Part shown: piece after piece, positions 1 through 64,000 of the stretch
How positions within the stretch are numbered: the stretch's first letter is position 1
Layout of the letters: the number at the start of each line of letters is the position of its first letter
DNA from: an uncultured Acidobacteriota bacterium
Lineage (GTDB): Bacteria; Acidobacteriota; UBA6911
Direction: 5' to 3'
Length of the DNA: 64,000 nucleotides
Assembly (NCBI GenBank): GCA_963773605.1
Contig: CAVZBT010000010.1
Location: forward strand, 281,608 to 345,607
The notes under the pieces: model-generated
What the model was told of the DNA's origin: nothing
Database searches by the model: none
The model's input: only the letters and a program-made list of their open reading frames with translations
Position numbers and translations under genes: made by a program

Positions 1-100
1 GGTGATGCGGCGCAGCCGCGTGACGATTGCGGCGGCTCGCCCGCGTTCGCGATGGCGACTCACCCCGCAGTTTGAGGGGAGCGATGATCGACCCTGGACC

Positions 101-1369
101 TCAGGGGACGACGACGACGTCCGCGCCGTCGCGCAGGCCGTAAGCAGGACCTAATTGTTTGTAGTCGACCGCCCCGCGGGCGTTCAGATCCCAGACGACG
201 GCGCCGTCCTTCAGGGTCATTTCGCAGTAGATGCGCTGCTTCCCGGGCAGGCGGCCGCCGCTTGTGTCGGCGTAGTCGAACGCGCCGTTGGCGATTCTCC
301 ACAAGGCGACGTCCGCGGGCGAGCCGGTGGTCAGGTGACCCAGCTCCGGCCGATGGATCACCTCGGAGGCCGGCATCCAGGTCGAGCGCAGGACAATATC
401 CGCGAACGGCATCCCCATGACGAGCATCTTGGACATCAGGTTCGGGAAGTCCATCAAGGCGCCGTTCATGCTGCCGGTGTGGAGGTCGGTCGAGATCGAG
501 TCGGGGTAAAAGCCCTGCTGCACGGCCGGCACGGCGTTCCGGAAGACGAAGCTCCCCCCGCCGTGACCCAGGTCGAACTTCACCCCGCGTGCCCGGGCCT
601 GCCGGAGATAGTCGAGCAGTCTCCCGCCCTTGTCGAGGTAGGGGACGCCGCTCCGGTACATATGTGTGCTGATGTCGCCCGGTCGAAGCCGCTCGGCGAC
701 GAGCCGCCAGTACGGCCGTTCGGCGGGGAAGAAGCCGAAGTCGACCATGACCGGCAGTCCCGACATCTTGCCGCCCTCGACGGCGCGGTCGACGGCGGTC
801 CAGTCGTGCCCCTCGTAGTGTGCCGTTTTTATCCCTACCACGACATCGCGGTGTTTTGCCGCAATGCGCGCGACCTCGGCGGGGTTCATTTCCTTGACGT
901 CCTGCTCGACGAAATTGCTCACCATCCCGAGCCCGACGATGTTGATGAAGGCAAGGACGCGGGTGCGGACGCGGTCGATGACGGTCTGCCGGAATGCCTC
1001 GAAGTTGCGCCATCCGGCGGAGCCGGCGTCGACCATCGTCGTCGTGCCCGAGCGGAAGCTGAACCCATCGGGCAACACGCTGTTGTCCCCCGCCCAGGCG
1101 TTCGGAATCCCGGTCGTGGCAAACAGGTGCGTGTGGATGTCGACGATTCCCGGGGTAACGTAGAGCCCGCGGGCGTCGATCACTTTTCGGGCTCGGGCAG
1201 GGTCGATCTTCTGCGCAACGGCGGCGATCTTGCCATCGGCGACCGCGACGTCCATTACGGTATCGATTTTGTTCTTTGGGTCGACCACGTGGCCGCCCTG
1301 GATCAGCAGGTCATACTGGGCCGCAGCCGGTGCGGCGAACAGCAGCAACGCAATCATGATTTTTCCCAT
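101..1369 (-). CDS. secreted amidohydrolase-superfamily metallohydrolase (dihydroorotase/deacetylase-like)
   Basis: 422-aa ORF. Signal peptide MGKIMIALLLFAAPAAAQ. GGHVVDP...GIVDIHTH metal-binding N-terminus typical of the amidohydrolase superfamily. AGGAGA RBS upstream of the ATG. Confidence 0.8.
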   Translation of the reverse strand: MGKIMIALLLFAAPAAAQYDLLIQGGHVVDPKNKIDTVMDVAVADGKIAAVAQKIDPARARKVIDARGLYVTPGIVDIHTHLFATTGIPNAWAGDNSVLPDGFSFRSGTTTMVDAGSAGWRNFEAFRQTVIDRVRTRVLAFINIVGLGMVSNFVEQDVKEMNPAEVARIAAKHRDVVVGIKTAHYEGHDWTAVDRAVEGGKMSGLPVMVDFGFFPAERPYWRLVAERLRPGDISTHMYRSGVPYLDKGGRLLDYLRQARARGVKFDLGHGGGSFVFRNAVPAVQQGFYPDSISTDLHTGSMNGALMDFPNLMSKMLVMGMPFADIVLRSTWMPASEVIHRPELGHLTTGSPADVALWRIANGAFDYADTSGGRLPGKQRIYCEMTLKDGAVVWDLNARGAVDYKQLGPAYGLRDGADVVVVP

Positions 1370-1432
1370 TCTGACAAAGTCTCCTGAGCAAGATCCGCGG
1401 GCCGCGGCGAGCCGACGCGGCCCACCGCCCCA

Positions 1433-2848
1433 TCATTTCCCGGGGGGCGGGAAGCGCTTTGAGGCATCGTCGAGAACGAGCACCCAGTCGAGCAGTTCGC
1501 CGGGGGTTGGCGGCGTAAATTCCCGCTCGCCGCGGTTGGGAAATTCGCCGATGACCATCGCCTCGCCGTTGCGCGGGTTGAACCACCACGCCTTGACCCG
1601 CGGTCCGGCTACCGCGTCCATGCGCACCTTGAATTTACGCCCGACCGGCGCGTACACCATTGCGAAGCTCCCCTCGGAGTCGCGCGTGGCCGCGAAGCGG
1701 TAGCGGCCGGCGCCGGGCACCGAGGTCTTCACGTCGGCGGGCACTATGACGGTGTCGTCCGGGATGCGCGTGAGGAACGGGCGCGACTGGATCAGGCGTC
1801 GTCCGTATTGCATCTGGGACGCGCCCGGCTGGTCGACGGCCTCGAACCAGGGCATCAGCGGATTATTGACCGGCTGCCGCCCCGGGGCCCACATCTGCCA
1901 GACCGAGTGGTGGCCGTAGGTGTGGCCGAAGGCGCCGCCGAACAGGTCCCAGTACAGCGGACGCCTCACGTCGGCGGCGACCGAGTGACCGAGTTTGGCG
2001 GCGTCGAACGAGACCGGGTGGTCCTCATAAATCGGCTCGCCGTCCACGACGGGCTTCACCGGGGTGCGGTCGTAATCGGCGCGGGTCTGCGAGTAACGGC
2101 CCGTGAACTCTGTCACATGGCCGTTTTGGCGCATGTTGAAGTCCAGCCATTCGGCGTCGTGGAAGTAGGCCGAGGAACCCTGGCCGCCCGTCGGATGAAA
2201 GGTGTGGAGATGGATGCCGCCATCCCCCTGGTGCAGCCCCCAGACCATGCGCCGCACGATCTCACGCTGCGTGTCGTTTTCGATTGGCCTGTCGCCGCCC
2301 ATGATCCAGATGACCGGCTTGTCGCGGTAGCGCCGACCGATCCATTTGCCGTAGGCCTCGGCCTTGTCGGGCGTGAAAATCTCCGGCCCGACACCCCACT
2401 TCTTGTTCCACTTGTCCCCCCAGGTCGGGAGGAATCCGATGAAAAGACCCAGGCTGGTGGCCCGGTCGACGATGTAGTCCACGTGGTCCCAGTAGTCGTT
2501 CGCGGGACCGTCCCTGACGTCGGGTTTCGCGGGGTCGTTGTCGATCAGGGGGCGATGGCCGTAAGGATTGGGAGCGTTCAGCCCGTCGAGCTCTGCCAGC
2601 GCCACCGCCTGAATGACGGTAAAGCCCTTGCTGGCGCGGTCCCCCAGGTAGCGGTCGGCCTCCTCGCGGTTGAGCCGGTGAAAGAGCTCCCATGCGGTGT
2701 CGCCCAGGTAGAAAAACGGCCGCCCGTCGGCATAAACCAGGAAGCGACCGTTAGGACTGACCTTCAGGCGCGGTGCCTCGGCACCGGCCGCCCCGGATGC
2801 GGTCAGCAGAATGCTTACAAAGCCGAGCAGGCGCATGAATCTGGCCAT
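1433..2848 (-). CDS. GH140-like glycoside hydrolase (DUF4038 catalytic domain plus C-terminal collagen-binding-like domain)
   Basis: Motif [36 protein letters not shown]...GFTVIQ...LPTWGDKW is typical of DUF4038/GH140. Signal peptide present. Start chosen at the ATG at 2848 (MARFMRLLG), preceded by GAGAGGA. Confidence 0.7.
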
Positions 2849-3014
2849 AGTTCCTCTCGCGTGCTTACCCCAACGGAACACCCGCGGTAATTATTCCCGA
2901 AACAGACTACTCTCTCGCATCATTATTTTGAACGCCATGGTTTTGAGGCTCCGACTCGGTGAGAGCTTCGTTCCTCGTGCCGGGCCGGCCCACTTCTGGT
3001 ACAGTGAATCCACG

Positions 3015-5117
3015 ATGAGACTGGGGAAGGACCTCTGTTTGCTGGGCACGCTTTTCCTGTGCGCCTGCGCGCAGCGCGATGCGGCATACCACAGCTGGGC
3101 CGTCTACGGGGGTGGGGTCGATCAGATCCGCTACTCGCGGCTCGACCAGATCAACCGCGGCAACGTGTCCGGCCTGCGGCAGGCGTGGGTCTTCGACACC
3201 GGCGACGCGTTTCCGGGCTCCGAGATGCAGTGCAACCCCATCGTCGTGGACGGGATCCTGTATGCCGCCTCCCCGAAGCTGCGGGTGATCGCGCTGGACG
3301 CCGCGCGCGGCAGCCTGCGCTGGAGCTTCGACCCCTTCGAGGGGCGCGAGGTCAGGAACCGCCAGCGGGTCCGCGGGCTCGTCCACTGGAGCGACGGCGC
3401 GGAGCGGCGCATCTATTTTGGCGCCGGCCACGATCTCTGGGCGCTTGACGCCGCGACCGGCCGCCCCGCGACCGGCTTCGGGACGGGCGGCAAAGTCGAC
3501 CTGCGCGAGGGGCTCGGGCGCGATCCGGGTGCGCTGAGCGTCACCCTCACGACTCCCGGGGTGGTTTTCCGGGACCTGCTGATTGTCGGCAGCCTGGTCA
3601 GCGAGGCGCTTCCCTCCGCTCCGGGCGACATCCGTGCCTACGAACTGCGCACGGGTAAGTTGCGCTGGAGTTTTCACACGATCCCGCATCCCGGCGAGTT
3701 CGGCCACGAGACCTGGCCCGCGAACGCCTGGCAGTACGCGGGAGGCGCCAACAGCTGGTCGGGAATGGCGCTCGACGAGCGGCGCGGGCTCGTGTTCGTG
3801 CCGACCGGGTCGGCGGCGTTCGATTTCTACGGCGCCAATCGCCACGGCGATAACCTGTTCGCAAACTGCCTGCTTGCCCTGAGGGCCGAAACCGGGGAAC
3901 GCGTCTGGCATTTTCAGGCCGTGAGGCACGACGTCTGGGATCGCGATCTCCCGTCGCCGCCCAGCCTCGTCCAGGTGCGCCGGGATGGTCGCACCATCGA
4001 TGCGGTCGCGCAGATCACCAAGTCGGGGCACGTGTACGTCTTCGAACGCGAAACCGGTAAGCCCCTCTTTCCGATCGAGAACCGCAGGGTGCCGCCTTCG
4101 GATGTCGACGGCGAGGTGTTGGCCGCCGAGCAGCCGCTTCCCGCGGCGCCCCCGCCGTTTGCCCGGCAGCAACTGACCGAGGAAATGTTGACCCACCGCA
4201 CCCCGGAGGCGCACCAGTCCGCGGTCGACCGCTTCCGCGCGTTGCGCAGCGGCGGGCAGTTCACGCCGCCGAGCCGGGAAGGGACCATCGTGTTCCCGGG
4301 ATTCGACGGTGGGGGCGAGTGGGGCGGCAGCGCCTTCGACCCCGAGTCGCACCTGCTGTATGTCAACTCCAACGAAATGGCGTGGGTGCTTCGGCTCGTG
4401 CCGGTGCCGCCCGTGAAACCGCGCACCAGCGGCCAGCAGCTGTACGGCAGGCATTGCGCCTCCTGCCATCGGGCCGATCTGCGCGGCACTCCCCCCGAGT
4501 TTCCCGCCTTGAACGGGATCGCGGCCAAATACCCGGATTCGCGTATCGGGGAGATCATCCGCGACGGGAGCGGCCGCATGCCGGGCTTCGCAAACCTGCA
4601 GCCCTCCCTGATCGAGGCCATCACCCGGTATCTGGCTCGCGGGGATGCTGTGCCCGCTGTCGCGTCGGACGCGCCGTCGCCGCTTGACCTGAAGTACACG
4701 ACTGACGGATACAACAAGTTTCTAGACCCGGACGGCTATCCGGCACTCGAGCCTCCCTGGGGTACGCTCAACGCCATCGACCTCGACAAGGGCGAGATCG
4801 CGTGGAAGATCCCGTTCGGAGAGTTTCCCGAATTGGCGGCCAGGGGATTGCGCAACACCGGGACGGAAAACTACGGGGGGGCCGTCGTCACCGCCGGCGG
4901 GATCCTGTTTATCGGGGCTACGAATCACGATAAGAAATTCCGCGCGTTCGATAAGGCGACGGGCAAGCTGCTCTGGGAGACGGTCCTGCCCGCGGCCGGC
5001 AACGCCACCCCGGCGACCTACGAGGTCGGCGGCCGGCAGTATGTCGTGATCGCGGCGGGCGGCGGCAAGTCCGGCGCGCCTTCGGGCGGCTCCTATGTCG
5101 CCTTCGCGCTGCCATAG
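3015..5117 (+). CDS. PQQ-dependent dehydrogenase (quinoprotein, glucose/sorbosone type) with embedded cytochrome c domain; lipoprotein
   Basis: Beta-propeller repeats with W-motifs. CASCH heme-binding motif near residue 470 of the ORF. Lipobox LFLCAC after [12 protein letters not shown]. The longer ORF-track start at 2811 overlaps the divergent gene, so the ATG at 3015 was used. Confidence 0.85.
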
Positions 5118-5149
5118 GGTTTTCATCTCGAACACTTCTCAAGAAAGGA

Positions 5150-6531
5150 GTGCAAATGAGACGCGGCAGGTTCTTGGTGCTGTGGTGCGTCGCGGTGGCG
5201 GTGTTTGGGCAGCAGCAGGTCAACATCATCGTGCGTCCCAAGGAGATCCACGACGTGCTGGTCAACCCGGGGATGGGTATCCAGACTTTCCAGCGCTTCA
5301 ACGGGCAGGCGATCTATCCCGGCCTGCGCTGGTCCGAGGTCGGGCCGGAGGGCCCCGTCGCCGATGCCGCGGGCCCGGTGGACTTTCCCGGCTCTTCGGT
5401 GGCTTATCTGCGCTGGTTCTGGTCGCAGCTGGAACCGGAGCGCGGCAAGTACCGCTGGGACATCCTCGATTCCGCCCTGGACGAGGCGCGCAAGCACGGC
5501 CAGGCCCTGAATATCCGACTCATGCCCTACGACCAGGGGAACCCGCTGCCGGAGTGGTACCGCAACTCGGGCGCCCGCCGGGCCAACAAGCCGAAGACCA
5601 GGATGGCAAGATCTGGTCCCCCGATGCGGACGACCCTGCCTACGCGAAGTACTGGAGCGCTTTCATCCTGGAGGCGGGCCGCCGCTACGACGGGCACCCG
5701 TACCTGGACACGGTGGACATTTCGACGGTGGGCTACTGGGGCGAAGGCTGGGGCCCCTACCTGCCGGCCTGGACGGTGCAGAAGGAGCTGATCGACCTGC
5801 ACTTCAAGGCGTTCACCCGGACCCCCCTGCTGATGAATTTCGACGAGCCGGACGCCCTGGTCTACGGCTGCGAGCGGGGCGCCGGCTGGCGCCTCGATTG
5901 CTGGGGCGATATGGGGCGTCCCGGCCGGAATTTCGCCCACATGGTCGACATGTACCCGCAGCAGATTGCCCGCGGGGGCCTCGGGGACATCTGGCGGCGG
6001 TCGCCCGTGTCGCTGGAGGTGTGCGGCACACCCGGTTCATGGAAGAAGATGAACTACGAGCTGAAGCCGATCCTGGACCAGGCGCTGCGCTGGCACGCAT
6101 CGACGATCAACCTGAAATCGACGAAGATCCCGGACGAGTGGAAAGAAGATTTCGAGGAGTTTCAGAAACAGATCGGTTACCGCTACATGCTGCGCCGCTT
6201 CGAGTATCCCCCGCAAGTGAAGGCGAACCGCATGCTGCCCGTGAAGATGTGGTGGTTCAATGCCGGCGTTGCCCCGGTGTATCGCGAGTACCACCTGATG
6301 ATGCGGATCGGGGACGCTCTCGTGCAGGTGCCCGTCGACGTGCGCAAGTGGCTGCCGGGCGATGCGGTGTACGAGGGGACGCTCTATGTCGACGGGGCCC
6401 TCCGGCCGGGGCAGCACAAGCTCAGCGTGGCCATGGTGGACCCGAGAACCGGGCAGCCGGCCATCCGGCTCGCCATGGAAGGACGTCAGCCCGACGGCTG
6501 GTACGACCTCGGCGCCATCACGGTGGAATGA
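5150..6531 (+). pseudogene. glycoside-hydrolase-like protein (GH42-like N-terminus, DUF4832-type C-terminus) interrupted by a frameshift near 5585-5600
   Basis: The signal peptide and protein-like sequence run in the frame of 5150 up to ...EWYRNSGARRANK. Protein-like sequence then continues in the frame of 5095 from ...EDQDGKIWSPDADDPAYAKYW to the stop at 6531. A single-nt indel around CCGAAGAC joins the two frames. Confidence 0.6.
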
Positions 6532-6651
6532 TTCCAGGTGGGCGGGGGAGGCCCGACCCCGCCCCTCACCGGGTTGGGGTGAACACGGTCCGACGAGCAG
6601 GATCTGTGGGGCCGCGTCGGGCCGCCGCGCCCACTTTGGGCGGCCCCGACC

Positions 6652-7614
6652 TCAGACTCGCGCGATGATCTCCAGCAGGCCTTGCAGCGATTCGCGGGTC
6701 GCAAGCTCCTTGTTGCGATCGGGCCTCTGGTAGTGCGTCTCCAGTGTCAGAGTGCCCTGGTAGCCTTCCTTGATGAGGGTCCGCAGCAGGCCCGTGTTGT
6801 CGATCTCTCCTTTGCCCGTCGGAACCCACTCGCACTTTCCCGTCGCCGTGTTGCGTTTCGCGTCGCGCAGGTGGATGTGGTGCACCCGTTTCTTGTCCAG
6901 CAGCGCATAGCCGCCCGGGAAGGGCACCTCCGGGGCGCAGAAGGCGTTGTTCGGGTCCCACGCGAGGCCGAGCGCCGGTGACGGCACCGCCGCGAGCAGC
7001 CGCGCGCACTCCGCGGAGGTCTCCACCAGCCCGCCGTTGACATTTTCGACCAGCAGGACGCGCCCGGCGGCGCGGGCGCGATCGGCTGCGCGGCCGAGAT
7101 GCTCGGCCACCCGCCGCCAGGCGGCTTCGACGTCTTCGGCGCGCCAGAACGCGAAGATCCGGATGAAGCGCGTCCCGAGGATCTCGGCCCGTTCGAGGGC
7201 GCGCCCGAGCAGGGCGTCCTGCTGGTCGTACGGGTAGTCATCGCGCATGCCGCGCGCGGGCTTCAGGCCGGGAAGGGCACACTTGTAGAGGGCGGTGTCG
7301 AGCACCGACAACCGGATCTTCGCGTCGTCCAGCAGGCCGCGCGCTTTCAGGACCTCGGCCGTCTCGAGATCGGTGACGTAAGTGCCCCAGAGGTTGCGGA
7401 TCTCGGCCCACTCCAGGCCGAACTCCCTCAGGAAGCGCAGCGCCGTCTCGAGGTCCGGGGCGATCTCGTCCGTGGTGACCCCGAGTTTGAAGCGGCGCGC
7501 CGCCGTGTTGAGGTCCGCGGCTGCACCGCGTGAAAGTCCCAGGCCGGCCAATCCCGCGCCTGCCAGCGCCGCAAAGCGCCTGCGTGTACACCGACTCAGT
7601 CCATGATCATCCAT
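6652..7614 (-). CDS. Tat-exported sugar phosphate isomerase/epimerase (xylose isomerase-like TIM barrel)
   Basis: Twin-arginine signal (CTRRRFAALAGAGLAGLG). TIM-barrel family motifs (...IHLRD..., ...LETHY...). AAGGGGA RBS. Confidence 0.85.
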   Translation of the reverse strand: MDDHGLSRCTRRRFAALAGAGLAGLGLSRGAAADLNTAARRFKLGVTTDEIAPDLETALRFLREFGLEWAEIRNLWGTYVTDLETAEVLKARGLLDDAKIRLSVLDTALYKCALPGLKPARGMRDDYPYDQQDALLGRALERAEILGTRFIRIFAFWRAEDVEAAWRRVAEHLGRAADRARAAGRVLLVENVNGGLVETSAECARLLAAVPSPALGLAWDPNNAFCAPEVPFPGGYALLDKKRVHHIHLRDAKRNTATGKCEWVPTGKGEIDNTGLLRTLIKEGYQGTLTLETHYQRPDRNKELATRESLQGLLEIIARV

Positions 7615-7756
7615 AAATCCCCTTAATGACCTTCGCAGACTTCGAGGTGAGCGACGGCACCGCAGTTGCCCCTCGCATTCAAGGCGGTGCGGCGTATATA
7701 TTCGGTCGTCAGCGCTGCGGCGTCAACAGCTGTCAAACGTCGCGGAGGGAGGGTCC

Positions 7757-8350
7757 ATGGAACTGCTTGAAGCGGACCGAAGCATAGTGGCCGTGATCGA
7801 CCTTCAGGGGAAGTTGATGGAGATGATCGAGCGCCCTGCCCTGGTCGTCGAGGCGACCGTCCGGCTGATCAGGCTCGCCGGGCTGTTCGAGGTGCCGGTC
7901 GTCCTGACCGAACAGTATCCCCGGGGCCTCGGCCCCACGCACCCGGAGGTTCGGGCCGCATTCGATGCGCTGGCCACGCCGCGCAGGTACATAGACAAGA
8001 CGGCATTCGGCTGCTGCGGCGTTCCAGGGTTCGACGGTGCGCTCGAGGAACTGCGCCCCGGCCTCGAGCCGGCGCGGCGCCAGGTGGTCGTCGCGGGGAT
8101 CGAAGCCCACGTGTGCGTCATGCAGACGGTCGTTGAGCTCCTGCGCCGGCACAACGGGGTTTATGTCTGCTGGGACTGCGTCAGCGGCCGGGGTGCCGAA
8201 TATCGCCGCCACGCCCTGGACCGGATGGCGCAGGCGGGGGCGGTCCTGACAAACCACGAGTCGACCGGGTTCGAGTGGGCGCGCCACAAGGACGATCCGC
8301 GGTTCAAGGAGATGAGCCACCTGTTCAAGGAGGGTCAGCCGAGAGGTTGA
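7757..8350 (+). CDS. isochorismatase-family cysteine hydrolase
   Basis: 197 aa. IVAVIDLQ...VVLTEQ...VVVAGIEAHVCV pattern typical of the isochorismatase family. GGAGGGAGGG RBS. Confidence 0.85.
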   Translation: MELLEADRSIVAVIDLQGKLMEMIERPALVVEATVRLIRLAGLFEVPVVLTEQYPRGLGPTHPEVRAAFDALATPRRYIDKTAFGCCGVPGFDGALEELRPGLEPARRQVVVAGIEAHVCVMQTVVELLRRHNGVYVCWDCVSGRGAEYRRHALDRMAQAGAVLTNHESTGFEWARHKDDPRFKEMSHLFKEGQPRG

Positions 8351-8973
8351 TCGGGGGGCGGCGCCCCTTGGGCTTGCGGTTTCGGCGGCGGTAGCGCGCC
8401 CCGCGCGCGCAGTCTTCGGGCCAGGATGAAGGACGCGGCCAGCGCCAGCAGGACCCCCACGATCAGGAGGTAGTGGTCCCTGATCATGCCGGCAGCCTCG
8501 TCGCCGAAGCGGGCACCGAGCCAGCCGATGAGGGCATAACGCATCACGCGTGCCAGGGCGACCGCCGCAGCGAACGTGGCGATCGGGGTGCGGAACGCGC
8601 CGGCGGCCAGGATGACCGCTTTCGTCGGAAACGGAGGCGGCATGGCGACGCCTGTGAAAACTGCCCAGGCGGCGTTCCTCTGAATCAGGCGCTCGATGCG
8701 CTCGCGCCGGCCCGGAGAAAAGCGCGCCAGCGCGGCTTTTCCTCCGGCCATCCCGACACGGTAGAGGACGATGCAGCCGACCGTCGATCCCAGGGCAGCT
8801 GCCAGGACGATGAGCGGCACTTGCGCGGGGTTGTGCCAGGACAGCAGCAACACAACCGCGTCCGGGCCGCCCACCATGGGGACGGCGGCGGAATCCAGCA
8901 GTGCGAGGAGGAACACTCCGGGGATGCCGAGATAAACAAGATATTGACCGACCCGGTCGATTAGTCGCAGCAA
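8335..8973 (-). CDS. DedA/YqaA-family (VTT domain) membrane protein
   Basis: 212-aa multi-TM ORF with the ...PMVGGPDA... and ...PPPFPTKAVILAAGA... motifs of YqaA/DedA proteins. Apparent TTG start. Confidence 0.7.
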   Translation of the reverse strand: MLRLIDRVGQYLVYLGIPGVFLLALLDSAAVPMVGGPDAVVLLLSWHNPAQVPLIVLAAALGSTVGCIVLYRVGMAGGKAALARFSPGRRERIERLIQRNAAWAVFTGVAMPPPFPTKAVILAAGAFRTPIATFAAAVALARVMRYALIGWLGARFGDEAAGMIRDHYLLIVGVLLALAASFILARRLRARGALPPPKPQAQGAPPPDQPLG

Positions 8974-9020
8974 GATTCCCGCCCTAGAATTCGGATTGGG
9001 GCGTTATACCTTCGCGGGCA

Positions 9021-9209
9021 GGAAGAAGCGAGAAGAAAGTAGCCGGAAGCCGAAGACGGAAGCCAGAAGAACGGAAGCCAGAAGACGGACGGAAGCCGGA
9101 AGCCGGAAGAATCCAGTCTGTCCGGTGTCGGCCGTTCATGCATTCGGCTTCCGGCTTCCATCTTTGCCCTGTAGGCACCGGGCTTCCGGCTTCTTTCTTC
9201 CGGCTTCCT
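9021..9209. repeat. GGAAGCC-type polypurine arm (9021-9111) and GGCTTCC-type polypyrimidine arm (9145-9209) forming a long imperfect hairpin
   Basis: GGAAGCCGGAAGCCG at 9091-9105 is perfectly complementary to CGGCTTCCGGCTTCC at 9145-9159. Both arms are built from GGAAGCC(A/G)GAAGA-like units. The element sits directly upstream of the GH2 RBS. Confidence 0.85.
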
Positions 9210-9224
9210 GCATAGGAGGAATGT

Positions 9225-12128
9225 ATGGCCGTCAAAGTTCGGTCTGTCCTACTCAATGCCCCGGCCCGTCCTGGCTTCCGGCTTCTGCCTTTCGGCTTCC
9301 GGCTTCTGCCTTTGGCCTTCATGCTCCTCCAGGCGCCGGCGGTTGTGGCGCAGCCCGACGTGATCTCTCTTGCCGGGCGGTGGCGTTTTTCCCTCGACCG
9401 CGACGATCGCGGGCTCCAGGAGCGCATGTTCGAGACTGCGCTGCCCGGGGCAATCCGGCTGCCGGGGACACTTCCGGGGCAGGGCATCGGTGACGAGGTT
9501 ACGACTGCGACGCGGTGGACGGGGGACATCGTCGACCGCTCCTACTTCACCGAGCCCCAGTATGCGGAGTACAGGCGGCCGGGCAACATCAAGGTCCCCT
9601 TTTGGCTCCAGCCCGACCGGTATTATGCCGGGGTGGCGTGGTACCAGCGAAGCATCCGGGTGCCGTCACGCTGGAGCGGGAAACGGGTCGCCCTCCTGCT
9701 CGAGCGCCCGCACTGGGAGACGCGGGTGTGGCTGGACGGCAAGCCCGCCGGCGGCAACACGTCTCTCGGGACCCCGCACGAGTACGATCTCGGGACCAGG
9801 CTCGCTCCAGGGGGGCACACCCTCACGATCCGGGTGGACAACCGCATGGTGGTCGATGTGGGGGTGAATTCGCACAGCGTCTCCGACCACACGCAGGGAA
9901 ACTGGAACGGTATCGTCGGGCGAATCGAGTTGAGCGCGACCCCGCTCGTGTGGATCTCGGACCTGCAGGTGTTTCCTCATGTGGCCGCGAAATCCGTCAC
10001 GGTCAAGGGCCGCACCGGCAACGCCACCGGGAGCCCCGGCCGCGGCTCGGTGCGGATTGCGGTCCGCCGCGCGCCGCCGGGCGCGGGCGCAGGGATTGCC
10101 GCGCGCACGGTGGGTGTGTCGTGGGACTCCTCCGGCGGGACGTTCCAGGCGGAGATTCCGCTCGGCGCCTCCGCCGAAACCTGGGACGAATTCAACCCCG
10201 CGCTGTACGAGGCCACGGCTGCCCTCGGCCCGGAGGCACACGCGCGCTCCGCGACTTTCGGGATGCGCGAGATATCCACTCGAGGCACTCAGTTTGTGCT
10301 CAACGGCCGCAAGATATTTTTCCGGGGCACGCTCGAATGCGCCATCTTCCCGCTGACCGGCCACCCCCCGGTGGATGTCGAGTCCTGGCGGCGCATCATC
10401 CGTGCGGCAAAGGCGCACGGGCTGAACAATATCCGGTTCCACTCCTGGTGCCCGCCCGAGGCCGCGTTCGTTGCGGCCGACGAACTCGGGTTCTACCTGC
10501 ACGTGGAGTGTTCTTCGTGGGCGAACGGCTCGACCGGTCTGGGAGACGGCCGTCCCGTCGACCGCTGGATCTATGAAGAGGCGGACCGGATCCTCGCCGC
10601 CTACGGCAATCACCCTTCGTTCCTGCTCATGCCGTACGGGAACGAGCCGGGAGGCAAGAATCACGCGGCGTTCCTTTCCCGGTGGGTCGCACATTACCGG
10701 ACTGCCGACTCACGCCGCCTGTACACGAGCGGGGCCGGCTGGCCGCAGCTTCCCGAGAACCAGTTTCACGTGGCGCCGGACCCACGCGTCCAGGCCTGGG
10801 GCGCGGGCCTGAACTCCCGCATCAATGCACGCGCGCCCGAGACCCGGACCGACTACCGCGACTACATCGCCGGCCGGGCCGTCCCGGTGATCAGCCACGA
10901 GATAGGGCAATGGTGCGTCTACCCCGACTTCGAGGAGATGACGAAGTACACGGGGTATCTGAAGCCCAAAAATTTCGAGATTTTCCGCGACCGTTTGCGC
11001 AAAAAAGGGATGCTCGAACAGGCGCAGGCTTTCCTGATGGCATCCGGGAAACTGCAGACCCTCTGTTACAAGGAGGACATCGAGTCGGCGCTGCGGACCC
11101 CGGGGATGGGAGGCTTTCAGCTCCTCGACCTTCACGATTTCCCGGGGCAGGGGACCGCGCTCGTCGGCGTGCTCGACCCGTTCTGGGACTCGAAGGGATA
11201 CGTCACACCCGCCGAGTACAGCCGCTTCTGCAACAGCACCGTGCCGCTTGCGCGCCTGGCCAAGCGGGTGTTTACCACCGCCGAGCCGCTCGAGGCGCAG
11301 CTCGAGGTCACCCACTTCGGCCCCCGGCCGATTGCAGGGGCGGTCGCCGCCTGGAGCCTCGTCGACGAGGCCGGGAAAGCGCAGCGATCGGGCAAGCTGC
11401 CGGCCGCCGATGTGCCGGTGGACAGCGCCGTCGCCCTGGGCCCGATACGGGCGGACCTCGCCGGGTTGACCGCGCCGGCACATTTCAGGCTGGTTGCCGC
11501 CATTGAAGGCACCCCGTTCGAGAACGATTGGGACCTTTGGGTCTACCCTGCGACGCTGCCCGACCCCGGCGGTGCACGCGTCGCGATCGCACGGGAACTG
11601 GACGACGAGACGCTCGGGGCCCTTACCGCCGGCGGCAGGGTGCTGCTGCAGATACCGCCGGCGCGCGTGGCGCCGGACCCCGCCCTGGGCCCCGTCGCGC
11701 TCGGGTTTTCCAGCATTTTCTGGAACACCGCGTGGACGAAACGGCAGGCGCCGCACACGCTCGGCATACTGTGCGACCCGCACAACCCCGCCCTGGCCGA
11801 TTTCCCCACTGAGTACCACAGCAACTGGCAATGGTGGTACCTGGTCAGCAGCGCGGGGGCGATGATCCTGGACCACCTGCCTCGCGGGCTGAACCCGATC
11901 GTGCAGGTGATCGATGACTGGTTTACCGCGCGGAGACTCGGCCTGGTTTTCGAGGCCAGGGTCGGCAAGGGGAAGCTCGTCGTCTGCAGCGTCGATCTGG
12001 AGAGCGGGTTCGAAAACAACCCTGTAGCGCGTCAATTGCGGTACAGCCTGCTGCGTTATATGGCGGGGGAGGGCTTTTTGCCGGCCACTGAACTCACGCC
12101 GGCTCAAGTGCGAGCGCTGTACCGATGA
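9225..12128 (+). CDS. glycoside hydrolase family 2-like enzyme (beta-galactosidase/glucuronidase-type sugar-binding, Ig-like and TIM-barrel domains)
   Basis: 967-aa ORF. The N-terminal jelly-roll region (WYQRSIRVP...LLLERPHWETRVWLDG) and the TIM barrel (NNIRFHSWCPPE...NEPGG) resemble GH2. GGAGGA RBS 5 nt before the ATG. Confidence 0.8.
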   Translation: MAVKVRSVLLNAPARPGFRLLPFGFRLLPLAFMLLQAPAVVAQPDVISLAGRWRFSLDRDDRGLQERMFETALPGAIRLPGTLPGQGIGDEVTTATRWTGDIVDRSYFTEPQYAEYRRPGNIKVPFWLQPDRYYAGVAWYQRSIRVPSRWSGKRVALLLERPHWETRVWLDGKPAGGNTSLGTPHEYDLGTRLAPGGHTLTIRVDNRMVVDVGVNSHSVSDHTQGNWNGIVGRIELSATPLVWISDLQVFPHVAAKSVTVKGRTGNATGSPGRGSVRIAVRRAPPGAGAGIAARTVGVSWDSSGGTFQAEIPLGASAETWDEFNPALYEATAALGPEAHARSATFGMREISTRGTQFVLNGRKIFFRGTLECAIFPLTGHPPVDVESWRRIIRAAKAHGLNNIRFHSWCPPEAAFVAADELGFYLHVECSSWANGSTGLGDGRPVDRWIYEEADRILAAYGNHPSFLLMPYGNEPGGKNHAAFLSRWVAHYRTADSRRLYTSGAGWPQLPENQFHVAPDPRVQAWGAGLNSRINARAPETRTDYRDYIAGRAVPVISHEIGQWCVYPDFEEMTKYTGYLKPKNFEIFRDRLRKKGMLEQAQAFLMASGKLQTLCYKEDIESALRTPGMGGFQLLDLHDFPGQGTALVGVLDPFWDSKGYVTPAEYSRFCNSTVPLARLAKRVFTTAEPLEAQLEVTHFGPRPIAGAVAAWSLVDEAGKAQRSGKLPAADVPVDSAVALGPIRADLAGLTAPAHFRLVAAIEGTPFENDWDLWVYPATLPDPGGARVAIARELDDETLGALTAGGRVLLQIPPARVAPDPALGPVALGFSSIFWNTAWTKRQAPHTLGILCDPHNPALADFPTEYHSNWQWWYLVSSAGAMILDHLPRGLNPIVQVIDDWFTARRLGLVFEARVGKGKLVVCSVDLESGFENNPVARQLRYSLLRYMAGEGFLPATELTPAQVRALYR

Positions 12129-12130
12129 AC

Positions 12131-12165
12131 GGAAGCCAGAAGACGGAAGACGGAAGCCAGAAGAC
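12131..12165. repeat. GGAAGCC-type polypurine repeat arm (left arm flanking the four-helix-bundle gene)
   Basis: GGAAGCCAGAAGACGGAAGACGGAAGCCAGAAGAC lies immediately after the GH2 stop codon. Same unit family as 9021-9111. Confidence 0.85.
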
Positions 12166-12247
12166 AAATTCTCCCCCTGTCACGGATATGTTTTGAGGCG
12201 GCTGGAAACTACCTCGAGGGGGAAAACCTTTCGGGGGGGGAAATCAG

Positions 12248-12613
12248 ATGCGAGTTGCGGCAAGGACTTTTCGGGACTTGACGGTGTGGCAGCAATCCCA
12301 CCAGTTGGTTCTTGAAGTGTATCGATTTACGGCGGCGTTGCCGAAAACCGAAGCGTACGGTCTGATCCAGCAAATGAGACGGGCTGCGGTTTCCATCCCC
12401 GCCAACATAGCAGAAGGTTTCGCACGGCGCGGCAAAGCCGACAAAGCTCGCTTCATGAACATGGCCGAGAGCTCTCTCGAAGAATGCCGGTACTATCTGA
12501 TCCTGTCCCGGGATCTGAGCTACGGTTCAACGGACACCCTTATGAGCTCGCTGGAGGAGCTCAGCCGGAAGTTGAACGCCTACACGCGTGCCATTCTGGA
12601 TTCGCAAACCTGA
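12248..12613 (+). CDS. four-helix-bundle protein (23S rRNA intervening-sequence protein family, Avd-like fold)
   Basis: 121 aa with the family hallmarks FRDLxVWQxSHxLVLEVY...QMRRAAVSIPANIAEG...SLxEcxYYL. Confidence 0.9.
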   Translation: MRVAARTFRDLTVWQQSHQLVLEVYRFTAALPKTEAYGLIQQMRRAAVSIPANIAEGFARRGKADKARFMNMAESSLEECRYYLILSRDLSYGSTDTLMSSLEELSRKLNAYTRAILDSQT

Positions 12614-12625
12614 ACCGCACGTTGT

Positions 12626-12676
12626 CTTTCTTCCGGCTTCTGGCTTCCGCTTTCCGGCTTCCGTCTTCCGCTTCCT
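12626..12676. repeat. GGCTTCC-type polypyrimidine repeat arm (right arm flanking the four-helix-bundle gene)
   Basis: CTTTCTTCCGGCTTCTGGCTTCCGCTTTCCGGCTTCCGTCTTCCGCTTCC. Its reverse complement shares GGAAGCCAGAAG and GAAGACGGAAG blocks with 12131-12165. Confidence 0.85.
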
Positions 12677-13271
12677 ACTTGATCCTGACGTCCTTGATGG
12701 TGATCGGCTGGAGCGGGACGTTGTTGTAGGAGCCCTTGGACCCCGTCGGGACGCCCTCGATCTGTTCGACGACGTCCATGCCCGCGGTCACCTTGCCGAA
12801 AACGGCGTAACCGAAGTCGGCCGGGGCGGCCCCGCGGTGATCCAGCGGGCCGTTGTCGACGGTATTAATGAAGAACTGCGCGGTCGCGCTGTTGACTTCT
12901 CCGGTGCGCGCCATCGCCAGGGTGCCGCGTTTGTTCTTCAGGCCGTTGCCCGCCTCGTTGGCGATCGGGGGCAGGGTGGGTTTCCTCTTCATGTCCTCGG
13001 TAAAGCCGCCCCCCTGGATCATGAAGCCTTTGATCACGCGATGAAAGATGGTCCCCTTGTAGAATCCCACCTTGCAGTAGGCGAGGAAATTCTCGACCGA
13101 CTTGGGGGCCTTGTCCTGAAACAGTTCCGCCGTGATGTTGCCACGGTTCGTTTCGATGACGACGACGGGATTGGCGCCCTGAGCCCTGGCCATGCCGGTG
13201 AATCCCGCCATCAGCGCCAGGCAGAGTGTGGTAATGGAAAGTGCCGCTGCAGTCTTTTTGCTCAATGCCAT
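12675..13271 (-). CDS. secreted cyclophilin-type peptidyl-prolyl cis-trans isomerase
   Basis: 198 aa. Signal peptide. Cyclophilin motifs FHRVIKGFMIQGGGF and GTLAMAR. GGAGG RBS. Confidence 0.9.
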   Translation of the reverse strand: MALSKKTAAALSITTLCLALMAGFTGMARAQGANPVVVIETNRGNITAELFQDKAPKSVENFLAYCKVGFYKGTIFHRVIKGFMIQGGGFTEDMKRKPTLPPIANEAGNGLKNKRGTLAMARTGEVNSATAQFFINTVDNGPLDHRGAAPADFGYAVFGKVTAGMDVVEQIEGVPTGSKGSYNNVPLQPITIKDVRIK

Positions 13272-13391
13272 GATGCCTCCGGTTCGGTTGTGAACCGCAT
13301 CATAATACTCGAGCGCCCGCCCGATTGCACCGGCGAGTTAGCCGTTTCCCTGCGGCACGATAACCGCCTATAATCGTCGCGGGGCCACGGC

Positions 13392-14390
13392 ATGAAACAG
13401 ATCTCGATCATCGGCGCCGGAAACTGGGGGACCGCCCTGGCCGTCGCGCTGGCCCGCACAGGGCGTCCGGTGCGGCTCTGGGGCTTCGAGCGCGAGGTCG
13501 TCGAAAGCATCCGGCTCCGCCGGGAGAACGAGCTTTACATGCCCGGGGTGACCGTTCCGCCCAGCGTGATGGCCACGGGTGACCTGGGTGAAGCGCTGGC
13601 CGGCGTCGAGATCGTCCTCACCGTGATGCCCTCGCACATCTGCCGGGGCCTCTTCCGGCAGATGCTCCCGCACCTGCGCCCCGAGATGGTTTTCGTCAGC
13701 GCCACGAAAGGGATCGAGACCGAGAGCCTGATGCGGATGAGCGAGGTCATCGGTGCGGTCGTGCGCGACCGGTTCGAGCCGCACCTGTCGGTGCTCTCGG
13801 GCCCGAGCTTTGCGCGCGAAGTGGCGCGGGGCGACCCGACGGCCGTGGTCGTTGCGGCGGTCGACCGGCACGTGGCCAGCCTGGTTCAGCGGGAATTTTC
13901 CTCAACGACGCTGCGGCTGTACTCCTCATCGGATGTGACGGGGGTGGAGCTCGGGGGCGCTGTCAAGAATGTCATCGCGATCGCGGCCGGCGTGATCCAC
14001 GGGTTGGGCCTCGGCCACAACCCCACGGCGGCGCTGTTGACGCGCGGTCTTGCGGAGATCACCCGGCTCGCCTGCGCGTGCGGGGCGCGGCGCGAAACCA
14101 TGTCGGGGCTGGCCGGCATGGGCGACCTTGCCCTGACATGCACCGGGGACCTCAGCCGCAACCGCATGGTCGGGATGGAACTCGGGCGGGGCGCGAAACT
14201 GGCCGATATCGTCGCCTCGATGCGGATGGTGGCCGAGGGGATAAAGACGACCAAAGCCACAGTCCGACTCGCGGAGAAGCACGGGGTGGAGGTGCCGATC
14301 ACAAACCAGGTCAACCGCATCCTGGAAGGCGACATTTCGCCGTGCGAGGCGATCCGCGAGCTGATGGAACGTTCCCTGAAGGAAGAATAG
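13392..14390 (+). CDS. gpsA: NAD(P)H-dependent glycerol-3-phosphate dehydrogenase
   Basis: 332 aa. N-terminal IIGAGNWGTALA Rossmann motif. Conserved GVELGGAVKNVIAIAAG and GDLxLTC blocks. Confidence 0.95.
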   Translation: MKQISIIGAGNWGTALAVALARTGRPVRLWGFEREVVESIRLRRENELYMPGVTVPPSVMATGDLGEALAGVEIVLTVMPSHICRGLFRQMLPHLRPEMVFVSATKGIETESLMRMSEVIGAVVRDRFEPHLSVLSGPSFAREVARGDPTAVVVAAVDRHVASLVQREFSSTTLRLYSSSDVTGVELGGAVKNVIAIAAGVIHGLGLGHNPTAALLTRGLAEITRLACACGARRETMSGLAGMGDLALTCTGDLSRNRMVGMELGRGAKLADIVASMRMVAEGIKTTKATVRLAEKHGVEVPITNQVNRILEGDISPCEAIRELMERSLKEE

Positions 14391-14579
14391 CCAAAGCAGT
14401 AGACGGGGAGGCCCCGCCCCCCGAATGGGCTGCAACCGGCGCCGGCTCGACGACGGCGAGCTGAGTCTGTTCCGCAGCCACAGCCGTGAGCGAAACGGTG
14501 GGGGCGCGCGGGTGCTGGCGGCGCTTGCTGGGTTGTCACTCACCGGGAGCGGGGGTCGTGGCGACCCGCCCACTTCGCG

Positions 14580-14942
14580 ATGGAGGAGCGCATGGAACGA
14601 AAGGTCGTGGTGCTGGTGCGGCAGGCAGGCCTCGGAGTGGTGCGTCCCGAGGACGGGGAGTTTGGTGAATCGATGTTCGAAAAATTCCTGCACTCGCTGG
14701 AAAGTCAGCCGGTCAAGCCGCGGGCGATCTGTTTCTACACGGAAGGGGTAAGGCTTGCGTGTCGCGGCTCGTCCGTGCTCTTCGCCCTGAGGCTGCTCGA
14801 GGGGATGGGGGTGCGCATCGTGCTTTGCAGTTCGTGCCTGGACCGCTTCGGGTTGAGGGAGAGCGTGGAAATCGGCGAAGTGGGCGGGATGCAGGAAATC
14901 TCCGGGCTGCTGATGTCCGCCGACAGCGTCGTGACCGTGTGA
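14580..14942 (+). CDS. DsrE/DsrF-like family protein
   Basis: About 120 aa. KVVVLVRQAGLG...AICFYTEGV...GVRIVLCSSCLD pattern resembles DsrE-family proteins. An alternative start at the ATG at 14592 lies just after GGAGGA. Confidence 0.55.
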   Translation: MEERMERKVVVLVRQAGLGVVRPEDGEFGESMFEKFLHSLESQPVKPRAICFYTEGVRLACRGSSVLFALRLLEGMGVRIVLCSSCLDRFGLRESVEIGEVGGMQEISGLLMSADSVVTV

Positions 14943-14997
14943 GGAAGCATAAGGGAAGCCGAAGCGGAAACGCTGAGAACAAGGTCCGTTTTGTCCT

Positions 14998-15423
14998 TTA
15001 ACGCTCTTCGTCCGGCTCGTCGCGCAACCGGTCCTGGTAGTCCTCGGACGACGCAGGGTCGAACTCCCACCTTTTGCGGTCGCGTTCCTGTAGTTTTTCC
15101 GCCGAACGCAGCGGTTCGTTGTCCTCGTAGTTGATCCCGACCGCGTTGGCCAATTCCTCTGCAATATCCTGGTCCGGCGTGGGATTCTGGCCGCCGACCG
15201 ACTCCTCACCCACATCGGATCGCTCCCATTCCGCGTCGAGATCCCCTCCCGAGAGTTGAGGCGTCATGGAGTGGTGCTCCCGGAGCTTGCGGGCGAGCTG
15301 TTTCGGTCCGGATCCCGCGAGTTTCTGGGCCTCGTCGAATTCCCATTCGATTTCAGGATCGACGGGATCGTTCGAGCTTTCCGCTCTCCCTGCGTCGATG
15401 ACCCTTTTGTCTTCCTTTCCCAT
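14998..15423 (-). CDS. small acidic hypothetical protein
   Basis: 141-aa protein-like C-terminal part of a longer ORF. Starts at MGKEDKR (ATG at 15423) behind a GGGAGGA RBS. The upstream part of the ORF track runs through the repeat array and is not coding. Confidence 0.55.
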   Translation of the reverse strand: MGKEDKRVIDAGRAESSNDPVDPEIEWEFDEAQKLAGSGPKQLARKLREHHSMTPQLSGGDLDAEWERSDVGEESVGGQNPTPDQDIAEELANAVGINYEDNEPLRSAEKLQERDRKRWEFDPASSEDYQDRLRDEPDEER

Positions 15424-15475
15424 AGGTCCTCCCTGCTCCGGATCATATGCAACTCCCGTGCCCGATCGAAATCCG

Positions 15476-15630
15476 GTAGGCGGCTGCGCAAGGTCGGCGC
15501 CTAGGCGCCGACCGCAAAGCGGCGTCGAGCCGCCGCACTCCAAAGTATGGAGTGCGGTGCCTGGGCACCGCTGTCTGGGTTTGGCTGGACCGGCAGGCGG
15601 GTGCGCAAGGTCGGCGCGCCGACCCGAAAG
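15476..15630. repeat. composite palindromic (REP-like) repeat array, part upstream of the intron
   Basis: The unit contains the nested palindromes GGTCGGCGCC-TAG-GCGCCGACC, CCGCACTCC-AAAGTAT-GGAGTGCGG and GGTGCC-TG-GGCACC. It is the same unit as in 16594-17100. Confidence 0.9.
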
Positions 15631-16593
15631 GTGTGCCGAGCATGTACGACAGCTCGGAAGTGAAAGTCTTCCACCAACCTGATGGAGGTGAAGGGTAGCA
15701 GAGCGCAAGGGCGCCCGCCGCGAGGCGGGGTCTGAAAGAAGCGCCGAGCAAAAGCACGAGCCGATGGACAAAAACCGGATGAGGCGGGTAGCGCCGGACG
15801 AGCGGCCCTTTGACCGCAAAGTCCATATCCATCAAGGGCGCCGCACGTAGATCCGGCGGTTGTGTGCGGAAGGCGGTCGTACTTACCTCGGGAGGTCTGC
15901 ACGTGTTCTGGGGGACCAGAACTGAGAGATCCGTGAGGGTCCCTGACCGCGATGCAGAAGTCAGCAGACGGCATAGTAAGAGGCGGCAGTCGGATCACTC
16001 GACCGGGGCACTCACCCGAAAGGGGAGAAACAGTAGGGGTCGCGGAACCGGGAACGCGCTGATGAAGGCCCGAACGGCTCCCTTCTGGGAAGAAGGGTAA
16101 ATGGTGACGCGAGTAGGGACAGGGACTCATGGGCAGAAAGCGGCAGAAGAACCAGCTTGAGCTGGCCTTCACGGCAGAGACGAGGGGTGAAGCCCCGGCG
16201 CCTGGCGGAAGGGTCGAACTGCACATGGTGAAACAGGAGCCGGAAAGCGAAGGCAGCCCGGAGCGGCTGATGGAGGGGGTATGTGAGCCGGAGAATCTGA
16301 GAAGGGCGTTGAAACGAGTGCAGGCCAACAAGGGGGCACCGGGAATCGACGGCATAACGGTCGAGGAGTTGCCGAACTACCTGAAGAAGAACTGGCCCAG
16401 ACATCGGGAAGAGCTGCTCGAAGGGACCTACAGGCCGAAACCTGCGCGAAGGATGCCGAACGCCTACTTCGATTCGCTGGGCCTCCCGCGCTTAGTTGCT
16501 CTATACGGTCGCTAACCAGCCGAATCGCCGTGTACGGACCCGTACGCACGGTGGTGTGACAGGGACAGCGGGCGACCGCCTACCTATGTCGAT
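15631..16593 (+). mobile_element. class C (IIC) group II intron, ORF-deleted derivative
   Basis: The 5' end GUGUGCCGAGCAUG and the internal CAGAAGUCAGCAGA block closely resemble the Oceanobacillus iheyensis IIC intron as I recall it. Domain V at about 16524-16555 (AAUCGCCGUGUACGGACCCGUACGCACGGUGGUGUG) has a 2-nt bulge and the IIC-type CGC triad. The flanks rejoin to an intact repeat unit. Confidence 0.8.
16129..16515 (+). pseudogene. internally deleted group II intron reverse transcriptase/maturase (IEP) remnant
   Basis: The N-terminus ...ENLRRALKRVQANKGAPGIDGITVEEL...LLEGTYRPKP (RT0/RT1) is fused directly to the typical IEP C-terminal tail PNAYFDSLGLPRL. The RT2-7, X and En regions are missing. 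Confidence 0.85.
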
Positions 16594-17100
16594 CGGCGTC
16601 GAGCCGCCGCACTCCAAATGTGGAGTGCGGTGCCTGGGCAGTCGAGCCGCCGCACTCCACACAAGTTGGTTTGGCTGGGCGACGGTATTGCCCTCCGCAT
16701 TATTTGGAGAGGGTGCGGTGCCTCGGCACCGCTTTCGCGGTTGCACTGTATCGGTAGGTGCGGCCGAAGTGCGGCGTCGAGCCCGCCTGCGGCACCGCTG
16801 TCTGGGTTTGGCTGGACCGGCAAGCAGGTGCGCAAGGTCGGCGCCTAGGCGCCGACCCCAAAGCGGCGTCGAGCCGCCGCACTCCAAAATATGGAGTGCG
16901 GTGCCTGGGCACCGCTGTCTGGGTTTAGCTGGACCGGCAGGCAGCTCCGCAAGGTCGGCGCCTAGGCGCCGACCGCAAAGCGGCGTCGAGCCGCCGCACT
17001 CCAAAGTATGGAGTGCGGTGCCTGGGCACCGCTGTCTGAGTTTCGCCGGACTGGCAAGCAGGTGCGCAAGGTCGGCGCCTGGGCGCCGCACTCCGGAGTG
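16594..17100. repeat. tandem array (about 4 units of roughly 125 bp, one degenerate) of the composite palindromic REP-like repeat
   Basis: Repeated CGTCGAGCCGCCGCACTCCAAA(G/A)TATGGAGTGCGGTGCCTGGGCACCGCTGTCTGGGTTTGGCTGGACCGGCAGGC.GGTGCGCAAGGTCGGCGCCTAGGCGCCGACC.CAAAGCGG. Confidence 0.9.
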
Positions 17101-17312
17101 CTGATGCAAATTTTCCCGCCAGTGCGGCCGCGCTGCCGCGGAGCTGTCCCGCGCTGGTTGTTCTGCAAACCCGGTCAATCAACTACTTTCTTGGAGCCTT
17201 GGATCCCCCGGCGACTTTTGGGTCAGGCGCTTGCATGGAGGGTGGCCCTTGGGGCCGAGGTGGCTGTTCGGCGGAGAGTGAAGGGCTCGACGCCGAAGGA
17301 AAGGACGGGTCA

Positions 17313-18293
17313 ATGAATCCCTGGCAGAGAGGAGTCTTGGTCGCGCTCGCCATCGCCACGATCGCGCCGCCGCGCGCCCCCGCGGAAACGGATGGAGTGG
17401 ACTGCAGGAGTCTCACGATCCGGGTGCACGATGCGACCGGATTGGGGGTGCCCAACGCCCTGGTGACATTTGATCGTGGCTGGTCGGTGCCCACAGACCA
17501 GGAGGGCCGGGCCAAACTCGAGTGCAACGCCGGCGTCCGCGATGCAATTTCGCTGCAAGTGGAGGTGACGGCTCGCGGCTACAGGCCTGCCTTCGCGACC
17601 ATTTCGATCAGCAACCGTTCGATCAGCAACCGGATGTCCGGCGACAACGAGATTTACCTGGAGCGGGATATAGACGATGCCAAAACCCTCCCCGTGGCAA
17701 CGACCGTCTCCGCAAGAGAGTTGTCCGGGGAAGTCCAGAACCGTTCGGCTTCGCTGCAGGAAGAGGGTATACTGGCCCTGAAACGGGGTGACTACGCCGA
17801 CGCCGAGCAGCTGTTCCGGCACGCCCTGGAACTTACCCCATCCTCGAGCTCCATCTACAACAACATCGGCATCTCGTACCTGCGCCGCTACAAGTTCGAA
17901 GAAGCCACGCGGTGGTTGGAAAAGGCGGTGAAGATTGCGCCGTACGACCCGCATATGCTGGGAAATCTCGGGTTGATGCGCTGGCTGCAGGGGCGTTACG
18001 AGGAAAGCTATCGGCTTCTCGATCGGGCAGTGACCGGCGGATTCTCCGCACCTGCTGCCCACTTCATGCTCGGCGTGCTGTTGCTGCAGAAGGGGCAGGT
18101 CGCCAAGTCCGTCGACGAGTTGAAAAAATCGGACGAGAACAAATACCCCATGCGTGATTTGTACTTGTCCATCGCACTGCACGCCCTGGGGAAGGACAAG
18201 GCCGCATCGAAGACTTACGACGAATTCACAAGGAAGAGCCCCGCGCCACTGCTCAGCGCCATGATCCCCAGCAAGCTCGCCGGCGATCGTTGA
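17313..18293 (+). CDS. secreted TPR-repeat protein with N-terminal carboxypeptidase-regulatory-like beta domain
   Basis: Start at MNPWQRGVLVALAIA (ATG at 17313) after AAGGAAAGGA. TPR-like repeats (AEQLFRHALELTPSSSSIYNNIGISY..., ATRWLEKAVKIAPYDP...). Confidence 0.7.
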   Translation: MNPWQRGVLVALAIATIAPPRAPAETDGVDCRSLTIRVHDATGLGVPNALVTFDRGWSVPTDQEGRAKLECNAGVRDAISLQVEVTARGYRPAFATISISNRSISNRMSGDNEIYLERDIDDAKTLPVATTVSARELSGEVQNRSASLQEEGILALKRGDYADAEQLFRHALELTPSSSSIYNNIGISYLRRYKFEEATRWLEKAVKIAPYDPHMLGNLGLMRWLQGRYEESYRLLDRAVTGGFSAPAAHFMLGVLLLQKGQVAKSVDELKKSDENKYPMRDLYLSIALHALGKDKAASKTYDEFTRKSPAPLLSAMIPSKLAGDR

Positions 18294-18303
18294 GGTGCTA
18301 AAT

Positions 18304-18345
18304 CTTCCGGCTTCGGGCTTCCGGCTTCCATCTTCCGTTCCCTCC
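18304..18345. repeat. solo GGCTTCC-type polypyrimidine repeat between convergent genes
   Basis: CTTCCGGCTTCGGGCTTCCGGCTTCCATCTTCCGTTCCCTCC lies 10 nt after the TPR gene stop. No purine-rich partner arm was seen nearby. Confidence 0.8.
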
Positions 18346-18402
18346 TTAACGGGGAGAAATTACCCGGTTCCCCTGACAGGTTTACAATGCCCGCCCCAGG
18401 TG

Positions 18403-19131
18403 CTACAGGTCTGCGCGGAAAAACAGTCTCCCATCCGCGGGCACGGATCTTACCTGCCGAAAACCCGCCCGATGCAGCGCGTCGAGGACATCGCCCTCCG
18501 GATAATACGTCTCCAGGATCGTGACGTCGGACCGCTCCCAGGCGGCGGTCCGGCGAAACATCGTTATGTCCGCGTGGGCGACCCGGGTTTCGGGATTGTA
18601 GCCGCCCCGGACAAAACAGGCATTGTCGTCTTCGACGATGGCGTGCGATTTATTCCACTCCACCCGGTAGGTCTCTTCCGTCAAGACATCGAACACGAAG
18701 CAGCCCCCTTCGACGAGCGCTGCGGCGACGTTGCGGAAGACGGCCTCGAGTTCGATGAGGGTTGGAATGTGATTCATGCTCTCGAACGTCGATACGGCCA
18801 GCTGGTATTCGCGGGGGAGCCGGATGGAGCGCGCGTCGGCGGCGATGAAGCTGCCGTCGGGGACATTGTCGCGCGCGAAGCGGAGCATCTCCTCGGATCC
18901 GTCGACCCCCGTGACCTGGCATCCCTTGTCCGCCAGCATGCGGGTGAGTTGGCCGGTGCCGCAGCACAGGTCGAGCATGCGGCAGCCTGGCCCTGCCAGC
19001 CGGGGGGCGAGCAGTTCGATGTTTGCGAAGGCGAGACGGTGATAGGCGTCGCCCCAGTGCCGGTTGTAGAACCAGGCGAGAGGGTCGTAGTCACGATATT
19101 GGGGCGCCGGCCCCTCGCTCGACGAGCACAT
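18403..19131 (-). CDS. class I SAM-dependent methyltransferase
   Basis: 242 aa. Motif I MLDLCCGTGQL and post-I DGSEEML. Confidence 0.85.
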   Translation of the reverse strand: MCSSSEGPAPQYRDYDPLAWFYNRHWGDAYHRLAFANIELLAPRLAGPGCRMLDLCCGTGQLTRMLADKGCQVTGVDGSEEMLRFARDNVPDGSFIAADARSIRLPREYQLAVSTFESMNHIPTLIELEAVFRNVAAALVEGGCFVFDVLTEETYRVEWNKSHAIVEDDNACFVRGGYNPETRVAHADITMFRRTAAWERSDVTILETYYPEGDVLDALHRAGFRQVRSVPADGRLFFRADL

Positions 19132-19234
19132 GTGGTCTCCCTGTCAGAACAAGGGGCGGAACCGTGCCCTGCAGGTGGCCCGGTCGCGGGCGCGCCCCCG
19201 GCAATATTTTTACGCTTCGCCGCCCCGGAGGAAA

Positions 19235-19981
19235 TCATAGGACTGCGTCCGGACCGGCGGCCCCGATAAACGACCTGAGCTCGAGAGCGTTCGCGACGGC
19301 GTGTCCGCCGACATCGTTGTTGAAATACGCGTGCACGTCCAGGCCGCCTGCTTGCCATTGCGTAATGGTCCGGGCCCAGCCCTCCAGTTCCCGCTTGCCG
19401 TAACGACCGCCGTGGCCCGGGCCTCCGTGAAACCGCACGTAAACAAAAGGCGCCGTGACCCGGCAGGGGACCGGCCCGCTTCCCAGGTCGTGGATGCACA
19501 GCGCGACTCCGCAGCGCTCCATGAGCCGAAGCACTTCATCGATCACCCAGCCGGGCTCCCGGAATTCTATGGCGTGCTGGCGTGAACGCGGCAGCGCAGC
19601 CACGAAGCGCTCGAACCGCGGCAGGTTCACGCGCCAGCGTGGGGGAAGCTGGTACAGGACCGGGCCGAGCGACCCGCCGAGGAGGCCGGCGCGGTCGAAG
19701 AAAAGCCGCAGCGGCCCTTCCGGATCCTTCAGCTTCTTCATGTGCGTCAGGAAACGGCTTGCTTTGACGGCGAAAGTGAAGCCTTCGGGTGCCCGTTTTC
19801 GCCAGACTTCGAAAGCGGCCGCGCTGGGCAGGCGGTAAAACGAGTTGTTGAGCTCGACGGTATCGAAGCGGGCAGTGTAATAGTCCAGCCAGAGCCGTTG
19901 CGGGAGGTTCTCGGGGTAGAAGCTGCCGCGCCAGTGCGGGTATACCCAGCCCGAGGTCCCGATCCGGCATGCGCCCGCCAT
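19235..19981 (-). CDS. DUF72 domain-containing protein (YecE-like)
   Basis: IGTSGWVYPHWRGSFYP...YYTARFDTVELNNSFYRLP hallmark. The ATG at 19981 is preceded by GGAGG; the ORF-track start at 19996 is a TTG. Confidence 0.85.
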   Translation of the reverse strand: MAGACRIGTSGWVYPHWRGSFYPENLPQRLWLDYYTARFDTVELNNSFYRLPSAAAFEVWRKRAPEGFTFAVKASRFLTHMKKLKDPEGPLRLFFDRAGLLGGSLGPVLYQLPPRWRVNLPRFERFVAALPRSRQHAIEFREPGWVIDEVLRLMERCGVALCIHDLGSGPVPCRVTAPFVYVRFHGGPGHGGRYGKRELEGWARTITQWQAGGLDVHAYFNNDVGGHAVANALELRSFIGAAGPDAVL

Positions 19982-20065
19982 CGCGCCTCCGGTCAATGTG
20001 CCCCGTTGGTTTGCAGGACGAACTAGTGAAAGAGCGCCTGATCGAGCGGGAGCCGGTACTGCGAA

Positions 20066-20839
20066 TCAAATTCGGAGCGGAGACGGTCCCGCCGGCTGGC
20101 CCTGCGCGGTGGGGATCTCGCCCGCCTCCAACAATTCCTTCAGGCGGTACAGGTCGTCATCGACCTGCTGGCCGGGTTCCTCCCCGAACAGTTTCGCCAC
20201 CAGCTTGCCGATTTTTCCGCCCGGCGCTTCATAACTCAGGACAACGCGGAGTTCGGTCCCTCGACCTCCCGGCGCGGGCGTGAAATGCACCGACCCGGCG
20301 TGGTTCACTTCGGCGTTGGGGAGCGAACGCCAGGCGAGCAATTCCGGCGCCTCCTCGTTGTGGATCTCCGCGTCCCACTCCACCCTGGCACCGGCGGGAG
20401 CTTTGGCGACCCAGTGACTGCGGCGATCGTCGAGCACCCGCACCGATTCGAGGTGCGACATGAAGCGGGGGAGATTTTCCAGGCTGCGCCAGAACCGGTA
20501 GACCTCGTCCCGGGGTTTGTTGATGGTGATGCTCTTCTCGATTTTGGTGCCATATCCGTGGGCCACGCTCGGCGGGTTCTTGCGTCCTGTGGTTCGGATT
20601 CCGAGAGCCTGGTAAAGCGGACAGTGGCCCGTTCCGGCCCGGGCCACCAGGAGGCCGCCGGCGGCGGCAATCCAGTAGCCGGCGGCAGTCCTGCGGGTCA
20701 GACCGTAGCCGGCGAGCGCGCCCCCCGCGATCGCGGTCAGCAACCGCTCCTCCAGTCCTATGTTCGTCCTTCTTGATCTTCGGCGCCGGCGATCGTTCTC
20801 GTACCGGTCGTTCCGGTCGTCGTCCATGTCTGGGATCAT
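20066..20839 (-). CDS. SRPBCC (cyclase/dehydrase) family protein with N-terminal DUF2892/YgaP-like membrane segment
   Basis: GTGHCPLYQALGI membrane motif followed by an SRPBCC-like domain (ITINKPRDEVYRFWRSLENLPRFMSHL...). The ATG at 20839 follows an AGGAGA RBS. Confidence 0.75.
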   Translation of the reverse strand: MIPDMDDDRNDRYENDRRRRRSRRTNIGLEERLLTAIAGGALAGYGLTRRTAAGYWIAAAGGLLVARAGTGHCPLYQALGIRTTGRKNPPSVAHGYGTKIEKSITINKPRDEVYRFWRSLENLPRFMSHLESVRVLDDRRSHWVAKAPAGARVEWDAEIHNEEAPELLAWRSLPNAEVNHAGSVHFTPAPGGRGTELRVVLSYEAPGGKIGKLVAKLFGEEPGQQVDDDLYRLKELLEAGEIPTAQGQPAGPSPLRI

Positions 20840-20970
20840 TGTCGGTCTCCTGCCGTGGGGGTCAGAAATTTCGTTGGGTGTTCGGCCGGTGGGCCCGCGG
20901 GCGTGCGCCGCGATGCGAGCCGCGGCGGCAGCGGCAAACCCGCGGGCGAGAGCCGCGGCCCGGCCTGGCG

Positions 20971-21558
20971 TCACGATTGGACTTCGATCTTCCGAGGCCG
21001 GCTCTGTTGGGGAGCCTTCATCACAACTTCGAGGACGCCGTCACGAAAGTTCGCCTTGGCTTCCTCGGGTTTGACTCCCTCCGGCAGCGGGATCGCGCGG
21101 TAGAACTGCCCGTAGCTGCGCTCCGAATGGAACCGCCCGGGCTGCTCCTCCGAGTGCTCGTGTCTGCGTTCGCCCTGCAGGATGATCGCGTTATCCGTGC
21201 ATTCGACCTTGATATCCTCCTTTTTCATCCCCGGCAAGTCGGCCCGGATAACCAGGTTCTCGCCGCGTTCGAACACCTCGACCGTCGGGCGCCACATGCC
21301 GCCGCCGAATTCGCGGCGGGCGATCTGGCCGCCGCCGGTCGACAGGCTGGGACCGAAGCCGAACTCTTCAAAGAGGCGATCCATGTCCTCCGAAAAACGC
21401 CGCATGAACGAAAAAGGGCTGGCGCTCCACAGCGACGGCTCGAGGGTGCCGCGGTGCCCGATACCCTGTTCCAGTCCTCCCTGTTGCGGTTGAACGGAAA
21501 CACGCCGCTCTTCCGGGTTGCTCCGGGCATCTGGCTGGCGTGGTTGATCCTTAGACAT
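20971..21558 (-). CDS. Hsp20/alpha-crystallin family small heat-shock protein
   Basis: Alpha-crystallin core ...PTVEVFERGENLVIRADLPGMKKEDIKVE...FYRAIPLPEGV...ANFRDGVLEV. AAAGGAGAA RBS before the ATG at 21558. Confidence 0.9.
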   Translation of the reverse strand: MSKDQPRQPDARSNPEERRVSVQPQQGGLEQGIGHRGTLEPSLWSASPFSFMRRFSEDMDRLFEEFGFGPSLSTGGGQIARREFGGGMWRPTVEVFERGENLVIRADLPGMKKEDIKVECTDNAIILQGERRHEHSEEQPGRFHSERSYGQFYRAIPLPEGVKPEEAKANFRDGVLEVVMKAPQQSRPRKIEVQS

Positions 21559-21783
21559 GATGGATTCTCCTTTCTGTAGGGGCTTGCCCGTGAAACGGCA
21601 GATACACCCCAAGTTGTGCGCCTGAATCTCCACCCGCCGGGAGGCAATTCTCAACCCATGCGGTTCGAGGATAGAAGGGGTGGTTAAGTCTCTAACCGCA
21701 CTCGGATTCCGTATTGCAGGTGTTGTCGAGACCGGAGATCCCCTGCACCATCGGGTACATTTTCCATTACCGGGGGTCAGGTG

Positions 21784-22134
21784 TTACTTCTTCAGCTTGC
21801 GGCCAATCTCGGCGAGGACGGTCTTCCGGTTCTTGTGTTTTTCCTCGTACCGTTTGATTTTTGCGGCGTCCTGCTTTGACAGGCGACCAAGTTGCTGCCC
21901 GATCTGACGGGACGTGAGGTGCTGGTATCCCCGGATGGGAAGACTGCGGTCCGGCGACTTCCCGGCCCGGTCTGCCCGTTTCCCCGCCTTCGTTTCGCCG
22001 TATTGGGAGCGCTGTTTATTCACGATGCGGGAGGCAACCTCTTCTTCACGGCCTCTGTAGCGACCCTCTTTCTTGAATTCTTCCTTCAACTCCCGGTATT
22101 CCCGTTCGCGCTTGGGACTCGCACCTCGTGGCAT
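21784..22134 (-). CDS. small highly basic hypothetical protein
   Basis: 116 aa, Lys/Arg-rich, starting MPRGASPKREREYRELKEEF. Strong AAAGGAGGAGAAG RBS. Family not recognised. Confidence 0.6.
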   Translation of the reverse strand: MPRGASPKREREYRELKEEFKKEGRYRGREEEVASRIVNKQRSQYGETKAGKRADRAGKSPDRSLPIRGYQHLTSRQIGQQLGRLSKQDAAKIKRYEEKHKNRKTVLAEIGRKLKK

Positions 22135-22248
22135 CTCTTCTCCTCCTTTCGCTTCGATCACCGGGCCAGGGTTGGCGAGCGCCGTCGCACGCACCCCGGA
22201 CCCGGAATCCAAAGAGCGGCGCGGCGAGCCGCGCCGCTGCCAGCCCGT

Positions 22249-23763
22249 CTATTTTGTCACCCTCGGGCTGTACTGCCTGAGGGCGGTGATGAATGGGGTG
22301 GTGATCGGCGAACGCGTGACGCGCCCATTCAGAAGAATGTCTTTGCCGGTTACGTTTGCGCCGTACACTTTTTGATTGGCGCTATCGTCCATGGAGATGA
22401 CGGCTCCGTCGAGGGCGATTCCGGCAAAGAGCCCCTTTGAGCGCGAGTATGCGTATATCGCCGCATTCAGCTTCGCATCGGTGCCCGCTTCAGCCCCGCG
22501 GCCAACCGGGCCTGCCGCAACCGATGCATCCGCCCCGAGCTTCAGTTTGGAATCGAGGAGCGACTGGACGCTGGACCTCTCGGTAAAGACCAGAACCAGA
22601 TCGGTTGCCTGGGCCCCTATCTGAAACCCGAAACTGCCGCCGGCCAGCTCAATGTAGGCAGGCGCGCTCCATCCCCCCTTTTCGCGCACCGAGAGCAGGC
22701 CTTTGCCCCAACGCCCGCCCACGCCGAAGGCTGCTTTGACGACGTTCGGGATCACCGCGATCCCATAAGCGCGCTCGAGCAACTCTCGCGGGATCGACCG
22801 GTCGGGAGTCTTTACCAGTTCGCCCAAGACCACGGCAGCACGCTGCGCGCGCTCGGCTTGGTCTTCGGAGTTTTTCGGAATATCGGCGCGCGCGATTTCG
22901 CGCGGTTCCGGGCGAGTCTTGCGATCGGCATTCTGCGCCATGCCGTTTGCGGTCTCACGTGTTTCGTGCGCCGCTTTGTGCGCCGCATCGCGAGTCTCGT
23001 GCGCGGCCTGGCTCACCCGCGTTTCTGTGCCCCCCACACCGCGCCTCTTGGAAGCCTCGAGGTAGCGCGGGCTGTACCGGGCCAGGGCCGTCATAAAAGG
23101 CGTCGTGGCCGCTGTGGGCTTTACCCGGTGGCGCATCAGGATGTCGGTGCCCGAAACGCCGGGGCCGTACACCTTGTGGTTGTCACTGTCATCGATACTG
23201 ATCACCGTCCCGTCCAGTGCCAAACCCGCGAAGAGCCCCTTGGACCGGGAATACGAATAAACCGCCGAATCGAAGCCGACATCGCTGCCGACGCTGCCGG
23301 TTCTTCCCACAGGGCCGGCGGCGACGGAGGCATCGGCACCCAGCTTGAGTTTTGAATCCAGCAGCGTCCGGACGCCCTGCGCGTCAGTAAACACCAGGAC
23401 CACGTCGGTCGACTGACCGCCGATTTGAAAACCGAAGCTCCCTCCGCCGGTTTCGATGAAAGAGGGTGCGCTCCACTTTCCATTGTGCTCACGCACGGAT
23501 AACAGCCCCTTCCCCCAGCTGCCGCCGATCCCAAAGGCTGCCTTTATCACGTTCGGAATCACGGCAATCGCCTCGGCGCGCTCGAGCAACTCCTGCGGAA
23601 TGCCTTTGTCCGGCGTCTTCATGAGCTCGCTCAAGACCTCCGCGGCCTTTTGCGCGCGTTCGGCCTGGTCCCCACCCTTGCGCTCGGTCTGAGCCGTCCC
23701 GCGTGCGGGCACCCACAGCAGCAGACCGGCGACGATCAGCGTCGAGAAAAACATCCTTTTCAT
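22249..23763 (-). CDS. secreted protein with two tandem SYLF (DUF500/Ysc84-like lipid-binding) domains
   Basis: Two copies of the block AERAQ.AA.VL.EL.KTPD..IP.ELLERA..IAVIPNV.KAAFG.GG.WGKGLLSVRE...GGSFGFQIG.Q.TD.VLVFT...LDSKLKLGADASVAAGPVGR. Signal peptide present. Confidence 0.85.
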   Translation of the reverse strand: MKRMFFSTLIVAGLLLWVPARGTAQTERKGGDQAERAQKAAEVLSELMKTPDKGIPQELLERAEAIAVIPNVIKAAFGIGGSWGKGLLSVREHNGKWSAPSFIETGGGSFGFQIGGQSTDVVLVFTDAQGVRTLLDSKLKLGADASVAAGPVGRTGSVGSDVGFDSAVYSYSRSKGLFAGLALDGTVISIDDSDNHKVYGPGVSGTDILMRHRVKPTAATTPFMTALARYSPRYLEASKRRGVGGTETRVSQAAHETRDAAHKAAHETRETANGMAQNADRKTRPEPREIARADIPKNSEDQAERAQRAAVVLGELVKTPDRSIPRELLERAYGIAVIPNVVKAAFGVGGRWGKGLLSVREKGGWSAPAYIELAGGSFGFQIGAQATDLVLVFTERSSVQSLLDSKLKLGADASVAAGPVGRGAEAGTDAKLNAAIYAYSRSKGLFAGIALDGAVISMDDSANQKVYGANVTGKDILLNGRVTRSPITTPFITALRQYSPRVTK

Positions 23764-24023
23764 AAACCGCTTCTCCTTCCCACACTTTACCTAACGAAAG
23801 ACGACAACCCATCCCATTCAGGCAAGTCCTGTGCCACCCAGGCTTTTGACAGGACAACCCGTTGGCAGCAATGTCCTTTTCTTCCGACGTTGTCGGCACT
23901 CTCTCAACCGGCCCACGGGGATAATTTCCCGGCGGCTTTGGACCTTGCTCGAGGTTGGCGCGCCTACCGTTCATGGGAGTAGCAGGCATTGCGTGCTGGA
24001 GACGGCGCGGGGGCATTTCTGCG

Positions 24024-24629
24024 TTACAGGTATGCTCGCTTCCAGGCCCGGATTGCGAGGAGCGTCACGAGTGCCGCACCGGCGAGAACGCAAAATGCCG
24101 TGAGGAACAGGGTTGTGTGGCGGGCGAGAACCGCAAAGACGCGACGGCCGTATGAGGCGGCGAAATACGCTGCGAGCGTATACCGGATAAACCGGGCCGA
24201 TACGTAGGCCGCCAGGAACCTCTTGAGCGGGTATTTCAAGGCTCCCGCCCCGAGCACGAACGGAACCATGGGGATCGGCGGCGGCATCAGGGCAGGCACG
24301 AAAACAGCCGCAAACCCGTACTTCTTGAATGTCGCGCTGACCTTATCAACGCGGTCTTTCTTAAGTCGCTGCTGGAGAGCTTCCTCTCCCCCCTTAAAAC
24401 CCAGCCCATAGGTGAGGTACGCCCCGATTGTCGCTCCTATCGTCGACATCACGGCGTAATACAGCCACCACTCACGGTAATGTGCGGAAAGCACGATAGT
24501 AAAGAAGTCCTGGCTACCGGGTATCGGCACAAGGGAGTTGTCGACGATGCCCACCCCTATGAGCCCGATTCCGCCGAGCCGCCATACGAGACGCCTGATT
24601 TCCCAAATCCAGAGTGCCAGCGTGCCCAA
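24024..24629 (-). CDS. DedA/YqaA-family (VTT domain) membrane protein, second paralog
   Basis: 201-aa multi-TM ORF with NSLVPIPGSQD and PALMPPPIPMVPFVLGAGA motifs. TTG start preceded by GAGAGGGG. Confidence 0.7.
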   Translation of the reverse strand: MGTLALWIWEIRRLVWRLGGIGLIGVGIVDNSLVPIPGSQDFFTIVLSAHYREWWLYYAVMSTIGATIGAYLTYGLGFKGGEEALQQRLKKDRVDKVSATFKKYGFAAVFVPALMPPPIPMVPFVLGAGALKYPLKRFLAAYVSARFIRYTLAAYFAASYGRRVFAVLARHTTLFLTAFCVLAGAALVTLLAIRAWKRAYL

Positions 24630-24630
24630 T

Positions 24631-24935
24631 TGCCCCTCTCATGAAAACCCTTTGCGGTGGCCGTGGGAGTGCCGCGCCGGGCGCCAGCCAGTGAGCCAAG
24701 GGCCGGGGTTCGTCCCGCGAGGGCGCCCGTGTATTCGAGGGGCAGCATGACCGCTCCCGGTTTGGCCGGTATCGGTCCTGGCCGGTGCCATAGTCACTCA
24801 CGGCGGGCGTGCGCGCTTTGATTTGCCCTGGTGGGCAAGACTACCACCCCCAGGGACCCCGCCGGCAGTGGGCGTGGGGTGCCGTACCAATCGGATAACG
24901 CGCACCGGCATGCCTTTGATTTTCCCCGATGCTGC
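24631..24935 (-). promoter_or_regulatory. structured 5' leader of the DedA/YqaA gene; candidate riboswitch-like element (cobalamin-like motif order), unverified
   Basis: On the minus-strand RNA, in order: GGGGAAAAUC (24930-24918), CCGGUGCGCGUUAUCCG (24908-24892), GCCCACUGCC (24873-24864), GGCCAGGACCG (24783-24773). UGCCCCUC (24744-24737) is perfectly complementary to the RBS GAGGGGCA (24638-24631). Confidence 0.3.
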
Positions 24936-25348
24936 ACACCTCGACCTATCATTTCCTCCCGTGGCGATAGTCCATGAAGCAAAGGGTGTGCCGGGAAATC
25001 CTCGAGCGTAAACTGAGCATTAGCTCGGTTTTGGGGCCAGAGCGGCAGCGTGGTCGCCCGGGTAAGGGACCGGACAATATCCCCGGGGCGAGCAAAATCC
25101 GGCCGGTGGGCAGGGCCTGTCGGTCGCTGGTATGCCAGGGTGCGACACGCTGCTGGTGCCGAACGGGCCGCTCACCCTGATCAGGGCCTACGGTACCAGA
25201 CGCGGCTGTGAAGGGTTAGCCAATCGACGCTGCGAAGCGCGCGCCCAGCGCCGCCGCCCCAGCGCCGTCGAGCCGCCGCTCTCCGCACCGGAAGCCCCGG
25301 GGGGCGTTCCCGAGCCCCCCGGACTGATCCGCCCCGGACCCCTTTTTT

Positions 25349-25377
25349 TTGGCAGACTCCGCAGCATGTGGTAGATT
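25349..25377 (+). promoter_or_regulatory. sigma70-like promoter candidate for ftsH (TTGGCA-N17-TAGATT) with upstream T-tract
   Basis: TTGGCA at 25349-25354 and TAGATT at 25372-25377 with a 17-nt spacer. A T8 run abuts the -35 box, which is striking in a high-GC genome. This implies a 5' UTR of about 210 nt. Confidence 0.4.
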
Positions 25378-25594
25378 GAACAAACCGCAATACTGTGTGG
25401 TTGGTTTGGTCCTGGGAAATTCCCGATCCTCCTGAGCGCAGGCACCATTTCCTTGATTCAAGCCTCCCTTGCGAGCGCCCGGCCGGTTTCCCCGCCCCCC
25501 GGGGAAGGCGAGTCCCGCGGTCCTCAGGTTGTCCGTTGTTTAAGGGATCGCGATAAGGCGGAGCGGCAAAACTACCGAGCAGGACGGTAAACCC

Positions 25595-27445
25595 ATGGAA
25601 CTTTTCAACAAGTACAAGTGGCAGATCTCATTGGCGTATCTAGTGTTTGTGATTGGCATCTTATATTGGATCAACAGCGCCTTCGGCGTGCAGCGGCCGG
25701 CGCAGGTTTACTTTAGCGACTTCATCGGCGAAATCCGGGCCGGCAAGATGCGCGACGTCAAAATCACGGAAGCCGAATTGATCGGCGTAATCACGCAGGA
25801 CGGTGTTCCGGGGCAGCCCGCGGTCGAGCGCAGCGTGAGCACCCCGAGGCTGCCGGGCATCGACATCAACGCAGTACTAAAGGAGTTGGAGACCAGGCAC
25901 GTCAGGTACACGGGTCACCAGGCGTGGTCGGAAACGCCCCTGATCTGGATCGTCCCACTCCTGGTCATGGCCGGCGCCTACATCGCGTGGATGTGGCGGG
26001 CGCGGCAGGGGGAGGGTTCGCTGCTCGGGTTCTCGAAGAACCGCGGGAGAGTGTACGCAAACCTCCCCGCGAACCGCGTGACTTTCGACGACGTGGCCGG
26101 GGTGGACGAGTCCAAAGCGGAGCTGGTCGAAATCATCGATTTTCTCAAGAGCCCGGCGAAGTACCAGAAGCTCGGCGGTCAGGTGCCTCGGGGCGTCCTG
26201 CTGGTGGGACCTCCCGGGACCGGCAAGACGCTGCTGGCGAAGGCTGTCGCAGGCGAGGCGGGCGTGCCGTTCGTTTCGATTTCCGGATCCGAATTCGTCG
26301 AGATGTTTGTCGGCGTGGGGGCGGCGCGCGTGCGCAGCTTCTTCCGGCGCGCCAGGCAGAAGGCGCCGTGCATCGTTTTTATCGATGAGCTGGACGCCAT
26401 CGGCAGGTCGCGTTCCTCCGACAGGCGCGCAGCGGCCAGCCACGACGAGCGCGATCAGACCCTGAACCAGCTCCTGGTCGAGATGGATGGATTCGAGAGC
26501 TCGGCGAGCGTGATCGTCATGGCCGCCACCAACACGCCGGAAGTTCTTGACCAGGCGCTGATCCGGCCCGGCCGGTTCGATCGGCAGGTGGTGGTCGACA
26601 AGGCGGACCTCGCGGGGCGGGAGGCGATCCTCCGGATACATGCCCGCAGGGTGAACCTGTCGCCGGACGTGGACTTGGGCACGATCGCCGCCCGCACTCC
26701 CGGCATGGTCGGGGCGGATCTCGCGAACATCATCAACGAAGCGGCCATTCTCGGTGCGCGCCGTAACGCAGAGAGCGTTTCGATGTCCGATCTCGAGGCC
26801 GCGATCGACCGCGTGCTGCTCGGCCTCGAGAAAAATCGGGTCATGAGCCCGGCGATCAAGGAGCGGGTGGCCTACCACGAGAGCGGGCACGCCCTGGTCG
26901 CGGTACTCTCAAAGCATGCCGACCCCGTTCACCGCGTGTCGATTATCCCCCGCTCGATCGGCGCCCTGGGGCACGTGCTGCAGCTGCCGACGGAAGAGAA
27001 GTACCTGATGACAAAACCGGAGATCGAGGATCAGATCGCCGTCATGCTCGGGGGCCGCGCCGCCGAGGAGATCGTTTTCGACGGGGTGGTGTCCACCGGG
27101 GCGTCCAACGACCTCGAACGCGCATCAGAGCTGGTGCGGCAGGTGATCAAACGCTACGGGATGACCGAACGCCTGGGGCAGCTGACGTACGGACGAACGG
27201 CGGGGTTGCGGCACCTGCGCTCGGCGGGCGAAGCTGAGGAACGCAACTACAGCGAGCGGACGGCCGAGCTGATCGACGAGGAATCGCGGCGCATGATCGA
27301 CGCTCTGTACGAGCGCGTCGTCGCCTTGCTGGTGAGTCGTCGCGGAGATCTCGAGCGGATGGCGCAGGAGTTGATACGGACCGAGACCCTCGACCGTGCC
27401 GCCCTCGACCGCCTGCTCAAGCCCGCCTGCCTGCGGGCCAGCTGA
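25595..27445 (+). CDS. ftsH: ATP-dependent zinc metalloprotease FtsH
   Basis: 616 aa. Two N-terminal TM segments. Walker [12 protein letters not shown] region. Zn-binding HESGHAL motif. Confidence 0.97.
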
Positions 27446-27517
27446 CCGGGCCTTTTTCAAATCCTGTTGCTCCGCGGCGTTTCCGGCTGGCATAGTCCTG
27501 TTGAGGAGAAAACTCCA

Positions 27518-28072
27518 GTGACCGCACGCGAACAGGTTCTTCTGGTCGGGGACCCGCGTCTGCGCGAGCGGTGTGCGCCCGTAACCGACTTCGCAGCCGC
27601 AGAGCTCGAAGAGGACTGTCGACGGCTTCGGCGCGCCCTCGAGCAGTTCCGCGCCGAATATGGCTTTGGCCGCGCCATTGCCGCGCCGCAGATCGGCATC
27701 CTCCGCAGGATGGTGGCGATGAACCTAGGCAGCGGACCGTTTATCCTGATCAATCCGGAAATTATCGCCAGGAGCGCGGCGCGGTTTACCCTCTGGGACG
27801 ACTGCATGAGCTTCCCGTGGCTGATGGTCCGGCTGCGGCGGCACACGCACGTCGATCTGGAATTCCGTACCGAGGGCGGAGAGAAGCTGGTTTGGAAGGA
27901 GGCTGAGCAGGCTGTTTCGGAACTGGTCCAGCACGAGCTGGATCACCTGGACGGCGTTCTTGCCCTGGATCGTGCGTTGGACCGGGACTCGATCGTCGCG
28001 CGCCAGGTGTACGAGGCGCGGCGGGAGTGGTTCGACGGCCAGGTAGATTACACCATCAGCCCCACTGTTTAA
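27518..28072 (+). CDS. def: peptide deformylase
   Basis: GRAIAAPQIG (motif 1), a CMSFP variant of EGCLS, and QHELDHLDG (HEXXH). The GTG at 27518 lies 8 nt after GAGGAG; the ORF track offers a longer start at 27467. Confidence 0.85.
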   Translation: MTAREQVLLVGDPRLRERCAPVTDFAAAELEEDCRRLRRALEQFRAEYGFGRAIAAPQIGILRRMVAMNLGSGPFILINPEIIARSAARFTLWDDCMSFPWLMVRLRRHTHVDLEFRTEGGEKLVWKEAEQAVSELVQHELDHLDGVLALDRALDRDSIVARQVYEARREWFDGQVDYTISPTV

Positions 28073-28075
28073 ATC

Positions 28076-28111
28076 GGAGTGCGGCGGCTCGGCGCCGAAC
28101 CGCCGCACTCC
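28076..28111. repeat. REP-like hairpin copy between convergent genes
   Basis: GGAGTGCGGCGG-CTCGGCGCCGAA-CCGCCGCACTCC, a perfect 12-bp stem. It shares the GGAGTGCGGCGGCTCG core with the array at 15.5-17.1 kb. Confidence 0.85.
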
Positions 28112-28156
28112 CACGAGCTCGTTGTAAGACAGGGAATTAAATAGGGACAGCTCGCC

Positions 28157-28357
28157 TCAGCCCAGCACCTTCCAGGCCGAGAACCCCTCGCACTCGCACC
28201 ATCCGCGGCGCCTCCGCACGTCCCACTGCATGCAACCGAAAGGCTGGTGGTGTTCGTAGCGGTAGTGGCCGCACGTGCATTTCTGACTGTAGTCGATCCT
28301 CGGGCTATACTGCTGGTTGGTTTTCATCACGACGTGAATCTTGGGCATCGTCGACAT
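28157..28357 (-). CDS. small Cys/His-rich hypothetical protein (66 aa)
   Basis: MSTMPKIHVV...CTCGHYRYEHHQPFGCMQWDVRRRRGWCECEGF. AGGAG RBS 9 nt upstream of the ATG at 28357. The longer ORF-track N-terminus looks non-coding. Confidence 0.5.
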   Translation of the reverse strand: MSTMPKIHVVMKTNQQYSPRIDYSQKCTCGHYRYEHHQPFGCMQWDVRRRRGWCECEGFSAWKVLG

Positions 28358-28820
28358 CGATTCGGCTCCTAGTATGGCGGCAGCAGGCAACAAACTCCGC
28401 GCGCATGCCGGTTCGTTAACGTGTTTTCCGGAAACATGCCAACAGAGCAGGAACTCGAGCTGCAGCCACGTCCTGCAGGGAACAGACGCTCCGGGAGTTT
28501 CCGTACTGACCATAATTGGGAGAGCAACAGGACTGGTTGGATTGACACGTGCTGGCACCCTCCTTCACAGCACTCCAGTTCCAGCCTGGATCGACGTTCC
28601 CGGAAAACCGGGGGGCTCGGCGACAGCCGGGAGGCCGTCGCCGCACAGATGTACTACGTTCCCGACCGTCCGGTGTCCGCTCGCCAGGTGAGCTACGTCA
28701 CACCTCCGGTCTATTGTTCAGACGGTAAATGATTTCATTATTAGAGGGAAAATCACGCCGCTCCGGGTTTTTGGGTCGCTCCCGTAAGTCAAGCCTATGC
28801 AGCACTTAACCAATTTGTAT

Positions 28821-28873
28821 GGAGTGCGGCGGCTCGACGCCGCTTTGGGTGCGGCGCCTGGGCGCCGCACTCC
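28821..28873. repeat. REP-like repeat copy
   Basis: GGAGTGCGGCGGCTCGACGCCGCTTTGGGTGCGGCGCCTGGGCGCCGCACTCC, the reverse complement of the array unit core. Confidence 0.85.
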
Positions 28874-28952
28874 GGCCGAACCTTCCGATAGTGTGCACTC
28901 CTGACGGAAGCTGTAATACTTTGCCGACGGTACCAGATTTCTACGGTGACAC

Positions 28953-29993
28953 ATGACCAAGCCAAGATACCGGACTCTTCTGACGATTCTGATCAGCGTT
29001 TTTGTCGCGGCCGCATGCAGTCGCATCCAGCAGAAGAGTGCAGGGGCTGATGAACTCACGATCTATGTTTCGACGGACCGCGTTTTCTCAGAGCCGATCC
29101 TGCGCGGATACGAGCAGAAGACCGGGGTGAAAGTAAATGTTGTCTACGACACGGAAGAAACCAAAAGCACGGGACTCGCCAACCGTCTCCTGGCTGAAAG
29201 AACCAATCCGCAGGCGGACGTATTCTGGTCGAACGAACCGGTACGGACTCTTGTTTTGAAAAGCCGCGGCGTTCTCTCGCCATACAAGTCACCGAACGCC
29301 GCCGGTATTCCATCCGAGTTCAAGGACGCCGAAGGCTACTGGACGGGGTTCTCAGCGCGCCTGCGAGTGATCGTGTACAACACGAACCTCGTAAAAGCGG
29401 AGGATGCGCCGCGCTCGGTGTTCGACCTGGCGGACCCGAAGTGGAAGGAGCAGACTGCTATTGCCGACCCTCGCTTTGGGACCACATCATTCCACGTTGC
29501 CGCGCTCTATGCGGAGCTCAGCAATGCGCTGGTGGACGAGTTTTTCAGCCGGCTGAAGGCAAACGGGGTCAAGGTTGTTCCCGCCAATTCCGTCGTCTGC
29601 GACATGGTTTCGCGCGGCGAAGTCAAAGTTGGCCTGACGGACACGGACGACGTCAACGTAGCGATCGAGAACAAGGAGCCAGTGGCCATGGTGCTGCCGG
29701 ATCGCGACGGAAAGGGAATCGGAGTCCCGGTGATGCCAAACATGGCCTCTCTCATCGCTGGCGCCCCCCATTCCGAGGCAGGCAAAAAACTCATCGACTA
29801 CCTGCTTTCACCGGACGTCGAGCAGATGCTGGCTCAGTCGGATGCCGTGCAGATTCCGCTGCATGCCGGCGTCGAGGCGCCGAAAAACATCCCGCCCCTT
29901 TCATCCTTCAAGCCGATGACGCTGGATTATGCGAAAGCAGCAGGTCGGGTCGAGGATGTCGTGCGCCGGCTTCAGGGCATTCTGGGAATATAG
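28953..29993 (+). CDS. ABC transporter substrate-binding lipoprotein (FbpA/AfuA-like, solute-binding family 1)
   Basis: 346 aa. Lipobox VAAAC. LTIYVSTDRVFSEPIL...VFWSNEP...GFSARLRVIVYNT pattern of Fe(III)-type SBPs. Confidence 0.8.
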   Translation: MTKPRYRTLLTILISVFVAAACSRIQQKSAGADELTIYVSTDRVFSEPILRGYEQKTGVKVNVVYDTEETKSTGLANRLLAERTNPQADVFWSNEPVRTLVLKSRGVLSPYKSPNAAGIPSEFKDAEGYWTGFSARLRVIVYNTNLVKAEDAPRSVFDLADPKWKEQTAIADPRFGTTSFHVAALYAELSNALVDEFFSRLKANGVKVVPANSVVCDMVSRGEVKVGLTDTDDVNVAIENKEPVAMVLPDRDGKGIGVPVMPNMASLIAGAPHSEAGKKLIDYLLSPDVEQMLAQSDAVQIPLHAGVEAPKNIPPLSSFKPMTLDYAKAAGRVEDVVRRLQGILGI

Positions 29994-31628
29994 GTGCCGT
30001 CCATGCGCGCAGCGGCGGAAGCGAAAACTTGGAGAATTGGGCTCCAGACCACGCGGACTCTTGCGCTGGGATTCGCCGCGGCCTGCTTCGGGATCTTCTG
30101 TCTGCTGCCGACTTGTTACATGCTGGTTCAGTCTTTCCTTGGCCCGAGCGGCCATCTGGGTCTAGCCAATTACCGGCAGCTGCTTACGGAACCGCGGCAG
30201 CGCTTGTTGCTTTCCAATAGCCTTCTGCTCGGTGGTGGTTCGGCCTTGCTTGCCGCAGTTATCGGAACTCCGCTTGGCGTCCTGCTCGCGCGCGTTGAAA
30301 TACCAGCGAAGCGAATCGTACGCCTGGCCCTTCTGATCCCTCTCGTGCTGCCGCCTTATATTCTCGCCCTGGCGTGGATTTATATCGGGGGATCCGCCGG
30401 GCTTGCCGCAACGTTCCTGGGACGCGACGTTTTATCTAACTTGACCTACAGCATTACCGGCGCAGTGCTCGTGCTCGGGCTGAGTTATTTCCCGATCGTG
30501 ATGCTCGCCGCAGAATTTGCCGCCCGTGGTGTCGGCTCTCACCTTGAAGAGGCTGCTTTGCTTCTTGCAAAGCCCGGAGAGGTATTCCGGCGTATCACGG
30601 CGCCGCTCATGGCTCCAGGCATCGCCGCTGCGGCGTTGCTCGTGTTTGTTCTGGCGCTGGCGGAATTCGGCGTCCCCGGTCTGCTGCGCGTGCCGGTTTT
30701 CACCACCGAAGTTTTCACCGCATTTGCCGCATTGTACGACTTCGGGAAAGCAACGGCGCTCGCGCTTCCCCTGCTGTTGGCCACGCTCGCAGCAGGCGTT
30801 GCCGTCAGGCTGCTCATCGGCGAGCGGATCCTTACGACGTCGCGCACCGTGCGCACAGGTCTGTCGCTGAGTCTCGGCAAATGGCGGCGGCCGGCAGTCG
30901 CCATGGTCGGTTTTGTGGTTCTTCTCGCAGTCGCACTGCCCCTTGCGACGCTTGTGCGTGAATCGTCCGGGGCATGGAACGCAGGTGCTCCTGTCAAAGA
31001 ATCCGGACGAGCGATTGCGAACAGCCTGGTCATCAGCGCCACCGGTGCGACGCTAATCGTGGCGATCGGTATGCTGCTGGGCTACGGCATGGCCCGAGTG
31101 CGAATGAGGGTACGCGGCAGCATGGAGCTTATCTCACTCGTAAGTTTCGCCGTGCCCGGCACCGTCGTCGCAATCGGACTCATCGGGCTTTGGAACCGCC
31201 CGGGCCTGCCCGGCGAAATCTACAGAAGCATGGCGATTATTATAATCGCCTGCGTGGCTCGCTTCTTGCCTGTCGCCGCATTGATTCTGGCCGCAGGCGT
31301 CCGGCAGATCCCCTATTCCGCCGAAGAGGCAGCCGAGGCCGCCGGGGCCGGCTGGCTCCGTATCTTCAGCCGGATCGTCGTTCCCCAGCTGGCCAGAGGC
31401 ATTGCCGCAGCATGGGTCATAGCGTTTATATTCTCCTTCGGCGAACTGGGAGCGACGATTCTCGTCGCGCCTCCCGGGGAATCAACCCTGCCGGTTCGGA
31501 TCTATACCCTGCTGGCCAACACAACCTCCAGCCAGGTTGCTGCCCTGGCGCTGATGCAGGCAGCCATAGTACTGACACCCCTGATCCTGCTCGCAATTGT
31601 TTTCAATAAAAAGGGAGACACCCTATGA
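29994..31628 (+). CDS. ABC transporter permease, duplicated two-module FbpB-like
   Basis: 544 aa with about 12 TM segments and two EAA-like loops (LEEAALLLAKPGEVFRRITAPL and AEEAAEAAGAGWLRIFSRIVVPQL). Confidence 0.85.
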   Translation: MPSMRAAAEAKTWRIGLQTTRTLALGFAAACFGIFCLLPTCYMLVQSFLGPSGHLGLANYRQLLTEPRQRLLLSNSLLLGGGSALLAAVIGTPLGVLLARVEIPAKRIVRLALLIPLVLPPYILALAWIYIGGSAGLAATFLGRDVLSNLTYSITGAVLVLGLSYFPIVMLAAEFAARGVGSHLEEAALLLAKPGEVFRRITAPLMAPGIAAAALLVFVLALAEFGVPGLLRVPVFTTEVFTAFAALYDFGKATALALPLLLATLAAGVAVRLLIGERILTTSRTVRTGLSLSLGKWRRPAVAMVGFVVLLAVALPLATLVRESSGAWNAGAPVKESGRAIANSLVISATGATLIVAIGMLLGYGMARVRMRVRGSMELISLVSFAVPGTVVAIGLIGLWNRPGLPGEIYRSMAIIIIACVARFLPVAALILAAGVRQIPYSAEEAAEAAGAGWLRIFSRIVVPQLARGIAAAWVIAFIFSFGELGATILVAPPGESTLPVRIYTLLANTTSSQVAALALMQAAIVLTPLILLAIVFNKKGDTL

Positions 31629-32080
31629 AATGGGTCACGCGGGAGCACGTAAAGGTCGACAGGGTTGCATGTCCATGGTTGATCAGAAAGTTCATTGATC
31701 CGCAGGCCGAGTTCAGGTTTGTGTCGGGCGAGATGGTGCAGGAAATAGCGGCGCGTGAAGGGGCGATACCATTCGACGTGCCGGGTGCTGAACTGGGTCA
31801 CCTGGAAGGAAAATGCAGCTTCGAAGCCATCCTGGCGAAATACCGCGTAGACGATCCGGCCATCCAGTTGTTGGCAAAGATCGTACATGGGGCGGACGTC
31901 GCTCAGGACCTCTATGGACGGCCCGAAGCCGCTGGCCTGAAAGCTATTGCCACAGGGTTTGGGCTGATCGGCTTGAAGGATGACCACGAGATTCTGGACC
32001 GGGAGTCTATCGTATATGACGCCCTGTACGCCTACTGCAAGAACGAAGTGGCGACTGCCGGCAAGAAGAGGCTCCATTGA
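31625..32080 (+). CDS. ChrB C-terminal domain (chromate-resistance, PF09828-like) protein
   Basis: 151 aa. KWVTREHVKVDRVACPWLIRKFIDPQAEF...FDVPGAELGH...SFEAIL is typical of the ChrB C-domain. ATGA overlap with the permease stop. Confidence 0.7.
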   Translation: MKWVTREHVKVDRVACPWLIRKFIDPQAEFRFVSGEMVQEIAAREGAIPFDVPGAELGHLEGKCSFEAILAKYRVDDPAIQLLAKIVHGADVAQDLYGRPEAAGLKAIATGFGLIGLKDDHEILDRESIVYDALYAYCKNEVATAGKKRLH

Positions 32081-32793
32081 CGGACATCAGAGGCGCTGTG
32101 CAGGGCGACGCACTCAAGCTGATCCGCATAACGAAGCGGGTTGGGAAGCGCAAGTTGATCGACTGTGCCTCGCTTGCTGTTTTCGCGGGCGGGATCGTCG
32201 CGCTTTTCGGCCCAAGTGGCTGCGGGAAGACCACGACGCTGCGCATGATTGCTGGTTTGGAGACGCCCGACACAGGTGAGATCTGGATCGGGACCCGACG
32301 CGTCGCGGCAGACGGATTCAACCTGCTGCCCGCGCGGGCGCGTGGGGTTGGCTTTGTCTTCCAGGACCTCGCACTGTGGCCGCACCTCACTGTTGCAGGC
32401 AACCTGGATTTCGTTCTGGCTTCCGCCGGTGTGCCGATGCGCGAACGACCCGCCCGGATCGACGAGGCTCTGCGGATGGTGCGGATCGAGCCGTTGGCGC
32501 AGAATTATCCGAACAGACTCTCAGGAGGCGAGCAGCAGCGGGCCGCACTTGCGAGGGCACTTGTGGGGCAGCCCCGATTGCTGCTGCTGGACGAGCCGAT
32601 GTCGAGCCTGGATGAAAGCCTCAAGTCAGACCTGCTTTCGGAATTCGCGGCACTGCAGCGTTCCTTGCGGATCACTACCATCTACGTCACGCACAATCGC
32701 TCCGAAATAGCGGCGCTCGCGTGCGAGATTGCATGGATGAGCGAGGGCCACATCCAAATGGACAACGCTAGCTCAGGCTTGCGTAGCATGTGA
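32077..32793 (+). CDS. ABC transporter ATP-binding protein (short, no C-terminal regulatory domain)
   Basis: Walker A GPSGCGKTT, signature LSGGEQQR, Walker B LLLLDEP. The TTG start overlaps the ChrB-domain stop (TTGA). Confidence 0.85.
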   Translation: MTDIRGAVQGDALKLIRITKRVGKRKLIDCASLAVFAGGIVALFGPSGCGKTTTLRMIAGLETPDTGEIWIGTRRVAADGFNLLPARARGVGFVFQDLALWPHLTVAGNLDFVLASAGVPMRERPARIDEALRMVRIEPLAQNYPNRLSGGEQQRAALARALVGQPRLLLLDEPMSSLDESLKSDLLSEFAALQRSLRITTIYVTHNRSEIAALACEIAWMSEGHIQMDNASSGLRSM

Positions 32794-32938
32794 ATCGCCG
32801 GGAATGCGAGTCGGTCCACGTGGCCGTGTAGTCGGTGGCCTTGATCTCAAATTCCTCGGCCGCCATCTGCAATTCAATGCCGGACGCCCTTCGCAGCCTC
32901 CGGTTCTGAGTGTCCTTTACGATTTACGTTCTGCTCGC

Positions 32939-33910
32939 CTAGTGGTCGGCCTTCATTCCTCTCATCCCGCCAGCCGGCCCTGCCTTGATGGCCCCTTGGG
33001 CATCCAGGGCGGCCTTTATGCCCGTGGCCAGATCGGTGGTTGAGCCCACGCCCCAGAAGTGCAGGAACACAGCGCGCGGTTGCTCGAACGTCATGTGGTT
33101 GTGGATGGCCACGATGTTAATGCCTGCGCCTCGTAGGGCCTTCAGCACTGGCTGGAGCTCAGCCTCCGTCATCATGAAGTCCCCATCCACGATGGCCTTG
33201 TCATCGGTCCCGGCAAAAGAAGCCCAGGTGTTGACGCCCATCATATTGCCGATCTCGTGGCCGTGCATTGTGATGGTCCGCCCGATCGTGACCTTGAAGA
33301 TGCCTCCGCTCTGCGGCTCTCCTTTGTATCCGAGGATATCTTCAATTTTCTTGCGGTCAATGACGCTCTTGGATGTATCGATCTCCACCTTGGGCATCGG
33401 GGCGTTGCCGCTAGCCGTCCGTCTGATCTCGGCAAAGACCTTGCCGACCGCACCCGCCAGTTTCTCCTCCTCGCCCATGCCGCCGATATGCATAAACATG
33501 ATGCGAGGCGCATCCCACATGAAGTGGTTGTGCAGGGCCGTCACCTCGAGGCCGCTATCCAGAGCCACGCTCATGACCGCGTTCACCTGGTCTTCGAGCA
33601 TCACGTTGTCACCCATGACCATGCACTGATCGCCGATCTTCTTGAAGGCGGCCCAGCCGCCCAGACCCATCGGCACGCTCATCTTGACCCCGGCCACCGT
33701 TGCGGCAATGTCGCCGCGCGGCAGACCGACCTTGAAGACGCCTTCCTGCTCACTCCAGGTCCCCTTTGCCCCAGTAAGCTGCTCGATCCTCGGGATGTTC
33801 AATTTTGCCGGGTTGGTCTCTTTGCCCGCCTGGGCCTTGGCCCATTGGATGCCGACAGCCGCGAGAAGCCCGACGGCAGCCAAAGCCGCGTAGATCCTTG
33901 GTTCTCTCAT
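32939..33910 (-). CDS. DUF1259 (LppY/LpqO-like) domain-containing secreted protein, two internal repeats
   Basis: Repeated ...G.VFKV..PR.D.......GV.M......G.W..F...........GD..M.E.E....M.....G...VTALHNH... blocks. The ATG at 33910 follows GGAAAGGAG. Confidence 0.75.
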   Translation of the reverse strand: MREPRIYAALAAVGLLAAVGIQWAKAQAGKETNPAKLNIPRIEQLTGAKGTWSEQEGVFKVGLPRGDIAATVAGVKMSVPMGLGGWAAFKKIGDQCMVMGDNVMLEDQVNAVMSVALDSGLEVTALHNHFMWDAPRIMFMHIGGMGEEEKLAGAVGKVFAEIRRTASGNAPMPKVEIDTSKSVIDRKKIEDILGYKGEPQSGGIFKVTIGRTITMHGHEIGNMMGVNTWASFAGTDDKAIVDGDFMMTEAELQPVLKALRGAGINIVAIHNHMTFEQPRAVFLHFWGVGSTTDLATGIKAALDAQGAIKAGPAGGMRGMKADH

Positions 33911-34082
33911 GGCAGACTCCTTTCCCATGACCCTTGCCAGAATCACCGAACCTACTACTATGTTATCAGCAGTTACCTTGCTGGACGGTGGACCGGTGGA
34001 AGATCGGGCGGCGCACGGAATTGGTTCATTTCAGGGTGCCGGGTTGTTCGGCACCACAAGCCCAAGAGGGCATTGAAGCAGG

Positions 34083-35354
34083 ATGGGCGCCGCATTGACA
34101 CGGATCGACCTTCGAAGGGACATTCGGCTTCTCTTTCTGACCCGCTTTGTCAGGATGTTCGCGTATGGCTTCCTGTCTATTCTGCTGGTCTTATACCTGG
34201 CCCAGTTGGGCCTGCCCGAAACTAAGATCGGCCTGCTCCTGACCCTCACCCTGGTGGGCGACATCGGCGTGTCTCTGTGGCTGACCACCACGGCGGATCG
34301 ATTCGGTCGCCGGCGGACGCTCGTCGTCGGCGCGGCGCTCATGCTGTCGGCGGGCGTGGTCTTTGCCCTCACGGATAACTTCGCACTGCTTGTGCTGGCG
34401 GCAACCATCGGCGTGATCAGTCCCGGCGGTAACGAGGTAGGCCCCTTTCTCTCGGTCGAACAGGCGGCGTTGTCTGAGGTCATCTCCGAGCAGCGCAGGA
34501 CGTATGTCTTCGGCTGGTATAGCTTGGTTGGCTCGCTGGCCACGGCCACGGGATCACTGGTCTCGGGGGCGTTGACGCAGAGCCTCCAGAAAGCCGGCGT
34601 GCCAGCCGTGTCGAGCTATCGTATCGTGGTGTGGACATACGCCTGCGCCGGCATAGTCCTGGGATTGCTGTTCCTGACCCTGAGCATGGCCGTGGAAATC
34701 GGGGCAGGGGAGGGCGCAGCTGCGCAGACTGGCGGCGTCCGCGACTTCCTGGGGCTGCACCGCTCGAAGGGCGTGGTGGCCAAGCTCTCGGCCCTGTTCT
34801 CTCTCGACGCCTTCGCGGGCGGGTTTGTCATCCAGAGCATCGTAGCATACTGGTTCCACGTCCGCTTTGGCGTTCAGCCGGCGATGCTGGGTGCTGTCTT
34901 CTTCGGGGCGAACATCCTGTCAGCCGTTTCAGCCCTGGCCGCGGCGAAGCTGGCAGCCCGGATCGGCCTGATCAACACGATGGTCTTCACCCACCTGCCC
35001 TCCAACGTCCTGCTGATCCTGGTACCCCTGATGCCCAACGTGCATCTGGCCATCGCCATGCTCCTGCTTCGCTTCAGCGTCAGCCAGATGGACGTGCCCA
35101 CCCGACAGTCGTACGTGATGGCCGTCGTGGAAGCGGATGAGCGGTCAGCGGCAGCGGGCGTGACGGCAGTTGCGAGGAGCGTGGGGGCAGCGATCTCACC
35201 GAGCCTGGCGGCCGTGTTCCTGGCCAGCCCCGTACTCATGGCTGGGCCGTTCTTCGTTGCCGGAGGCGTGAAGATCATCTACGACCTGCTGCTGTATCGT
35301 AGCTTTGGCACTGCGCGATCGCGGGCCGGCGGACAGGCCAATCGCCAAGGATGA
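34083..35354 (+). CDS. MFS transporter
   Basis: 423 aa, about 12 TM helices. D-R-x-G-R-R motif (TADRFGRRRTLV) between TM2 and TM3. Confidence 0.85.
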   Translation: MGAALTRIDLRRDIRLLFLTRFVRMFAYGFLSILLVLYLAQLGLPETKIGLLLTLTLVGDIGVSLWLTTTADRFGRRRTLVVGAALMLSAGVVFALTDNFALLVLAATIGVISPGGNEVGPFLSVEQAALSEVISEQRRTYVFGWYSLVGSLATATGSLVSGALTQSLQKAGVPAVSSYRIVVWTYACAGIVLGLLFLTLSMAVEIGAGEGAAAQTGGVRDFLGLHRSKGVVAKLSALFSLDAFAGGFVIQSIVAYWFHVRFGVQPAMLGAVFFGANILSAVSALAAAKLAARIGLINTMVFTHLPSNVLLILVPLMPNVHLAIAMLLLRFSVSQMDVPTRQSYVMAVVEADERSAAAGVTAVARSVGAAISPSLAAVFLASPVLMAGPFFVAGGVKIIYDLLLYRSFGTARSRAGGQANRQG

Positions 35355-35708
35355 AGAATCGTCTATCAGGATCTCGAAGCCCCGTTCAACCAGATAAGGC
35401 CGTCCGCCGGGGGGCAACAACGGTTCCCCGGGCTGCCCCCGGACGGTGCGTAAAACCTTGTGCTATGGCCAAGATCCCAACCCGCTGTTTCTGGGCCAAC
35501 GCCGCCTGACATGGAAATGATCCTCTGGGCCTACGACTTGGTATTGGCTTTCCAGATGCTCTGTCTGCCAATATTAGTTCAGCACTGGAACATCTCCCCC
35601 CTGCGCGGGGAACTTTGGTGGGTTCCCGCCGAGTAGCCAATAAAATCGCGGATATCCAGCATCCAAAACCTCGTCCGCCGCAGTCCAAGAATGCGAAGCG
35701 TCTTGTTT

Positions 35709-35812
35709 GGAGTGCGGCGGCTCGACGCCGCTTTTGGGTGCGGCGCCTAGGCACCGCACTTTCGCCGAACTTGCCCGACTGCAGTGCAACCGCGAAAGCG
35801 GTGCCGAGGCAC
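35709..35812. repeat. REP-like repeat copy (inverted orientation relative to the array)
   Basis: GGAGTGCGGCGGCTCGACGCCGCTTTTGGGTGCGGCGCCTAGGCACCGCAC, followed by a segment matching the reverse complement of 16715-16750. Confidence 0.8.
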
Positions 35813-35857
35813 ATTGAAAAGGGTTGGTGACAGCCTTCGCGTCTATGGTGAAAACCC

Positions 35858-36149
35858 TGTGCCTGCCAAAAACTCGGTGGTCGTTGAAATCGTTGCTCCT
35901 GCTGGTTCGTGCAGCTATCGTTGCGAGCCATGCCCAACGTGCTGACTTCCGTGCTGGCCGGGCTTGCGTCGACCTTACGGACACGAACCTCGCTTCAAAT
36001 CGAGATCCTGGCTCTCCGGCAACAACTCGGGGGTCTCCAAAGGACTCGGCGCGGACGATCCGGGTTGGAGCCTGGGACCGGTTCCTGTGAGTCACGCTCC
36101 TCGCTTCGGGGCCGACTGGCGCGGCGATCGATCTAGGGGTCAACGTACT
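35858..36149 (+). mobile_element. 5' remnant of an rve-integrase-type IS element (copy 1 of 3)
   Basis: Begins TGTGCCTGCCAAAAACTCGGTGGTCGTTGAAATCGTTG. Encodes MPNVLTSVLAGLASTLRTRTSLQIEILALRQQL..LQR...DRFL*V, the typical N-terminus of an integrase/transposase, with an in-frame stop. Ends at the PEGA gene stop. Confidence 0.55.
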
Positions 36150-36776
36150 TCACTTGGGGTTGACACCAGCCTGACGGCTGGTCTGCAGTGCGTCCACAGC
36201 TGACATGCCGGCCGGAAACAGGTCTGTCTTGAGTTCGAATTTTTGGGTCGGCACCAGGGTGATTTGAGTCTCCAAGGGACGATAGCCGGGGAGTGCGACT
36301 CTGACGCTATAGGACCCTGCCGGCAGCAACATAGCCTGACCTGGGCCGTCGAATTCGTCCACATGACCGACAAAACCACCATTCAGGAATACGGCGGCGC
36401 GATTCGGTTTCACGATGATTCGCATTTCAGCGTTTGTTTCAGGATTCAGTGCCCTTGGATCGCGTTCGAGTCTGATAGGCACAGTCAGAACTCTCCCAGG
36501 TTCGATCACAACTCTCAAAGCGAGATCCCGATATCCTGCGTAGCGAATCGTGATCTGGTGCTCCCCGGGTACGAGCAACAGCTTGTCTGATCCCTTGAGT
36601 TCGGAAATGTATCCGACATACGCGTCATTCACCCATACGCCTGCGAGCTTATCGACTTTGCCGGCAGGTTCAAACTCGAGCTGTCCAAGAGTCTTGCTGG
36701 CCGCATGGCCCGATACCAGCAGACTAATGGAAACAAGGACGGCGTATATACTCACGGTTTGAGGTTTCAGCGTCAT
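36150..36776 (-). CDS. PEGA domain-containing secreted protein
   Basis: 208 aa. Signal peptide. Two PEGA-like modules (VWVNDAYVGY...LVPGEHQITIRYAGY and VFLNGGFVGH...LPAGSYSVRVALPGY). Confidence 0.8.
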   Translation of the reverse strand: MTLKPQTVSIYAVLVSISLLVSGHAASKTLGQLEFEPAGKVDKLAGVWVNDAYVGYISELKGSDKLLLVPGEHQITIRYAGYRDLALRVVIEPGRVLTVPIRLERDPRALNPETNAEMRIIVKPNRAAVFLNGGFVGHVDEFDGPGQAMLLPAGSYSVRVALPGYRPLETQITLVPTQKFELKTDLFPAGMSAVDALQTSRQAGVNPK

Positions 36777-37212
36777 GATGCCTCCTCTCTACATAGTGAA
36801 TCCCCGAACTCCACGCACTTACATCCAAGTGCGACGAATCGATGGACTCACGCTTTACGTGACCGCGGCAAATCTCTCTCCAATGCCGGAAAGACCGACA
36901 TACCGTTTTGTTCTTTATAGGATACGGCGAGTGTAGATAGCGGCGACGTTGACCTCAAAGACGGGCATCGGGGAGAAATTCCCGTTACCCCGTGCGTGCA
37001 ACGCGCTAAGCAGGCTACGAGTAGCCAGAAATAACGAAGGCCGACCAAGTCCCAGTTTCGGTGCACGAGCATCCGGCGCAGGTGTCCCCGTCCCTCTGGG
37101 GTTGGATGGAGCGAGGCTCCGGCGCGTCCTTCTCCAACGCCAAGTGCGTCCTCGATCCGGCCCAAAATAGCGGGGCGATCCGGCAACGAAGCAAAGACTG
37201 GCGTACGGCTGT

Positions 37213-37725
37213 TTACCTTCTTCTGATGATTTTCTTATATTCGGGCGTGCTGGGAGTCTGCGGTTTATTGCTTGAGAAGGGCGCAAGGTTGATGACACGA
37301 GGATGAGACGATTCTGCCTGCTCTTCCGCACTCGCAGGCTCGGTACCCCGCTGGAGGATTGTTATCGGGAGGCCGTAAACCGGCGCCAGGCCCGCTATCG
37401 TCAGGACGCCCACTCTGCAAAATCTCCCAGTATTGGCTTCCAATTGAATCGTCATGGTGCCCAGACCAATACCAGAGTCACCGTCCAGGATCTCAATCCA
37501 CTCGACATAACCGCTGTTTCGGATTGTCCACTTCACCGATGGACTCACCTTTATCGCGAGTTTATGCGTTCCACCCTCACTTGGCATGACAAACTCGGCG
37601 AACCCGGAATGACTTATCAGCGATTTACAGTCTGATTTCCCGATTTGTTCGGGGTTCGCCAATGCAATCAATGGCACGCAAAGCGCTAGACACAGGTATC
37701 TCACCAGAGGCGGCATTCTTTGCAT
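37213..37725 (-). CDS. secreted hypothetical protein (BACON/Ig-like beta domain suspected)
   Basis: 170 aa. Signal peptide MQRMPPLVRYLCLALCVPLIALA. W..I..G.G.G...I....N....R.G.L.I pattern. Lies in an AT-richer segment. Confidence 0.55.
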   Translation of the reverse strand: MQRMPPLVRYLCLALCVPLIALANPEQIGKSDCKSLISHSGFAEFVMPSEGGTHKLAIKVSPSVKWTIRNSGYVEWIEILDGDSGIGLGTMTIQLEANTGRFCRVGVLTIAGLAPVYGLPITILQRGTEPASAEEQAESSHPRVINLAPFSSNKPQTPSTPEYKKIIRRR

Positions 37726-38078
37726 GAGTCAACCTCGATCAATCACGGAACGGTTTAGAAGAATCAAGTCATATTGCGATATCGTCCTTCTTGGTAATGC
37801 TCATTATTCTTTTTTTTATGATTATATCAGTCGAAACGGCGACTGGATTTTACGGCCTCTTCGTTTCCACCGGGCCGGAACCTGGGGCCGTTTAGCCATC
37901 AGGAAAGGCGCCCCAGCGAACACGGCTGGAAGACACCAGTCTTCACCGCCACGTCGCTATCAAGGCGCAAAAGGCAAATTGTCTCAGGCGGTTCTTGACA
38001 GGCGAAACGCCGCCCGTTGGAACCCCGGTGGACCCAACGCGGGATTTCGAACAAACCTCGCCCAGGAAGCTGCGATTC

Positions 38079-39212
38079 TTACGCTACCGGGATCGATGTT
38101 CTGCTGTACTTTACGACGTACTCTTTGTTGATGGCGTACTCGTCGATGTACTTGTCGTACATCCCGACCACCACCGCGTCGGTCGACTTGATGTTCGCCA
38201 TAACGTATTTGAACACCCCCTCCACGTAATCCTGCCGCTGGGCCCTACGACCGTCGGCGAGGAGCTTGTACACAAAGCAGGGCCGCTTGCTCTGTTGGAC
38301 CACCTTGAGCATCTCCGGCGGATCGCCTTGCACAAAAGCTACTTCCCCGCCGTAAAGGTCCGACCAGCGGGCGGGCGCGGTGTGCTGGTCGCTTTCCTCC
38401 ACAGGGTAACCGATTTCCACGGGCATCATTTCGGGGTTGGACTTGAATGCTGAGAGCCATTCCGCATGGGTGCGGCCGTATTTGTACAGGCAGGTCATGT
38501 AGTAATCCACATCCCAGTCCTGGGACTCGACTTCCATGAACACTTCCGGCCGGTGGCTGGTGATGGCTACCAGCACACCTGCATCCCGCACCCTTTTGCA
38601 GTACTCCCGGACCACGCTGAGCTTTTTTTGCCTCCACCAGGCATCCGTGCCGCTGGGTCCGTAGCCGGCGTGGTGAATGCCGATGACACCGTACCCGACC
38701 ATCGCCTTAATGGCTTTCTCGGTATCCGCCCAATTCCCGTCAGGGCCAATATTCGCAATCCCGCTGCCGCAACCCATCAGTTTGCCACCGTGTTCCGCGT
38801 TGTACTGGGCGATGCGGTTTCCGGCTTGTACCATGGTGTTAATGCCCAGCCCTTCACAATGCTTGAGCTGCATCGCCCGCCGTTCGGGTGTGTTCCACGC
38901 CCGAGCATCCTGCACAAGCCTGTCAGAAAAGTGTGAACCGGGGACGTTGATTCCGATAATCAGGCGGGAAACGTTGTGTTTGCCGATGCGGACCGTCGGC
39001 ATCGGCTCATTTGCCAGGGGGCCTGGCATGATCGGCTTAGGTTCGGGACGTCCCCCCTCTCCCCCGCCCCGTCCGCCGGCGCCTGACGGCGGCTGCTGCT
39101 GGGCACTGGCATTTGCCGCCACAGTTGACGCCGCGGCCAGCGTCCCGATCTTTTGAATGAAGCTCCGTCGGGAGCTCTCGCCCGCCGGGCCCGGTTTAGC
39201 ATTTGAATTCAT
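38079..39212 (-). CDS. Tat-exported hypothetical protein (family not recognised)
   Basis: Start at [37 protein letters not shown] (twin-arginine motif) after a GAGGAGG RBS. 377 aa of protein-like sequence. Co-oriented with the TIM-barrel and Gfo/Idh/MocA genes. Confidence 0.7.
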   Translation of the reverse strand: MNSNAKPGPAGESSRRSFIQKIGTLAAASTVAANASAQQQPPSGAGGRGGGEGGRPEPKPIMPGPLANEPMPTVRIGKHNVSRLIIGINVPGSHFSDRLVQDARAWNTPERRAMQLKHCEGLGINTMVQAGNRIAQYNAEHGGKLMGCGSGIANIGPDGNWADTEKAIKAMVGYGVIGIHHAGYGPSGTDAWWRQKKLSVVREYCKRVRDAGVLVAITSHRPEVFMEVESQDWDVDYYMTCLYKYGRTHAEWLSAFKSNPEMMPVEIGYPVEESDQHTAPARWSDLYGGEVAFVQGDPPEMLKVVQQSKRPCFVYKLLADGRRAQRQDYVEGVFKYVMANIKSTDAVVVGMYDKYIDEYAINKEYVVKYSRTSIPVA

Positions 39213-39541
39213 GGCTGTCTGCCTCCTCTGCAAAGATAATGTCGCCTCGCCCAATGCAAACCACACTCCGGTGTCGCGTCTTAACTGGAAATCTCCATGC
39301 CAGGACTCCAGTCTTCTTCAGCCCCCCGCAGAGCGGTAGAAAAAACCTGGGAAACAGAGCACGTCAGAGCCGCAGGTGTAAGGGAGCGGATAGGCGGTAG
39401 CCATTGGGACAACCAACCCGCTCGCTGACGCTCTCGGCTCCGACCGGTTGCATCCAGACCATCGTCTCTGCGTTGCCTCTGCGTCCTTGGCGCCTCCGCG
39501 GTCGCGTTTTGGTTGCCCGATGTCTTCATGTGCCGCAGGTT

Positions 39542-40468
39542 CTAAATATTGGCGAGGATCACATCAAGGATCTTTTTCGTGTTCTCGTAAGGATCAGGAC
39601 CCATATTAGTTCCAGCCTCGATCGAGTAAAGCCCTTTGTACCCGAGCTCTTTGGTAAGAGCCAACGCCTTGGGCAGGTCATACCTCGCCGGGTTCATCTT
39701 GACGTGGCAATTGCCGTCAGTGATAGGGAACATCGCCCGTATGCCGGCGTGTTGCGATTCCTGATCGGTGAAGTTGCCCAGATCGCAATTTGCGTAGACG
39801 CCGGCGCCTTTTATGACCTCCACCAGCGTGACGTAGTCTATCGGGGCCGGCGCCGCAGGCGTGGGCGGTGCAGCGGTGGGGGTACCGCGGGCGGCGGAGC
39901 GAGGAGCACTGCGATTCTCGACGCCCACCATTATTCTTCTTGCCTTGCCATAAGCTCCTATCAGCTTGAGAGCTGCAATCGCGACCTGCTTGCTCTCCTG
40001 AGTCAGGGCGCCCTGGTTTACCATTACTCGGGGACAGCCGAGAGTCGCCGCGTGATCGATCCACTGTTTGGTCAGGTCGATCGCCTGCAGCCGCAGCACG
40101 GGTTCCGGCGCGGAAACAGTCAACGCGCCAAACTCGAGGTTGATGTTCGTCACCTGAGACTTCGTCTTCGCCAGACGGGCACGAAATTCCTTAAGCCAGG
40201 CTTCTTCGGTCGAGGGAATGTGGGTGTGCTGCAACTCGACGTGGTGGATGCCGAAGCGATCGGCATACATCTGCCCGATGTCCATCAGGTCGAGCGTTCT
40301 CGCCGGTTCGTCCGGTTGGTTGGCATTCTTCAGAATGTTGCCGAAGCTCAGGCTCATGATAGCGAGACGGGCAAGCTTGGCTTGATCTCGACTCTGGGCC
40401 CGTGCTCGACTCGTGGCTGCAAGTCCGGCTGCCGCTGCAGCCCCAACAAGAAACTCTCGACGATTCAT
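39542..40468 (-). CDS. Tat-exported sugar phosphate isomerase/epimerase (xylose isomerase-like TIM barrel)
   Basis: MNRREFLVGAAAAAGLAATSRARA Tat signal. TIM-barrel family pattern (...HHVELQ..., ...YSIEA...). Confidence 0.85.
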   Translation of the reverse strand: MNRREFLVGAAAAAGLAATSRARAQSRDQAKLARLAIMSLSFGNILKNANQPDEPARTLDLMDIGQMYADRFGIHHVELQHTHIPSTEEAWLKEFRARLAKTKSQVTNINLEFGALTVSAPEPVLRLQAIDLTKQWIDHAATLGCPRVMVNQGALTQESKQVAIAALKLIGAYGKARRIMVGVENRSAPRSAARGTPTAAPPTPAAPAPIDYVTLVEVIKGAGVYANCDLGNFTDQESQHAGIRAMFPITDGNCHVKMNPARYDLPKALALTKELGYKGLYSIEAGTNMGPDPYENTKKILDVILANI

Positions 40469-40924
40469 GACACCTCCGTATTTATTCCAAAGTGGTCAGT
40501 CATCAGTGGCTGGTGGCCAGAAGTCAGGAGGCACGATTCTAAATCAAATCGGCACAAAGAGACATTCTTTCTGTGCTACTGTCTCGAAAACAAAGCGCAG
40601 AGGCGCGGAGAACGCAGAGGCTCGCAGAGATTAAGACTGGGGTCAGCGATCAAAGGTCGAGGAGACGCTGTGAATCTCTTCGCCGCGCCGGCGGCGGGCA
40701 AGCGTCCCAGACCCGTCCCGGCCACAGCGCGAGAATAGAATGCCAAGTGCGCTTGCCCGGCACCGGCCCGGGGAAGAGAACAACGCGCAGCGCTGACCTG
40801 CCAGGTCATTCACAGCGTCCCCTCGACCTTTGCCTGCGTTCATCCGTGTCCCCACAAACGTTATCGTGTTTACGGAATCCGGTACTGAGCGGCGCCGTAA
40901 TCGGTACACTGAGGTCGCGTTGGT

Positions 40925-42398
40925 TCAGAGAACTCTCCCTGCGCTTCTATCGGTTGGTATTGGACGCACACCCGTCTTACCTCCCTTTGACATGGTTATG
41001 TCAAGAGGAGCATTCGTTTTATATGATCCGCAGGTAAAATCAGGTATCCTGATAGAGTTTGATCCGTTCGCCACTGACCATTCGCTCAATGGTACTATTG
41101 AGCTCCATGCCGCTGCATCATAAACGTCCTGTTCGACTGGAAGTCCATGCCTTAGACAATCAGCCAAGCGCCAGTTCATTAAGAAATCCATGCCGCCGTG
41201 TCCGCCGATTTCCTTCGCCAGATCACCCATACGTTTCACGATTTCCGGCGTGTATCTTTCGGTTAACGCCTTCATCTCCTCGTCATTAAACCATTCATCG
41301 TTTCCTTGTGATATTCTGCCCGGAAGCGGGTATTTCTGTAAGATCCCTTTCGTGCCACTTATCGTGTGGATACGTGAATAGACACGAGGACTGGTTATAT
41401 CGTATTGCAGCATGATGGTCTTGCCATTGTGAGTCCTGATGATTGAAGTATTCATGTTGCCGCGATACGAGTCTGTGTCGAATTCTTTGTAAAAGCTGTC
41501 TGTGCTTTGCCAGTTCCGCAGCCATCTTTCCCATGATAAAGTCGTTGGATGACATTGATGTCATGAGGATCAATCTATCCCCCCGGTTGATGTTCATTGC
41601 CTGGCATATTGGTCCTATACCGTGGGAAGGATAGAGATTACAGTTGCGATGTTGACTTTCTCTCACACGCCACATGTCTCCACCTTCTGGTATCGGAACA
41701 AAATTGTTTTGATGGTGGAGATAACCCGCATCGGCATGAATCAGTTCCCCGAAGAACCCCTGTCTGATCATATTGAGTGTCAATAATTCAAAATAGTCGT
41801 AACAGCAGTTTTCGAGCATCATGCAATGTTTCTTTGTTCTTTCAGATGTTTCGACTAACTGCCATGCCTCTTCAAGTGTCGATGCTGCAGGAGCCTCAAC
41901 GGCAGCATGTTTACCGTTCTCCATCGCACATACCGCCATTCTTGCATGCAGGGGTCCCCTGGGTACCGCAATGGAAATCAAGTCAAGATCGGGATCTTTG
42001 CACAACTCCTTCCATATATCTTCACTTCCACCATAAGATTTCGCGGCAGGTAAGCCATGCTTGGAAAGTATCTTCTGTGCATTTTCTACCCGGACCATCC
42101 TTTTATCACACAGGGCTTTGATTTCGACGCCTTCAACAAATGCCATGGCATCGACATTTACCGGGCCACGATTACCGAGACCTATAAAACCGACACGCAC
42201 TTTGTCAAGCTTTGGAGCTGAATATCCGCACATATTAAAGAGTTGTTTGTGGTCTTGTTCAGTGACTTCTTTTGTGTGTGCGAAAGGGTCGGAGCGTTTA
42301 TTATTCTTTCCTGAATCCTTTGAGGTCATCCCGGTTGCCAACATTCCGGTACCCGCAACACCCGCGAGCCGGAAAAAATTTCTTCGGTCTGTTTTCAT
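40925..42398 (-). pseudogene. Tat-exported Gfo/Idh/MocA-family oxidoreductase, frameshifted near 41505-41515
   Basis: The N-terminal 41295-42413 ORF and the C-terminal 40925-41455 ORF together align along the full length of the intact paralog at 53885-55378. They join at ...MAAEL / QSTDSFYKEFDTDSYRGNMNTSIIRTHNG. Start MKTDRRNFF follows GGAGGAG. Confidence 0.75.
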
Positions 42399-42649
42399 CG
42401 TGGTCTCCTCCATGCGGATATTACCGCATGGTGTGGCTTTCGTGGCATCCCTGTAAAGAGAATTGAGAAGAGGATCTCAACCGATCCTCGGCCATGTGTG
42501 ACGTGGTTGCCAGTCGGCCGACGGGATGCGGCAATCCCTAATAAAAACGGGATGTTAGGGAGTAATCCGAGGGGAAGTCCATGCAATCAGCAAACGCCCT
42601 GGAGGATTCTGCAACCGATCCCCGGTTCAAAGCGCCGCGTAACTTGGGG

Positions 42650-43603
42650 TCACGCTTTTTCAAACACTGTTTTCGCCAGGATGGCCTGTGTCAACCGCAC
42701 ACCTTTCAGATCGTCCTGCCAGAGCTGCCCTTCGCTGACACCGGGCGGCAGCGGGAGCGGTGCGGTCTGTCCCGGCGCAAACCGCGGCATGACCTTCAAC
42801 GAGGGCCCGAAGGACGATTCTATGCCCCAGTAGCCGCGGAAACCGGCCTCCTTACAGATGCTGAGGGCACGCTCGATTGCGAAGCCCGGATCGGACCCTT
42901 CCTGGACCCAGACGGGATGCACCGAAATGCCCTTGGCAAAAGGCAATAACTGGCGCAGCCCCTGTTCGTAATCGACTTCCCGGCTGATGTTGATCAAATC
43001 GACAAGTACGCCGAAGGCCGGGTCGTTGACTTCGCTCATCAGAGAAGTGAGAATGCCAGGGTCTGAAGAGGCACCGCCGTGGGTCTCCACAATGACCCCC
43101 ACATTGGCGGCGCGGGCGTATTCGAGGAGGTGCCGGAAGCTTTCGGCGCCGCGTTTCACCAGGTCCTTGTCCTTCTTCCACTCGGGAAGGCCGCCGCGCA
43201 GGTTCGCGCGGATATCGGTACAGCCGAGGTAATGGGCCGCATCGATCCAGCGGCGATGGGCCAGTGAGGCCTGTATCCGCTCGGCCCTGTCCACGGCGGA
43301 CATATTGCCCTCGTCGTCCACCATGATGCGCACCAGGCGCACACCGTACTTCTCCGCGGTTTGCTTCAACTGCCGCAGGTAGACGAGGGTCGGGTTTTCA
43401 AAGAACAGGCTCACCAGTTCCAGCGCGCCGATGCCGAACTCCTCGCGCGTGATGCGCGGCAGGTCGAGATTCGCCCAGCGCCGCGAAAAAGCGTAGCTCT
43501 TGACGAGCGACCAGGCAGCGAGGGAAACCTCGCCTTTGGCGGGGGCCGCCGCCATAACGGGCGCAACCGCCAAACCGACCAGGAAATCTCTACGGGACAC
43601 CAT
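42650..43603 (-). CDS. Tat-exported sugar phosphate isomerase/epimerase (xylose isomerase-like TIM barrel)
   Basis: MVSRRDFLVGLAVAPVMAAAPA Tat signal. 317-aa TIM-barrel-like sequence. Confidence 0.85.
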   Translation of the reverse strand: MVSRRDFLVGLAVAPVMAAAPAKGEVSLAAWSLVKSYAFSRRWANLDLPRITREEFGIGALELVSLFFENPTLVYLRQLKQTAEKYGVRLVRIMVDDEGNMSAVDRAERIQASLAHRRWIDAAHYLGCTDIRANLRGGLPEWKKDKDLVKRGAESFRHLLEYARAANVGVIVETHGGASSDPGILTSLMSEVNDPAFGVLVDLINISREVDYEQGLRQLLPFAKGISVHPVWVQEGSDPGFAIERALSICKEAGFRGYWGIESSFGPSLKVMPRFAPGQTAPLPLPPGVSEGQLWQDDLKGVRLTQAILAKTVFEKA

Positions 43604-44337
43604 AGGCTTGCTCCGCCTCGCTGGGCTCTCTCAAAGCCGCGCGCCTTCCAATCCGGAAGGGCGTGTACGCGCCCATGCTGCCGAAGGAACTCAGTTGGGC
43701 GGAACGCTTCAAGCTGGGCCCGGGATGTAGGTTTTGAAGAAGTCGAGCTCAACACCGCGGCCGACGATGCGGAAGCCGAACAGATCAAGGCACGCGTACA
43801 GTCAGTTGAAACGTGCGTTTCACATTGCATGCCGTGGTTTCAAGAAGGAGGCTGTCAGAAATAGACGCGAACGCCCCCTCAGAGTTCCTAATCAGCGCGC
43901 CTGCCGCGGTTGTTACAACGTGTGACGTTTAACAATACACCAGTTCCAGCACAGTCTTAGAGGATCTTATAGGACATTCTATCCAGGGTGCGCAAGGGGA
44001 AAGCAGGTGGGGTGGCAGGGAAATCGCCGGATTGGGGATCGGGCGGCGACCCAAGGGACTGTCGTTCGCGACTCGACTGCAGCCGCAGTTTACACCTGAA
44101 CTGTGTCTCCGGATATTGCCTTTTGGGCGCACCACTACCTTATTCAAAACGGCGCGACCGGCCGGAACCAGAGGTTTCCCGCTTGGACGAGGAAATGCCG
44201 GGCGGACCCAAAGACGTCCGCCGGCCCGCGGGAGAGGATCTCGGGCCAGGCGTCATCGTCGTTAGAAAAGCCCAGCGAGGTGAGTCGGAAGGCGAACGCC
44301 GGGTGAGCGCCTCGGCGAGGAGCGCGGCCGCCCGGCC

Positions 44338-44725
44338 TCAGTCATGAGCCAGCAGGCTCCGGATGCCGTCCTCCAGCGAGACCTTCGGCCGCCAGCCCGG
44401 GACCCTCGGGCCCGCCCAGGGCCGCATCACCTCGCGCGGCCGATAGGGACGCCCTCCCCACCGACCGGCACGCGCTTGCCGCCTATGCGCTCGATGAGCC
44501 GCACGAGCGCCCGCATGGAAGACCGCCCGCAGCCGGACCCTCTCGAAGAGCTCAACCATTGGAACCTGTGCTCCCGTCGTGGACGTGGGCCTGAAGCCCG
44601 GATGCGGCCGGCAGGCGGGAACGGTCCGAGGCAGGCCGCAGGACCGCGTGGACCTTGGCGCCTTCTGGCGCCAAGCGCGACGCCAGACCGCTCCCGACAT
44701 AGCCGGTCGCGCCGGTGACGATCAC
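44338..44725 (-). pseudogene. remnant of an NAD-dependent epimerase/dehydratase (SDR) gene with internal deletion and frameshifts
   Basis: Minus-strand reading gives VIVTGATGYVGSGLASRL...KVHAVLRP (Rossmann N-terminus). After frame changes it gives MVELFERVR..AVFH, then the typical C-terminus ...GWRPKVSLEDGIRSLLAHD. Only about 390 nt remain of an expected 950 nt or so. Confidence 0.6.
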
Positions 44726-44855
44726 CTCGCCGATGGCGGTTGGGGTCGCACTCTCCCTAGTCTTAGTCTAGAAACATAGAGGAGCTAATGCGAGTACGGA
44801 GCGAGGGGCGTGCTCCGCAACAACTTGCGATATTTCCCCTTTGTACTGACGGAAA

Positions 44856-45915
44856 TTACGCCGCTCCTGATTCAAGCGATGACCCGTTGCGCACGAGCAC
44901 GATCTTGCCCGTCACGCCTCCCTTCCCGAGCAGCTCGTGCGCGTGTCTTGCCTCGGCAAGAGGAAATCGCTGCGCGATCAGCGGCTTGATCTTCTGCTGT
45001 TGAAGGAGGTCGAACAGGGCGATCAAATCCTGTCGAAACAATGCCGGTCTCAGCCGTTTGAGCCACTGGATGCTGTAGGGGACCACCCGTTTCCGGCCCG
45101 GGAGAAGCCAGCCGCCGGCAATGTACAACCCGAAGATGGCGATTCCATGAAAGCGATGACCGACGACCTGAAGCCAATCGCCCCCCGCGTAGCGAGGAAG
45201 TAAGACCATAGGCCACTACCGTCCCGCCAGGACGGAGAGCCTTGCGGGAACGCCAGATATGGGTGCCACCGATGCCGTCAAAGACAACGTCTACGCCCTC
45301 GCCCGTGAGGCGGTGAATTTCTTTCACGAAGTCCTGATGCTGGTAATCAATCGGGATACCGCCCAGGTCGGAAACGGCCGACGCCCCTCGCGATGAACAG
45401 GTACCGTACATCTCCAGCCCGGCGAGGCGCCCAAGCTGCAATAGCGCCGAGCCGACCCCGCCTGCCGCGCCGTGGATCAACACGCGCTGGCCCGGTCTGA
45501 CCTTAGCGGAGCGATGCAGCATCTGGTACGCCGTGACGTAGTTCAGCACGAGGCTGACAGCCTCGGCGGCGTCCAACCCAGATGGCACCGGAACCAGTTC
45601 ACGTTGCGGCAGGCAGACGAACTCCGCGTACGCGCCGCTGATCGGCAGCGCGGCAACTATCTGGCCTGGTTCGATTCCAGAGACACCGTCGCCGAGCCGA
45701 TCCACCACGCCGACCAGATCCCACCCCGGCGTGAAGGGCAGCCGGGGCGTCTCGGGATGAACGCCCTCGCGCATCAGCAGGTCGGGCAAGGAGACACCTG
45801 CGGCCAGCACTCTCACCCGCACTTCACCATCCTTCGGCTCGGGGCACTCTTCTTCAATCACCCGAAGTGCATCGGGCCCGCCGTAGTGAGTGACGATGAT
45901 GCGCGTGTGTCTCAT
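44856..45915 (-). pseudogene. zinc-type alcohol dehydrogenase/quinone oxidoreductase (MDR family), frameshifted in a C6/G6 homopolymer
   Basis: The N-terminal frame (MRHTRIIVTHYGGPDALRV...GAAGGVGSALLQL...) is protein-like up to ...VVAYGLTSSLRGG. The C-terminus (DWLQVVGHRFHG...GKGGVTGKIVLV) continues in the frame of ORF 44856-45209. The switch coincides with CCCCCC at 45181-45186. Confidence 0.7.
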
Positions 45916-46653
45916 GGACCTCTTCCTGTCTTGCCGGGTGACCCCACCAGTTATAATGAACGGGTTTAAGCACCGTAATACTATGCTTCAGCATTCTGCA
46001 AACCCTGCTCCGATTTTGACATTATCGTTCATAAGTCGCAATCTGGGAAGCCAGAGATCCATCATTTTAGGCCATGGGGGCGTATAGTGGCGTATACGGA
46101 CAAAACCCCCTCCCGGCATATGTATCTTACAACCCGCCTTTTGGTCGTTAGTCTGATCACACGGAAAAAAACTGTATGAGGGTACGGGTTGAGATCGTAC
46201 GCGCCTACGACATGGCCCGCTATTAGGTTTTTTATGGATGAAGAAAGGCCGTCAATCTTCTGCTGAAGGTCTTTTCGCGTTGTTTCCAGAGATGATTTTA
46301 TTTCGTCAACCCGATCATCAACTTTTGCAATTGCTCCATCAAGTTCTGCAACCTGCCTAAGAAGGAATTCGACCTTGCTGTCCCAAGGCGCGTCTTTAGA
46401 TGCTGAAACCAAAGCATGTACTTTCACCGTGGCTGCAAATGCCTCGCTGACGCCCGCTAGGTAAACGTTCTTGTCTTTTGTAGCGCCCGGGCGCTCCGTG
46501 AGATGGTGACCGGCCGAGGTTTTGGCGAAGGACAGGCCCCTTGCGTTTCTGGATAGAAATGCTTATAAGGATCTCACGGAATACTCTTTCACGGGAAAGC
46601 GGTGCCAGGGCGCGTCGATGCGGCACCGCTGCGCACTGCTGATCGAGCCTGAC

Positions 46654-47364
46654 ATGACATCCGAACCGATCCAGTTTCCGACTACTTCTTGGGCGCTTGT
46701 ACTCGGGGCCATCGGGCGCGACGCGCGACGATCGGCCCTTCAAGTCCTCTGCGAATCCTACTGGCCGCCGGTGTACGCCTACCTGCTCCGCCAGGTCAAT
46801 GACCCGGAGGAAGCTAAGGACCTGACGCAGGGCTTCTTCGCTCGCCTCCTCGAGAAGCGGGATCTGAATGGCGCCGGGGAACCGAACGGCCGTTTCCGCT
46901 GGTACCTGATGGCCTGTGCAAAGCACTTCCTCTCAAACGAGCGGGACCGGAATCGTGCGAAGAAGCGCGGCGGGGGTCTTGTCGCGCTGAGCCTGGAAAA
47001 TCCCGGGGCGCTCTCCTTTCTGGAGAAAAAGGGTGGACAGACTCCCGAGCAGATTTTTGAGAGGCGGTGGGCCCTCCTCATACTCGAGCGCGCCATCCGG
47101 GCGGTCAAGCGGCAGTACGAGTCTGCCGGACAGGGCTCGCTGTTCGGGCGCCTGAAGACGCATCTCGTGGACGGCGGCGCTGAGTGGGGATACCGGGATC
47201 TTGCGAGAGAACTCGGAACGAGCGAGGGCGCGATCAAGATGGCGGTGCACAGGCTCCGGCGCCGCTTCGCCGACGCGCTCCGCGCCGAAATCGGGCTCAC
47301 GGTCACAGACCCGGCGGATGTCCAGGACGAGGTCGAACACCTGTTATCTGTCTTGCGGAGCTGA
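46654..47364 (+). CDS. ECF-type RNA polymerase sigma-70 factor (kinase-linked type)
   Basis: Start MTSEPIQFPTTSWALV. Sigma2-like region (YWPPVYAYLLRQVNDPEEAKDLTQGFF) and sigma4 HTH (YRDLARELGTSEGAIKMAVHRLRRRF). The stop lies 2 nt before the kinase ATG. Confidence 0.85.
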   Translation: MTSEPIQFPTTSWALVLGAIGRDARRSALQVLCESYWPPVYAYLLRQVNDPEEAKDLTQGFFARLLEKRDLNGAGEPNGRFRWYLMACAKHFLSNERDRNRAKKRGGGLVALSLENPGALSFLEKKGGQTPEQIFERRWALLILERAIRAVKRQYESAGQGSLFGRLKTHLVDGGAEWGYRDLARELGTSEGAIKMAVHRLRRRFADALRAEIGLTVTDPADVQDEVEHLLSVLRS

Positions 47365-47366
47365 AT

Positions 47367-50300
47367 ATGAGCGAAGCGGCATGCCCGAAATGCGCCGCCG
47401 AGCTTTCACCCCAAATCGTCGAGGGACTCTGTCCCGTCTGCCTCATGGCCGCAGCCGCCACACTCGGGGGGGCGGCACCGCTCAGCGATCCGGCTGCGCC
47501 GATCTGCAATGTCGCCGAGGCCCGGCCGCCGTCCGGCGGTCTGCGCGTCGGACCCTACGCGGTGGTGCGCACGCTGGGCGAGGGTGGGATGGGTGTCGTC
47601 TACCTCGCCATACAGGAGGCGCCGATTTCGCGATTGGTAGCGCTGAAAATCGTGCGGCCGGGCCTCGCCTCGCAGCAAGCGATCGAACGATTCGAGGCCG
47701 AGCGTCAGGCGCTCGCCATCATGGATCACCCCGGTATCGCCCGCATGCTGGACACGGGTGCGATGCCCGACGGCAGGCCATACTTCGTTATGGAGTACGT
47801 CCCGGGGCTTCCCATCACTGAGTTCTGCGACGCACGAAGGATGAAGGTCGGAGAGAGGCTGGAACTCTTTCGACAGGTGTGCCTGTCGGTGCACCACGCG
47901 CACAGCCGCGGAATCATCCACCGGGACATCAAGCCCTCGAACATCCTGGTGACGCTGCACGACGGACGTCCGGCGGCCAAGGTCATCGACTTTGGTATAG
48001 CGAAGGCGCTGGCACGCCGCCCAATCGATCGAACGTGGGTGACCCAGGAGGGATTACTCATCGGAACTCCCGGCTACATGAGCCCCGAGCAAGCCGATCC
48101 GGGTGAGCACGCAGCCGACACGTCTTCGGACATCTACTCGCTCGGCGTCGTACTCTACGAACTCCTGGTTGGCGCGCTGCCCATCGACACGACTCTCCAG
48201 CCGGGACGCTCGTTCCTCGAGATCATCCGCGCCATCCGCGAAGTCGAGCCGGTGCCGCCTTCCAGAAGGCAGCAGGCCGGCGGTACTCATGCTCAGGAAG
48301 CGGCCGCCCGTCGCGCAATCGACGCCGGCGCGCTCGTCCGCCGCCTGCGAGGCGACCTCGACTGGATCGCGGCTCGCGCCCTCGACAAGCTCCCCGCGAG
48401 GCGCTACGCGTCAGCGGCCGAGCTGGCGGCGGATATCGGTCGCCACCTGGCCGGCGATGCGGTGCTCGCCGGTCCGCCGACGGCTGTGTACCGGATCGGC
48501 AAGTTCATCCGCAGAAATCGCGTTCTCGTCGCGGCTGCCGCTGTCATCCTGATGGCCGTCGTTCTGGGCCTCGCGACGAGTACCTGGATGTGGATTCGAG
48601 AGCAGCGCCAGAGGGACCTCGCGGAGACGCAGGGATATCTGGCAAGTCTCGCCAATGCCGCCATCCTGCTGGGCGAACCGGACTTCACCGGCGCCCGCGA
48701 ACAGCTCTTCAGGTGCGCGCCGCGCCTGCGAGGATGGGAATGGCGTCTGTTGCTTGCGCTCTCAGATACGAGTGCCGTCACGCTTTTCGCCGGCGGCGAC
48801 CCGCCCCCCTTCCAGCAGGCAGGACACCTCGTCTTCAGCCGGGACTCCCGGCACGTCTGCTTCACCATGGATCGGACCGTGCACGAGTGGAGCACGGGAT
48901 CCTGGCAACCCGAGGCGACCCGTAATGCTTTCGGGAGAGTGGTAGGGCTGTCACGCGACGGGACCCTCATCGCGGCGCGCCGCACGAGAGGGGATCCGGA
49001 ACGCCTGCTGGTCGTCGAGGACGCCTCCGGCACGGTGCTGTCCACCCTCGATGGCTACTGGGACCTCGCCGCCGCGGAATTGAGCGACGACGGCACCCTG
49101 GTGGCAACCGTGTCGCCGGATGGGATGCTGCGGGTCTTCGATGCGCGTTCCGGCAGGCTGCGCCTGACGCACCCTTCGGGCGAATCTGCCAGCGCGTGGC
49201 CTCGGCTCGCGATCAGCGGCACGCGCGGGTGGATCGCGTGGAGCGCCTCCAGACTGGTCCGCGTTCTGGATCCGAGCAAGCGGACGCTGGTGGCGGAGAC
49301 ACGAGCCGTCGATCCAGTCTCCGGCCTGACGTTTCATCCCGATGGGGTGCGGCTCGCCATGGCGGACGCCGCCGGCCGGGTCCGAGTCTGGAATCCGTCT
49401 GCGCGCGACGCGCCCGAGCGCACGTGGACAGAGTCGGACTCACCCATGGCTCTCGCGTTCAGCCGTGATGGTTCACGACTCGCGACCGCTGCCCGAAACG
49501 GGACGGTCCGGGTGACCGACGCCGAGAGCGGCACAGCGCTTGCGGCGCTCACGGGGCTCGGCAGCCACGAGGCTGCTGCAGTGACCTTCAGTCCGGACGG
49601 CAGGTTTGTGCTGGCCGGTTCGCGCCACGGTGTCGTCCGCCTGTGGGACCTTCCTCACCACGGCGGAGGGTCCGTTCTCGAACGCAACGTGCAGGGGCTT
49701 GGAGTAAGCGGTGATCGAAAGCGCATCGCACTGTCGACCGGCAACGGCGCGATTGTCATGGAAAGCACCGACGGCGCGCGCCTGCTCCATATTGCCGTTA
49801 CCGGGCCCGTCGTTGCGCTGGATCAACGGGGGGAACGATTGGCTACCGGCGACCAATCAGGTCGTATCGGCATCCTTGATGCCCGAACCGGTGAGCGGAT
49901 CTCTGCGTGGACCGCGCATGGTGACGCTGTCCGGTCGATCGTCTTCGCCCCCGACGGCCACCTGGTGGCGACGTCCGGGGCCGACTGTATTGTCAGGCTC
50001 TGGGAGGCATCCACTGGACGGGAGGTCGCCAGCATGCGGTTGCCGGAGGAGGTCGCAGCGATGTCGTTCAGCCCCGACGGGACGCGCCTGGCCACCGGCG
50101 CCGGGTCCTTCGCCAGGTCGGTTGCCGGAGGGGCAGTGACGCTGTGGCAGGTGCCATCCGGAAAGGCGGTGCTCCGACTGAGTCCGGAATCGAAATGGGG
50201 AGAGATCGTCCGGGCCCTTGCGTACAGCCGGGACGGCACGCGCATCGCGACCGGGGAATTCGCATCGGGCACCGTTCGCATTTACGATGCAACGAGCGGC

Positions 50301-51125
50301 CAGTTCCTTGCCGATCTGAAGGGCCATGCGGTGGAGGTGACCGCCGTTGCCTTCAGCCCCGACGGCCGACTCATTGTCTCCGGGTCCGGGGACAACACCA
50401 TTCGGGTCTGGGACGCAAGGCGCTTCGAACAGCTCCTCGTACTGCAGCGACCGGCTTCGCCCGCCACCTGTCTGGCGTTCAGCAGCGACGGCACTCGGCT
50501 TTATGCGGCATACCGCGATGGAAGCCTGAGGATGTGGAGCTCCGCAACCATCCATCGTCCGGAAACCCTCGAGTTCGTCTTCGGCCTTATGCACGAGTAC
50601 GGTTTGTGGGCCGACGTGCGACACGCCCTCCACCTGGGACGAGGCCTGCCCGTAGCACTTAGAGACGAAGCGGAATTAGCGGTTGCGAACTGGCCCGACT
50701 GGTCGGCCGACGGCATGACCGGTATCTACGTGCCGCTTTGGGAGGCGGCACAGACGGACGTGCCGCTGGATACGCTCCTGCGTCGCTGCGAGGACATCCA
50801 CCACGTGGCGCCCTGGAGCATCATGGCCGCCTCGTTCGCCGGCGCCGCACGTTACCGCAACGGCCTGTTCGAACAGGCCATCGAGCTGCTGGAGCCTGCC
50901 AGCCTCTCGCTTCCCGACGACCCATTTGTCGACCTGTTCCTGGCCATGGCTCGCGCTCGCACCGGCAGAGACGACGAGGCCCGCAGGAACCTCGAGCGGG
51001 CCCGACGTCTCCTCGACGGCGCTTCGGTGTTTGACCGGCGCCAGATGATCCCCCTTCTGCACGAGGCCGAAGCAGTCGTTTCGGCCAGCGCGTCGCGCCG
51101 CGGGGGCGCGACGCCTGGGCAGTGA
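47367..51125 (+). CDS. Ser/Thr protein kinase with N-terminal zinc-ribbon, one TM helix, WD40 beta-propeller repeats and C-terminal TPR-like tail
   Basis: CPKCAAEL...CPVC; GEGGMGVVY; HRDIKPSNIL; DFGIAK. TM segment VLVAAAAVILMAVVLGLATS. More than 10 WD-like repeats ending in (V/L)W(D/E/N). 1252 aa. Confidence 0.9.
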   Translation: MSEAACPKCAAELSPQIVEGLCPVCLMAAAATLGGAAPLSDPAAPICNVAEARPPSGGLRVGPYAVVRTLGEGGMGVVYLAIQEAPISRLVALKIVRPGLASQQAIERFEAERQALAIMDHPGIARMLDTGAMPDGRPYFVMEYVPGLPITEFCDARRMKVGERLELFRQVCLSVHHAHSRGIIHRDIKPSNILVTLHDGRPAAKVIDFGIAKALARRPIDRTWVTQEGLLIGTPGYMSPEQADPGEHAADTSSDIYSLGVVLYELLVGALPIDTTLQPGRSFLEIIRAIREVEPVPPSRRQQAGGTHAQEAAARRAIDAGALVRRLRGDLDWIAARALDKLPARRYASAAELAADIGRHLAGDAVLAGPPTAVYRIGKFIRRNRVLVAAAAVILMAVVLGLATSTWMWIREQRQRDLAETQGYLASLANAAILLGEPDFTGAREQLFRCAPRLRGWEWRLLLALSDTSAVTLFAGGDPPPFQQAGHLVFSRDSRHVCFTMDRTVHEWSTGSWQPEATRNAFGRVVGLSRDGTLIAARRTRGDPERLLVVEDASGTVLSTLDGYWDLAAAELSDDGTLVATVSPDGMLRVFDARSGRLRLTHPSGESASAWPRLAISGTRGWIAWSASRLVRVLDPSKRTLVAETRAVDPVSGLTFHPDGVRLAMADAAGRVRVWNPSARDAPERTWTESDSPMALAFSRDGSRLATAARNGTVRVTDAESGTALAALTGLGSHEAAAVTFSPDGRFVLAGSRHGVVRLWDLPHHGGGSVLERNVQGLGVSGDRKRIALSTGNGAIVMESTDGARLLHIAVTGPVVALDQRGERLATGDQSGRIGILDARTGERISAWTAHGDAVRSIVFAPDGHLVATSGADCIVRLWEASTGREVASMRLPEEVAAMSFSPDGTRLATGAGSFARSVAGGAVTLWQVPSGKAVLRLSPESKWGEIVRALAYSRDGTRIATGEFASGTVRIYDATSGQFLADLKGHAVEVTAVAFSPDGRLIVSGSGDNTIRVWDARRFEQLLVLQRPASPATCLAFSSDGTRLYAAYRDGSLRMWSSATIHRPETLEFVFGLMHEYGLWADVRHALHLGRGLPVALRDEAELAVANWPDWSADGMTGIYVPLWEAAQTDVPLDTLLRRCEDIHHVAPWSIMAASFAGAARYRNGLFEQAIELLEPASLSLPDDPFVDLFLAMARARTGRDDEARRNLERARRLLDGASVFDRRQMIPLLHEAEAVVSASASRRGGATPGQ

Positions 51126-51472
51126 CCTTTCCTTCAACTTGCTTCTAATTGAAATGTGAGGTGAGGAACCGGTCGCGACCGGACGCACCTACACTCCTGC
51201 GCGCTGCGGTCGGAAACAAGGCGGAGTGCGAGCATTCCAAGTACGGAAATGATATTTGGAGGGGTGGTCGGGCGGAGGGAACGGGATTCCTTTCCGGCGT
51301 CGGCGCTCCCGAACTGTATTGGAGGCGGCTGTGATTGAGTTGATGGATCCCAAGACACACTGGCTGAACATCACAAACATCGCTTTGGGAGTAGGCACAC
51401 TCATCTGCCTGCTATATGTAGGAGTCTCCATCTGCTGCGATCTGCTCAGGCGCTCGCGAGGTCGCTCTTAAA

Positions 51473-51920
51473 GCGTCCCTGCTATAAACTCCGTAGTGGT
51501 TGAAATCGTTGTCTTTGCGGCTTGGCGCTGTTACCGTCGTGAACCATGTATGGCGTTCCGATGTCGCCGTTCGCTGGGCTGACCTCGACGCCAGTACACG
51601 GGCCTCGCTACCGGTTGAGATCCTGGCTGTGCGGCACCAGGTGGCCGTTCTCCAGCGGACCAAGCGAAGACGAGTCCGCTTCGGACACCGGACCGGCTCC
51701 TGTGGGTAACCCTCACACAAAGTCTCACACGGGTTCTGCCAGTCTGCTATTCGGCCGACGTTGTCTCCCGCGGTTGAAGGGAATGACCACGGAAATGCCC
51801 AGCTCGGCTGGTTATGCTGCCGTCCTCAGGTGGCACCAAGCGTCTTCCACTCATCGGGACCTTCTCTGTCGGGGAGGATCTGGATCGGGCGCTATGATAG
51901 ACTGGCGCCTGCGGTGAACA
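51473..51920 (+). mobile_element. 5' remnant of an rve-integrase-type IS element (copy 2 of 3), frameshifted
   Basis: CGTCCCTGCTATAAACTCCGTAGTGGTTGAAATCGTTG left end. Encodes ...AGLTS / TRASLPVEILAVRHQVAVLQRTKRRRVRFGHRDRLLWV... and a degraded ...VLRWHQ... block. Ends at the start of the next gene. Confidence 0.55.
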
Positions 51921-51923
51921 GCG

Positions 51924-52352
51924 ATGGAAGCGGCACTCGCCGTACTGAACGAAATGGAAAAGGGCGGCGTATTCGTTCTGCTTACCCCGCCGCCCGGCAA
52001 TCTTGTCAGCCTGACTCCCATCTACGAGTTCCTCGAGGTCAAAGGCGCAACGGTGCATCGCGAGCACTTCCTGTTTGCAGGCACCCTTCTGCAGATCATC
52101 CCTGCCTTTGATCCTCTAACCGAGGAAGCCGTTCGAGATGCCAGCCGCAGAGTCGTCGGGAGCACGCCGACCCATGTAATGACCGCGGAGCACCTGATCG
52201 CAATCGCACTGAAAACGGGGCGTGCCAAGGACCACGGCAGGATTGTCCTTCTACTCGAGGAGGCTGACATAGACCACGCGAGGCTCCAGGAAATCCTCAG
52301 CCGCCACGGGTTACTCGATGCCTGGACTCGCTTTCTGGGGAGCACTCTATGA
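51924..52352 (+). CDS. hypothetical protein (C-terminal region reminiscent of nucleotidyltransferase-fold TA-system proteins)
   Basis: 142-aa ORF. ...VMTAEHLIAIALKTGRAKDHGRIVLLLEEADIDHARLQEIL resembles the helical C-terminal part of NTase-like proteins. No catalytic GS/DxD motif seen. Confidence 0.5.
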   Translation: MEAALAVLNEMEKGGVFVLLTPPPGNLVSLTPIYEFLEVKGATVHREHFLFAGTLLQIIPAFDPLTEEAVRDASRRVVGSTPTHVMTAEHLIAIALKTGRAKDHGRIVLLLEEADIDHARLQEILSRHGLLDAWTRFLGSTL

Positions 52353-52531
52353 GTCAATCCGCGCAGGAGATCGCCGAGGAGATCTTCCGAAGGAAACGCG
52401 CGAGCCGGCAGAGTGCGGCACGGCTTCCGATTGAGGAAAAGCTGCGCATCCTGGTGCGTCTCCAGGAACGGGCGAACGCGGTCCGCCGAGCGACGGGGAG
52501 GCCGGAGCTGTTCGTCTGGCGCTTGGAGTGA
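52349..52531 (+). CDS. small hypothetical protein (60 aa), translationally coupled to the upstream gene
   Basis: ATGA start/stop overlap with 51924-52352. Charged helical sequence ...LPIEEKLRILVRLQERANAVR. Confidence 0.45.
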   Translation: MSQSAQEIAEEIFRRKRASRQSAARLPIEEKLRILVRLQERANAVRRATGRPELFVWRLE

Positions 52532-52679
52532 CATCCGCCTGGAGCTTGCCAAAATGCGAGCTGTCCCTGCTAATTGCCCGGCGCGCCACGCGCCTTCATC
52601 CGCTGCGTGCGCTGCAGGCGGAATGACTTGGCGGCTTGGGGTGTGCGCGCGTCCGTTTTCGAAGCCTACACCGTGGCCG

Positions 52680-53647
52680 TCAGCAGTCGAAGTGATCGGC
52701 AAAGAAGCGGTCGATGGCGGCGCGCATCTGGGGCGTCACGCTTTCCGGTAACCGCTTCATCTCCTCAGGCGACAGCGGCTTGAAATTCTTGGCCACCGAA
52801 ATGTTGAAGTCCAGGTGCGCCAGCTCCGGCATGCCGATGGTGGCGGCGGCCACCGGCAGGGTCATGGCGTAGCGCACCAGGATCTCCGGGGCCGCCTTGC
52901 CCAGCAGTTTTTCCTGGGCGAAGACCTTCATCGCCGTCAGTCCCATCTTCTTCTTCAGCGCCACCGGCATGGCCACCATTTCGAAGCCCGAGGCGCCGGT
53001 CATGCCCTGGCCCGCCTTGTTGGAGGGCGCGGCGTTGCCGATCTGCGCGATGTTCAGGGCCATCTGGGTCGAATCGAAGTCGTGCCGCTCCAGCGCGGTC
53101 TTCAGCACCAGCGGGATTGGTGTGCGAGGTCACGCCGATGAAGCGGGTGAGCTTCTGCTCCTTGGCGCGCAGCATGGCCTTGAGCTGGCCGTTGGGCGCT
53201 TCGATCTTGGCCAGATCGTCCTCGTTCCCGAGCGAGTGAATGTGCATCAGGTCCACCTGGCTCAAACCGAAGTTCTTCAGCGATCGCTCGATGATCCTCA
53301 TGGCATCGTCGTAGCTGCGGTCGCCGCCGATCTTGGTCACCAGGAAAAAGTCCTTCTTGTGGGTCTTCAGGAATTCTCCGATCCACTGCTCGCTCTGCCC
53401 GTCGCCGTAGGATGCCGCGCTGTCGACGTAGTTCACGCCGGCCTTCAGCGCGCGCTCCAGCGCCTCGTGGCGCCTTGTCGCGCTCCTTGTAGGCCAGCCA
53501 GCGGCTGCCGGCGCCAAAAGCCAGCAACGACACCTTCTGCCCGGTGCTGCCCAGCGTCCGCATCGGCATGCCGGTCTGGGCGTCGATTTCGGTGGCGGCT
53601 GCGGCGGCAGCCAGGGAGACGAGAAAACTGCGACGGGTCATGGACAT
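52680..53647 (-). pseudogene. Tat-exported aldo/keto reductase, interrupted by two frameshifts (about 53470 and about 53105)
   Basis: Three consecutive frames carry one AKR. First MSMTRRSFLVSLAAAAAA...GTGQKVSLLAFGAGSRW. Then HEALERALKAGVNYVDSAASYGDGQSEQWIG...IGVTSHTNP. Then LVLKTALERHDFDSTQMALN...RAAIDRFFADHFDC. Confidence 0.7.
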
Positions 53648-53884
53648 GCCTGTATCCTCCATTCAGTGGGTACATTCTACCATCGGGGGGAACCCGGCGG
53701 AACAGGCCAAGGATCATGTTCCTCCAGATGTACGGCTAAGATCCGGAGGAATGCGGGATCGTTACCTGCCTGTCAAGAGTCGCACTAAACGTTTGAGCGC
53801 TCGGGGGAACGCACGTCATTAGAGCTGTTTGCGGCACGGCTGTTTTTTCACCTTACGAGGTCGCCCGTGCCACGGAAATCCAGC

Positions 53885-55378
53885 CTAGTTCTGGACTCCT
53901 TCTGGAGTTGGGCCGGGTCTGCGCGGCCGGGGCGGGGCCGCCCGTATTACTTGCGTATTTCCACCTTCCTCCAACGCTATGTCCACCGGCTTGTTCTTCT
54001 TCCACGCCCCACCCGTGAAATCGGGCACATCGATGGAGTTCGAGCGGTTGGCGACCGACCACTCACTAAGCGGGGCTATTGACGTCCAAAGCGCCGCGTC
54101 GTAGACATCCTGGTCGAGGGGCAACCCATTGCGCAGGCAGTCAATCAAACGCCAGTCTTCCAGGAAGTCCATGCCGCCATGGCCACCCACCTGCTTGGCC
54201 ATTTCACCGACCTTCTTCACAATGGGAGGCGCGTATTTTTCTTGCAGAGCTTTCATGTCCTCATCGGAAACCCACTCCTGGTGCCCGATGGCGATCTTCG
54301 GGGGCAACGGATACTTTAATGCGGAAGCTTTGGTCCCGCTGACCTTGTGGATCCGGGAATAGACATTCGGGGATGTGACGTCGTGCTGTAACATGATCGT
54401 CCGCCCCCTGTTGGTTCGAATCGTCGTGGTAGTCGTATTTCCACGATACGGGTCGTCAACGAACTCCTTGTAGAACCCGTCGGTCGCCGACAGCTGTTTT
54501 GCCCTTTCGTTCATCTGGAAATCGTTGCTCATCACCGACACCAGGTACTCCATTTTGTCGCCCCGGTTGATGTCCATGATCTGGCATATCGGACCCAGGC
54601 CGTGCGTCGGGTAAAGGTTGCCGCGCCTCCTGGCATTCTCGCGTAGACGCCACATATTCCAGTAACTGTTCTTGTTGAAGTTACTCTCAAGAAGTGTGTG
54701 TAGATACGCCCCTTCACCGTGAATGATCTCGCCGAAGAACCCCTGCCTCGCCATATTCAGGGTAAGGAGTTCGAAGAAGTCGTAGCAGCAGTTCTCCATC
54801 ATCATGCAATGCTTCCTGGTCTTCTCGGAGGTCTCGACCAGCTGCCAGCATTCTTCGAGAGTGTCGGCGGCCGGCACCTCAATCGCGACATGCTTTCCGT
54901 GTTCCATCGCGTAAACCGCCATTGAAGCATGCAAGTTCCAGGGGGTGCATATGTACACCAGGTCTATGTCGTTTCGATCACAGAGCCTCTTCCAGGCTTC
55001 GGCGTCACCGGAGTAAAGAGTTGGACTGAAGCCCGCAAATGCGATTCTTTTCCCGACTTTCTCCGCTTCCTCCGGGACAAGGTCACACAGTGCCTTGATA
55101 TCCACTCCCTCCAGAAGGCTCATATTCACCACATGCCCCGGCCCCCTGCTCCCCAGCCCGATAAAGCCCACGCGAACAGTCTCGATCTTGGGAGCGCGAT
55201 AACCGCACATGTTGAATCTCTGCGTGTGCTGCTCGGCGGCCGCTTCCCTTATGTTGGTCAGGGCTGATTGCATCCTCGAAGTATTCCCCGCCGAAATGCG
55301 GGAACCCACCAATCCGACTCCGGCGATGCCGGCACCGGAAACCCAGAAGAAACTCCGTCGATCCAACTTCTTACTCAT
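53885..55378 (-). CDS. Tat-exported Gfo/Idh/MocA-family oxidoreductase (intact paralog)
   Basis: MSKKLDRRSFFWVSGAGIAG Tat signal. VRVGFIGLGSRG Rossmann motif. Collinear with the split gene at 40925-42398. The ORF-track start at 55393 is a TTG; the ATG at 55378 is preferred. Confidence 0.9.
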   Translation of the reverse strand: MSKKLDRRSFFWVSGAGIAGVGLVGSRISAGNTSRMQSALTNIREAAAEQHTQRFNMCGYRAPKIETVRVGFIGLGSRGPGHVVNMSLLEGVDIKALCDLVPEEAEKVGKRIAFAGFSPTLYSGDAEAWKRLCDRNDIDLVYICTPWNLHASMAVYAMEHGKHVAIEVPAADTLEECWQLVETSEKTRKHCMMMENCCYDFFELLTLNMARQGFFGEIIHGEGAYLHTLLESNFNKNSYWNMWRLRENARRRGNLYPTHGLGPICQIMDINRGDKMEYLVSVMSNDFQMNERAKQLSATDGFYKEFVDDPYRGNTTTTTIRTNRGRTIMLQHDVTSPNVYSRIHKVSGTKASALKYPLPPKIAIGHQEWVSDEDMKALQEKYAPPIVKKVGEMAKQVGGHGGMDFLEDWRLIDCLRNGLPLDQDVYDAALWTSIAPLSEWSVANRSNSIDVPDFTGGAWKKNKPVDIALEEGGNTQVIRAAPPRPRRPGPTPEGVQN

Positions 55379-55689
55379 CTGATTCCCCTTCAAAGGACCT
55401 GGTTTACGTTAGGAACTGTCAGCACTGACGGAAGCCGCATGATTTTTGCAATGAACAATTCAGGGTCTCGCCGATCCCCGAGCGGGCACTCATTTCCGTC
55501 GGCGGAAAATCTGTTGTCAATCGGTCCGCGCCAGAGCGCACGCTCTCCACGAAACTATAATAAGCCCATCCGGGCTTTCCTCATCTGGGTAACTTCTCCG
55601 TCCGCTGCACTCGTCTTAATTCTCTTGGGTAAACTGCCGGCGGTTGGGCGACTCACTATGTTCGACAGTTTCGGGAGTGGGGAAGATAT

Positions 55690-55965
55690 GAAAGGAGACG
55701 CGGATGAACGCTGATGAACGCGGATTGGATAGGGTGGAACTCCGTGTGCGAAGGTCGATGGGGCGCAGCGCGCTGCCCGGGGATCGACGTTGCCGGCGAC
55801 GTCGTGCTTCAGCAGGCTTTCGCGATTCTGGTGGACGTCGTCGGGTCGAAGCTCGCCGCCAATTCGTCGATGTCGAGGAACCAGCGGAACAGCAGGTGTA
55901 GTCGTCGCCTTCAAGAGCCGCTCGGGCGGAATCGAGGGCGGCCCGTGTGGCTGATCTCGGTGCAA
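55690..55965 (-). mobile_element. degenerate N-terminal remnant of an IS5/IS1182-type (InsH-like) transposase gene
   Basis: Minus-strand frames give GPPSIPPERLLKA, LLFRWFLDIDELAASFDPTT and HQNRESLLKHDVAGN. These are the conserved N-terminal blocks of this transposase family, but they are split by a deletion and frameshifts. Confidence 0.55.
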
Positions 55966-55987
55966 GGGGGCGGGTCGACCTTGCGGA

Positions 55988-56386
55988 CTAGCCGCGGGCT
56001 GAAGACTTGTTCAAGGCCACGGCGGCCCGAATGAGAGCCTTCAGAGCCTCCTCGTCCAGCTGGTCGCCTTCGTGGAAGTCGATGGCTCGCCTGGCGTTGC
56101 CTTCGAGACTGGAATTGAAGAGGCCTGAAGGGTCCTTCAGGGAGGCTCCCTTGGCGAAGGTCATCTTCACGACATTCTTGTACGTCTCGCCGGTGCAGAT
56201 CAGCCCGTTGTGCGACCAGACTGGAGTCCCTCTCCACTTCCACTCCTCGGCCACTTCGGGGTCTGCCTCCTTGATCAGGGCGCGGAGCCGGGAGAGCATC
56301 TCGCCCCTCCAGTCGCCCAGATCCTCGATTCTCGCGTCTATTAGCTCAGATGGAGACTCGGCTTTCTTCGATCGGCTCTTCTTCAT
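55988..56386 (-). CDS. DUF1801 (YdhG-like) domain-containing protein
   Basis: 132 aa. ...IDARIEDLGDWRGEMLSRLRALIKEADPEVAEEWKWRGTPVWSHNG...VKMTFAKGA is characteristic of DUF1801. Confidence 0.85.
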   Translation of the reverse strand: MKKSRSKKAESPSELIDARIEDLGDWRGEMLSRLRALIKEADPEVAEEWKWRGTPVWSHNGLICTGETYKNVVKMTFAKGASLKDPSGLFNSSLEGNARRAIDFHEGDQLDEEALKALIRAAVALNKSSARG

Positions 56387-56745
56387 GTTACCCGCCTCTC
56401 CTTGGGTCGCTTTGCTCCGTGAATCGCTGGCTGACTCCGGTTTGGTCTCGCGGCGGACCGGGGACTGTTCGCCCCCGCCCTATCGAAGAGATCCCCAAAA
56501 GCCTCGAGACGAGTTCGCCGCCAGTAGACGACCGAGGCCCCGCTGACTGTTTTGGTCCTCGAAGTACGGCCCGCACGACGTTCCGGATATCTTGATTGAA
56601 GCGCGTCACGATCTTTGATGGATTAGACCTGCATTTTTCACAGTAAATTCGCCTGACGGAAGTCATCGAGACAATTCGCTGTTCTGGAGTGATTGGCGGA
56701 GGCTTGCCTGGACGTGTCCACTTGGCCAGGGGGTGCGATCCGCCT

Positions 56746-57078
56746 CTAAGCTGCCGGGGCCGACTTCTGAGGTGAGAGTAGCCGGATCAGATCCGATCTT
56801 GACGTGCCAAGAGCCAGAAGGGACCGAACGAGAAGGTCGAGGGATACCGAGCGTTCGCCGGCTTCCATTTTGGCGACACGTGACTGGCTGGAATTAATAG
56901 CCTTGGCGATCTCAGCTTGAGTCATTCGGCGCCGCAGTCTCTGGCTACGCAAGCCTTCGGCAAGCCTGAGCTTGATCTCGAGATAAGCTTCCTCCTGCGA
57001 CGAGAGTCCAAGAAAGTCTTTCGCGCTTCCAACCTTCCATCCTTTGGCCTCAAGGCGCTTTCTCTTTCTGTCACGCAT
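56746..57078 (-). CDS. XRE-family HTH antitoxin (HigA-like)
   Basis: 110 aa. HTH MTQAEIAKAINSSQSRVAKMEAG. Located downstream of and overlapping (8 nt) a RelE/HigB-like toxin ORF. Confidence 0.8.
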   Translation of the reverse strand: MRDRKRKRLEAKGWKVGSAKDFLGLSSQEEAYLEIKLRLAEGLRSQRLRRRMTQAEIAKAINSSQSRVAKMEAGERSVSLDLLVRSLLALGTSRSDLIRLLSPQKSAPAA

Positions 57079-57277
57079 CGTCGTACTCCCGCAATCTCTT
57101 TTTTGACCGGACGATCACGGATTGCGGCGTGGTCCTGGATTTCTTGCTGAAGACATCCACGATCACTATCGCATCGGGATCGGCCCTGTAAATGATGCGC
57201 CACGTCACGTCCGCATCGAGGACCCTCAATTCGTGACACTGTTCGCCGATGGCCGGCATCGGCCGCGAATGCGGCAT
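57071..57277 (-). CDS. RelE/HigB (Gp49-like) toxin, apparently 5'-truncated
   Basis: ...MPHSRPMPAIGEQCHELRV......WRIIYRADPDAIVIVDVFSKKSRTTP matches Gp49-like toxins. In-frame homology (DARLEAGFLLRKLQGGQSLV) continues upstream to a stop at 57359-57361 with no start codon. About 25 N-terminal residues are missing. Confidence 0.6.
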   Translation of the reverse strand: MPHSRPMPAIGEQCHELRVLDADVTWRIIYRADPDAIVIVDVFSKKSRTTPQSVIVRSKKRLREYDDA

Positions 57278-57442
57278 TACCAGCGACTGTCCGCCCTGAA
57301 GCTTCCTGAGCAGGAAACCCGCTTCAAGCCGTGCATCCCTGGAACACGGGAGGGGACTTCACCTCGGCGTGCATCCATACCAGCGGCTTGTCATTGGGGG
57401 GCACGCATGGAATTCTATGTCAGATCCGACATATTTACAAGC

Positions 57443-57795
57443 TGTGCCTACCACAAACTCCGTAGTACTGAAATGGTTGCCGTTGCGGGTTCGCCCTGCT
57501 ACCGTCCCGGGCCATGTCCGCTGTCCTGATATCGCTGCTCGCCGGACTGACCTCCCCGCTTCGGACACGAACCTCGCTGCAGGTTTGAGATCCCGGCACT
57601 CCGCCACCAGCTCGCCGTTCTCCAGAGGACGAGGAGAAGACGAGTTCGGCTTCGGGCCACGGACCGGCTCCTGTGGGTTGCCCGGCGGCAAAGTTCCTAT
57701 CCGAGCCCCAGATCTGGCATCATGCAGGCGACTGTGACCACCGCGGTGCCGGCGCTGGTCAACAAAGCTTCGGCAGTGTCGGTCTTGAAGGCCTC
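57443..57795 (+). mobile_element. 5' remnant of an rve-integrase-type IS element (copy 3 of 3), with in-frame stop and frameshifts
   Basis: TGTGCCTACCACAAACTCCGTAGTACTGAAATGGTTG left end. Encodes MSAVLISLLAGLTSPLRTRTSLQV* then EIPALRHQLAVLQRTRRRRVRLRATDRLLWV. Ends exactly at the tamB stop. Confidence 0.55.
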
Positions 57796-60700
57796 TCAAA
57801 ATTTTCTTCGCGATTTGATTTGGACGGAATAGCCGCCGTTTTGATCGCGTAGTGCGCTGAGGGCATACTTTCTGGTCACCTGGTATTCCACTTGAACCAA
57901 GGCGTCTTGAGTTGAAGTGACGTCGGTGGCAAAGGTAAAAAAGAGCTTCTTGGTCACGCGTTGCTGTAAAGCCAAGCGTGCCCCGGGGTTGCTGCCGGTT
58001 CCTCCGATCTGCGGATCGATGGTCAAGGCGGAGAAGCCCGCCAGCTTTTCCACGCGGCTGCTGACCTGGCCTGCGAGCTGCCCCGCCAGCACCGATTGCG
58101 GCGTTGTCGCATTCGCCGTAGCGGCCTCGGTCGGGCGTCCCGTGACCAACATGTTGATGACATCCACCGGAGGTAGGGGCGGGTCGGAAGTGTAGGTAGT
58201 GCGCATGCGATCGATTGGACCTGTGAACCTCAGGTTCAGATTATATTGGTTCACCGTTGTCGTGACCGCCAGATTCACAACCGGCTCGGTGCGGACGGGA
58301 TTGGCGAACTGGATGACCCCATTTTGAATTTCATATCGCCGGCCGTTGAAGAACAGTTCTCCACTCCGGATCTCGCTTCGGCCGAGGATGACCGGTTCCG
58401 CCAATGTCCCTGCCACGCGGAGGTCGGCGGCGCCTGTCACGTTCAGTTTGCTGCTCGACAGGTCCATTTCACGGGTCGATCTTAGCCCCAGGTTGAGCTT
58501 GATATTCTCCGCCATGCCCGCATTGGGCGGCGTCGGTGGCCCGGTGAATTGATCCATAAACGTCGCCAGATCGAATGATCGGGTGAACGATACGCTGTTC
58601 AGCAGGATCTGCCCGCCCAGCACAGCCGAGTCGGGCGTTCCATTCAAAGTCAGATCTCCATTGAGAACTGCCCTTACTCCCTCCGGATAGCGCAGGCGAA
58701 CCCTTCTGGCCTGCAGCGCCACATCGAAACGCACCGGCTGATATGTGGCAGAGCCGGTGCCCGTGATCGCGCCACCACCGCTCTCAGCGTTTAGAGCTCT
58801 GATGGTGATACGTTCCCCCTCCAGTGCCACTTCGGCATTGACCTTATGCAGGCCCAATGGCGTATCGGGCTGCTCAAAAGATCCATCCACCACGCGAACC
58901 GTTCCGCGAATCTCCGGGTGCGCGCGCGAACCTTGGGCAGTTATGTCTAGCTTCAGCTGACCGGCAGTGTCCGCTTCCGGAAGCACCATCTTAATGATGT
59001 GCAGATCGACCGCGCCCGAAGCCGCTGCTCGCAGACTCCCGTCGCCGATCACCGGAACAACTGCTTGTAGTTGCAGATCGGTCCCGGTGCCTGTGAGATT
59101 GGCGCGAGGCAGCGTAACCGTTCCTCCGCGATAATCAACATGAATGGGCTCTGCGCTCGAGAGCTGAATCGATTGATAAGCCAGGCTCAAGCTCGGGATC
59201 TCGGCGTGCGCCTCCACTTGCCGGGGCTCCTTCAACGGGCCCCTCAAGGAGGCATGCAGCTCCGCCTGGCCTCGAAAGTCCTGGTCCCGGCCGTGCAGAT
59301 ATGTGGCCATCAGAGGGCCGAGGTCAATGGTCCGCGTGTCTATATTCGCGGTGGCGTCATACGGGGGATTCACGTTCACGGTTCCGCGCGCCGTCAGGCT
59401 GACACCCGAGACCGTGGAATCCACAGTAAAGTTGGCCTGCTGGTTCGCCACTGTCGCGTGGGCCTTTAACCCATCGAGATTTTGTTCGCCATATTGGAGC
59501 TTCGGAGCTTCGACAGTGGCATCCAATTGCGGTGCTTTCAGCGTGCCCCGGCCTCTCGCCGAAGCCTTGACGAGCCCGCTTACCGGAAGATTGCGGGCGA
59601 GGACCGGCTGAAGTTTTTCGAGCTGTACGCCCGGAAATTCCGCCTGGACCTCATATCCTTCCTCACTAGGATAGTAGATGATCCTTGCGCTGCCGGATCC
59701 CGCCGCGGTACGGACATTCAAGGTGGAGTTTATCGCGTTTCCAGTCCCCTGAAATTGCACCGAGAGGTCTTCAATAGGTTGGTCCCAGGCGCTCCCCTGT
59801 AACAAGCGGATCGATCCCTGCCCCGCTGGCTTGGCTTGCGATCCCTGGAAAAACACGTCGGCGGAAAGCACGCCAGTAATCGGATATTCCATCTTCGCCA
59901 AAAGCAGGACATCAGCCACCGGGACATTCTTTCCGGTCAGCCGCAGAGTGACCGGATTCTGCGGCTGGTAACTCCAGTCGGTCAGACCAACCGCAGCGTC
60001 AAACCGAACGCTTCCTTGCGAACTCATCTGAAGTTGCCCTTGCTGCAGAGCAACTCCCGACGGGCTGGCGTCAATTATCGCGCGCACATTTCTCAGAGTC
60101 GTGCCGTGGTAGCTGACGTTCTCCCCGCTCAATTGGCCGGTGAGACGCGGCGCCTTTGTCGTGCCCTGAAGTTGGCCGCTAAAAGAGGCGGATCCCCCCA
60201 AGCCCAGCAGTTGCGGGCGCGCAGCGGCCGGTTTGTCGGCCTGTTGTTCGGCGGGAGTGCCCACGCCCGCAGCGGCCCCTGATGTTCCCTCTGCCGCCGC
60301 GCGCGGCAATAGCCATGGGCTTTGAGCGGGGCCCGCCGGCTGTGATGGTTCAGGCGCAGACCGAGTCCTGCCCGCGTGGGGTCTGCTCGCTTGCGATCGC
60401 GGTTCTGATAATCGAAAGACGGTCGCCAGCACATCGACCTCGTGTAGATCGTCCGAGTTCGCTTCTATCCGGACGCTGGATTGACCGGAAAGAGTCCCGT
60501 CCAGATTGACAGAAGTATGCGGGGTGCGAAGATAGGTACGCTGCAGCGACAAAATGTTTCTCGCGCCATCGTAGGCAAGATGCACGACTCCATTAACCGG
60601 GATTGCATTAGAACCGCCGGCAAGTTCCTGCTTCACCGGCTGCGAACCGGCCATCGTGGCATCGGAACGGACTTGAAGCGCTTGCATGCTGCCGTGCCAA

Positions 60701-61896
60701 TTTGCCTTCGCAGTGGCATTCAGGCGCCCGGTGATCCCCATGCCGTCCAGAGGCTTTGCCGCCAAGGCGGCGTTCGCCGCAGCCAAGGAAATGCCCCTCA
60801 AAGTTGCTTCGAGCGTACCCGCTTGCTTGCCGGCCAGATCCTGAACAGTGACTTCGGCCGCAACCTGACCGTCCATAACGTGCATCTTTAATCCATGAGC
60901 TAACAGATTCCCATGGTTCAAACTGTATTCTCCGCTGAGAGCGTCGATCACGGTCTGTGCTTCCGGAGAAGCAACGGCCAGCTTGGGGCTGCTAAGCTGC
61001 CCTTGAATGGCCAAGCCTTCCAAAAACGGCCGGCCGGGAATGGTCTGATAATGGATTTCGCCCTTCGTTGCGATCTCACCGGAAGGCAACGTCGGGATTT
61101 TCATGGTGTCCTTGAGCTCGGTAACGGAAAGCACCGCATCGTAGGAGCCGTCTATTGCCGGATTGCTGAAATCCCGCAGTTTTACCTGGGCTGTAATCCG
61201 GGAGGAACCACTGGTCACGCGTAGAGATGTTAGGGTCAGGACGGAAGGGCTGACGACAAAGTGTGCCTCAAGACCGTGCTGTAATGGTCGGTAGTCACCG
61301 TATTGAATCCGGCCGGCTCGATAATTGACGGTACCGCCGTACTCCCGGCTCGAGGAATTGAAGGAAACTCGAGACTCCAATCCGTGCAACTCGGCATCCA
61401 GAGGCGTCTGGCGATCCCGAAAATTAACCTCTCCCTGACTGATGGCAAAGTGACCGATCGCGAGATCGAAGATGTCGGTAGACTTACCCGTCTCTGGTGG
61501 CACGGGGAGATTCGTCCGCCCTTGCTCGTCTATCAGCAGATAAACTACCGGACGGTCCACCGCGATTTCCTGCAAATCGATTTTCTGTTTCCGGATGGAG
61601 ACAAGCTTCAGACCGATGCCGATGCGGTCGGCCCGGAAAAGAGGCGGCTGAGAATCGGGTTCTGTTCCATGTACGGTAATGCGATAAAGGTCGAGATAGA
61701 GCCCCGCCCACCGAAACTTGAAATCACCAACCTCCACGCGCCCTCCAATGGCGTTCTCGGCGCGCTCGACAGCTGTTGCGAGGAGATATCGGTGGAATCT
61801 CGCGCTACGCAACAGCAGGAAGGCGGAGCAAAGTAGCACCACCAACACCAGCGATGTTGCTAAGACACTGCGGAAAGTCCGACGGTTTACATACAT
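57796..61896 (-). CDS. tamB: translocation and assembly module protein TamB (DUF490/AsmA-like)
   Basis: About 1366 aa. N-terminal anchor helix (VLATSLVLVVLLCSAFLLL). Long beta-rich body. C-terminal DUF490-like block (...LTIDPQIGG...LALQQRVTKKLFFTFATDV...YQVTRKYALSALRD). The ATG at 61896 follows a GGAGGA RBS. Confidence 0.85.
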   Translation of the reverse strand: MYVNRRTFRSVLATSLVLVVLLCSAFLLLRSARFHRYLLATAVERAENAIGGRVEVGDFKFRWAGLYLDLYRITVHGTEPDSQPPLFRADRIGIGLKLVSIRKQKIDLQEIAVDRPVVYLLIDEQGRTNLPVPPETGKSTDIFDLAIGHFAISQGEVNFRDRQTPLDAELHGLESRVSFNSSSREYGGTVNYRAGRIQYGDYRPLQHGLEAHFVVSPSVLTLTSLRVTSGSSRITAQVKLRDFSNPAIDGSYDAVLSVTELKDTMKIPTLPSGEIATKGEIHYQTIPGRPFLEGLAIQGQLSSPKLAVASPEAQTVIDALSGEYSLNHGNLLAHGLKMHVMDGQVAAEVTVQDLAGKQAGTLEATLRGISLAAANAALAAKPLDGMGITGRLNATAKANWHGSMQALQVRSDATMAGSQPVKQELAGGSNAIPVNGVVHLAYDGARNILSLQRTYLRTPHTSVNLDGTLSGQSSVRIEANSDDLHEVDVLATVFRLSEPRSQASRPHAGRTRSAPEPSQPAGPAQSPWLLPRAAAEGTSGAAAGVGTPAEQQADKPAAARPQLLGLGGSASFSGQLQGTTKAPRLTGQLSGENVSYHGTTLRNVRAIIDASPSGVALQQGQLQMSSQGSVRFDAAVGLTDWSYQPQNPVTLRLTGKNVPVADVLLLAKMEYPITGVLSADVFFQGSQAKPAGQGSIRLLQGSAWDQPIEDLSVQFQGTGNAINSTLNVRTAAGSGSARIIYYPSEEGYEVQAEFPGVQLEKLQPVLARNLPVSGLVKASARGRGTLKAPQLDATVEAPKLQYGEQNLDGLKAHATVANQQANFTVDSTVSGVSLTARGTVNVNPPYDATANIDTRTIDLGPLMATYLHGRDQDFRGQAELHASLRGPLKEPRQVEAHAEIPSLSLAYQSIQLSSAEPIHVDYRGGTVTLPRANLTGTGTDLQLQAVVPVIGDGSLRAAASGAVDLHIIKMVLPEADTAGQLKLDITAQGSRAHPEIRGTVRVVDGSFEQPDTPLGLHKVNAEVALEGERITIRALNAESGGGAITGTGSATYQPVRFDVALQARRVRLRYPEGVRAVLNGDLTLNGTPDSAVLGGQILLNSVSFTRSFDLATFMDQFTGPPTPPNAGMAENIKLNLGLRSTREMDLSSSKLNVTGAADLRVAGTLAEPVILGRSEIRSGELFFNGRRYEIQNGVIQFANPVRTEPVVNLAVTTTVNQYNLNLRFTGPIDRMRTTYTSDPPLPPVDVINMLVTGRPTEAATANATTPQSVLAGQLAGQVSSRVEKLAGFSALTIDPQIGGTGSNPGARLALQQRVTKKLFFTFATDVTSTQDALVQVEYQVTRKYALSALRDQNGGYSVQIKSRRKF

Positions 61897-61938
61897 GACT
61901 TCTGTCCTCCGTCGGGGGGCGCAGGGCACATCCTGCGG

Positions 61939-64000
61939 CTAGAAAGCCTGTCCGAGGGTGACAAAGATCTGGATCGATTTGACCCCGGGCGTGCGATTCA
62001 AATTATGACCGATGTCCAGGCGCACCGGGCCGACCGGCGTTTGATAGCGCAGGCCGAAGCCGACCGTATTGGTGTAATCCTTCAGGAAACGGCTGAACCC
62101 GATGCGGCGGTACACATTGCCTCCATCATAGAAAATAACCCCGCCGAGCCCTTTCACTGGGCCAATCGTTAACGGTATCGGAAAGCGGCCCTCTGAATTG
62201 AGAATCAAGAGCTGGCGGCCGCCCGCAGGGACGGTGACGTTCGCCGTGCAGGTTGAAGGGTCGTCCGCTTTGGTACAGAGAACCGCCGTCTGCTGCGGCC
62301 CCGCACCGTTCAATGGAAAGCCGCGCAAGCTGTCCGCACCTCCCGAGAAGAACTGCTCGCTGAATGGGACGTGGCTGCCGGCGAACGACTTCAAGAATCC
62401 CAGGCGGACATTGTTGGCCCAGACCATCCAGGGCGCAACCTCCCAGTAGTAGGACTTCTGCCCGAATAATCGGACGAAGCTATCGGTGGAGCCGAGGAAC
62501 TCAGGAATAATCCGGAGATCCAAAGTCTGGAAGACACCTTTGTGAGCGTCGAGAGGCTTATCGCGCGTGTCACGCGTGAATGAGACGGATGGGAACGAGG
62601 CCCGCACCGAAAGATCCTCCTCGGGTACGAAGTTCTTGATGAGGAGGTCCCTGAGCGAAGTCCGTTGAATGGTGTAGCGAAACTGCAACCGTGAGGTCCT
62701 GGCTTCGTTCAGGATCTTCTCCACCTGAAACGAGCCCAACTGGGTCCGTGCGCCGAAGAGCGGATTCTGCGTGTTGCGTTCAGTGGATAAGCTCCATAGG
62801 GCGTTCCAATTCAGCGATCCGCGAAATTGCGGGATCGTGTAGGTGAAGGTACCTTTCTGATAGAGTCGAGAAATGAGCGCAGAAACGGATGCCGTCTCGC
62901 CCCTTCCGAACAAGTTGGACCGGCTATAGTCGATCGAAGCGAGAGGACTGATGATGTTTTTCTCGATAATAGTGAATTGACTGGGCAAACCAACGGACGG
63001 GAGGCCCGGCAAAGAAACGATCCCCGACGAGAGGCTGCCGGCCCGCGCAGTTGATTGAAAGCCGAACCCGTAACCCAGGCTATTGCGCTTGCCTTCATGG
63101 ACCTTTACAACGACCTCTTCTTCTGTCTGATCTGTAATCGGCTTCAGGGGGGAAACGTCGGCCCAGTCGAAATCCCCCAGGTTGTAGAGCTTACTTTCCG
63201 ACTCCAGCAATTTCCCTTCTCCCAGCGGAGCCCCTGGCTGCACGGTGGTGTTGCGCCGAATGAAGCTCTCCTTGGTATGCTGAGCGCCGATGAAAGCCAC
63301 TTGACGGATAGCGGTCCGGGGGCCCTCTGCCACGATGTAAGTGACGGCGACGCGGTGAGGATTGTTTTGCACCGGAGTCACCGTCGAGCGAAACTTAACG
63401 TTCCTATAGCCCAGGTTCAGATAGTTCGCGACGATCTGATTACGGTCCGCGTTCAGCAGCGACAGCGAATAAGGCTGGCCGGCCGTCAGTTTCACGCCAT
63501 CCGGAGCGAGGGCGTCAACGGACTGAGTCTCATTTCCCTCGATGCGAAGCGAATCCACCAGGGTTTGGTCGCCCTCAACAACCTTGAAGGTCACATAAAG
63601 CTTCCGCTCGCGGTCGTCAATTCCGGGATCCACTTTAACGTCGCCAAACCCTGCATCGCGGTAGAATGCAGCCAGATTTCTCGAACTCCTGTTCACCAGG
63701 TCTTGGCTGAACTGGCCGCGTGACAGGAATCTCCCTTCTTTAACGACCACCTGGTCCTTCAGGTCCTTCTCACTGAAACGCTTATTACCGGTTACATCCA
63801 CATCTTCGACGCGATGCTTATTCCCCCGGTCAATCGCGTAGCCGACCGAAATCTGGTGGTCACGCTCGATCCGGGTCTCCACCTTTACATCGAAGTATCC
63901 CTTTTTTTGAAAATGATTGACGAGGTTTCGTTTCCCCTCTTCAACCAGGTCCTCGTCAAAAGCATTCTCTTCGTAAATGGGGATCAATTTTTGAAGTTGT
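61939..64000 (-). CDS. Omp85-family outer membrane protein assembly factor (BamA/TamA-like, multiple POTRA domains); 5' end beyond the window
   Basis: POTRA-like repeats (e.g. VDVTGNKRFSEKDLKDQV, IEGNETQSVDAL, VAFIGAQHTKESFIRR). C-terminal surface-antigen beta-barrel ending ...IFVTLGQAF. The reading frame stays open to the window edge. Confidence 0.85.
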   Translation of the reverse strand, partial: QLQKLIPIYEENAFDEDLVEEGKRNLVNHFQKKGYFDVKVETRIERDHQISVGYAIDRGNKHRVEDVDVTGNKRFSEKDLKDQVVVKEGRFLSRGQFSQDLVNRSSRNLAAFYRDAGFGDVKVDPGIDDRERKLYVTFKVVEGDQTLVDSLRIEGNETQSVDALAPDGVKLTAGQPYSLSLLNADRNQIVANYLNLGYRNVKFRSTVTPVQNNPHRVAVTYIVAEGPRTAIRQVAFIGAQHTKESFIRRNTTVQPGAPLGEGKLLESESKLYNLGDFDWADVSPLKPITDQTEEEVVVKVHEGKRNSLGYGFGFQSTARAGSLSSGIVSLPGLPSVGLPSQFTIIEKNIISPLASIDYSRSNLFGRGETASVSALISRLYQKGTFTYTIPQFRGSLNWNALWSLSTERNTQNPLFGARTQLGSFQVEKILNEARTSRLQFRYTIQRTSLRDLLIKNFVPEEDLSVRASFPSVSFTRDTRDKPLDAHKGVFQTLDLRIIPEFLGSTDSFVRLFGQKSYYWEVAPWMVWANNVRLGFLKSFAGSHVPFSEQFFSGGADSLRGFPLNGAGPQQTAVLCTKADDPSTCTANVTVPAGGRQLLILNSEGRFPIPLTIGPVKGLGGVIFYDGGNVYRRIGFSRFLKDYTNTVGFGLRYQTPVGPVRLDIGHNLNRTPGVKSIQIFVTLGQAF

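Follow-up and report, generated by a model that had tools for sequence, protein, structure and literature searches.

The segment at 12129-12676 of the window, the whole stretch of 64,000 nt that was analyzed, probably belongs to the class of element represented by the ORF-bearing intervening sequences (IVSs) of 23S rRNA, but is free-standing and lies outside rRNA; it probably works by read-through transcription, stem formation and processing of the transcript. It carries a gene for a four-helix-bundle protein between a purine-rich and a pyrimidine-rich arm of tandem heptamers. The origin and purpose of 23S rRNA IVSs and of their four-helix-bundle proteins have been in question since the early 1990s. 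In the literature searched, the layout of the free-standing cassettes has not been linked to these IVSs. If the rRNA IVS were merely one landing place of a mostly intergenic cassette, the IVS question would become approachable in tractable organisms, clean copies being present in Nostoc punctiforme PCC 73102 (NPUN_RS35280) and other cultured cyanobacteria.

The cassette between the GH2 and cyclophilin genes

The gap between the GH2 gene and the convergent cyclophilin gene is wholly occupied by the two arms and the gene that they enclose (Table 1). The 5' arm, which begins one base past the GH2 stop codon, reads GGAAGCC AGAAGAC GGAAGAC GGAAGCC AGAAGAC over 12131-12165, and the 3' arm terminates on the stop codon of the cyclophilin gene. 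A repeat search paired 12129-12164 with 12629-12664 (36 nt, 83% complementary, separated by 464 nt), and the flanks gave an inverted-repeat score of 21.5, against a maximum of 12.5 among 326 control pseudo-cassettes. The unit types AGAAGAC and AGAAGCC are also found in arms at other loci. All features described in the original prediction, namely the arms, a hairpin, a solo array and the gene, were confirmed at the positions that it gave. The window copy is atypical for the family: its arms are only 83-85% complementary, and its spacer is longer than that of most members, in which the gap from the 5' arm to the start codon has a median of 16 nt. A local hairpin is predicted in this spacer, which also has a G run (12226-12233) immediately 5' of the ATG; the run is G8 here and G7 in an independent assembly.

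Table 1. Repeat arms, arrays and enclosed gene, in window positions
Feature	Coordinates	Strand	Remarks
Purine arm of gene-less hairpin	9021..9109	+	Same repeat family as in the cassette
Pyrimidine arm segments of gene-less hairpin	9145..9208 (9145-9159, 9172-9208)	+	
Pyrimidine heptamer array, 21-nt super-period	9266..9320	+	In frame, in the GH2 signal peptide (PGFRLLPFGFRLLPLAF)
5' purine-rich arm of cassette	12129..12165	+	Five tandem heptamers in perfect 7-nt phase from 12131
Spacer (5' leader), arm to start codon	12166..12247	+	82 nt
Four-helix-bundle protein gene, 121 aa	12248..12613	+	PF05635 / TIGR02436
3' pyrimidine-rich arm of cassette	12626..12676	+	Roughly seven heptamers; complement of the 5' arm
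Solo pyrimidine heptamer array	18304..18337	+	Between convergent TPR (+) and methyltransferase (-) genes

The enclosed gene is the only four-helix-bundle gene of the window and, between the arms, the sole sizeable ORF with a family match. Its product matches PF05635 (E 6.5e-36, 123.2 bits against a cut-off of 33.8) and TIGR02436 (E 1.3e-34, 118.7 bits against a cut-off of 24). The nearest solved structure is PDB 2GSC (E 4e-19), which has five chains of one sequence and is reported as a homopentamer. The family is very large, and we know of no function for it beyond diversity-generating retroelements (DGRs). The DGR accessory protein Avd belongs to the same fold family, and identity with it was considered and rejected: the match to the Avd model NF033474 is weak (25.8 bits against a cut-off of 80), and the neighboring GH2 and cyclophilin genes are unrelated to such systems. 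Neither a reverse transcriptase nor a template/variable repeat pair was seen adjoining the gene, and the protein matched none of the PADLOC defence models at E <= 0.01.

Arms, genes and operons across the family

The idea that the gene is cargo in a hairpin loop is supported by the family. With an ungapped inverted repeat score of at least 12 as the threshold, 51 of 54 free-standing loci that hold homologues, drawn from many phyla, are flanked by inverted heptamer arms, compared with 0.9% of 326 control positions (arm scores, Mann-Whitney p 2e-29). Homologues that are 58-78% identical are spread across phyla. At 34 of 52 loci the coding region runs on into the 3' arm, so that the last codons and the stop codon are themselves heptamers (e.g., ATTCTGA CTCCTGA). 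Arms most often have five units; a period of seven and this mode go beyond what a stem alone requires. The heptamer copy number differs among near-identical loci.

The original prediction had taken GGAAGCC/GGCTTCC as the defining sequence, a role that falls instead to the period of seven and the inverted layout, the units varying by protein subfamily. The commonest unit in the subfamily of the window protein is AGGAGTC. More distant members (30-48% identity) have period-7 arms of other units. Inverted period-7 arms of other units are also present in 10 of 13 annotated plasmid-borne relatives (30-63% identity) and on two contigs with viral labels, both near-identical copies of a single locus. 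Nor do the arrays lead back to the gene: a test of whether every arm marks a cassette would fail in that direction, as none of 80 metagenome loci with GGAAGCC-type arrays holds a four-helix-bundle gene. Solo arrays make up 66 of these loci, and many consist of (GGAAGCC)n alone or adjoin other heptamer arrays; GGAAGCC arrays in general are mostly unconnected with the gene. Within the window, GGAAGCC occurs 33 times, against 15.3 +/- 4.7 in shuffled sequences (0 of 100 shuffles reached 33), and roughly half of the copies cluster within the arms, hairpin and array elements.

The two arms of a cassette change in concert, as illustrated by two orthologous cassettes of which one (L056) has AGAATCC and the other (L069) AGAACTC on both arms. 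Mismatches between the arms of homologue loci display no G.U-compatible excess on the sense strand (29 G-T against 29 A-C, and 17 T-G against 11 C-A), and the sequence therefore does not mark the sense RNA as the structure under selection; pairing at the DNA level or gene conversion between the arms fits the pattern equally well.

Cassettes are usually co-oriented with their neighbors and lie inside operons, right behind the upstream stop codon: the flanking genes have the same orientation at 36 of 48 cassettes, with the arm in most cases beginning no more than about 16 nt from the upstream stop. Sites include the junctions between ECF sigma factor and anti-sigma factor genes, NuoF and NuoG, methylmalonyl-CoA mutase and its B12-binding subunit, and cas6 and cas4. 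Cassettes within nuoF-nuoG, sigma/anti-sigma and cas6-cas4 operons may affect transcript processing and the coupling of the neighboring genes. A scan of 8900-13400, which covered sigma-70 consensus sites, found no promoter-like site. The window cassette probably lacks its own promoter and probably depends on read-through transcription from the co-oriented GH2 gene. In the predicted fold of its transcript, a check proposed with the original prediction, the arms pair in both the minimum-free-energy and the centroid structures (z -2.89). Arm pairing is also predicted for the RNA of the Nostoc punctiforme cassette (z -4.26).

Relation to the intervening sequences of 23S rRNA

One of the more distant family members lies within rRNA. 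In Azospirillum lipoferum 4B, the ORF at 2818-3249 of locus L211 falls inside a 23S gene (Rfam LSU rRNA, 1684-4882), and this copy is a true IVS. Its arms, CAGAGGA CGGATGA CAGAGGA CGGAGGA, are built from units about one base away from those of the window. In the IVS of Coxiella, AGAAGA and three tandem GACAGAT units precede the ATG, the terminal stem is 28 bp, and cleavage by RNase III falls where the first repeat begins (PMC4990558). These near-identical heptamer arms in a 23S gene, together with the heptamers and stem cleavage of Coxiella, sustain the earlier suggestion of an IVS-like cassette outside rRNA.

Like the ORF-bearing IVSs of Coxiella burnetii (the helix-45 S23p ORF) and Leptospira, the window cassette comprises a PF05635 ORF of about 120 codons within a loop that a long terminal stem can close. 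The closing inverted repeats of an IVS have their counterpart in the window arms (36 nt, 83%, pairing in the folds), and its heptamers 5' of the start codon in the five phased heptamers of 12131-12165. Tandem purine-rich heptamers stand upstream of the start codon in the Coxiella IVS and the window cassette alike, and the units are closely similar (GACAGAT in Coxiella and CAGAGGA/CGGATGA in Azospirillum, against CAGAAGA/CGGAAGC in the window). In both IVSs and cassettes, the repeat copy number varies between strains, and ORF-less forms occur. In contrast, IVSs are inserted into rRNA (helix 25 or 45), while the window cassette lies between two protein-coding genes, and Rfam detected no rRNA in 8500-19500. 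The Coxiella ORF has been reported to be decaying and probably untranslated, whereas all 80 loci of the free-standing type have an intact, strongly conserved gene.

By the proposed mechanism, the purine-rich 5' arm and the pyrimidine-rich 3' arm of the transcript would form a stem of about 35 bp around the entire reading frame, as the fold predictions suggest. This stem resembles the RNase III substrate of rRNA-borne copies, to which demonstrated excision is confined, and by analogy the free-standing cassette may be clipped from the host transcript or otherwise set apart from it. Such clipping would explain why the cassette is tolerated between tightly coupled cistrons as well as within rRNA. 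In most family members the stem would bury the ribosome-binding site, located in the 5' arm, and the stop codon, located in the 3' arm; translation might thus be confined to the time before the 3' arm is synthesized. With its 82-nt spacer, the stem of the window copy leaves the ribosome-binding site uncovered.

Gene-less hairpins, arrays and alternative readings

The hairpin at 9021-9208 is likely to be a gene-less form of the cassette element, comparable to ORF-less IVSs. It lies in a gap of 251 nt, with a VTT-domain gene (-) on one side and the GH2 gene (+) on the other. The segments 9091-9105 (GGAAGCCGGAAGCCG) and 9145-9159 are perfectly reverse-complementary to each other, within extended arms at 9088-9112 and 9138-9162, and RNA folding predicts that the arms pair (z-score -6.27). 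Its pyrimidine side continues through 9172-9208, farther than first described. Such purine-to-pyrimidine hairpins are common, and this part of the original prediction, an empty hairpin as the form without a gene, agrees with a catalogue from Geobacter metallireducens. The 'class 3 global regulator binding sites' of that organism are paired inverted sites of five tandem heptanucleotides each (consensus MTYCTGA), with the pairs 80-100 nt apart and located where one operon gene is followed by the next (Aklujkar et al. 2009, PMC2700814). The main subfamily found here has MTYCTGA as its pyrimidine unit, of which the window units are a GC-rich variant, and the Geobacter pairs match the gene-less hairpins, including that of the window, in layout. 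They have been read as sites for IHF/HU-type proteins and were not connected to PF05635 genes or IVSs (PMC2700814). For a hairpin that would be an 'excised' form, neither a target-site duplication nor a clean empty site was found.

The Geobacter reading is part of an alternative to RNA processing that we consider unlikely but worth weighing, in which the heptamer arrays would be sites for an oligomeric nucleic-acid-binding protein and their inverted layout would serve autoregulation or chromosome-level regulation. The binder might be the cassette's own pentamer, with one heptamer per protomer, or a host protein of IHF/HU type, and either is compatible with the processing of cassette transcripts proposed above. 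A protein contact would account for a period that stays at seven while the units vary by subfamily, and for the mode of five units per arm (15 of 16 Geobacter sites also have five), a number shared with the chains of 2GSC; the weak score of the related Avd protein and the lack of a sense-strand wobble bias point the same way. Yet five units suit about three turns of an RNA helix equally well, the ribosome-binding site and the coding overlap account for part of the sequence conservation, and gene-less hairpins persist with no gene close by.

Intergenic tandem 7-nt repeats, the STRRs, are abundant in cyanobacteria, where they are often mixed with other heptamers and stand near start codons. The TAACTGA repeats of Beggiatoaceae are likewise tandem 7-nt intergenic repeats (PMC4679880). 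Both differ in unit sequence and have been described as direct repeats, with neither a partner arm nor an enclosed gene. A bolder proposal, doubtful when all its parts are taken jointly, is that a single widespread, autonomous module of a PF05635 gene with paired five-heptamer arms colonizes operon junctions and rRNA helices and is the source of ORF-bearing IVSs, that its pentamer reads its own array, one unit per protomer, and that many unexplained heptamer repeats and paired sites in cyanobacteria, Geobacter, Acidobacteriota and Verrucomicrobiota are its gene-less footprints. If the rRNA IVS is one landing place of a mostly intergenic cassette, this would unite the Coxiella IVS heptamers, the Geobacter metallireducens paired sites and the cyanobacterial repeats, which are treated separately in the literature searched.

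Mobility of the cassette, like RNase III cleavage and the role of the protein, is an inference. That it moves as DNA, with the arms as terminal inverted repeats, the four-helix-bundle protein as mobility factor and the gene-less hairpins as MITE-like derivatives or empty landing sites, appears rather improbable, although mobility has been raised previously for IVSs. The distribution is patchy: at the cassette position, two syntenic relatives, whose GH2 is 75-76% identical, carry a beta-lactamase-family gene and an ORF of 56 aa, and in both the VTT-GH2 gap is about 97 nt, compared with 251 nt in the window. Homologues from different phyla are also as much as 58-73% identical, and hairpins and full cassettes share the inner arm ends CAGAAT...ATTCTG. 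On the other hand, no target-site duplications were seen by eye at the ends of the window or Nostoc cassettes, the cassette holds no transposase- or recombinase-like domain, several lineages retain it at one site with divergence that parallels that of the flanking genes, and the sole near-identical multicopy case is carried within a 2.15-kb IS-like unit.

It is very improbable that the arms are slippage-prone heptamer microsatellites of the lineage that flank the gene by chance, with no functional link. The gene-free metagenome loci with their 66 solo arrays, the variable copy number and the solo and in-frame arrays of the window would fit such an origin, but arms are found at nearly all homologue loci and hardly any controls, they overlap the gene at its start and stop codons, and close array pairs (<=150 nt) run purine-to-pyrimidine in 24 cases against 2 in the reverse order. 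Triplex (H-DNA) formation by the tracts, also suggested originally, can practically be dismissed: all that speaks for it is that the arms are strand-asymmetric (about 78-81% purine), and every unit has one or two pyrimidines, including a C in each unit of the window arms, while units of other subfamilies, such as TTAGCTG and GGTGACA, are not purine tracts. Chance microsatellites, disfavored for the cassette, may account for the two remaining arrays of the window; these would be heptamer microsatellites of independent origin or else arms that have decayed. The membership of the 18304 array in the cassette family is uncertain, since it has no partner arm and no four-helix-bundle remnant nearby. 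The array at 9266-9320 lengthens the GH2 protein by about 19 residues relative to its orthologues.

Heptameric inverted arms around the four-helix-bundle gene

The gene enclosed by the cassette (window 12129-12676) encodes a 121-aa protein that matches PF05635 (E 6.5e-36), TIGR02436 (E 1.3e-34) and the Xanthomonas protein XCC0516 (PDB 2GSC; E 4e-19), and that scores far below the cut-off of the model for Avd, the DGR accessory protein sharing the four-helix-bundle fold. The arms, gene, hairpin and solo array that the original prediction had read in the window are all present as described. An inverted-repeat search delimits the arms to 12129-12164 and 12629-12664 (36 nt, 83% complementary, 464 nt apart). 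The intergenic space between the GH2 and cyclophilin genes is exactly filled by the cassette: the purine arm begins one base past the GH2 stop codon, and the end of the pyrimidine arm falls on the stop codon of the convergent cyclophilin gene. The window contains 33 copies of GGAAGCC, where shuffled sequences contain 15.3 +/- 4.7, and roughly half of the 33 fall in the cassette, hairpin and array clusters. The PADLOC defence models gave no match, and Rfam no known RNA family over the arms. The identical protein sequence is recorded only on the source contig and on one 1.3-kb contig, and the best match in the genome collection is 73% identical. Over 1287 nt, the independent 1.3-kb assembly differs from the window solely in a G run just 5' of the start codon (12226-12233), G8 in the window and G7 in the other; a sequencing artefact or a tract of variable length would account for it.

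Coordinates of the features discussed (window positions unless a locus is named)
Feature	Position	Strand	Remarks
Gene-less hairpin, purine arm facing pyrimidine segments	9021-9208		9091-9105 exact complement of 9145-9159
GH2-family gene	9225-12128	+	
Pyrimidine heptamer array	9266-9320		21-nt super-period; in frame in GH2 signal peptide (PGFRLLPFGFRLLPLAF)
5' purine arm	12131-12165	+	GGAAGCC AGAAGAC GGAAGAC GGAAGCC AGAAGAC; five heptamers in perfect phase
Four-helix-bundle gene	12248-12613	+	121 aa; single gene between the arms
3' pyrimidine arm	12626-12676	+	complementary heptamer repeat, ~7 units
Cyclophilin gene	12675-13271	-	convergent
Second repeat family	15487-15535, 16785-17088, 35706-35757		motif AGCGGCGTCGAGCCGCCGCACTCCAAA
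Solo pyrimidine array	18304-18337		
IS-like unit	L010:2260-4412		also L011-L013, L020/L063; 25 loci in all
cas6/cas4 cassettes	L207, L212		Anabaena sp. 90 pANA02; Pseudanabaena galeata pPg_01

In place of the survey of paralogues that had been proposed, 80 homologue loci and 80 loci with the arm pattern were read. The homologue loci, returned by a scan of the genome collection, encode proteins 58-73% identical to that of the window and span Acidobacteriota, Verrucomicrobiota, Cyanobacteria, Nitrospirota, Chloroflexi, Desulfobacterota, Planctomycetota, Clostridia and others. In 25 of the 80 an IS-like unit carries the gene at its end as a passenger; these were counted apart from the 54 free-standing loci. 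An inverted repeat, defined by an ungapped score of at least 12 between the 150 nt before the start codon and the region around and after the stop codon, is present in 51 of the 54, compared with 0.9% of 326 pseudo-cassettes set elsewhere in the same loci (Mann-Whitney p 2e-29). The proposal that the gene is loop cargo of an IVS-like cassette outside rRNA is supported by its free-standing homologues.

The arms of these loci are tandem heptamers. The 5' arm is purine-rich on the coding strand, with the consensus A-G-R-A-(G/A/T)-(T/C)-C; its commonest unit is AGGAGTC, the window units AGAAGCC and AGAAGAC recur in other homologues, and GGAAGCC is a rare GC-rich variant. Inverted arms had been recognized correctly, but it is the period of 7, and not GGAAGCC, that defines them. 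Five units is the modal arm length (20/49 upstream and 21/53 downstream arms), and between L056 and L069, two orthologous cassettes, the units of the two arms have changed together, from AGAATCC to AGAACTC. Because the 5' arm usually extends to the start codon (e.g., ...CAGGAGTCAGAATG), the ribosome-binding site lies inside it. At the other end, the 3' arm starts within the coding region in 34/52 loci, and where it overlaps the gene the last codons and the stop are themselves heptamers (GCC ATT CTG ACT CCT GAC TCC TGA). The window copy is looser than typical, with an 82-nt spacer before the ATG and a 3' arm beginning 12 nt past the stop codon.

More distant relatives were represented by 13 annotated plasmid-borne family members (30-63% identity). 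Period-7 inverted arms are found in 10 of them, with varying units (AGGAGTC, TTAGCTG, TTAGCTT, GGGTGTA, GGTGACA, GGGAAAA, GGGAGTA, AAGGTTY, CAGAGGA/CGGATGA); two have an insertion sequence directly 5' and retain the 3' heptamers alone, and one is without arms. The suggestion that the arms could form triplex DNA was set aside, since pyrimidines interrupt every unit and other subfamilies have units that are not purine runs. A single-protein scan of viral-labelled contigs yielded two loci only, L219 and L220, which are near-identical copies of one locus with GTAGGGA arms; their 3' arms differ by one heptamer unit, showing slippage-type variation in arm length.

Relation to 23S intervening sequences and to gene-less repeats

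The decisive evidence for the predicted link to intervening sequences (IVSs) comes from one of the 10 armed plasmid-borne members, that of Azospirillum lipoferum 4B (AZO_p2, locus L211), in which the ORF (2818-3249) lies within the LSU rRNA identified by Rfam (1684-4882). Its arms read CAGAGGA CGGATGA CAGAGGA CGGAGGA plus the complement, and differ by about one base per unit from CAGAAGA CGGAAGA CGGAAGC in the window. Published data on Coxiella burnetii agree: in its IVS the S23p start codon is preceded by AGAAGA and three tandem GACAGAT units, the number of units differs among strains, the termini form a 28-bp stem, and RNase III cleaves where the first repeat begins (PMC4990558). Structurally the window cassette resembles an IVS: heptamers lie ahead of the start codon, the PF05635 ORF occupies the loop, and a terminal stem is predicted. 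It does not lie in 23S rRNA, however, which is one of the features that define an IVS. By analogy it probably works like an IVS, without being one in the strict sense.

Repeats of the same type also occur without a gene. The homologue loci and the metagenome loci each contain 12 gene-less hairpins, defined as a purine arm upstream of a pyrimidine arm with at most 150 nt between them, compared with two instances of the reverse order. The inner ends CAGAAT...ATTCTG are common to many hairpins and full cassettes. In Geobacter metallireducens, eight inverted pairs, in which each site usually has five MTYCTGA units, lie between operon genes and have been published as putative global-regulator sites (PMC2700814); they are the same kind of hairpin. 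In the literature searched, no paper ties free-standing PF05635 genes to heptamer arms, to the Geobacter paired sites or to IVSs.

For the converse test, a metagenome scan for GGAAGCCRGAAGMCNGAAG, a pattern favouring pure (GGAAGCC)n arrays, gave 80 loci: 66 with solo arrays, 11 with hairpins and not one with a homologue of the gene. Pure (GGAAGCC)n beside other heptamer arrays accounts for many of the solo arrays. Most GGAAGCC arrays are thus a microsatellite-like feature in their own right; by themselves they do not mark cassettes, which counts against simply equating arm with cassette. With these two corrections, that the period of 7 defines the arms and that GGAAGCC arrays alone are not cassettes, the original prediction is supported. 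The arrays at 18304 and 9266-9320 cannot be assigned to the cassette family with confidence. With the latter, the GH2 signal peptide gains about 19 residues over those of the 75-76% identical orthologues; apart from this, the N-termini align from the first methionine onward. At several cyanobacterial loci (e.g., L049:8170-8300 and L073:8181-8338), adjacent arrays of other heptamer families, such as TTTGTCA followed by AATGACC, are partly complementary, and paired heptamer arrays may be a wider phenomenon in cyanobacteria.

Genomic positions and a model for the cassette

The named GH2 matches are from Limisphaerales and Verrucomicrobia. The two closest orthologues (75-76% identical) are syntenic with the window, in the order VTT-domain gene (-), about 97 nt, GH2, a beta-lactamase-family gene, a 56-aa ORF, cyclophilin (-) and glycerol-3-phosphate dehydrogenase; two other GH2 homologues are not syntenic. 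In the window, the VTT-GH2 gap is 251 nt long and holds the hairpin, and the cassette replaces the beta-lactamase-family gene and the 56-aa ORF. These differences support presence/absence of the cassette at the level of gene calls.

Same-orientation neighbours flank 36 of the 48 free-standing cassettes with readable flanks, and the distance from the upstream stop codon to the 5' arm is usually no more than about 16 nt. Three junctions that hold a cassette were confirmed with Pfam: that of an ECF sigma factor with its zinc-finger anti-sigma factor, that of NuoF with NuoG, and that of the methylmalonyl-CoA mutase catalytic part with the B12-binding part. Another cassette separates the two ribonucleotide reductase subunit genes. 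The cas6-cas4 junction of a CRISPR-Cas operon holds an armed cassette in two different cyanobacterial plasmids, with GGTGACA units in one and TTAGCTT in the other. The gaps of 38 nt and 16 nt between the Nostoc punctiforme PCC 73102 cassette gene and its neighbours consist wholly of the arms. Cassettes occupy the same site in several lineages, and protein divergence tracks flank divergence; they are therefore long-term residents with intact genes. The sole clear multiplication seen is hitch-hiking in the IS-like unit. This unit of about 2.15 kb, four copies of which in one genome are 99.9% identical, also holds a divergent ORF (539-578 aa) that matches nothing in Pfam or NCBIfam; the unit has the conserved end ...CATATCCCGAAGGGATATCAAGGGCGAAGCCCTTGCCTAGTTAG. 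The four-helix-bundle gene is its last gene in many Acidobacteriota, and the 3' heptamers survive there only as remnants.

The cassette arms pair in the computed RNA fold (z -2.89), as do those of the window hairpin (z -6.27) and of the Nostoc cassette (z -4.26), whose outer stem spans about 35 bp. Promoter (sigma-70 consensus sites only) and terminator scans around the cassette found nothing above shuffle level. Taken with the co-oriented upstream genes and the Coxiella data, this makes a three-step model the most likely: the cassette would be transcribed by read-through, its arms would fold into a long stem enclosing the ORF, and RNase III would process the stem. Such processing may render the element harmless inside operons and rRNA, and in typical members the ribosome-binding site and stop codon would be concealed in the stem as well. 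A sense-strand wobble check is uninformative because G-T and A-C mismatches are equally frequent in the arms (29 each), and it gives no sign of selection on sense RNA rather than on DNA. A stem alone accounts for neither the constancy of the 7-nt period, nor the subfamily-specific units, nor the five-unit mode, and these suggest a repeat-reading protein; we speculate that this is possibly the cassette's own pentameric product.

Downstream of the cassette, Rfam detected group II intron domains over about 880 nt (15714-16593, +; D1-D4-3, E 1.4e-25; D1-D4-1; domain 5/6). Both ORFs tested within it lie on the opposite strand and lack a Pfam match, and the element looks like an ORF-less group II intron. 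It is flanked by copies of the second repeat family, which includes 2.6 copies of a 117-nt unit and which we take to resemble a dispersed intergenic repeat of Verrucomicrobia, Planctomycetes and Acidobacteria.

Follow-up and report, generated by a model that had tools for sequence, protein, structure and literature searches.

A class C group II intron, probably derived by deletion from a recently active element, inserted in a palindromic repeat of an uncultured Acidobacteriota bacterium

Background

Group II introns of class C (IIC) are characterized by a domain V in which CGC replaces AGC, and by a compact domain I that lacks a functional EBS2. The proteins that group II introns encode are generally regarded as acting chiefly on the very RNA that encodes them. 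The IIC introns that have been studied (B.h.I1 of Bacillus halodurans, O.i.I1 of Oceanobacillus iheyensis, GsI-IIC, and the intron of E. rectale) have endonuclease-free proteins of the same family, the 5' end GUGUG, and a domain V in which the CGC triad is accompanied by a 2-nt bulge and an upper helix of 3 bp, and are inserted a few bases past a DNA stem-loop with an IBS1 of 4-5 nt. An intron located in the 64-kb stretch of acidobacterial DNA analysed here (hereafter the window) shares the features just listed for the studied introns; an O.i.I1 primer printed in PMC4748821 reads ...AACCGCCGTATACCGA, and the window intron reads AATCGCCGTGTACGGA. By contrast with the studied introns, its hairpin belongs to a 117-nt palindromic repeat, the spacer at the insertion site is purine-rich (CAAAG or ..AGAGNNTAG), domain III contains an insertion of about 70 nt, and the open reading frame (ORF) has been lost naturally.

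Simon et al. 2008 described bacterial group II introns that have lost the ORF still carried by their relatives; in the account summarised in PMC4424553, such introns are reported from genomes with related introns, whose proteins possibly act in trans. Like them, the window intron combines a complete ribozyme with a lost protein gene and ORF remnants, and the protein of its relatives may likewise act in trans; it differs in that its parent is known almost to the base, a single in-frame deletion of 999 nt apart.

Two further groups of elements are relevant to the target. IIC-attC introns (such as S.ma.I2) insert in the integron attC, a repeated and imperfectly palindromic element (PMC4424553, PMC3001079), and so also represent a IIC lineage found on a repeated palindromic element rather than at terminators; the repeat in the window differs in having no attC core sites, and is arranged in tandem without gene cassettes between copies. 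Elements that target repetitive extragenic palindromes (REPs), namely ISPpu9/10, IS1397 and the group II intron of Pseudomonas putida KT2440 (two of nine copies at REPs; PMC1525189), are comparable in that their landing site, too, is a palindromic repeat, one that in the window appears to be extragenic. The sub-family of the window intron differs from these in that four of its four known copies occupy one exact repeat position, which appears to be set by base pairing between intron and target.

Results

Identity, ends and class of the intron

The features of the intron and its surroundings are collected in Table 1. The element starts with GTGTGCCGAGCATG (the longer 5'-end string is GTGTGCCGAGCATGTACGACAGCTCGG) and carries the internal block CAGAAGTCAGCAGA at 15955-15968, in agreement with the start and the block named in the original prediction. 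The Rfam search proposed at that time was run, and returned matches above the gathering score for RF02001 (E 8e-25) and RF01998 (39.7 bits), and a match to RF00029 (domains V-VI, 16523-16593) of 36.8 bits (E 3e-5), below the gathering score of 40, which terminates exactly at the proposed 3' end of the intron. A full-length copy of the same family, L078, also scores 36.8 bits against RF00029, and the sub-threshold score is therefore a family trait rather than a sign of decay.

Table 1. Coordinates of the intron, its domains and its target sites (positions in the window)
Feature	Positions	Strand	Basis or comment
Upstream repeat array	15473-15630	+	Repeat families D1-D6; Tandem Repeats Finder, period 117
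Full 117-nt unit	15473-15589	+	Followed by the 5' part of the interrupted unit, 15590-15630
Empty homing site, unit 1: hairpin GGTCGGCGCCTAGGCGCCGACC, GCAAAG, then CGGCG	15492-15524	+	
5'-exon hairpin, 16-nt perfect palindrome GGTCGGCGCGCCGACC	15609-15624	+	
IBS1 (AAAG), final four 5'-exon bases	15627-15630	+	EBS1 complementarity
ORF-deleted class C (IIC) group II intron, 963 nt	15631-16593	+	Rfam, full-length alignment, empty-site comparison
Domain I core with tetraloop-receptor region and EBS1 stem-loop	15714-15880	+	RF02001, 123.1 bits
EBS1 (CUUUG), loop of hairpin 15802-15817	15808-15812	+	Target complementarity, covariation
Domain II, J2/3 joiner (AGAAGUCAGCAGA), domain III	15923-16070	+	RF01998
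Remnant intron-protein ORF in domain IV, 128 aa	16129-16515	+	Protein-family match, full-length alignment
Deletion junction (GCGCGAAGGATGCCGAACGCC)	16453-16454	+	999 nt absent
Domain V	16524-16555	+	RF00029 alignment, predicted fold
Domain VI, bulged candidate branch-point A16586	16557-16591	+	RF00029 alignment, fold
3' exon: rest of interrupted unit, degenerate stretch, about 2.6 further 117-nt units	16594-17100	+	
Empty sites	Beginning 16836 and 16953	+	Motif census
Two empty sites	Junction motifs at 28831 and 35719	-	Motif census

Both the fold and the RF00029 alignment confirm a predicted domain V with a 2-nt bulge, a tetraloop and a CGC triad: the triad (C16526-G16527-C16528) is contained in a 10-bp lower helix, the bulge is A16544-C16545, and a 3-bp upper helix is closed by a GACC loop. 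The bulge at the candidate branch point in domain VI is predicted 8 nt from the intron 3' end. The extra ~70 nt in domain III are apparent from the Rfam alignment.

The proposal that the intron is of class IIC was borne out by the proteins of its full-length relatives. In a ranking against solved structures (PDB), the top relative of the full-length proteins is the GsI-IIC reverse transcriptase (RT), matched over its full length with an E value of 5e-151, followed by the IIC proteins of Eubacterium rectale and Roseburia, whereas IIA and IIB proteins reach only about 1e-35; GsI-IIC is also the best match of the 128-aa remnant in the window (E 2e-15). The full-length proteins contain PF00078 and PF08388 only (RT and maturase) and have no endonuclease. 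Judged by this ranking and by the domain content of the relatives rather than by a tree, the window intron is a member of class IIC.

State of the ribozyme

The ribozyme appears largely intact, with scores against RF02001 (123.1 bits) and RF00029 equal to those of L078. The RF01998 score is 39.7 bits against 43.1 in L078, a drop of 3.4 bits, and of the four ribozyme positions at which the copy departs from L078, two disrupt predicted pairs: in domain II an A15927-U pair becomes A.C (position 15942), and at the base of domain III G15969-C16071 becomes C.C. Given these two changes and the lower RF01998 score, the ribozyme may already be impaired; alternatively, the changes may be common to a parent of the type that encodes the full-length protein P0234. 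In the predicted structure as a whole, non-standard pairs number 5 of 138 in the window copy and 0-5 in the full-length relatives.

The remnant ORF and the deletion

Residues 1-108 of the remnant comprise the N-terminal extension, RT0 and the sequence up to the first residues of RT1, and correspond to the N-terminal part of group II intron proteins (TIGR04416, E 3.5e-13); its last 19-20 residues are the C-terminal tail of the full-length proteins. RT1-7 and domain X are absent from it, and a Pfam search of the 128 residues gave no significant match. The ORF had been read from the outset as an N-terminal part fused to the C-terminal tail, and comparison with full-length proteins upholds this division. 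Likewise, the loss of roughly 1 kb of coding sequence that had been estimated is now placed at 999 nt: alignment to L001, L060, L066, L073, L075, L077 and L078-L080 leaves one clean gap, equivalent to positions 824-1822 of the full-length intron and to codons 109-441, in frame. Microhomology was sought at the junction and none was found. On this reading of the sequence the 128-aa product could not serve as a functional intron protein; all three Rfam regions of the ribozyme are present.

The repeat and its occupied and empty sites

The repeat unit is a 117-nt composite, partly in tandem, whose core occurs 10 times in the 64 kb against 0.01 occurrences expected by chance; its copies seem to lie between likely genes, as judged without gene prediction. 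The occupied site reads, in order, hairpin, CGAAAG (15625-15630, the spacer between palindrome and intron), intron and CGGCGTCGAGCC, so that the exon joint across the intron connects ...CCGACCCGAAAG to CGGCGTCGAGCC. The palindrome indeed lies 6 nt before the intron, where it had been placed. The 3' exon starts with C16594, a candidate IBS3, and a hairpin CGGCG...CGCCG. When the flanks are joined (100 nt on either side), they align across the junction to intact units at 90% identity, which substantiates the suggestion that the intron is an insertion whose removal rejoins a repeat unit. At least five empty copies of the target site are present within the window according to the motif census. The empty repeat copies outnumber the occupied ones, and we rejected the idea that the flanks are carried along by the intron on this ground.

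The occupied site is atypical. Its palindrome is without the central CCTAGG that all other units contain, a short form unique among all the sequence examined; the hairpin is 6 nt shorter, the distance from loop to insertion site is 14 nt rather than 17, and IBS1 forms 4 bp rather than 5. Such departures could weaken 5' splice-site recognition.

No promoter-like site was found upstream of or near the insertion, and no intrinsic terminator was found at the insertion point, where the spacers are purine-rich and the hairpins are not followed by T-runs. As T-runs are missing, the hairpins are not intrinsic terminators; this reflects the kind of target rather than the class of intron, since the attC-targeting class C lineage is also found without terminators. 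Weak Rfam matches of microRNA families to the repeat hairpins were discarded as chance matches to GC-rich hairpins. GC skew changes sign across the 64 kb and is uninformative on the replication strand.

Target recognition

EBS1 can form 4 bp with AAAG at the window site and 5 bp with CAAAG at the other sites. The CUUU / AAAG pair is present in the window, L066 and L078-L080, and is replaced by CUAU / (A/G)UAG in seven relatives; the predicted EBS1-IBS1 pairing, which spans 3-5 bp across the relatives, thus covaries with the target. The succession of a hairpin, (C)CAAAG, the insertion point and CGGCG recurs at the four occupied copies of the repeat and at five or more empty ones, and in more distant relatives 15 further sites also follow a GC-rich hairpin at a fixed spacing. 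Loop and insertion site are 17-20 nt apart at 18 sites, and a hairpin is predicted 5' of all 19 distinct sites (19/19), the weakest being those of L076 and the shortened palindrome of the window. The original prediction that REP hairpins act as IIC homing sites holds with respect to homing, with L078-L080 inserted at the same point; the label REP was loose, as the target is a 117-nt composite repeat.

Full-length relatives

The full-length element is 1962 nt long, and its copies in public assemblies share 99.3% identity with the parts retained in the window. L078, L079 and L080 are each inserted in a further copy of this repeat, at exactly the corresponding point and with the same intron boundaries. 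L078 and L079 lie at two different loci and agree at every one of their 1962 nt (100%), which indicates that the family has moved recently, and L080 differs from both at 2 positions; the window copy differs from L078-L080 at 7 of 963 positions (0.7%). The window locus was considered as a possible equivalent of the L079 locus and rejected, for the neighbouring genes differ.

The full-length proteins are 464 aa (L001) and 461 aa (P0120 and P0234) long, and P0234 is exactly equal to the window ORF over its 108 N-terminal and 19 C-terminal residues. In the protein search, full-length relatives were recovered with an artificial 461-aa bait, composed of the window N- and C-termini and the middle of the L001 protein and used for searching only. 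A search with the remnant ORF and without the bait returned only proteins of up to 223 aa.

The window itself contains no second intron or RT gene. The best match in a scan of genome contigs comes from a different Acidobacteriota MAG, at 79% identity. Look-ups of proteins encoded next to the intron in the window led only to a short Logan contig that stops at the repeat array, and gave no link to the samples in which L078 and L079 occur. The 128-aa product was found on one contig only among about 15 billion proteins, exact look-ups of this product and of P0234 gave no match, and none of 19 metagenome loci has the same deletion junction.

Discussion

Based on these comparisons we propose, with a probability of roughly 85%, that 15631-16593 is non-autonomous and derives by deletion from a class C group II intron retroelement that was active recently and targets the repeat. 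The copy would then be fairly ordinary, a broken version of an active mobile intron. The family would insert into one strand of the palindromic repeat element, at a target consisting of a GC-rich hairpin (loop centre 17 nt upstream), CAAAG, the insertion point and C; CAAAG would pair with the intron loop CUUUG (EBS1-IBS1), and the first C of the 3' exon would serve as IBS3. By analogy with the studied IIC introns, insertion would take place by reverse splicing into single-stranded DNA, with the nascent strand of the replication fork priming cDNA synthesis. The in-frame loss of 999 nt from the ORF in domain IV removed RT motifs 1-7 and the maturase (thumb); domain IV is reduced to a stub, while domains I-III, V and VI are still there. 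The copy cannot make its own protein; mobility, and any splicing beyond basal ribozyme hydrolysis, would depend on protein supplied in trans by a full-length element. We judge that the 999 nt were most likely lost here, while the intron was inserting or afterwards, and that the copy is single and not spreading. The odds that it can still be spliced in trans are about even; that it was ever mobilised is improbable.

Alternatively, the element may be a dead relic that neither splices nor moves, and that decays like other broken copies of its clade. Such copies are many: L063 is a 309-nt form, L057 is missing part of domain I, L059, L061, L072 and L074 lack their 3' ends, only a fragment is left of L069, and an IS110 element interrupts L081. 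The two pair-breaking substitutions, the altered 5'-exon hairpin with its shortened IBS1, and the lack of a promoter-like site in our search are what one would expect of a relic. We nevertheless regard this reading as unlikely: divergence from active copies is only 0.7%, the scores of domain I and of domains V-VI are unchanged, the catalytic triad, the bulge, the branch-point A and both splice-site motifs are intact, and a single mismatch per helix, in two helices, does not exceed what full-length relatives show.

A more doubtful alternative holds that the mini-intron is a MITE-like, non-autonomous mobile element that arrived already deleted, having been spliced and retrohomed by the protein of a full-length copy. 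All ribozyme domains and both ends are kept, P0234 is identical in the retained parts, the family was recently active, five good empty targets are present in the window, and ORF-less bacterial introns are reported to share genomes with related introns whose proteins may act in trans (PMC4424553). Against it, only one copy is known, with its 128-aa product on a single contig among the proteins searched and its junction in no metagenome locus examined, and three better targets (with CAAAG and the full hairpin) within 1.4 kb are empty; the preference of intron proteins for their own encoding RNA also counts against it. That the 999-nt deletion is an assembly artefact, produced by collapse or mis-joining of reads from a multi-copy intron at a locus that is full-length, is highly improbable, for although the copies are near-identical between sites and the repeat array breaks short-read assemblies (Logan contig L058 stops there), the junction is a clean one within unique ORF sequence and not at a repeat, the window copy has substitutions of its own 5' of the junction, and the clade commonly shows other internal deletions, whose junctions differ.

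A wider reading, namely an acidobacterial-type IIC lineage dedicated to two-hairpin palindromic repeats together with a 963-nt form that is mobilised in trans by the 461-aa protein, seems to us scarcely probable as a whole. In that reading the intron would recognise the tip of the 5' hairpin, always 17 nt away, and perhaps a second hairpin beginning at 3'-exon position +1.

This 99.3%-identical derivative and the active full-length element constitute a natural IIC pair, essentially one in-frame deletion of the protein gene apart, and suit experiments on whether a IIC protein splices or mobilises a ribozyme in trans. They also document a IIC lineage whose targets are repeated palindromes, not terminators or attC sites, and the constant loop-to-site distance, taken together with the EBS1-IBS1 covariation, provides a simple and testable target rule. 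For annotation, the intron accounts for a 1-kb break in the repeat array and for a spurious gene of 128 aa.

Identity and class of the intron

The reading of 15609-16593 that underlay the original prediction was confirmed, with palindrome, spacer, intron start and intron end all as described (see the table). When the whole window was scanned against Rfam, exactly two matches exceeded the gathering score, RF02001 and RF01998, and both fall within the intron; a permissive scan limited to 15400-16900 added RF00029. Because the full-length copy L078 receives the same RF00029 score (36.8 bits; other full-length relatives, 35.9-43.2), the sub-threshold value is a trait of the lineage. Folding of 16516-16593 gives a domain V with a 10-bp lower helix that includes C16526-G16527-C16528, a bulge (A16544-C16545), a 3-bp upper helix and a GACC loop, and a domain VI in which A16586 is bulged, 8 nt from the 3' end.

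Coordinates of the intron, its target repeat and related loci (window positions unless a locus is named)
Feature	Position	Strand	Detail
Repeat array	15473-17100		117-nt unit
Palindromes of other units	15492-15513, 16836-16857, 16953-16974		central CCTAGG present
Occupied palindrome	15609-15624		GGTCGGCGCGCCGACC, 16 nt, from sequence reading; central CCTAGG absent
Spacer	15625-15630		CGAAAG, between palindrome and intron start
Intron	15631-16593	+	963 nt; starts GTGTGCCGAGCATG, ends ...CCTACCTATGTCGAT, then CGGCGTCGAGCC downstream
RF02001 (group II domains I-IV, model 3)	15714-15880		123.1 bits, E 8e-25
Target-pairing hairpin	15802-15817		loop contains CUUUG (15808-15812)
RF01998	15923-16070		39.7 bits; AGAAGUCAGCAGA block inside
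RF00029 (domains V-VI)	16523-16593		36.8 bits, E 3e-5, 3 bits below gathering score
Remnant ORF	16129-16515		128 aa
Difference from L078	15942		domain II, A-U to A.C
Difference from L078	15969		domain III base, conserved G-C to C.C
Difference from L078	16044		unpaired position
Difference from L078	16078		pair kept
Other differences from full-length copies	16170, 16321, 16325
Empty junction motif starts	15516, 16860, 16977	+
Empty junction motif starts	28831, 35719	-
Heptamer arrays (CTTCCGG / AGCCGGA)	9041-9109, 9273-9320, 12630-12675, 18302-18337
L078 site (ENA ERZ25039513)			...GGGGCGGCGCCCAGGCGCCGCCCC-CAAAG-intron-CGGCGTCGAGCCGCCGCACTCC
L079 site (ERZ25039545)			...GGTCGGCGCCTAGGCGCCGACC-CCAAAG-intron-CGGCG...
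L080 site (Logan SRR28061594)			...GGCGGCGCCCAGGCGCTGCC-ACCAAAG-intron
L001 inverted GTTTCTGTCGCGAAAC ends	L001:3429-3446, 5677-5694
L001 empty inverted target copy	L001:5619-5652
L057	3661-4403		743-nt form
L063	240-548		309 nt; oriented copy
L064 nested intron	853-2598	- (locus as stored)	RF01999 112 bits, RF00029 56.5 bits
L081	809-2992		split IIC intron
L082	2090-3214		mini-intron; start approximate

The predicted assignment to class IIC holds as well. The protein of L001, a full-length relative from an Acidobacteriota MAG (intron 1963 nt, protein 464 aa), matches the GsI-IIC RT over its full length (E 5e-151), followed by the E. rectale IIC protein (1e-104) and two IIC maturase RT domains (1e-81), whereas LtrA (IIA) and a IIB protein reach no better than 1e-35. 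An endonuclease domain is absent from all full-length relatives, in which PF00078 and PF08388 are the only domains, and the window's domain V shares its CGC triad and short upper helix with O.i.I1 (sequence taken from the primer printed in PMC4748821). Together, the protein ranking, the domain content and the likeness to O.i.I1 make class C a well-supported assignment.

ORF deletion and full-length relatives

A Pfam search with the 128-aa remnant gave no match; its residues 55-109 match the NCBIfam group II RT/maturase model (E 3.5e-13), and against GsI-IIC RT it covers residues 3-65, i.e. the N-terminal extension plus RT0, ending just inside RT1. Alignment of the window intron with that of L001 leaves a single gap of 999 nt, between window positions 16453 and 16454, and an identical gap appears against L066, L073, L075 and L077, as expected of the ORF deletion originally proposed. 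Codons 109-441 are lost in frame, and the last 19-20 residues of the remnant (PNAYFDSLGLPRLVALYGR) are the C-terminal tail of full-length proteins; judged from these alignments, the ORF is a deletion remnant of a full-length intron protein gene. No microhomology was found at the deletion junction, which is absent from all 19 metagenome loci.

With a composite 461-aa bait (the window termini plus the middle of the L001 protein, a search device only), thousands of full-length relatives were recovered. One of them, P0120 (461 aa), has 98% identity to the window's 108 N-terminal residues and is encoded at three loci, L078, L079 and L080. The introns of L078 and L079, whose neighbouring genes differ, are each 1962 nt long and identical over all 1962 nt, while that of L080, on a contig that stops about 35 nt before the intron 3' end, has 2 differences from them. 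Between the window copy and L078/L079 there are 7 differences in 963 positions; apart from these and the loss of positions 824-1822, the sequences agree. Clustered with P0120 are the window ORF itself (P0237), recorded on one contig only (575,834 bp), and P0234, a 461-aa protein encoded on a 1,646,296-bp contig. P0234 matches the window ORF at 108/108 N-terminal and 19/19 C-terminal residues, agreeing with it at the two residues where P0120 departs; it is the strongest candidate for the window copy's parent. Where a bacterial group II intron lacks an ORF, a relative whose protein might help it in trans is nearly always present too (PMC4424553); no second intron or RT gene was found within the 64-kb window.

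Target site in the host repeat

The intact repeat unit reads GGTCGGCGCCTAGGCGCCGACC-GCAAAG-CGGCGTCGAGCCGCCGCACTCC..., and its core is found at 10 places in the window, where chance would give 0.01. That the intron is an insertion into this repeat, as had been suggested, is evident once its flanks are joined (100 nt before 15631 and 100 nt after 16593): they align to intact units across the junction with 90% identity and, substitutions aside, differ from them only in 6 nt missing from the palindrome. The empty junction, AAAG followed directly by CGGCG(T/C)CGAGCC, is present in 5 copies. A Logan contig from the same organism (ERR10755943; L058 / L083, 2430 nt) ends where the array begins, so the array evidently breaks short-read assemblies. 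Also present, within 10 kb, are four sites with short tandem arrays of a heptamer, both orientations being represented.

Each of the three full-length copies interrupts another copy of the 117-nt repeat at the identical point, which bears out the proposal that repeat hairpins serve as insertion sites. Against CAAAG the CUUUG loop makes 5 bp; the CGAAAG of the window site itself permits no more than 4 bp. Among more distant relatives from a metagenome scan (19 loci), loop and target covary: a CUAU loop stands opposite an (A/G)UAG target in L001, L061, L064, L067, L071, L073 and L075, and CUUUG opposite CAAAG in L066; L062 and L076 (GCAG) and L060 (UUAG) have just 2-3 paired positions.

A GC-rich hairpin lies upstream of every site. 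From stem end to site the spacing ranges over 2-12 nt; from loop centre to site it is much more constant, being 17.0 nt in L078, L079 and L080 and, counted from sequence, in the intact empty window units, and 17-20 nt in 15 other sites. The occupied window site departs from this geometry: its palindrome is shortened, a state limited to this site and unique among all sequences compared, and the loop-to-site distance is therefore 14 nt. Its spacer also differs from the (G/C)CAAAG of other units. The site may have been altered after insertion or may have been atypical from the outset.

Since no site has a T-run after the hairpin, and a terminator scan found nothing at the window insertion site, the targets are repeat hairpins and not typical intrinsic terminators. 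In 8/9 sites (window, L001, L060, L063, L064, L065, L066 and L075) a second GC-rich hairpin starts with the very first base of the 3' exon (+1), placing the insertion point between two hairpins. We know of no published IIC target model that requires such a hairpin. In L001 the target is inside a palindromic, MITE-like element with inverted GTTTCTGTCGCGAAAC ends; this motif is common to L001, L060 and L069, and in the latter two it precedes the intron.

IIC introns are described as inserting at terminators or, for a minority, attC sites (PMC4424553), whereas the window lineage targets a repeat element; in P. putida KT2440, two of nine group II intron copies are at REP elements (PMC1525189). Less usual in the window lineage are the repeat-element target, its fixed geometry and the +1 hairpin of the 3' exon. 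Interpretation of the mini-intron as an ORF-deleted IIC intron inserted at a repeat hairpin is supported. A putative full-length copy elsewhere in the same genome may splice or mobilise it in trans, as was also suggested originally.

State of the window copy and other broken copies

Rfam scores for domain I and domains V-VI are equal in the window copy and L078, and RF01998 scores 3.4 bits lower in the window. When a consensus structure was built for domains I-III from 12 copies (138 pairs), non-standard pairs numbered 5 in the window copy, 3 in L078 and 0-5 in other full-length relatives. Of the differences from L078/L079, four fall in the ribozyme and three in the ORF; two of these three are common to P0234, so some of the ribozyme differences may belong to the parent instead of reflecting decay. 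All seven window differences are to C or G, six of them to C.

The many broken derivatives in the clade show that internal ORF deletion is a recurrent fate there. A second natural mini-intron, L082 (about 1.1 kb), has all three Rfam regions; its 211-aa protein joins the N-terminus to the maturase domain (PF08388). This protein lacks RT fingers and palm but retains the maturase part, and may serve in splicing only. L063 retains only the first 204 nt and domains V-VI, L057 lacks the domain I core, and L059, L061, L072 and L074 represent one site, 3'-truncated. In L081, a related IIC intron has an IS110-family transposase gene lodged between its domain III and the remnant ORF, and L064 is a twintron, with a group II intron of another type nested within the IIC protein ORF.
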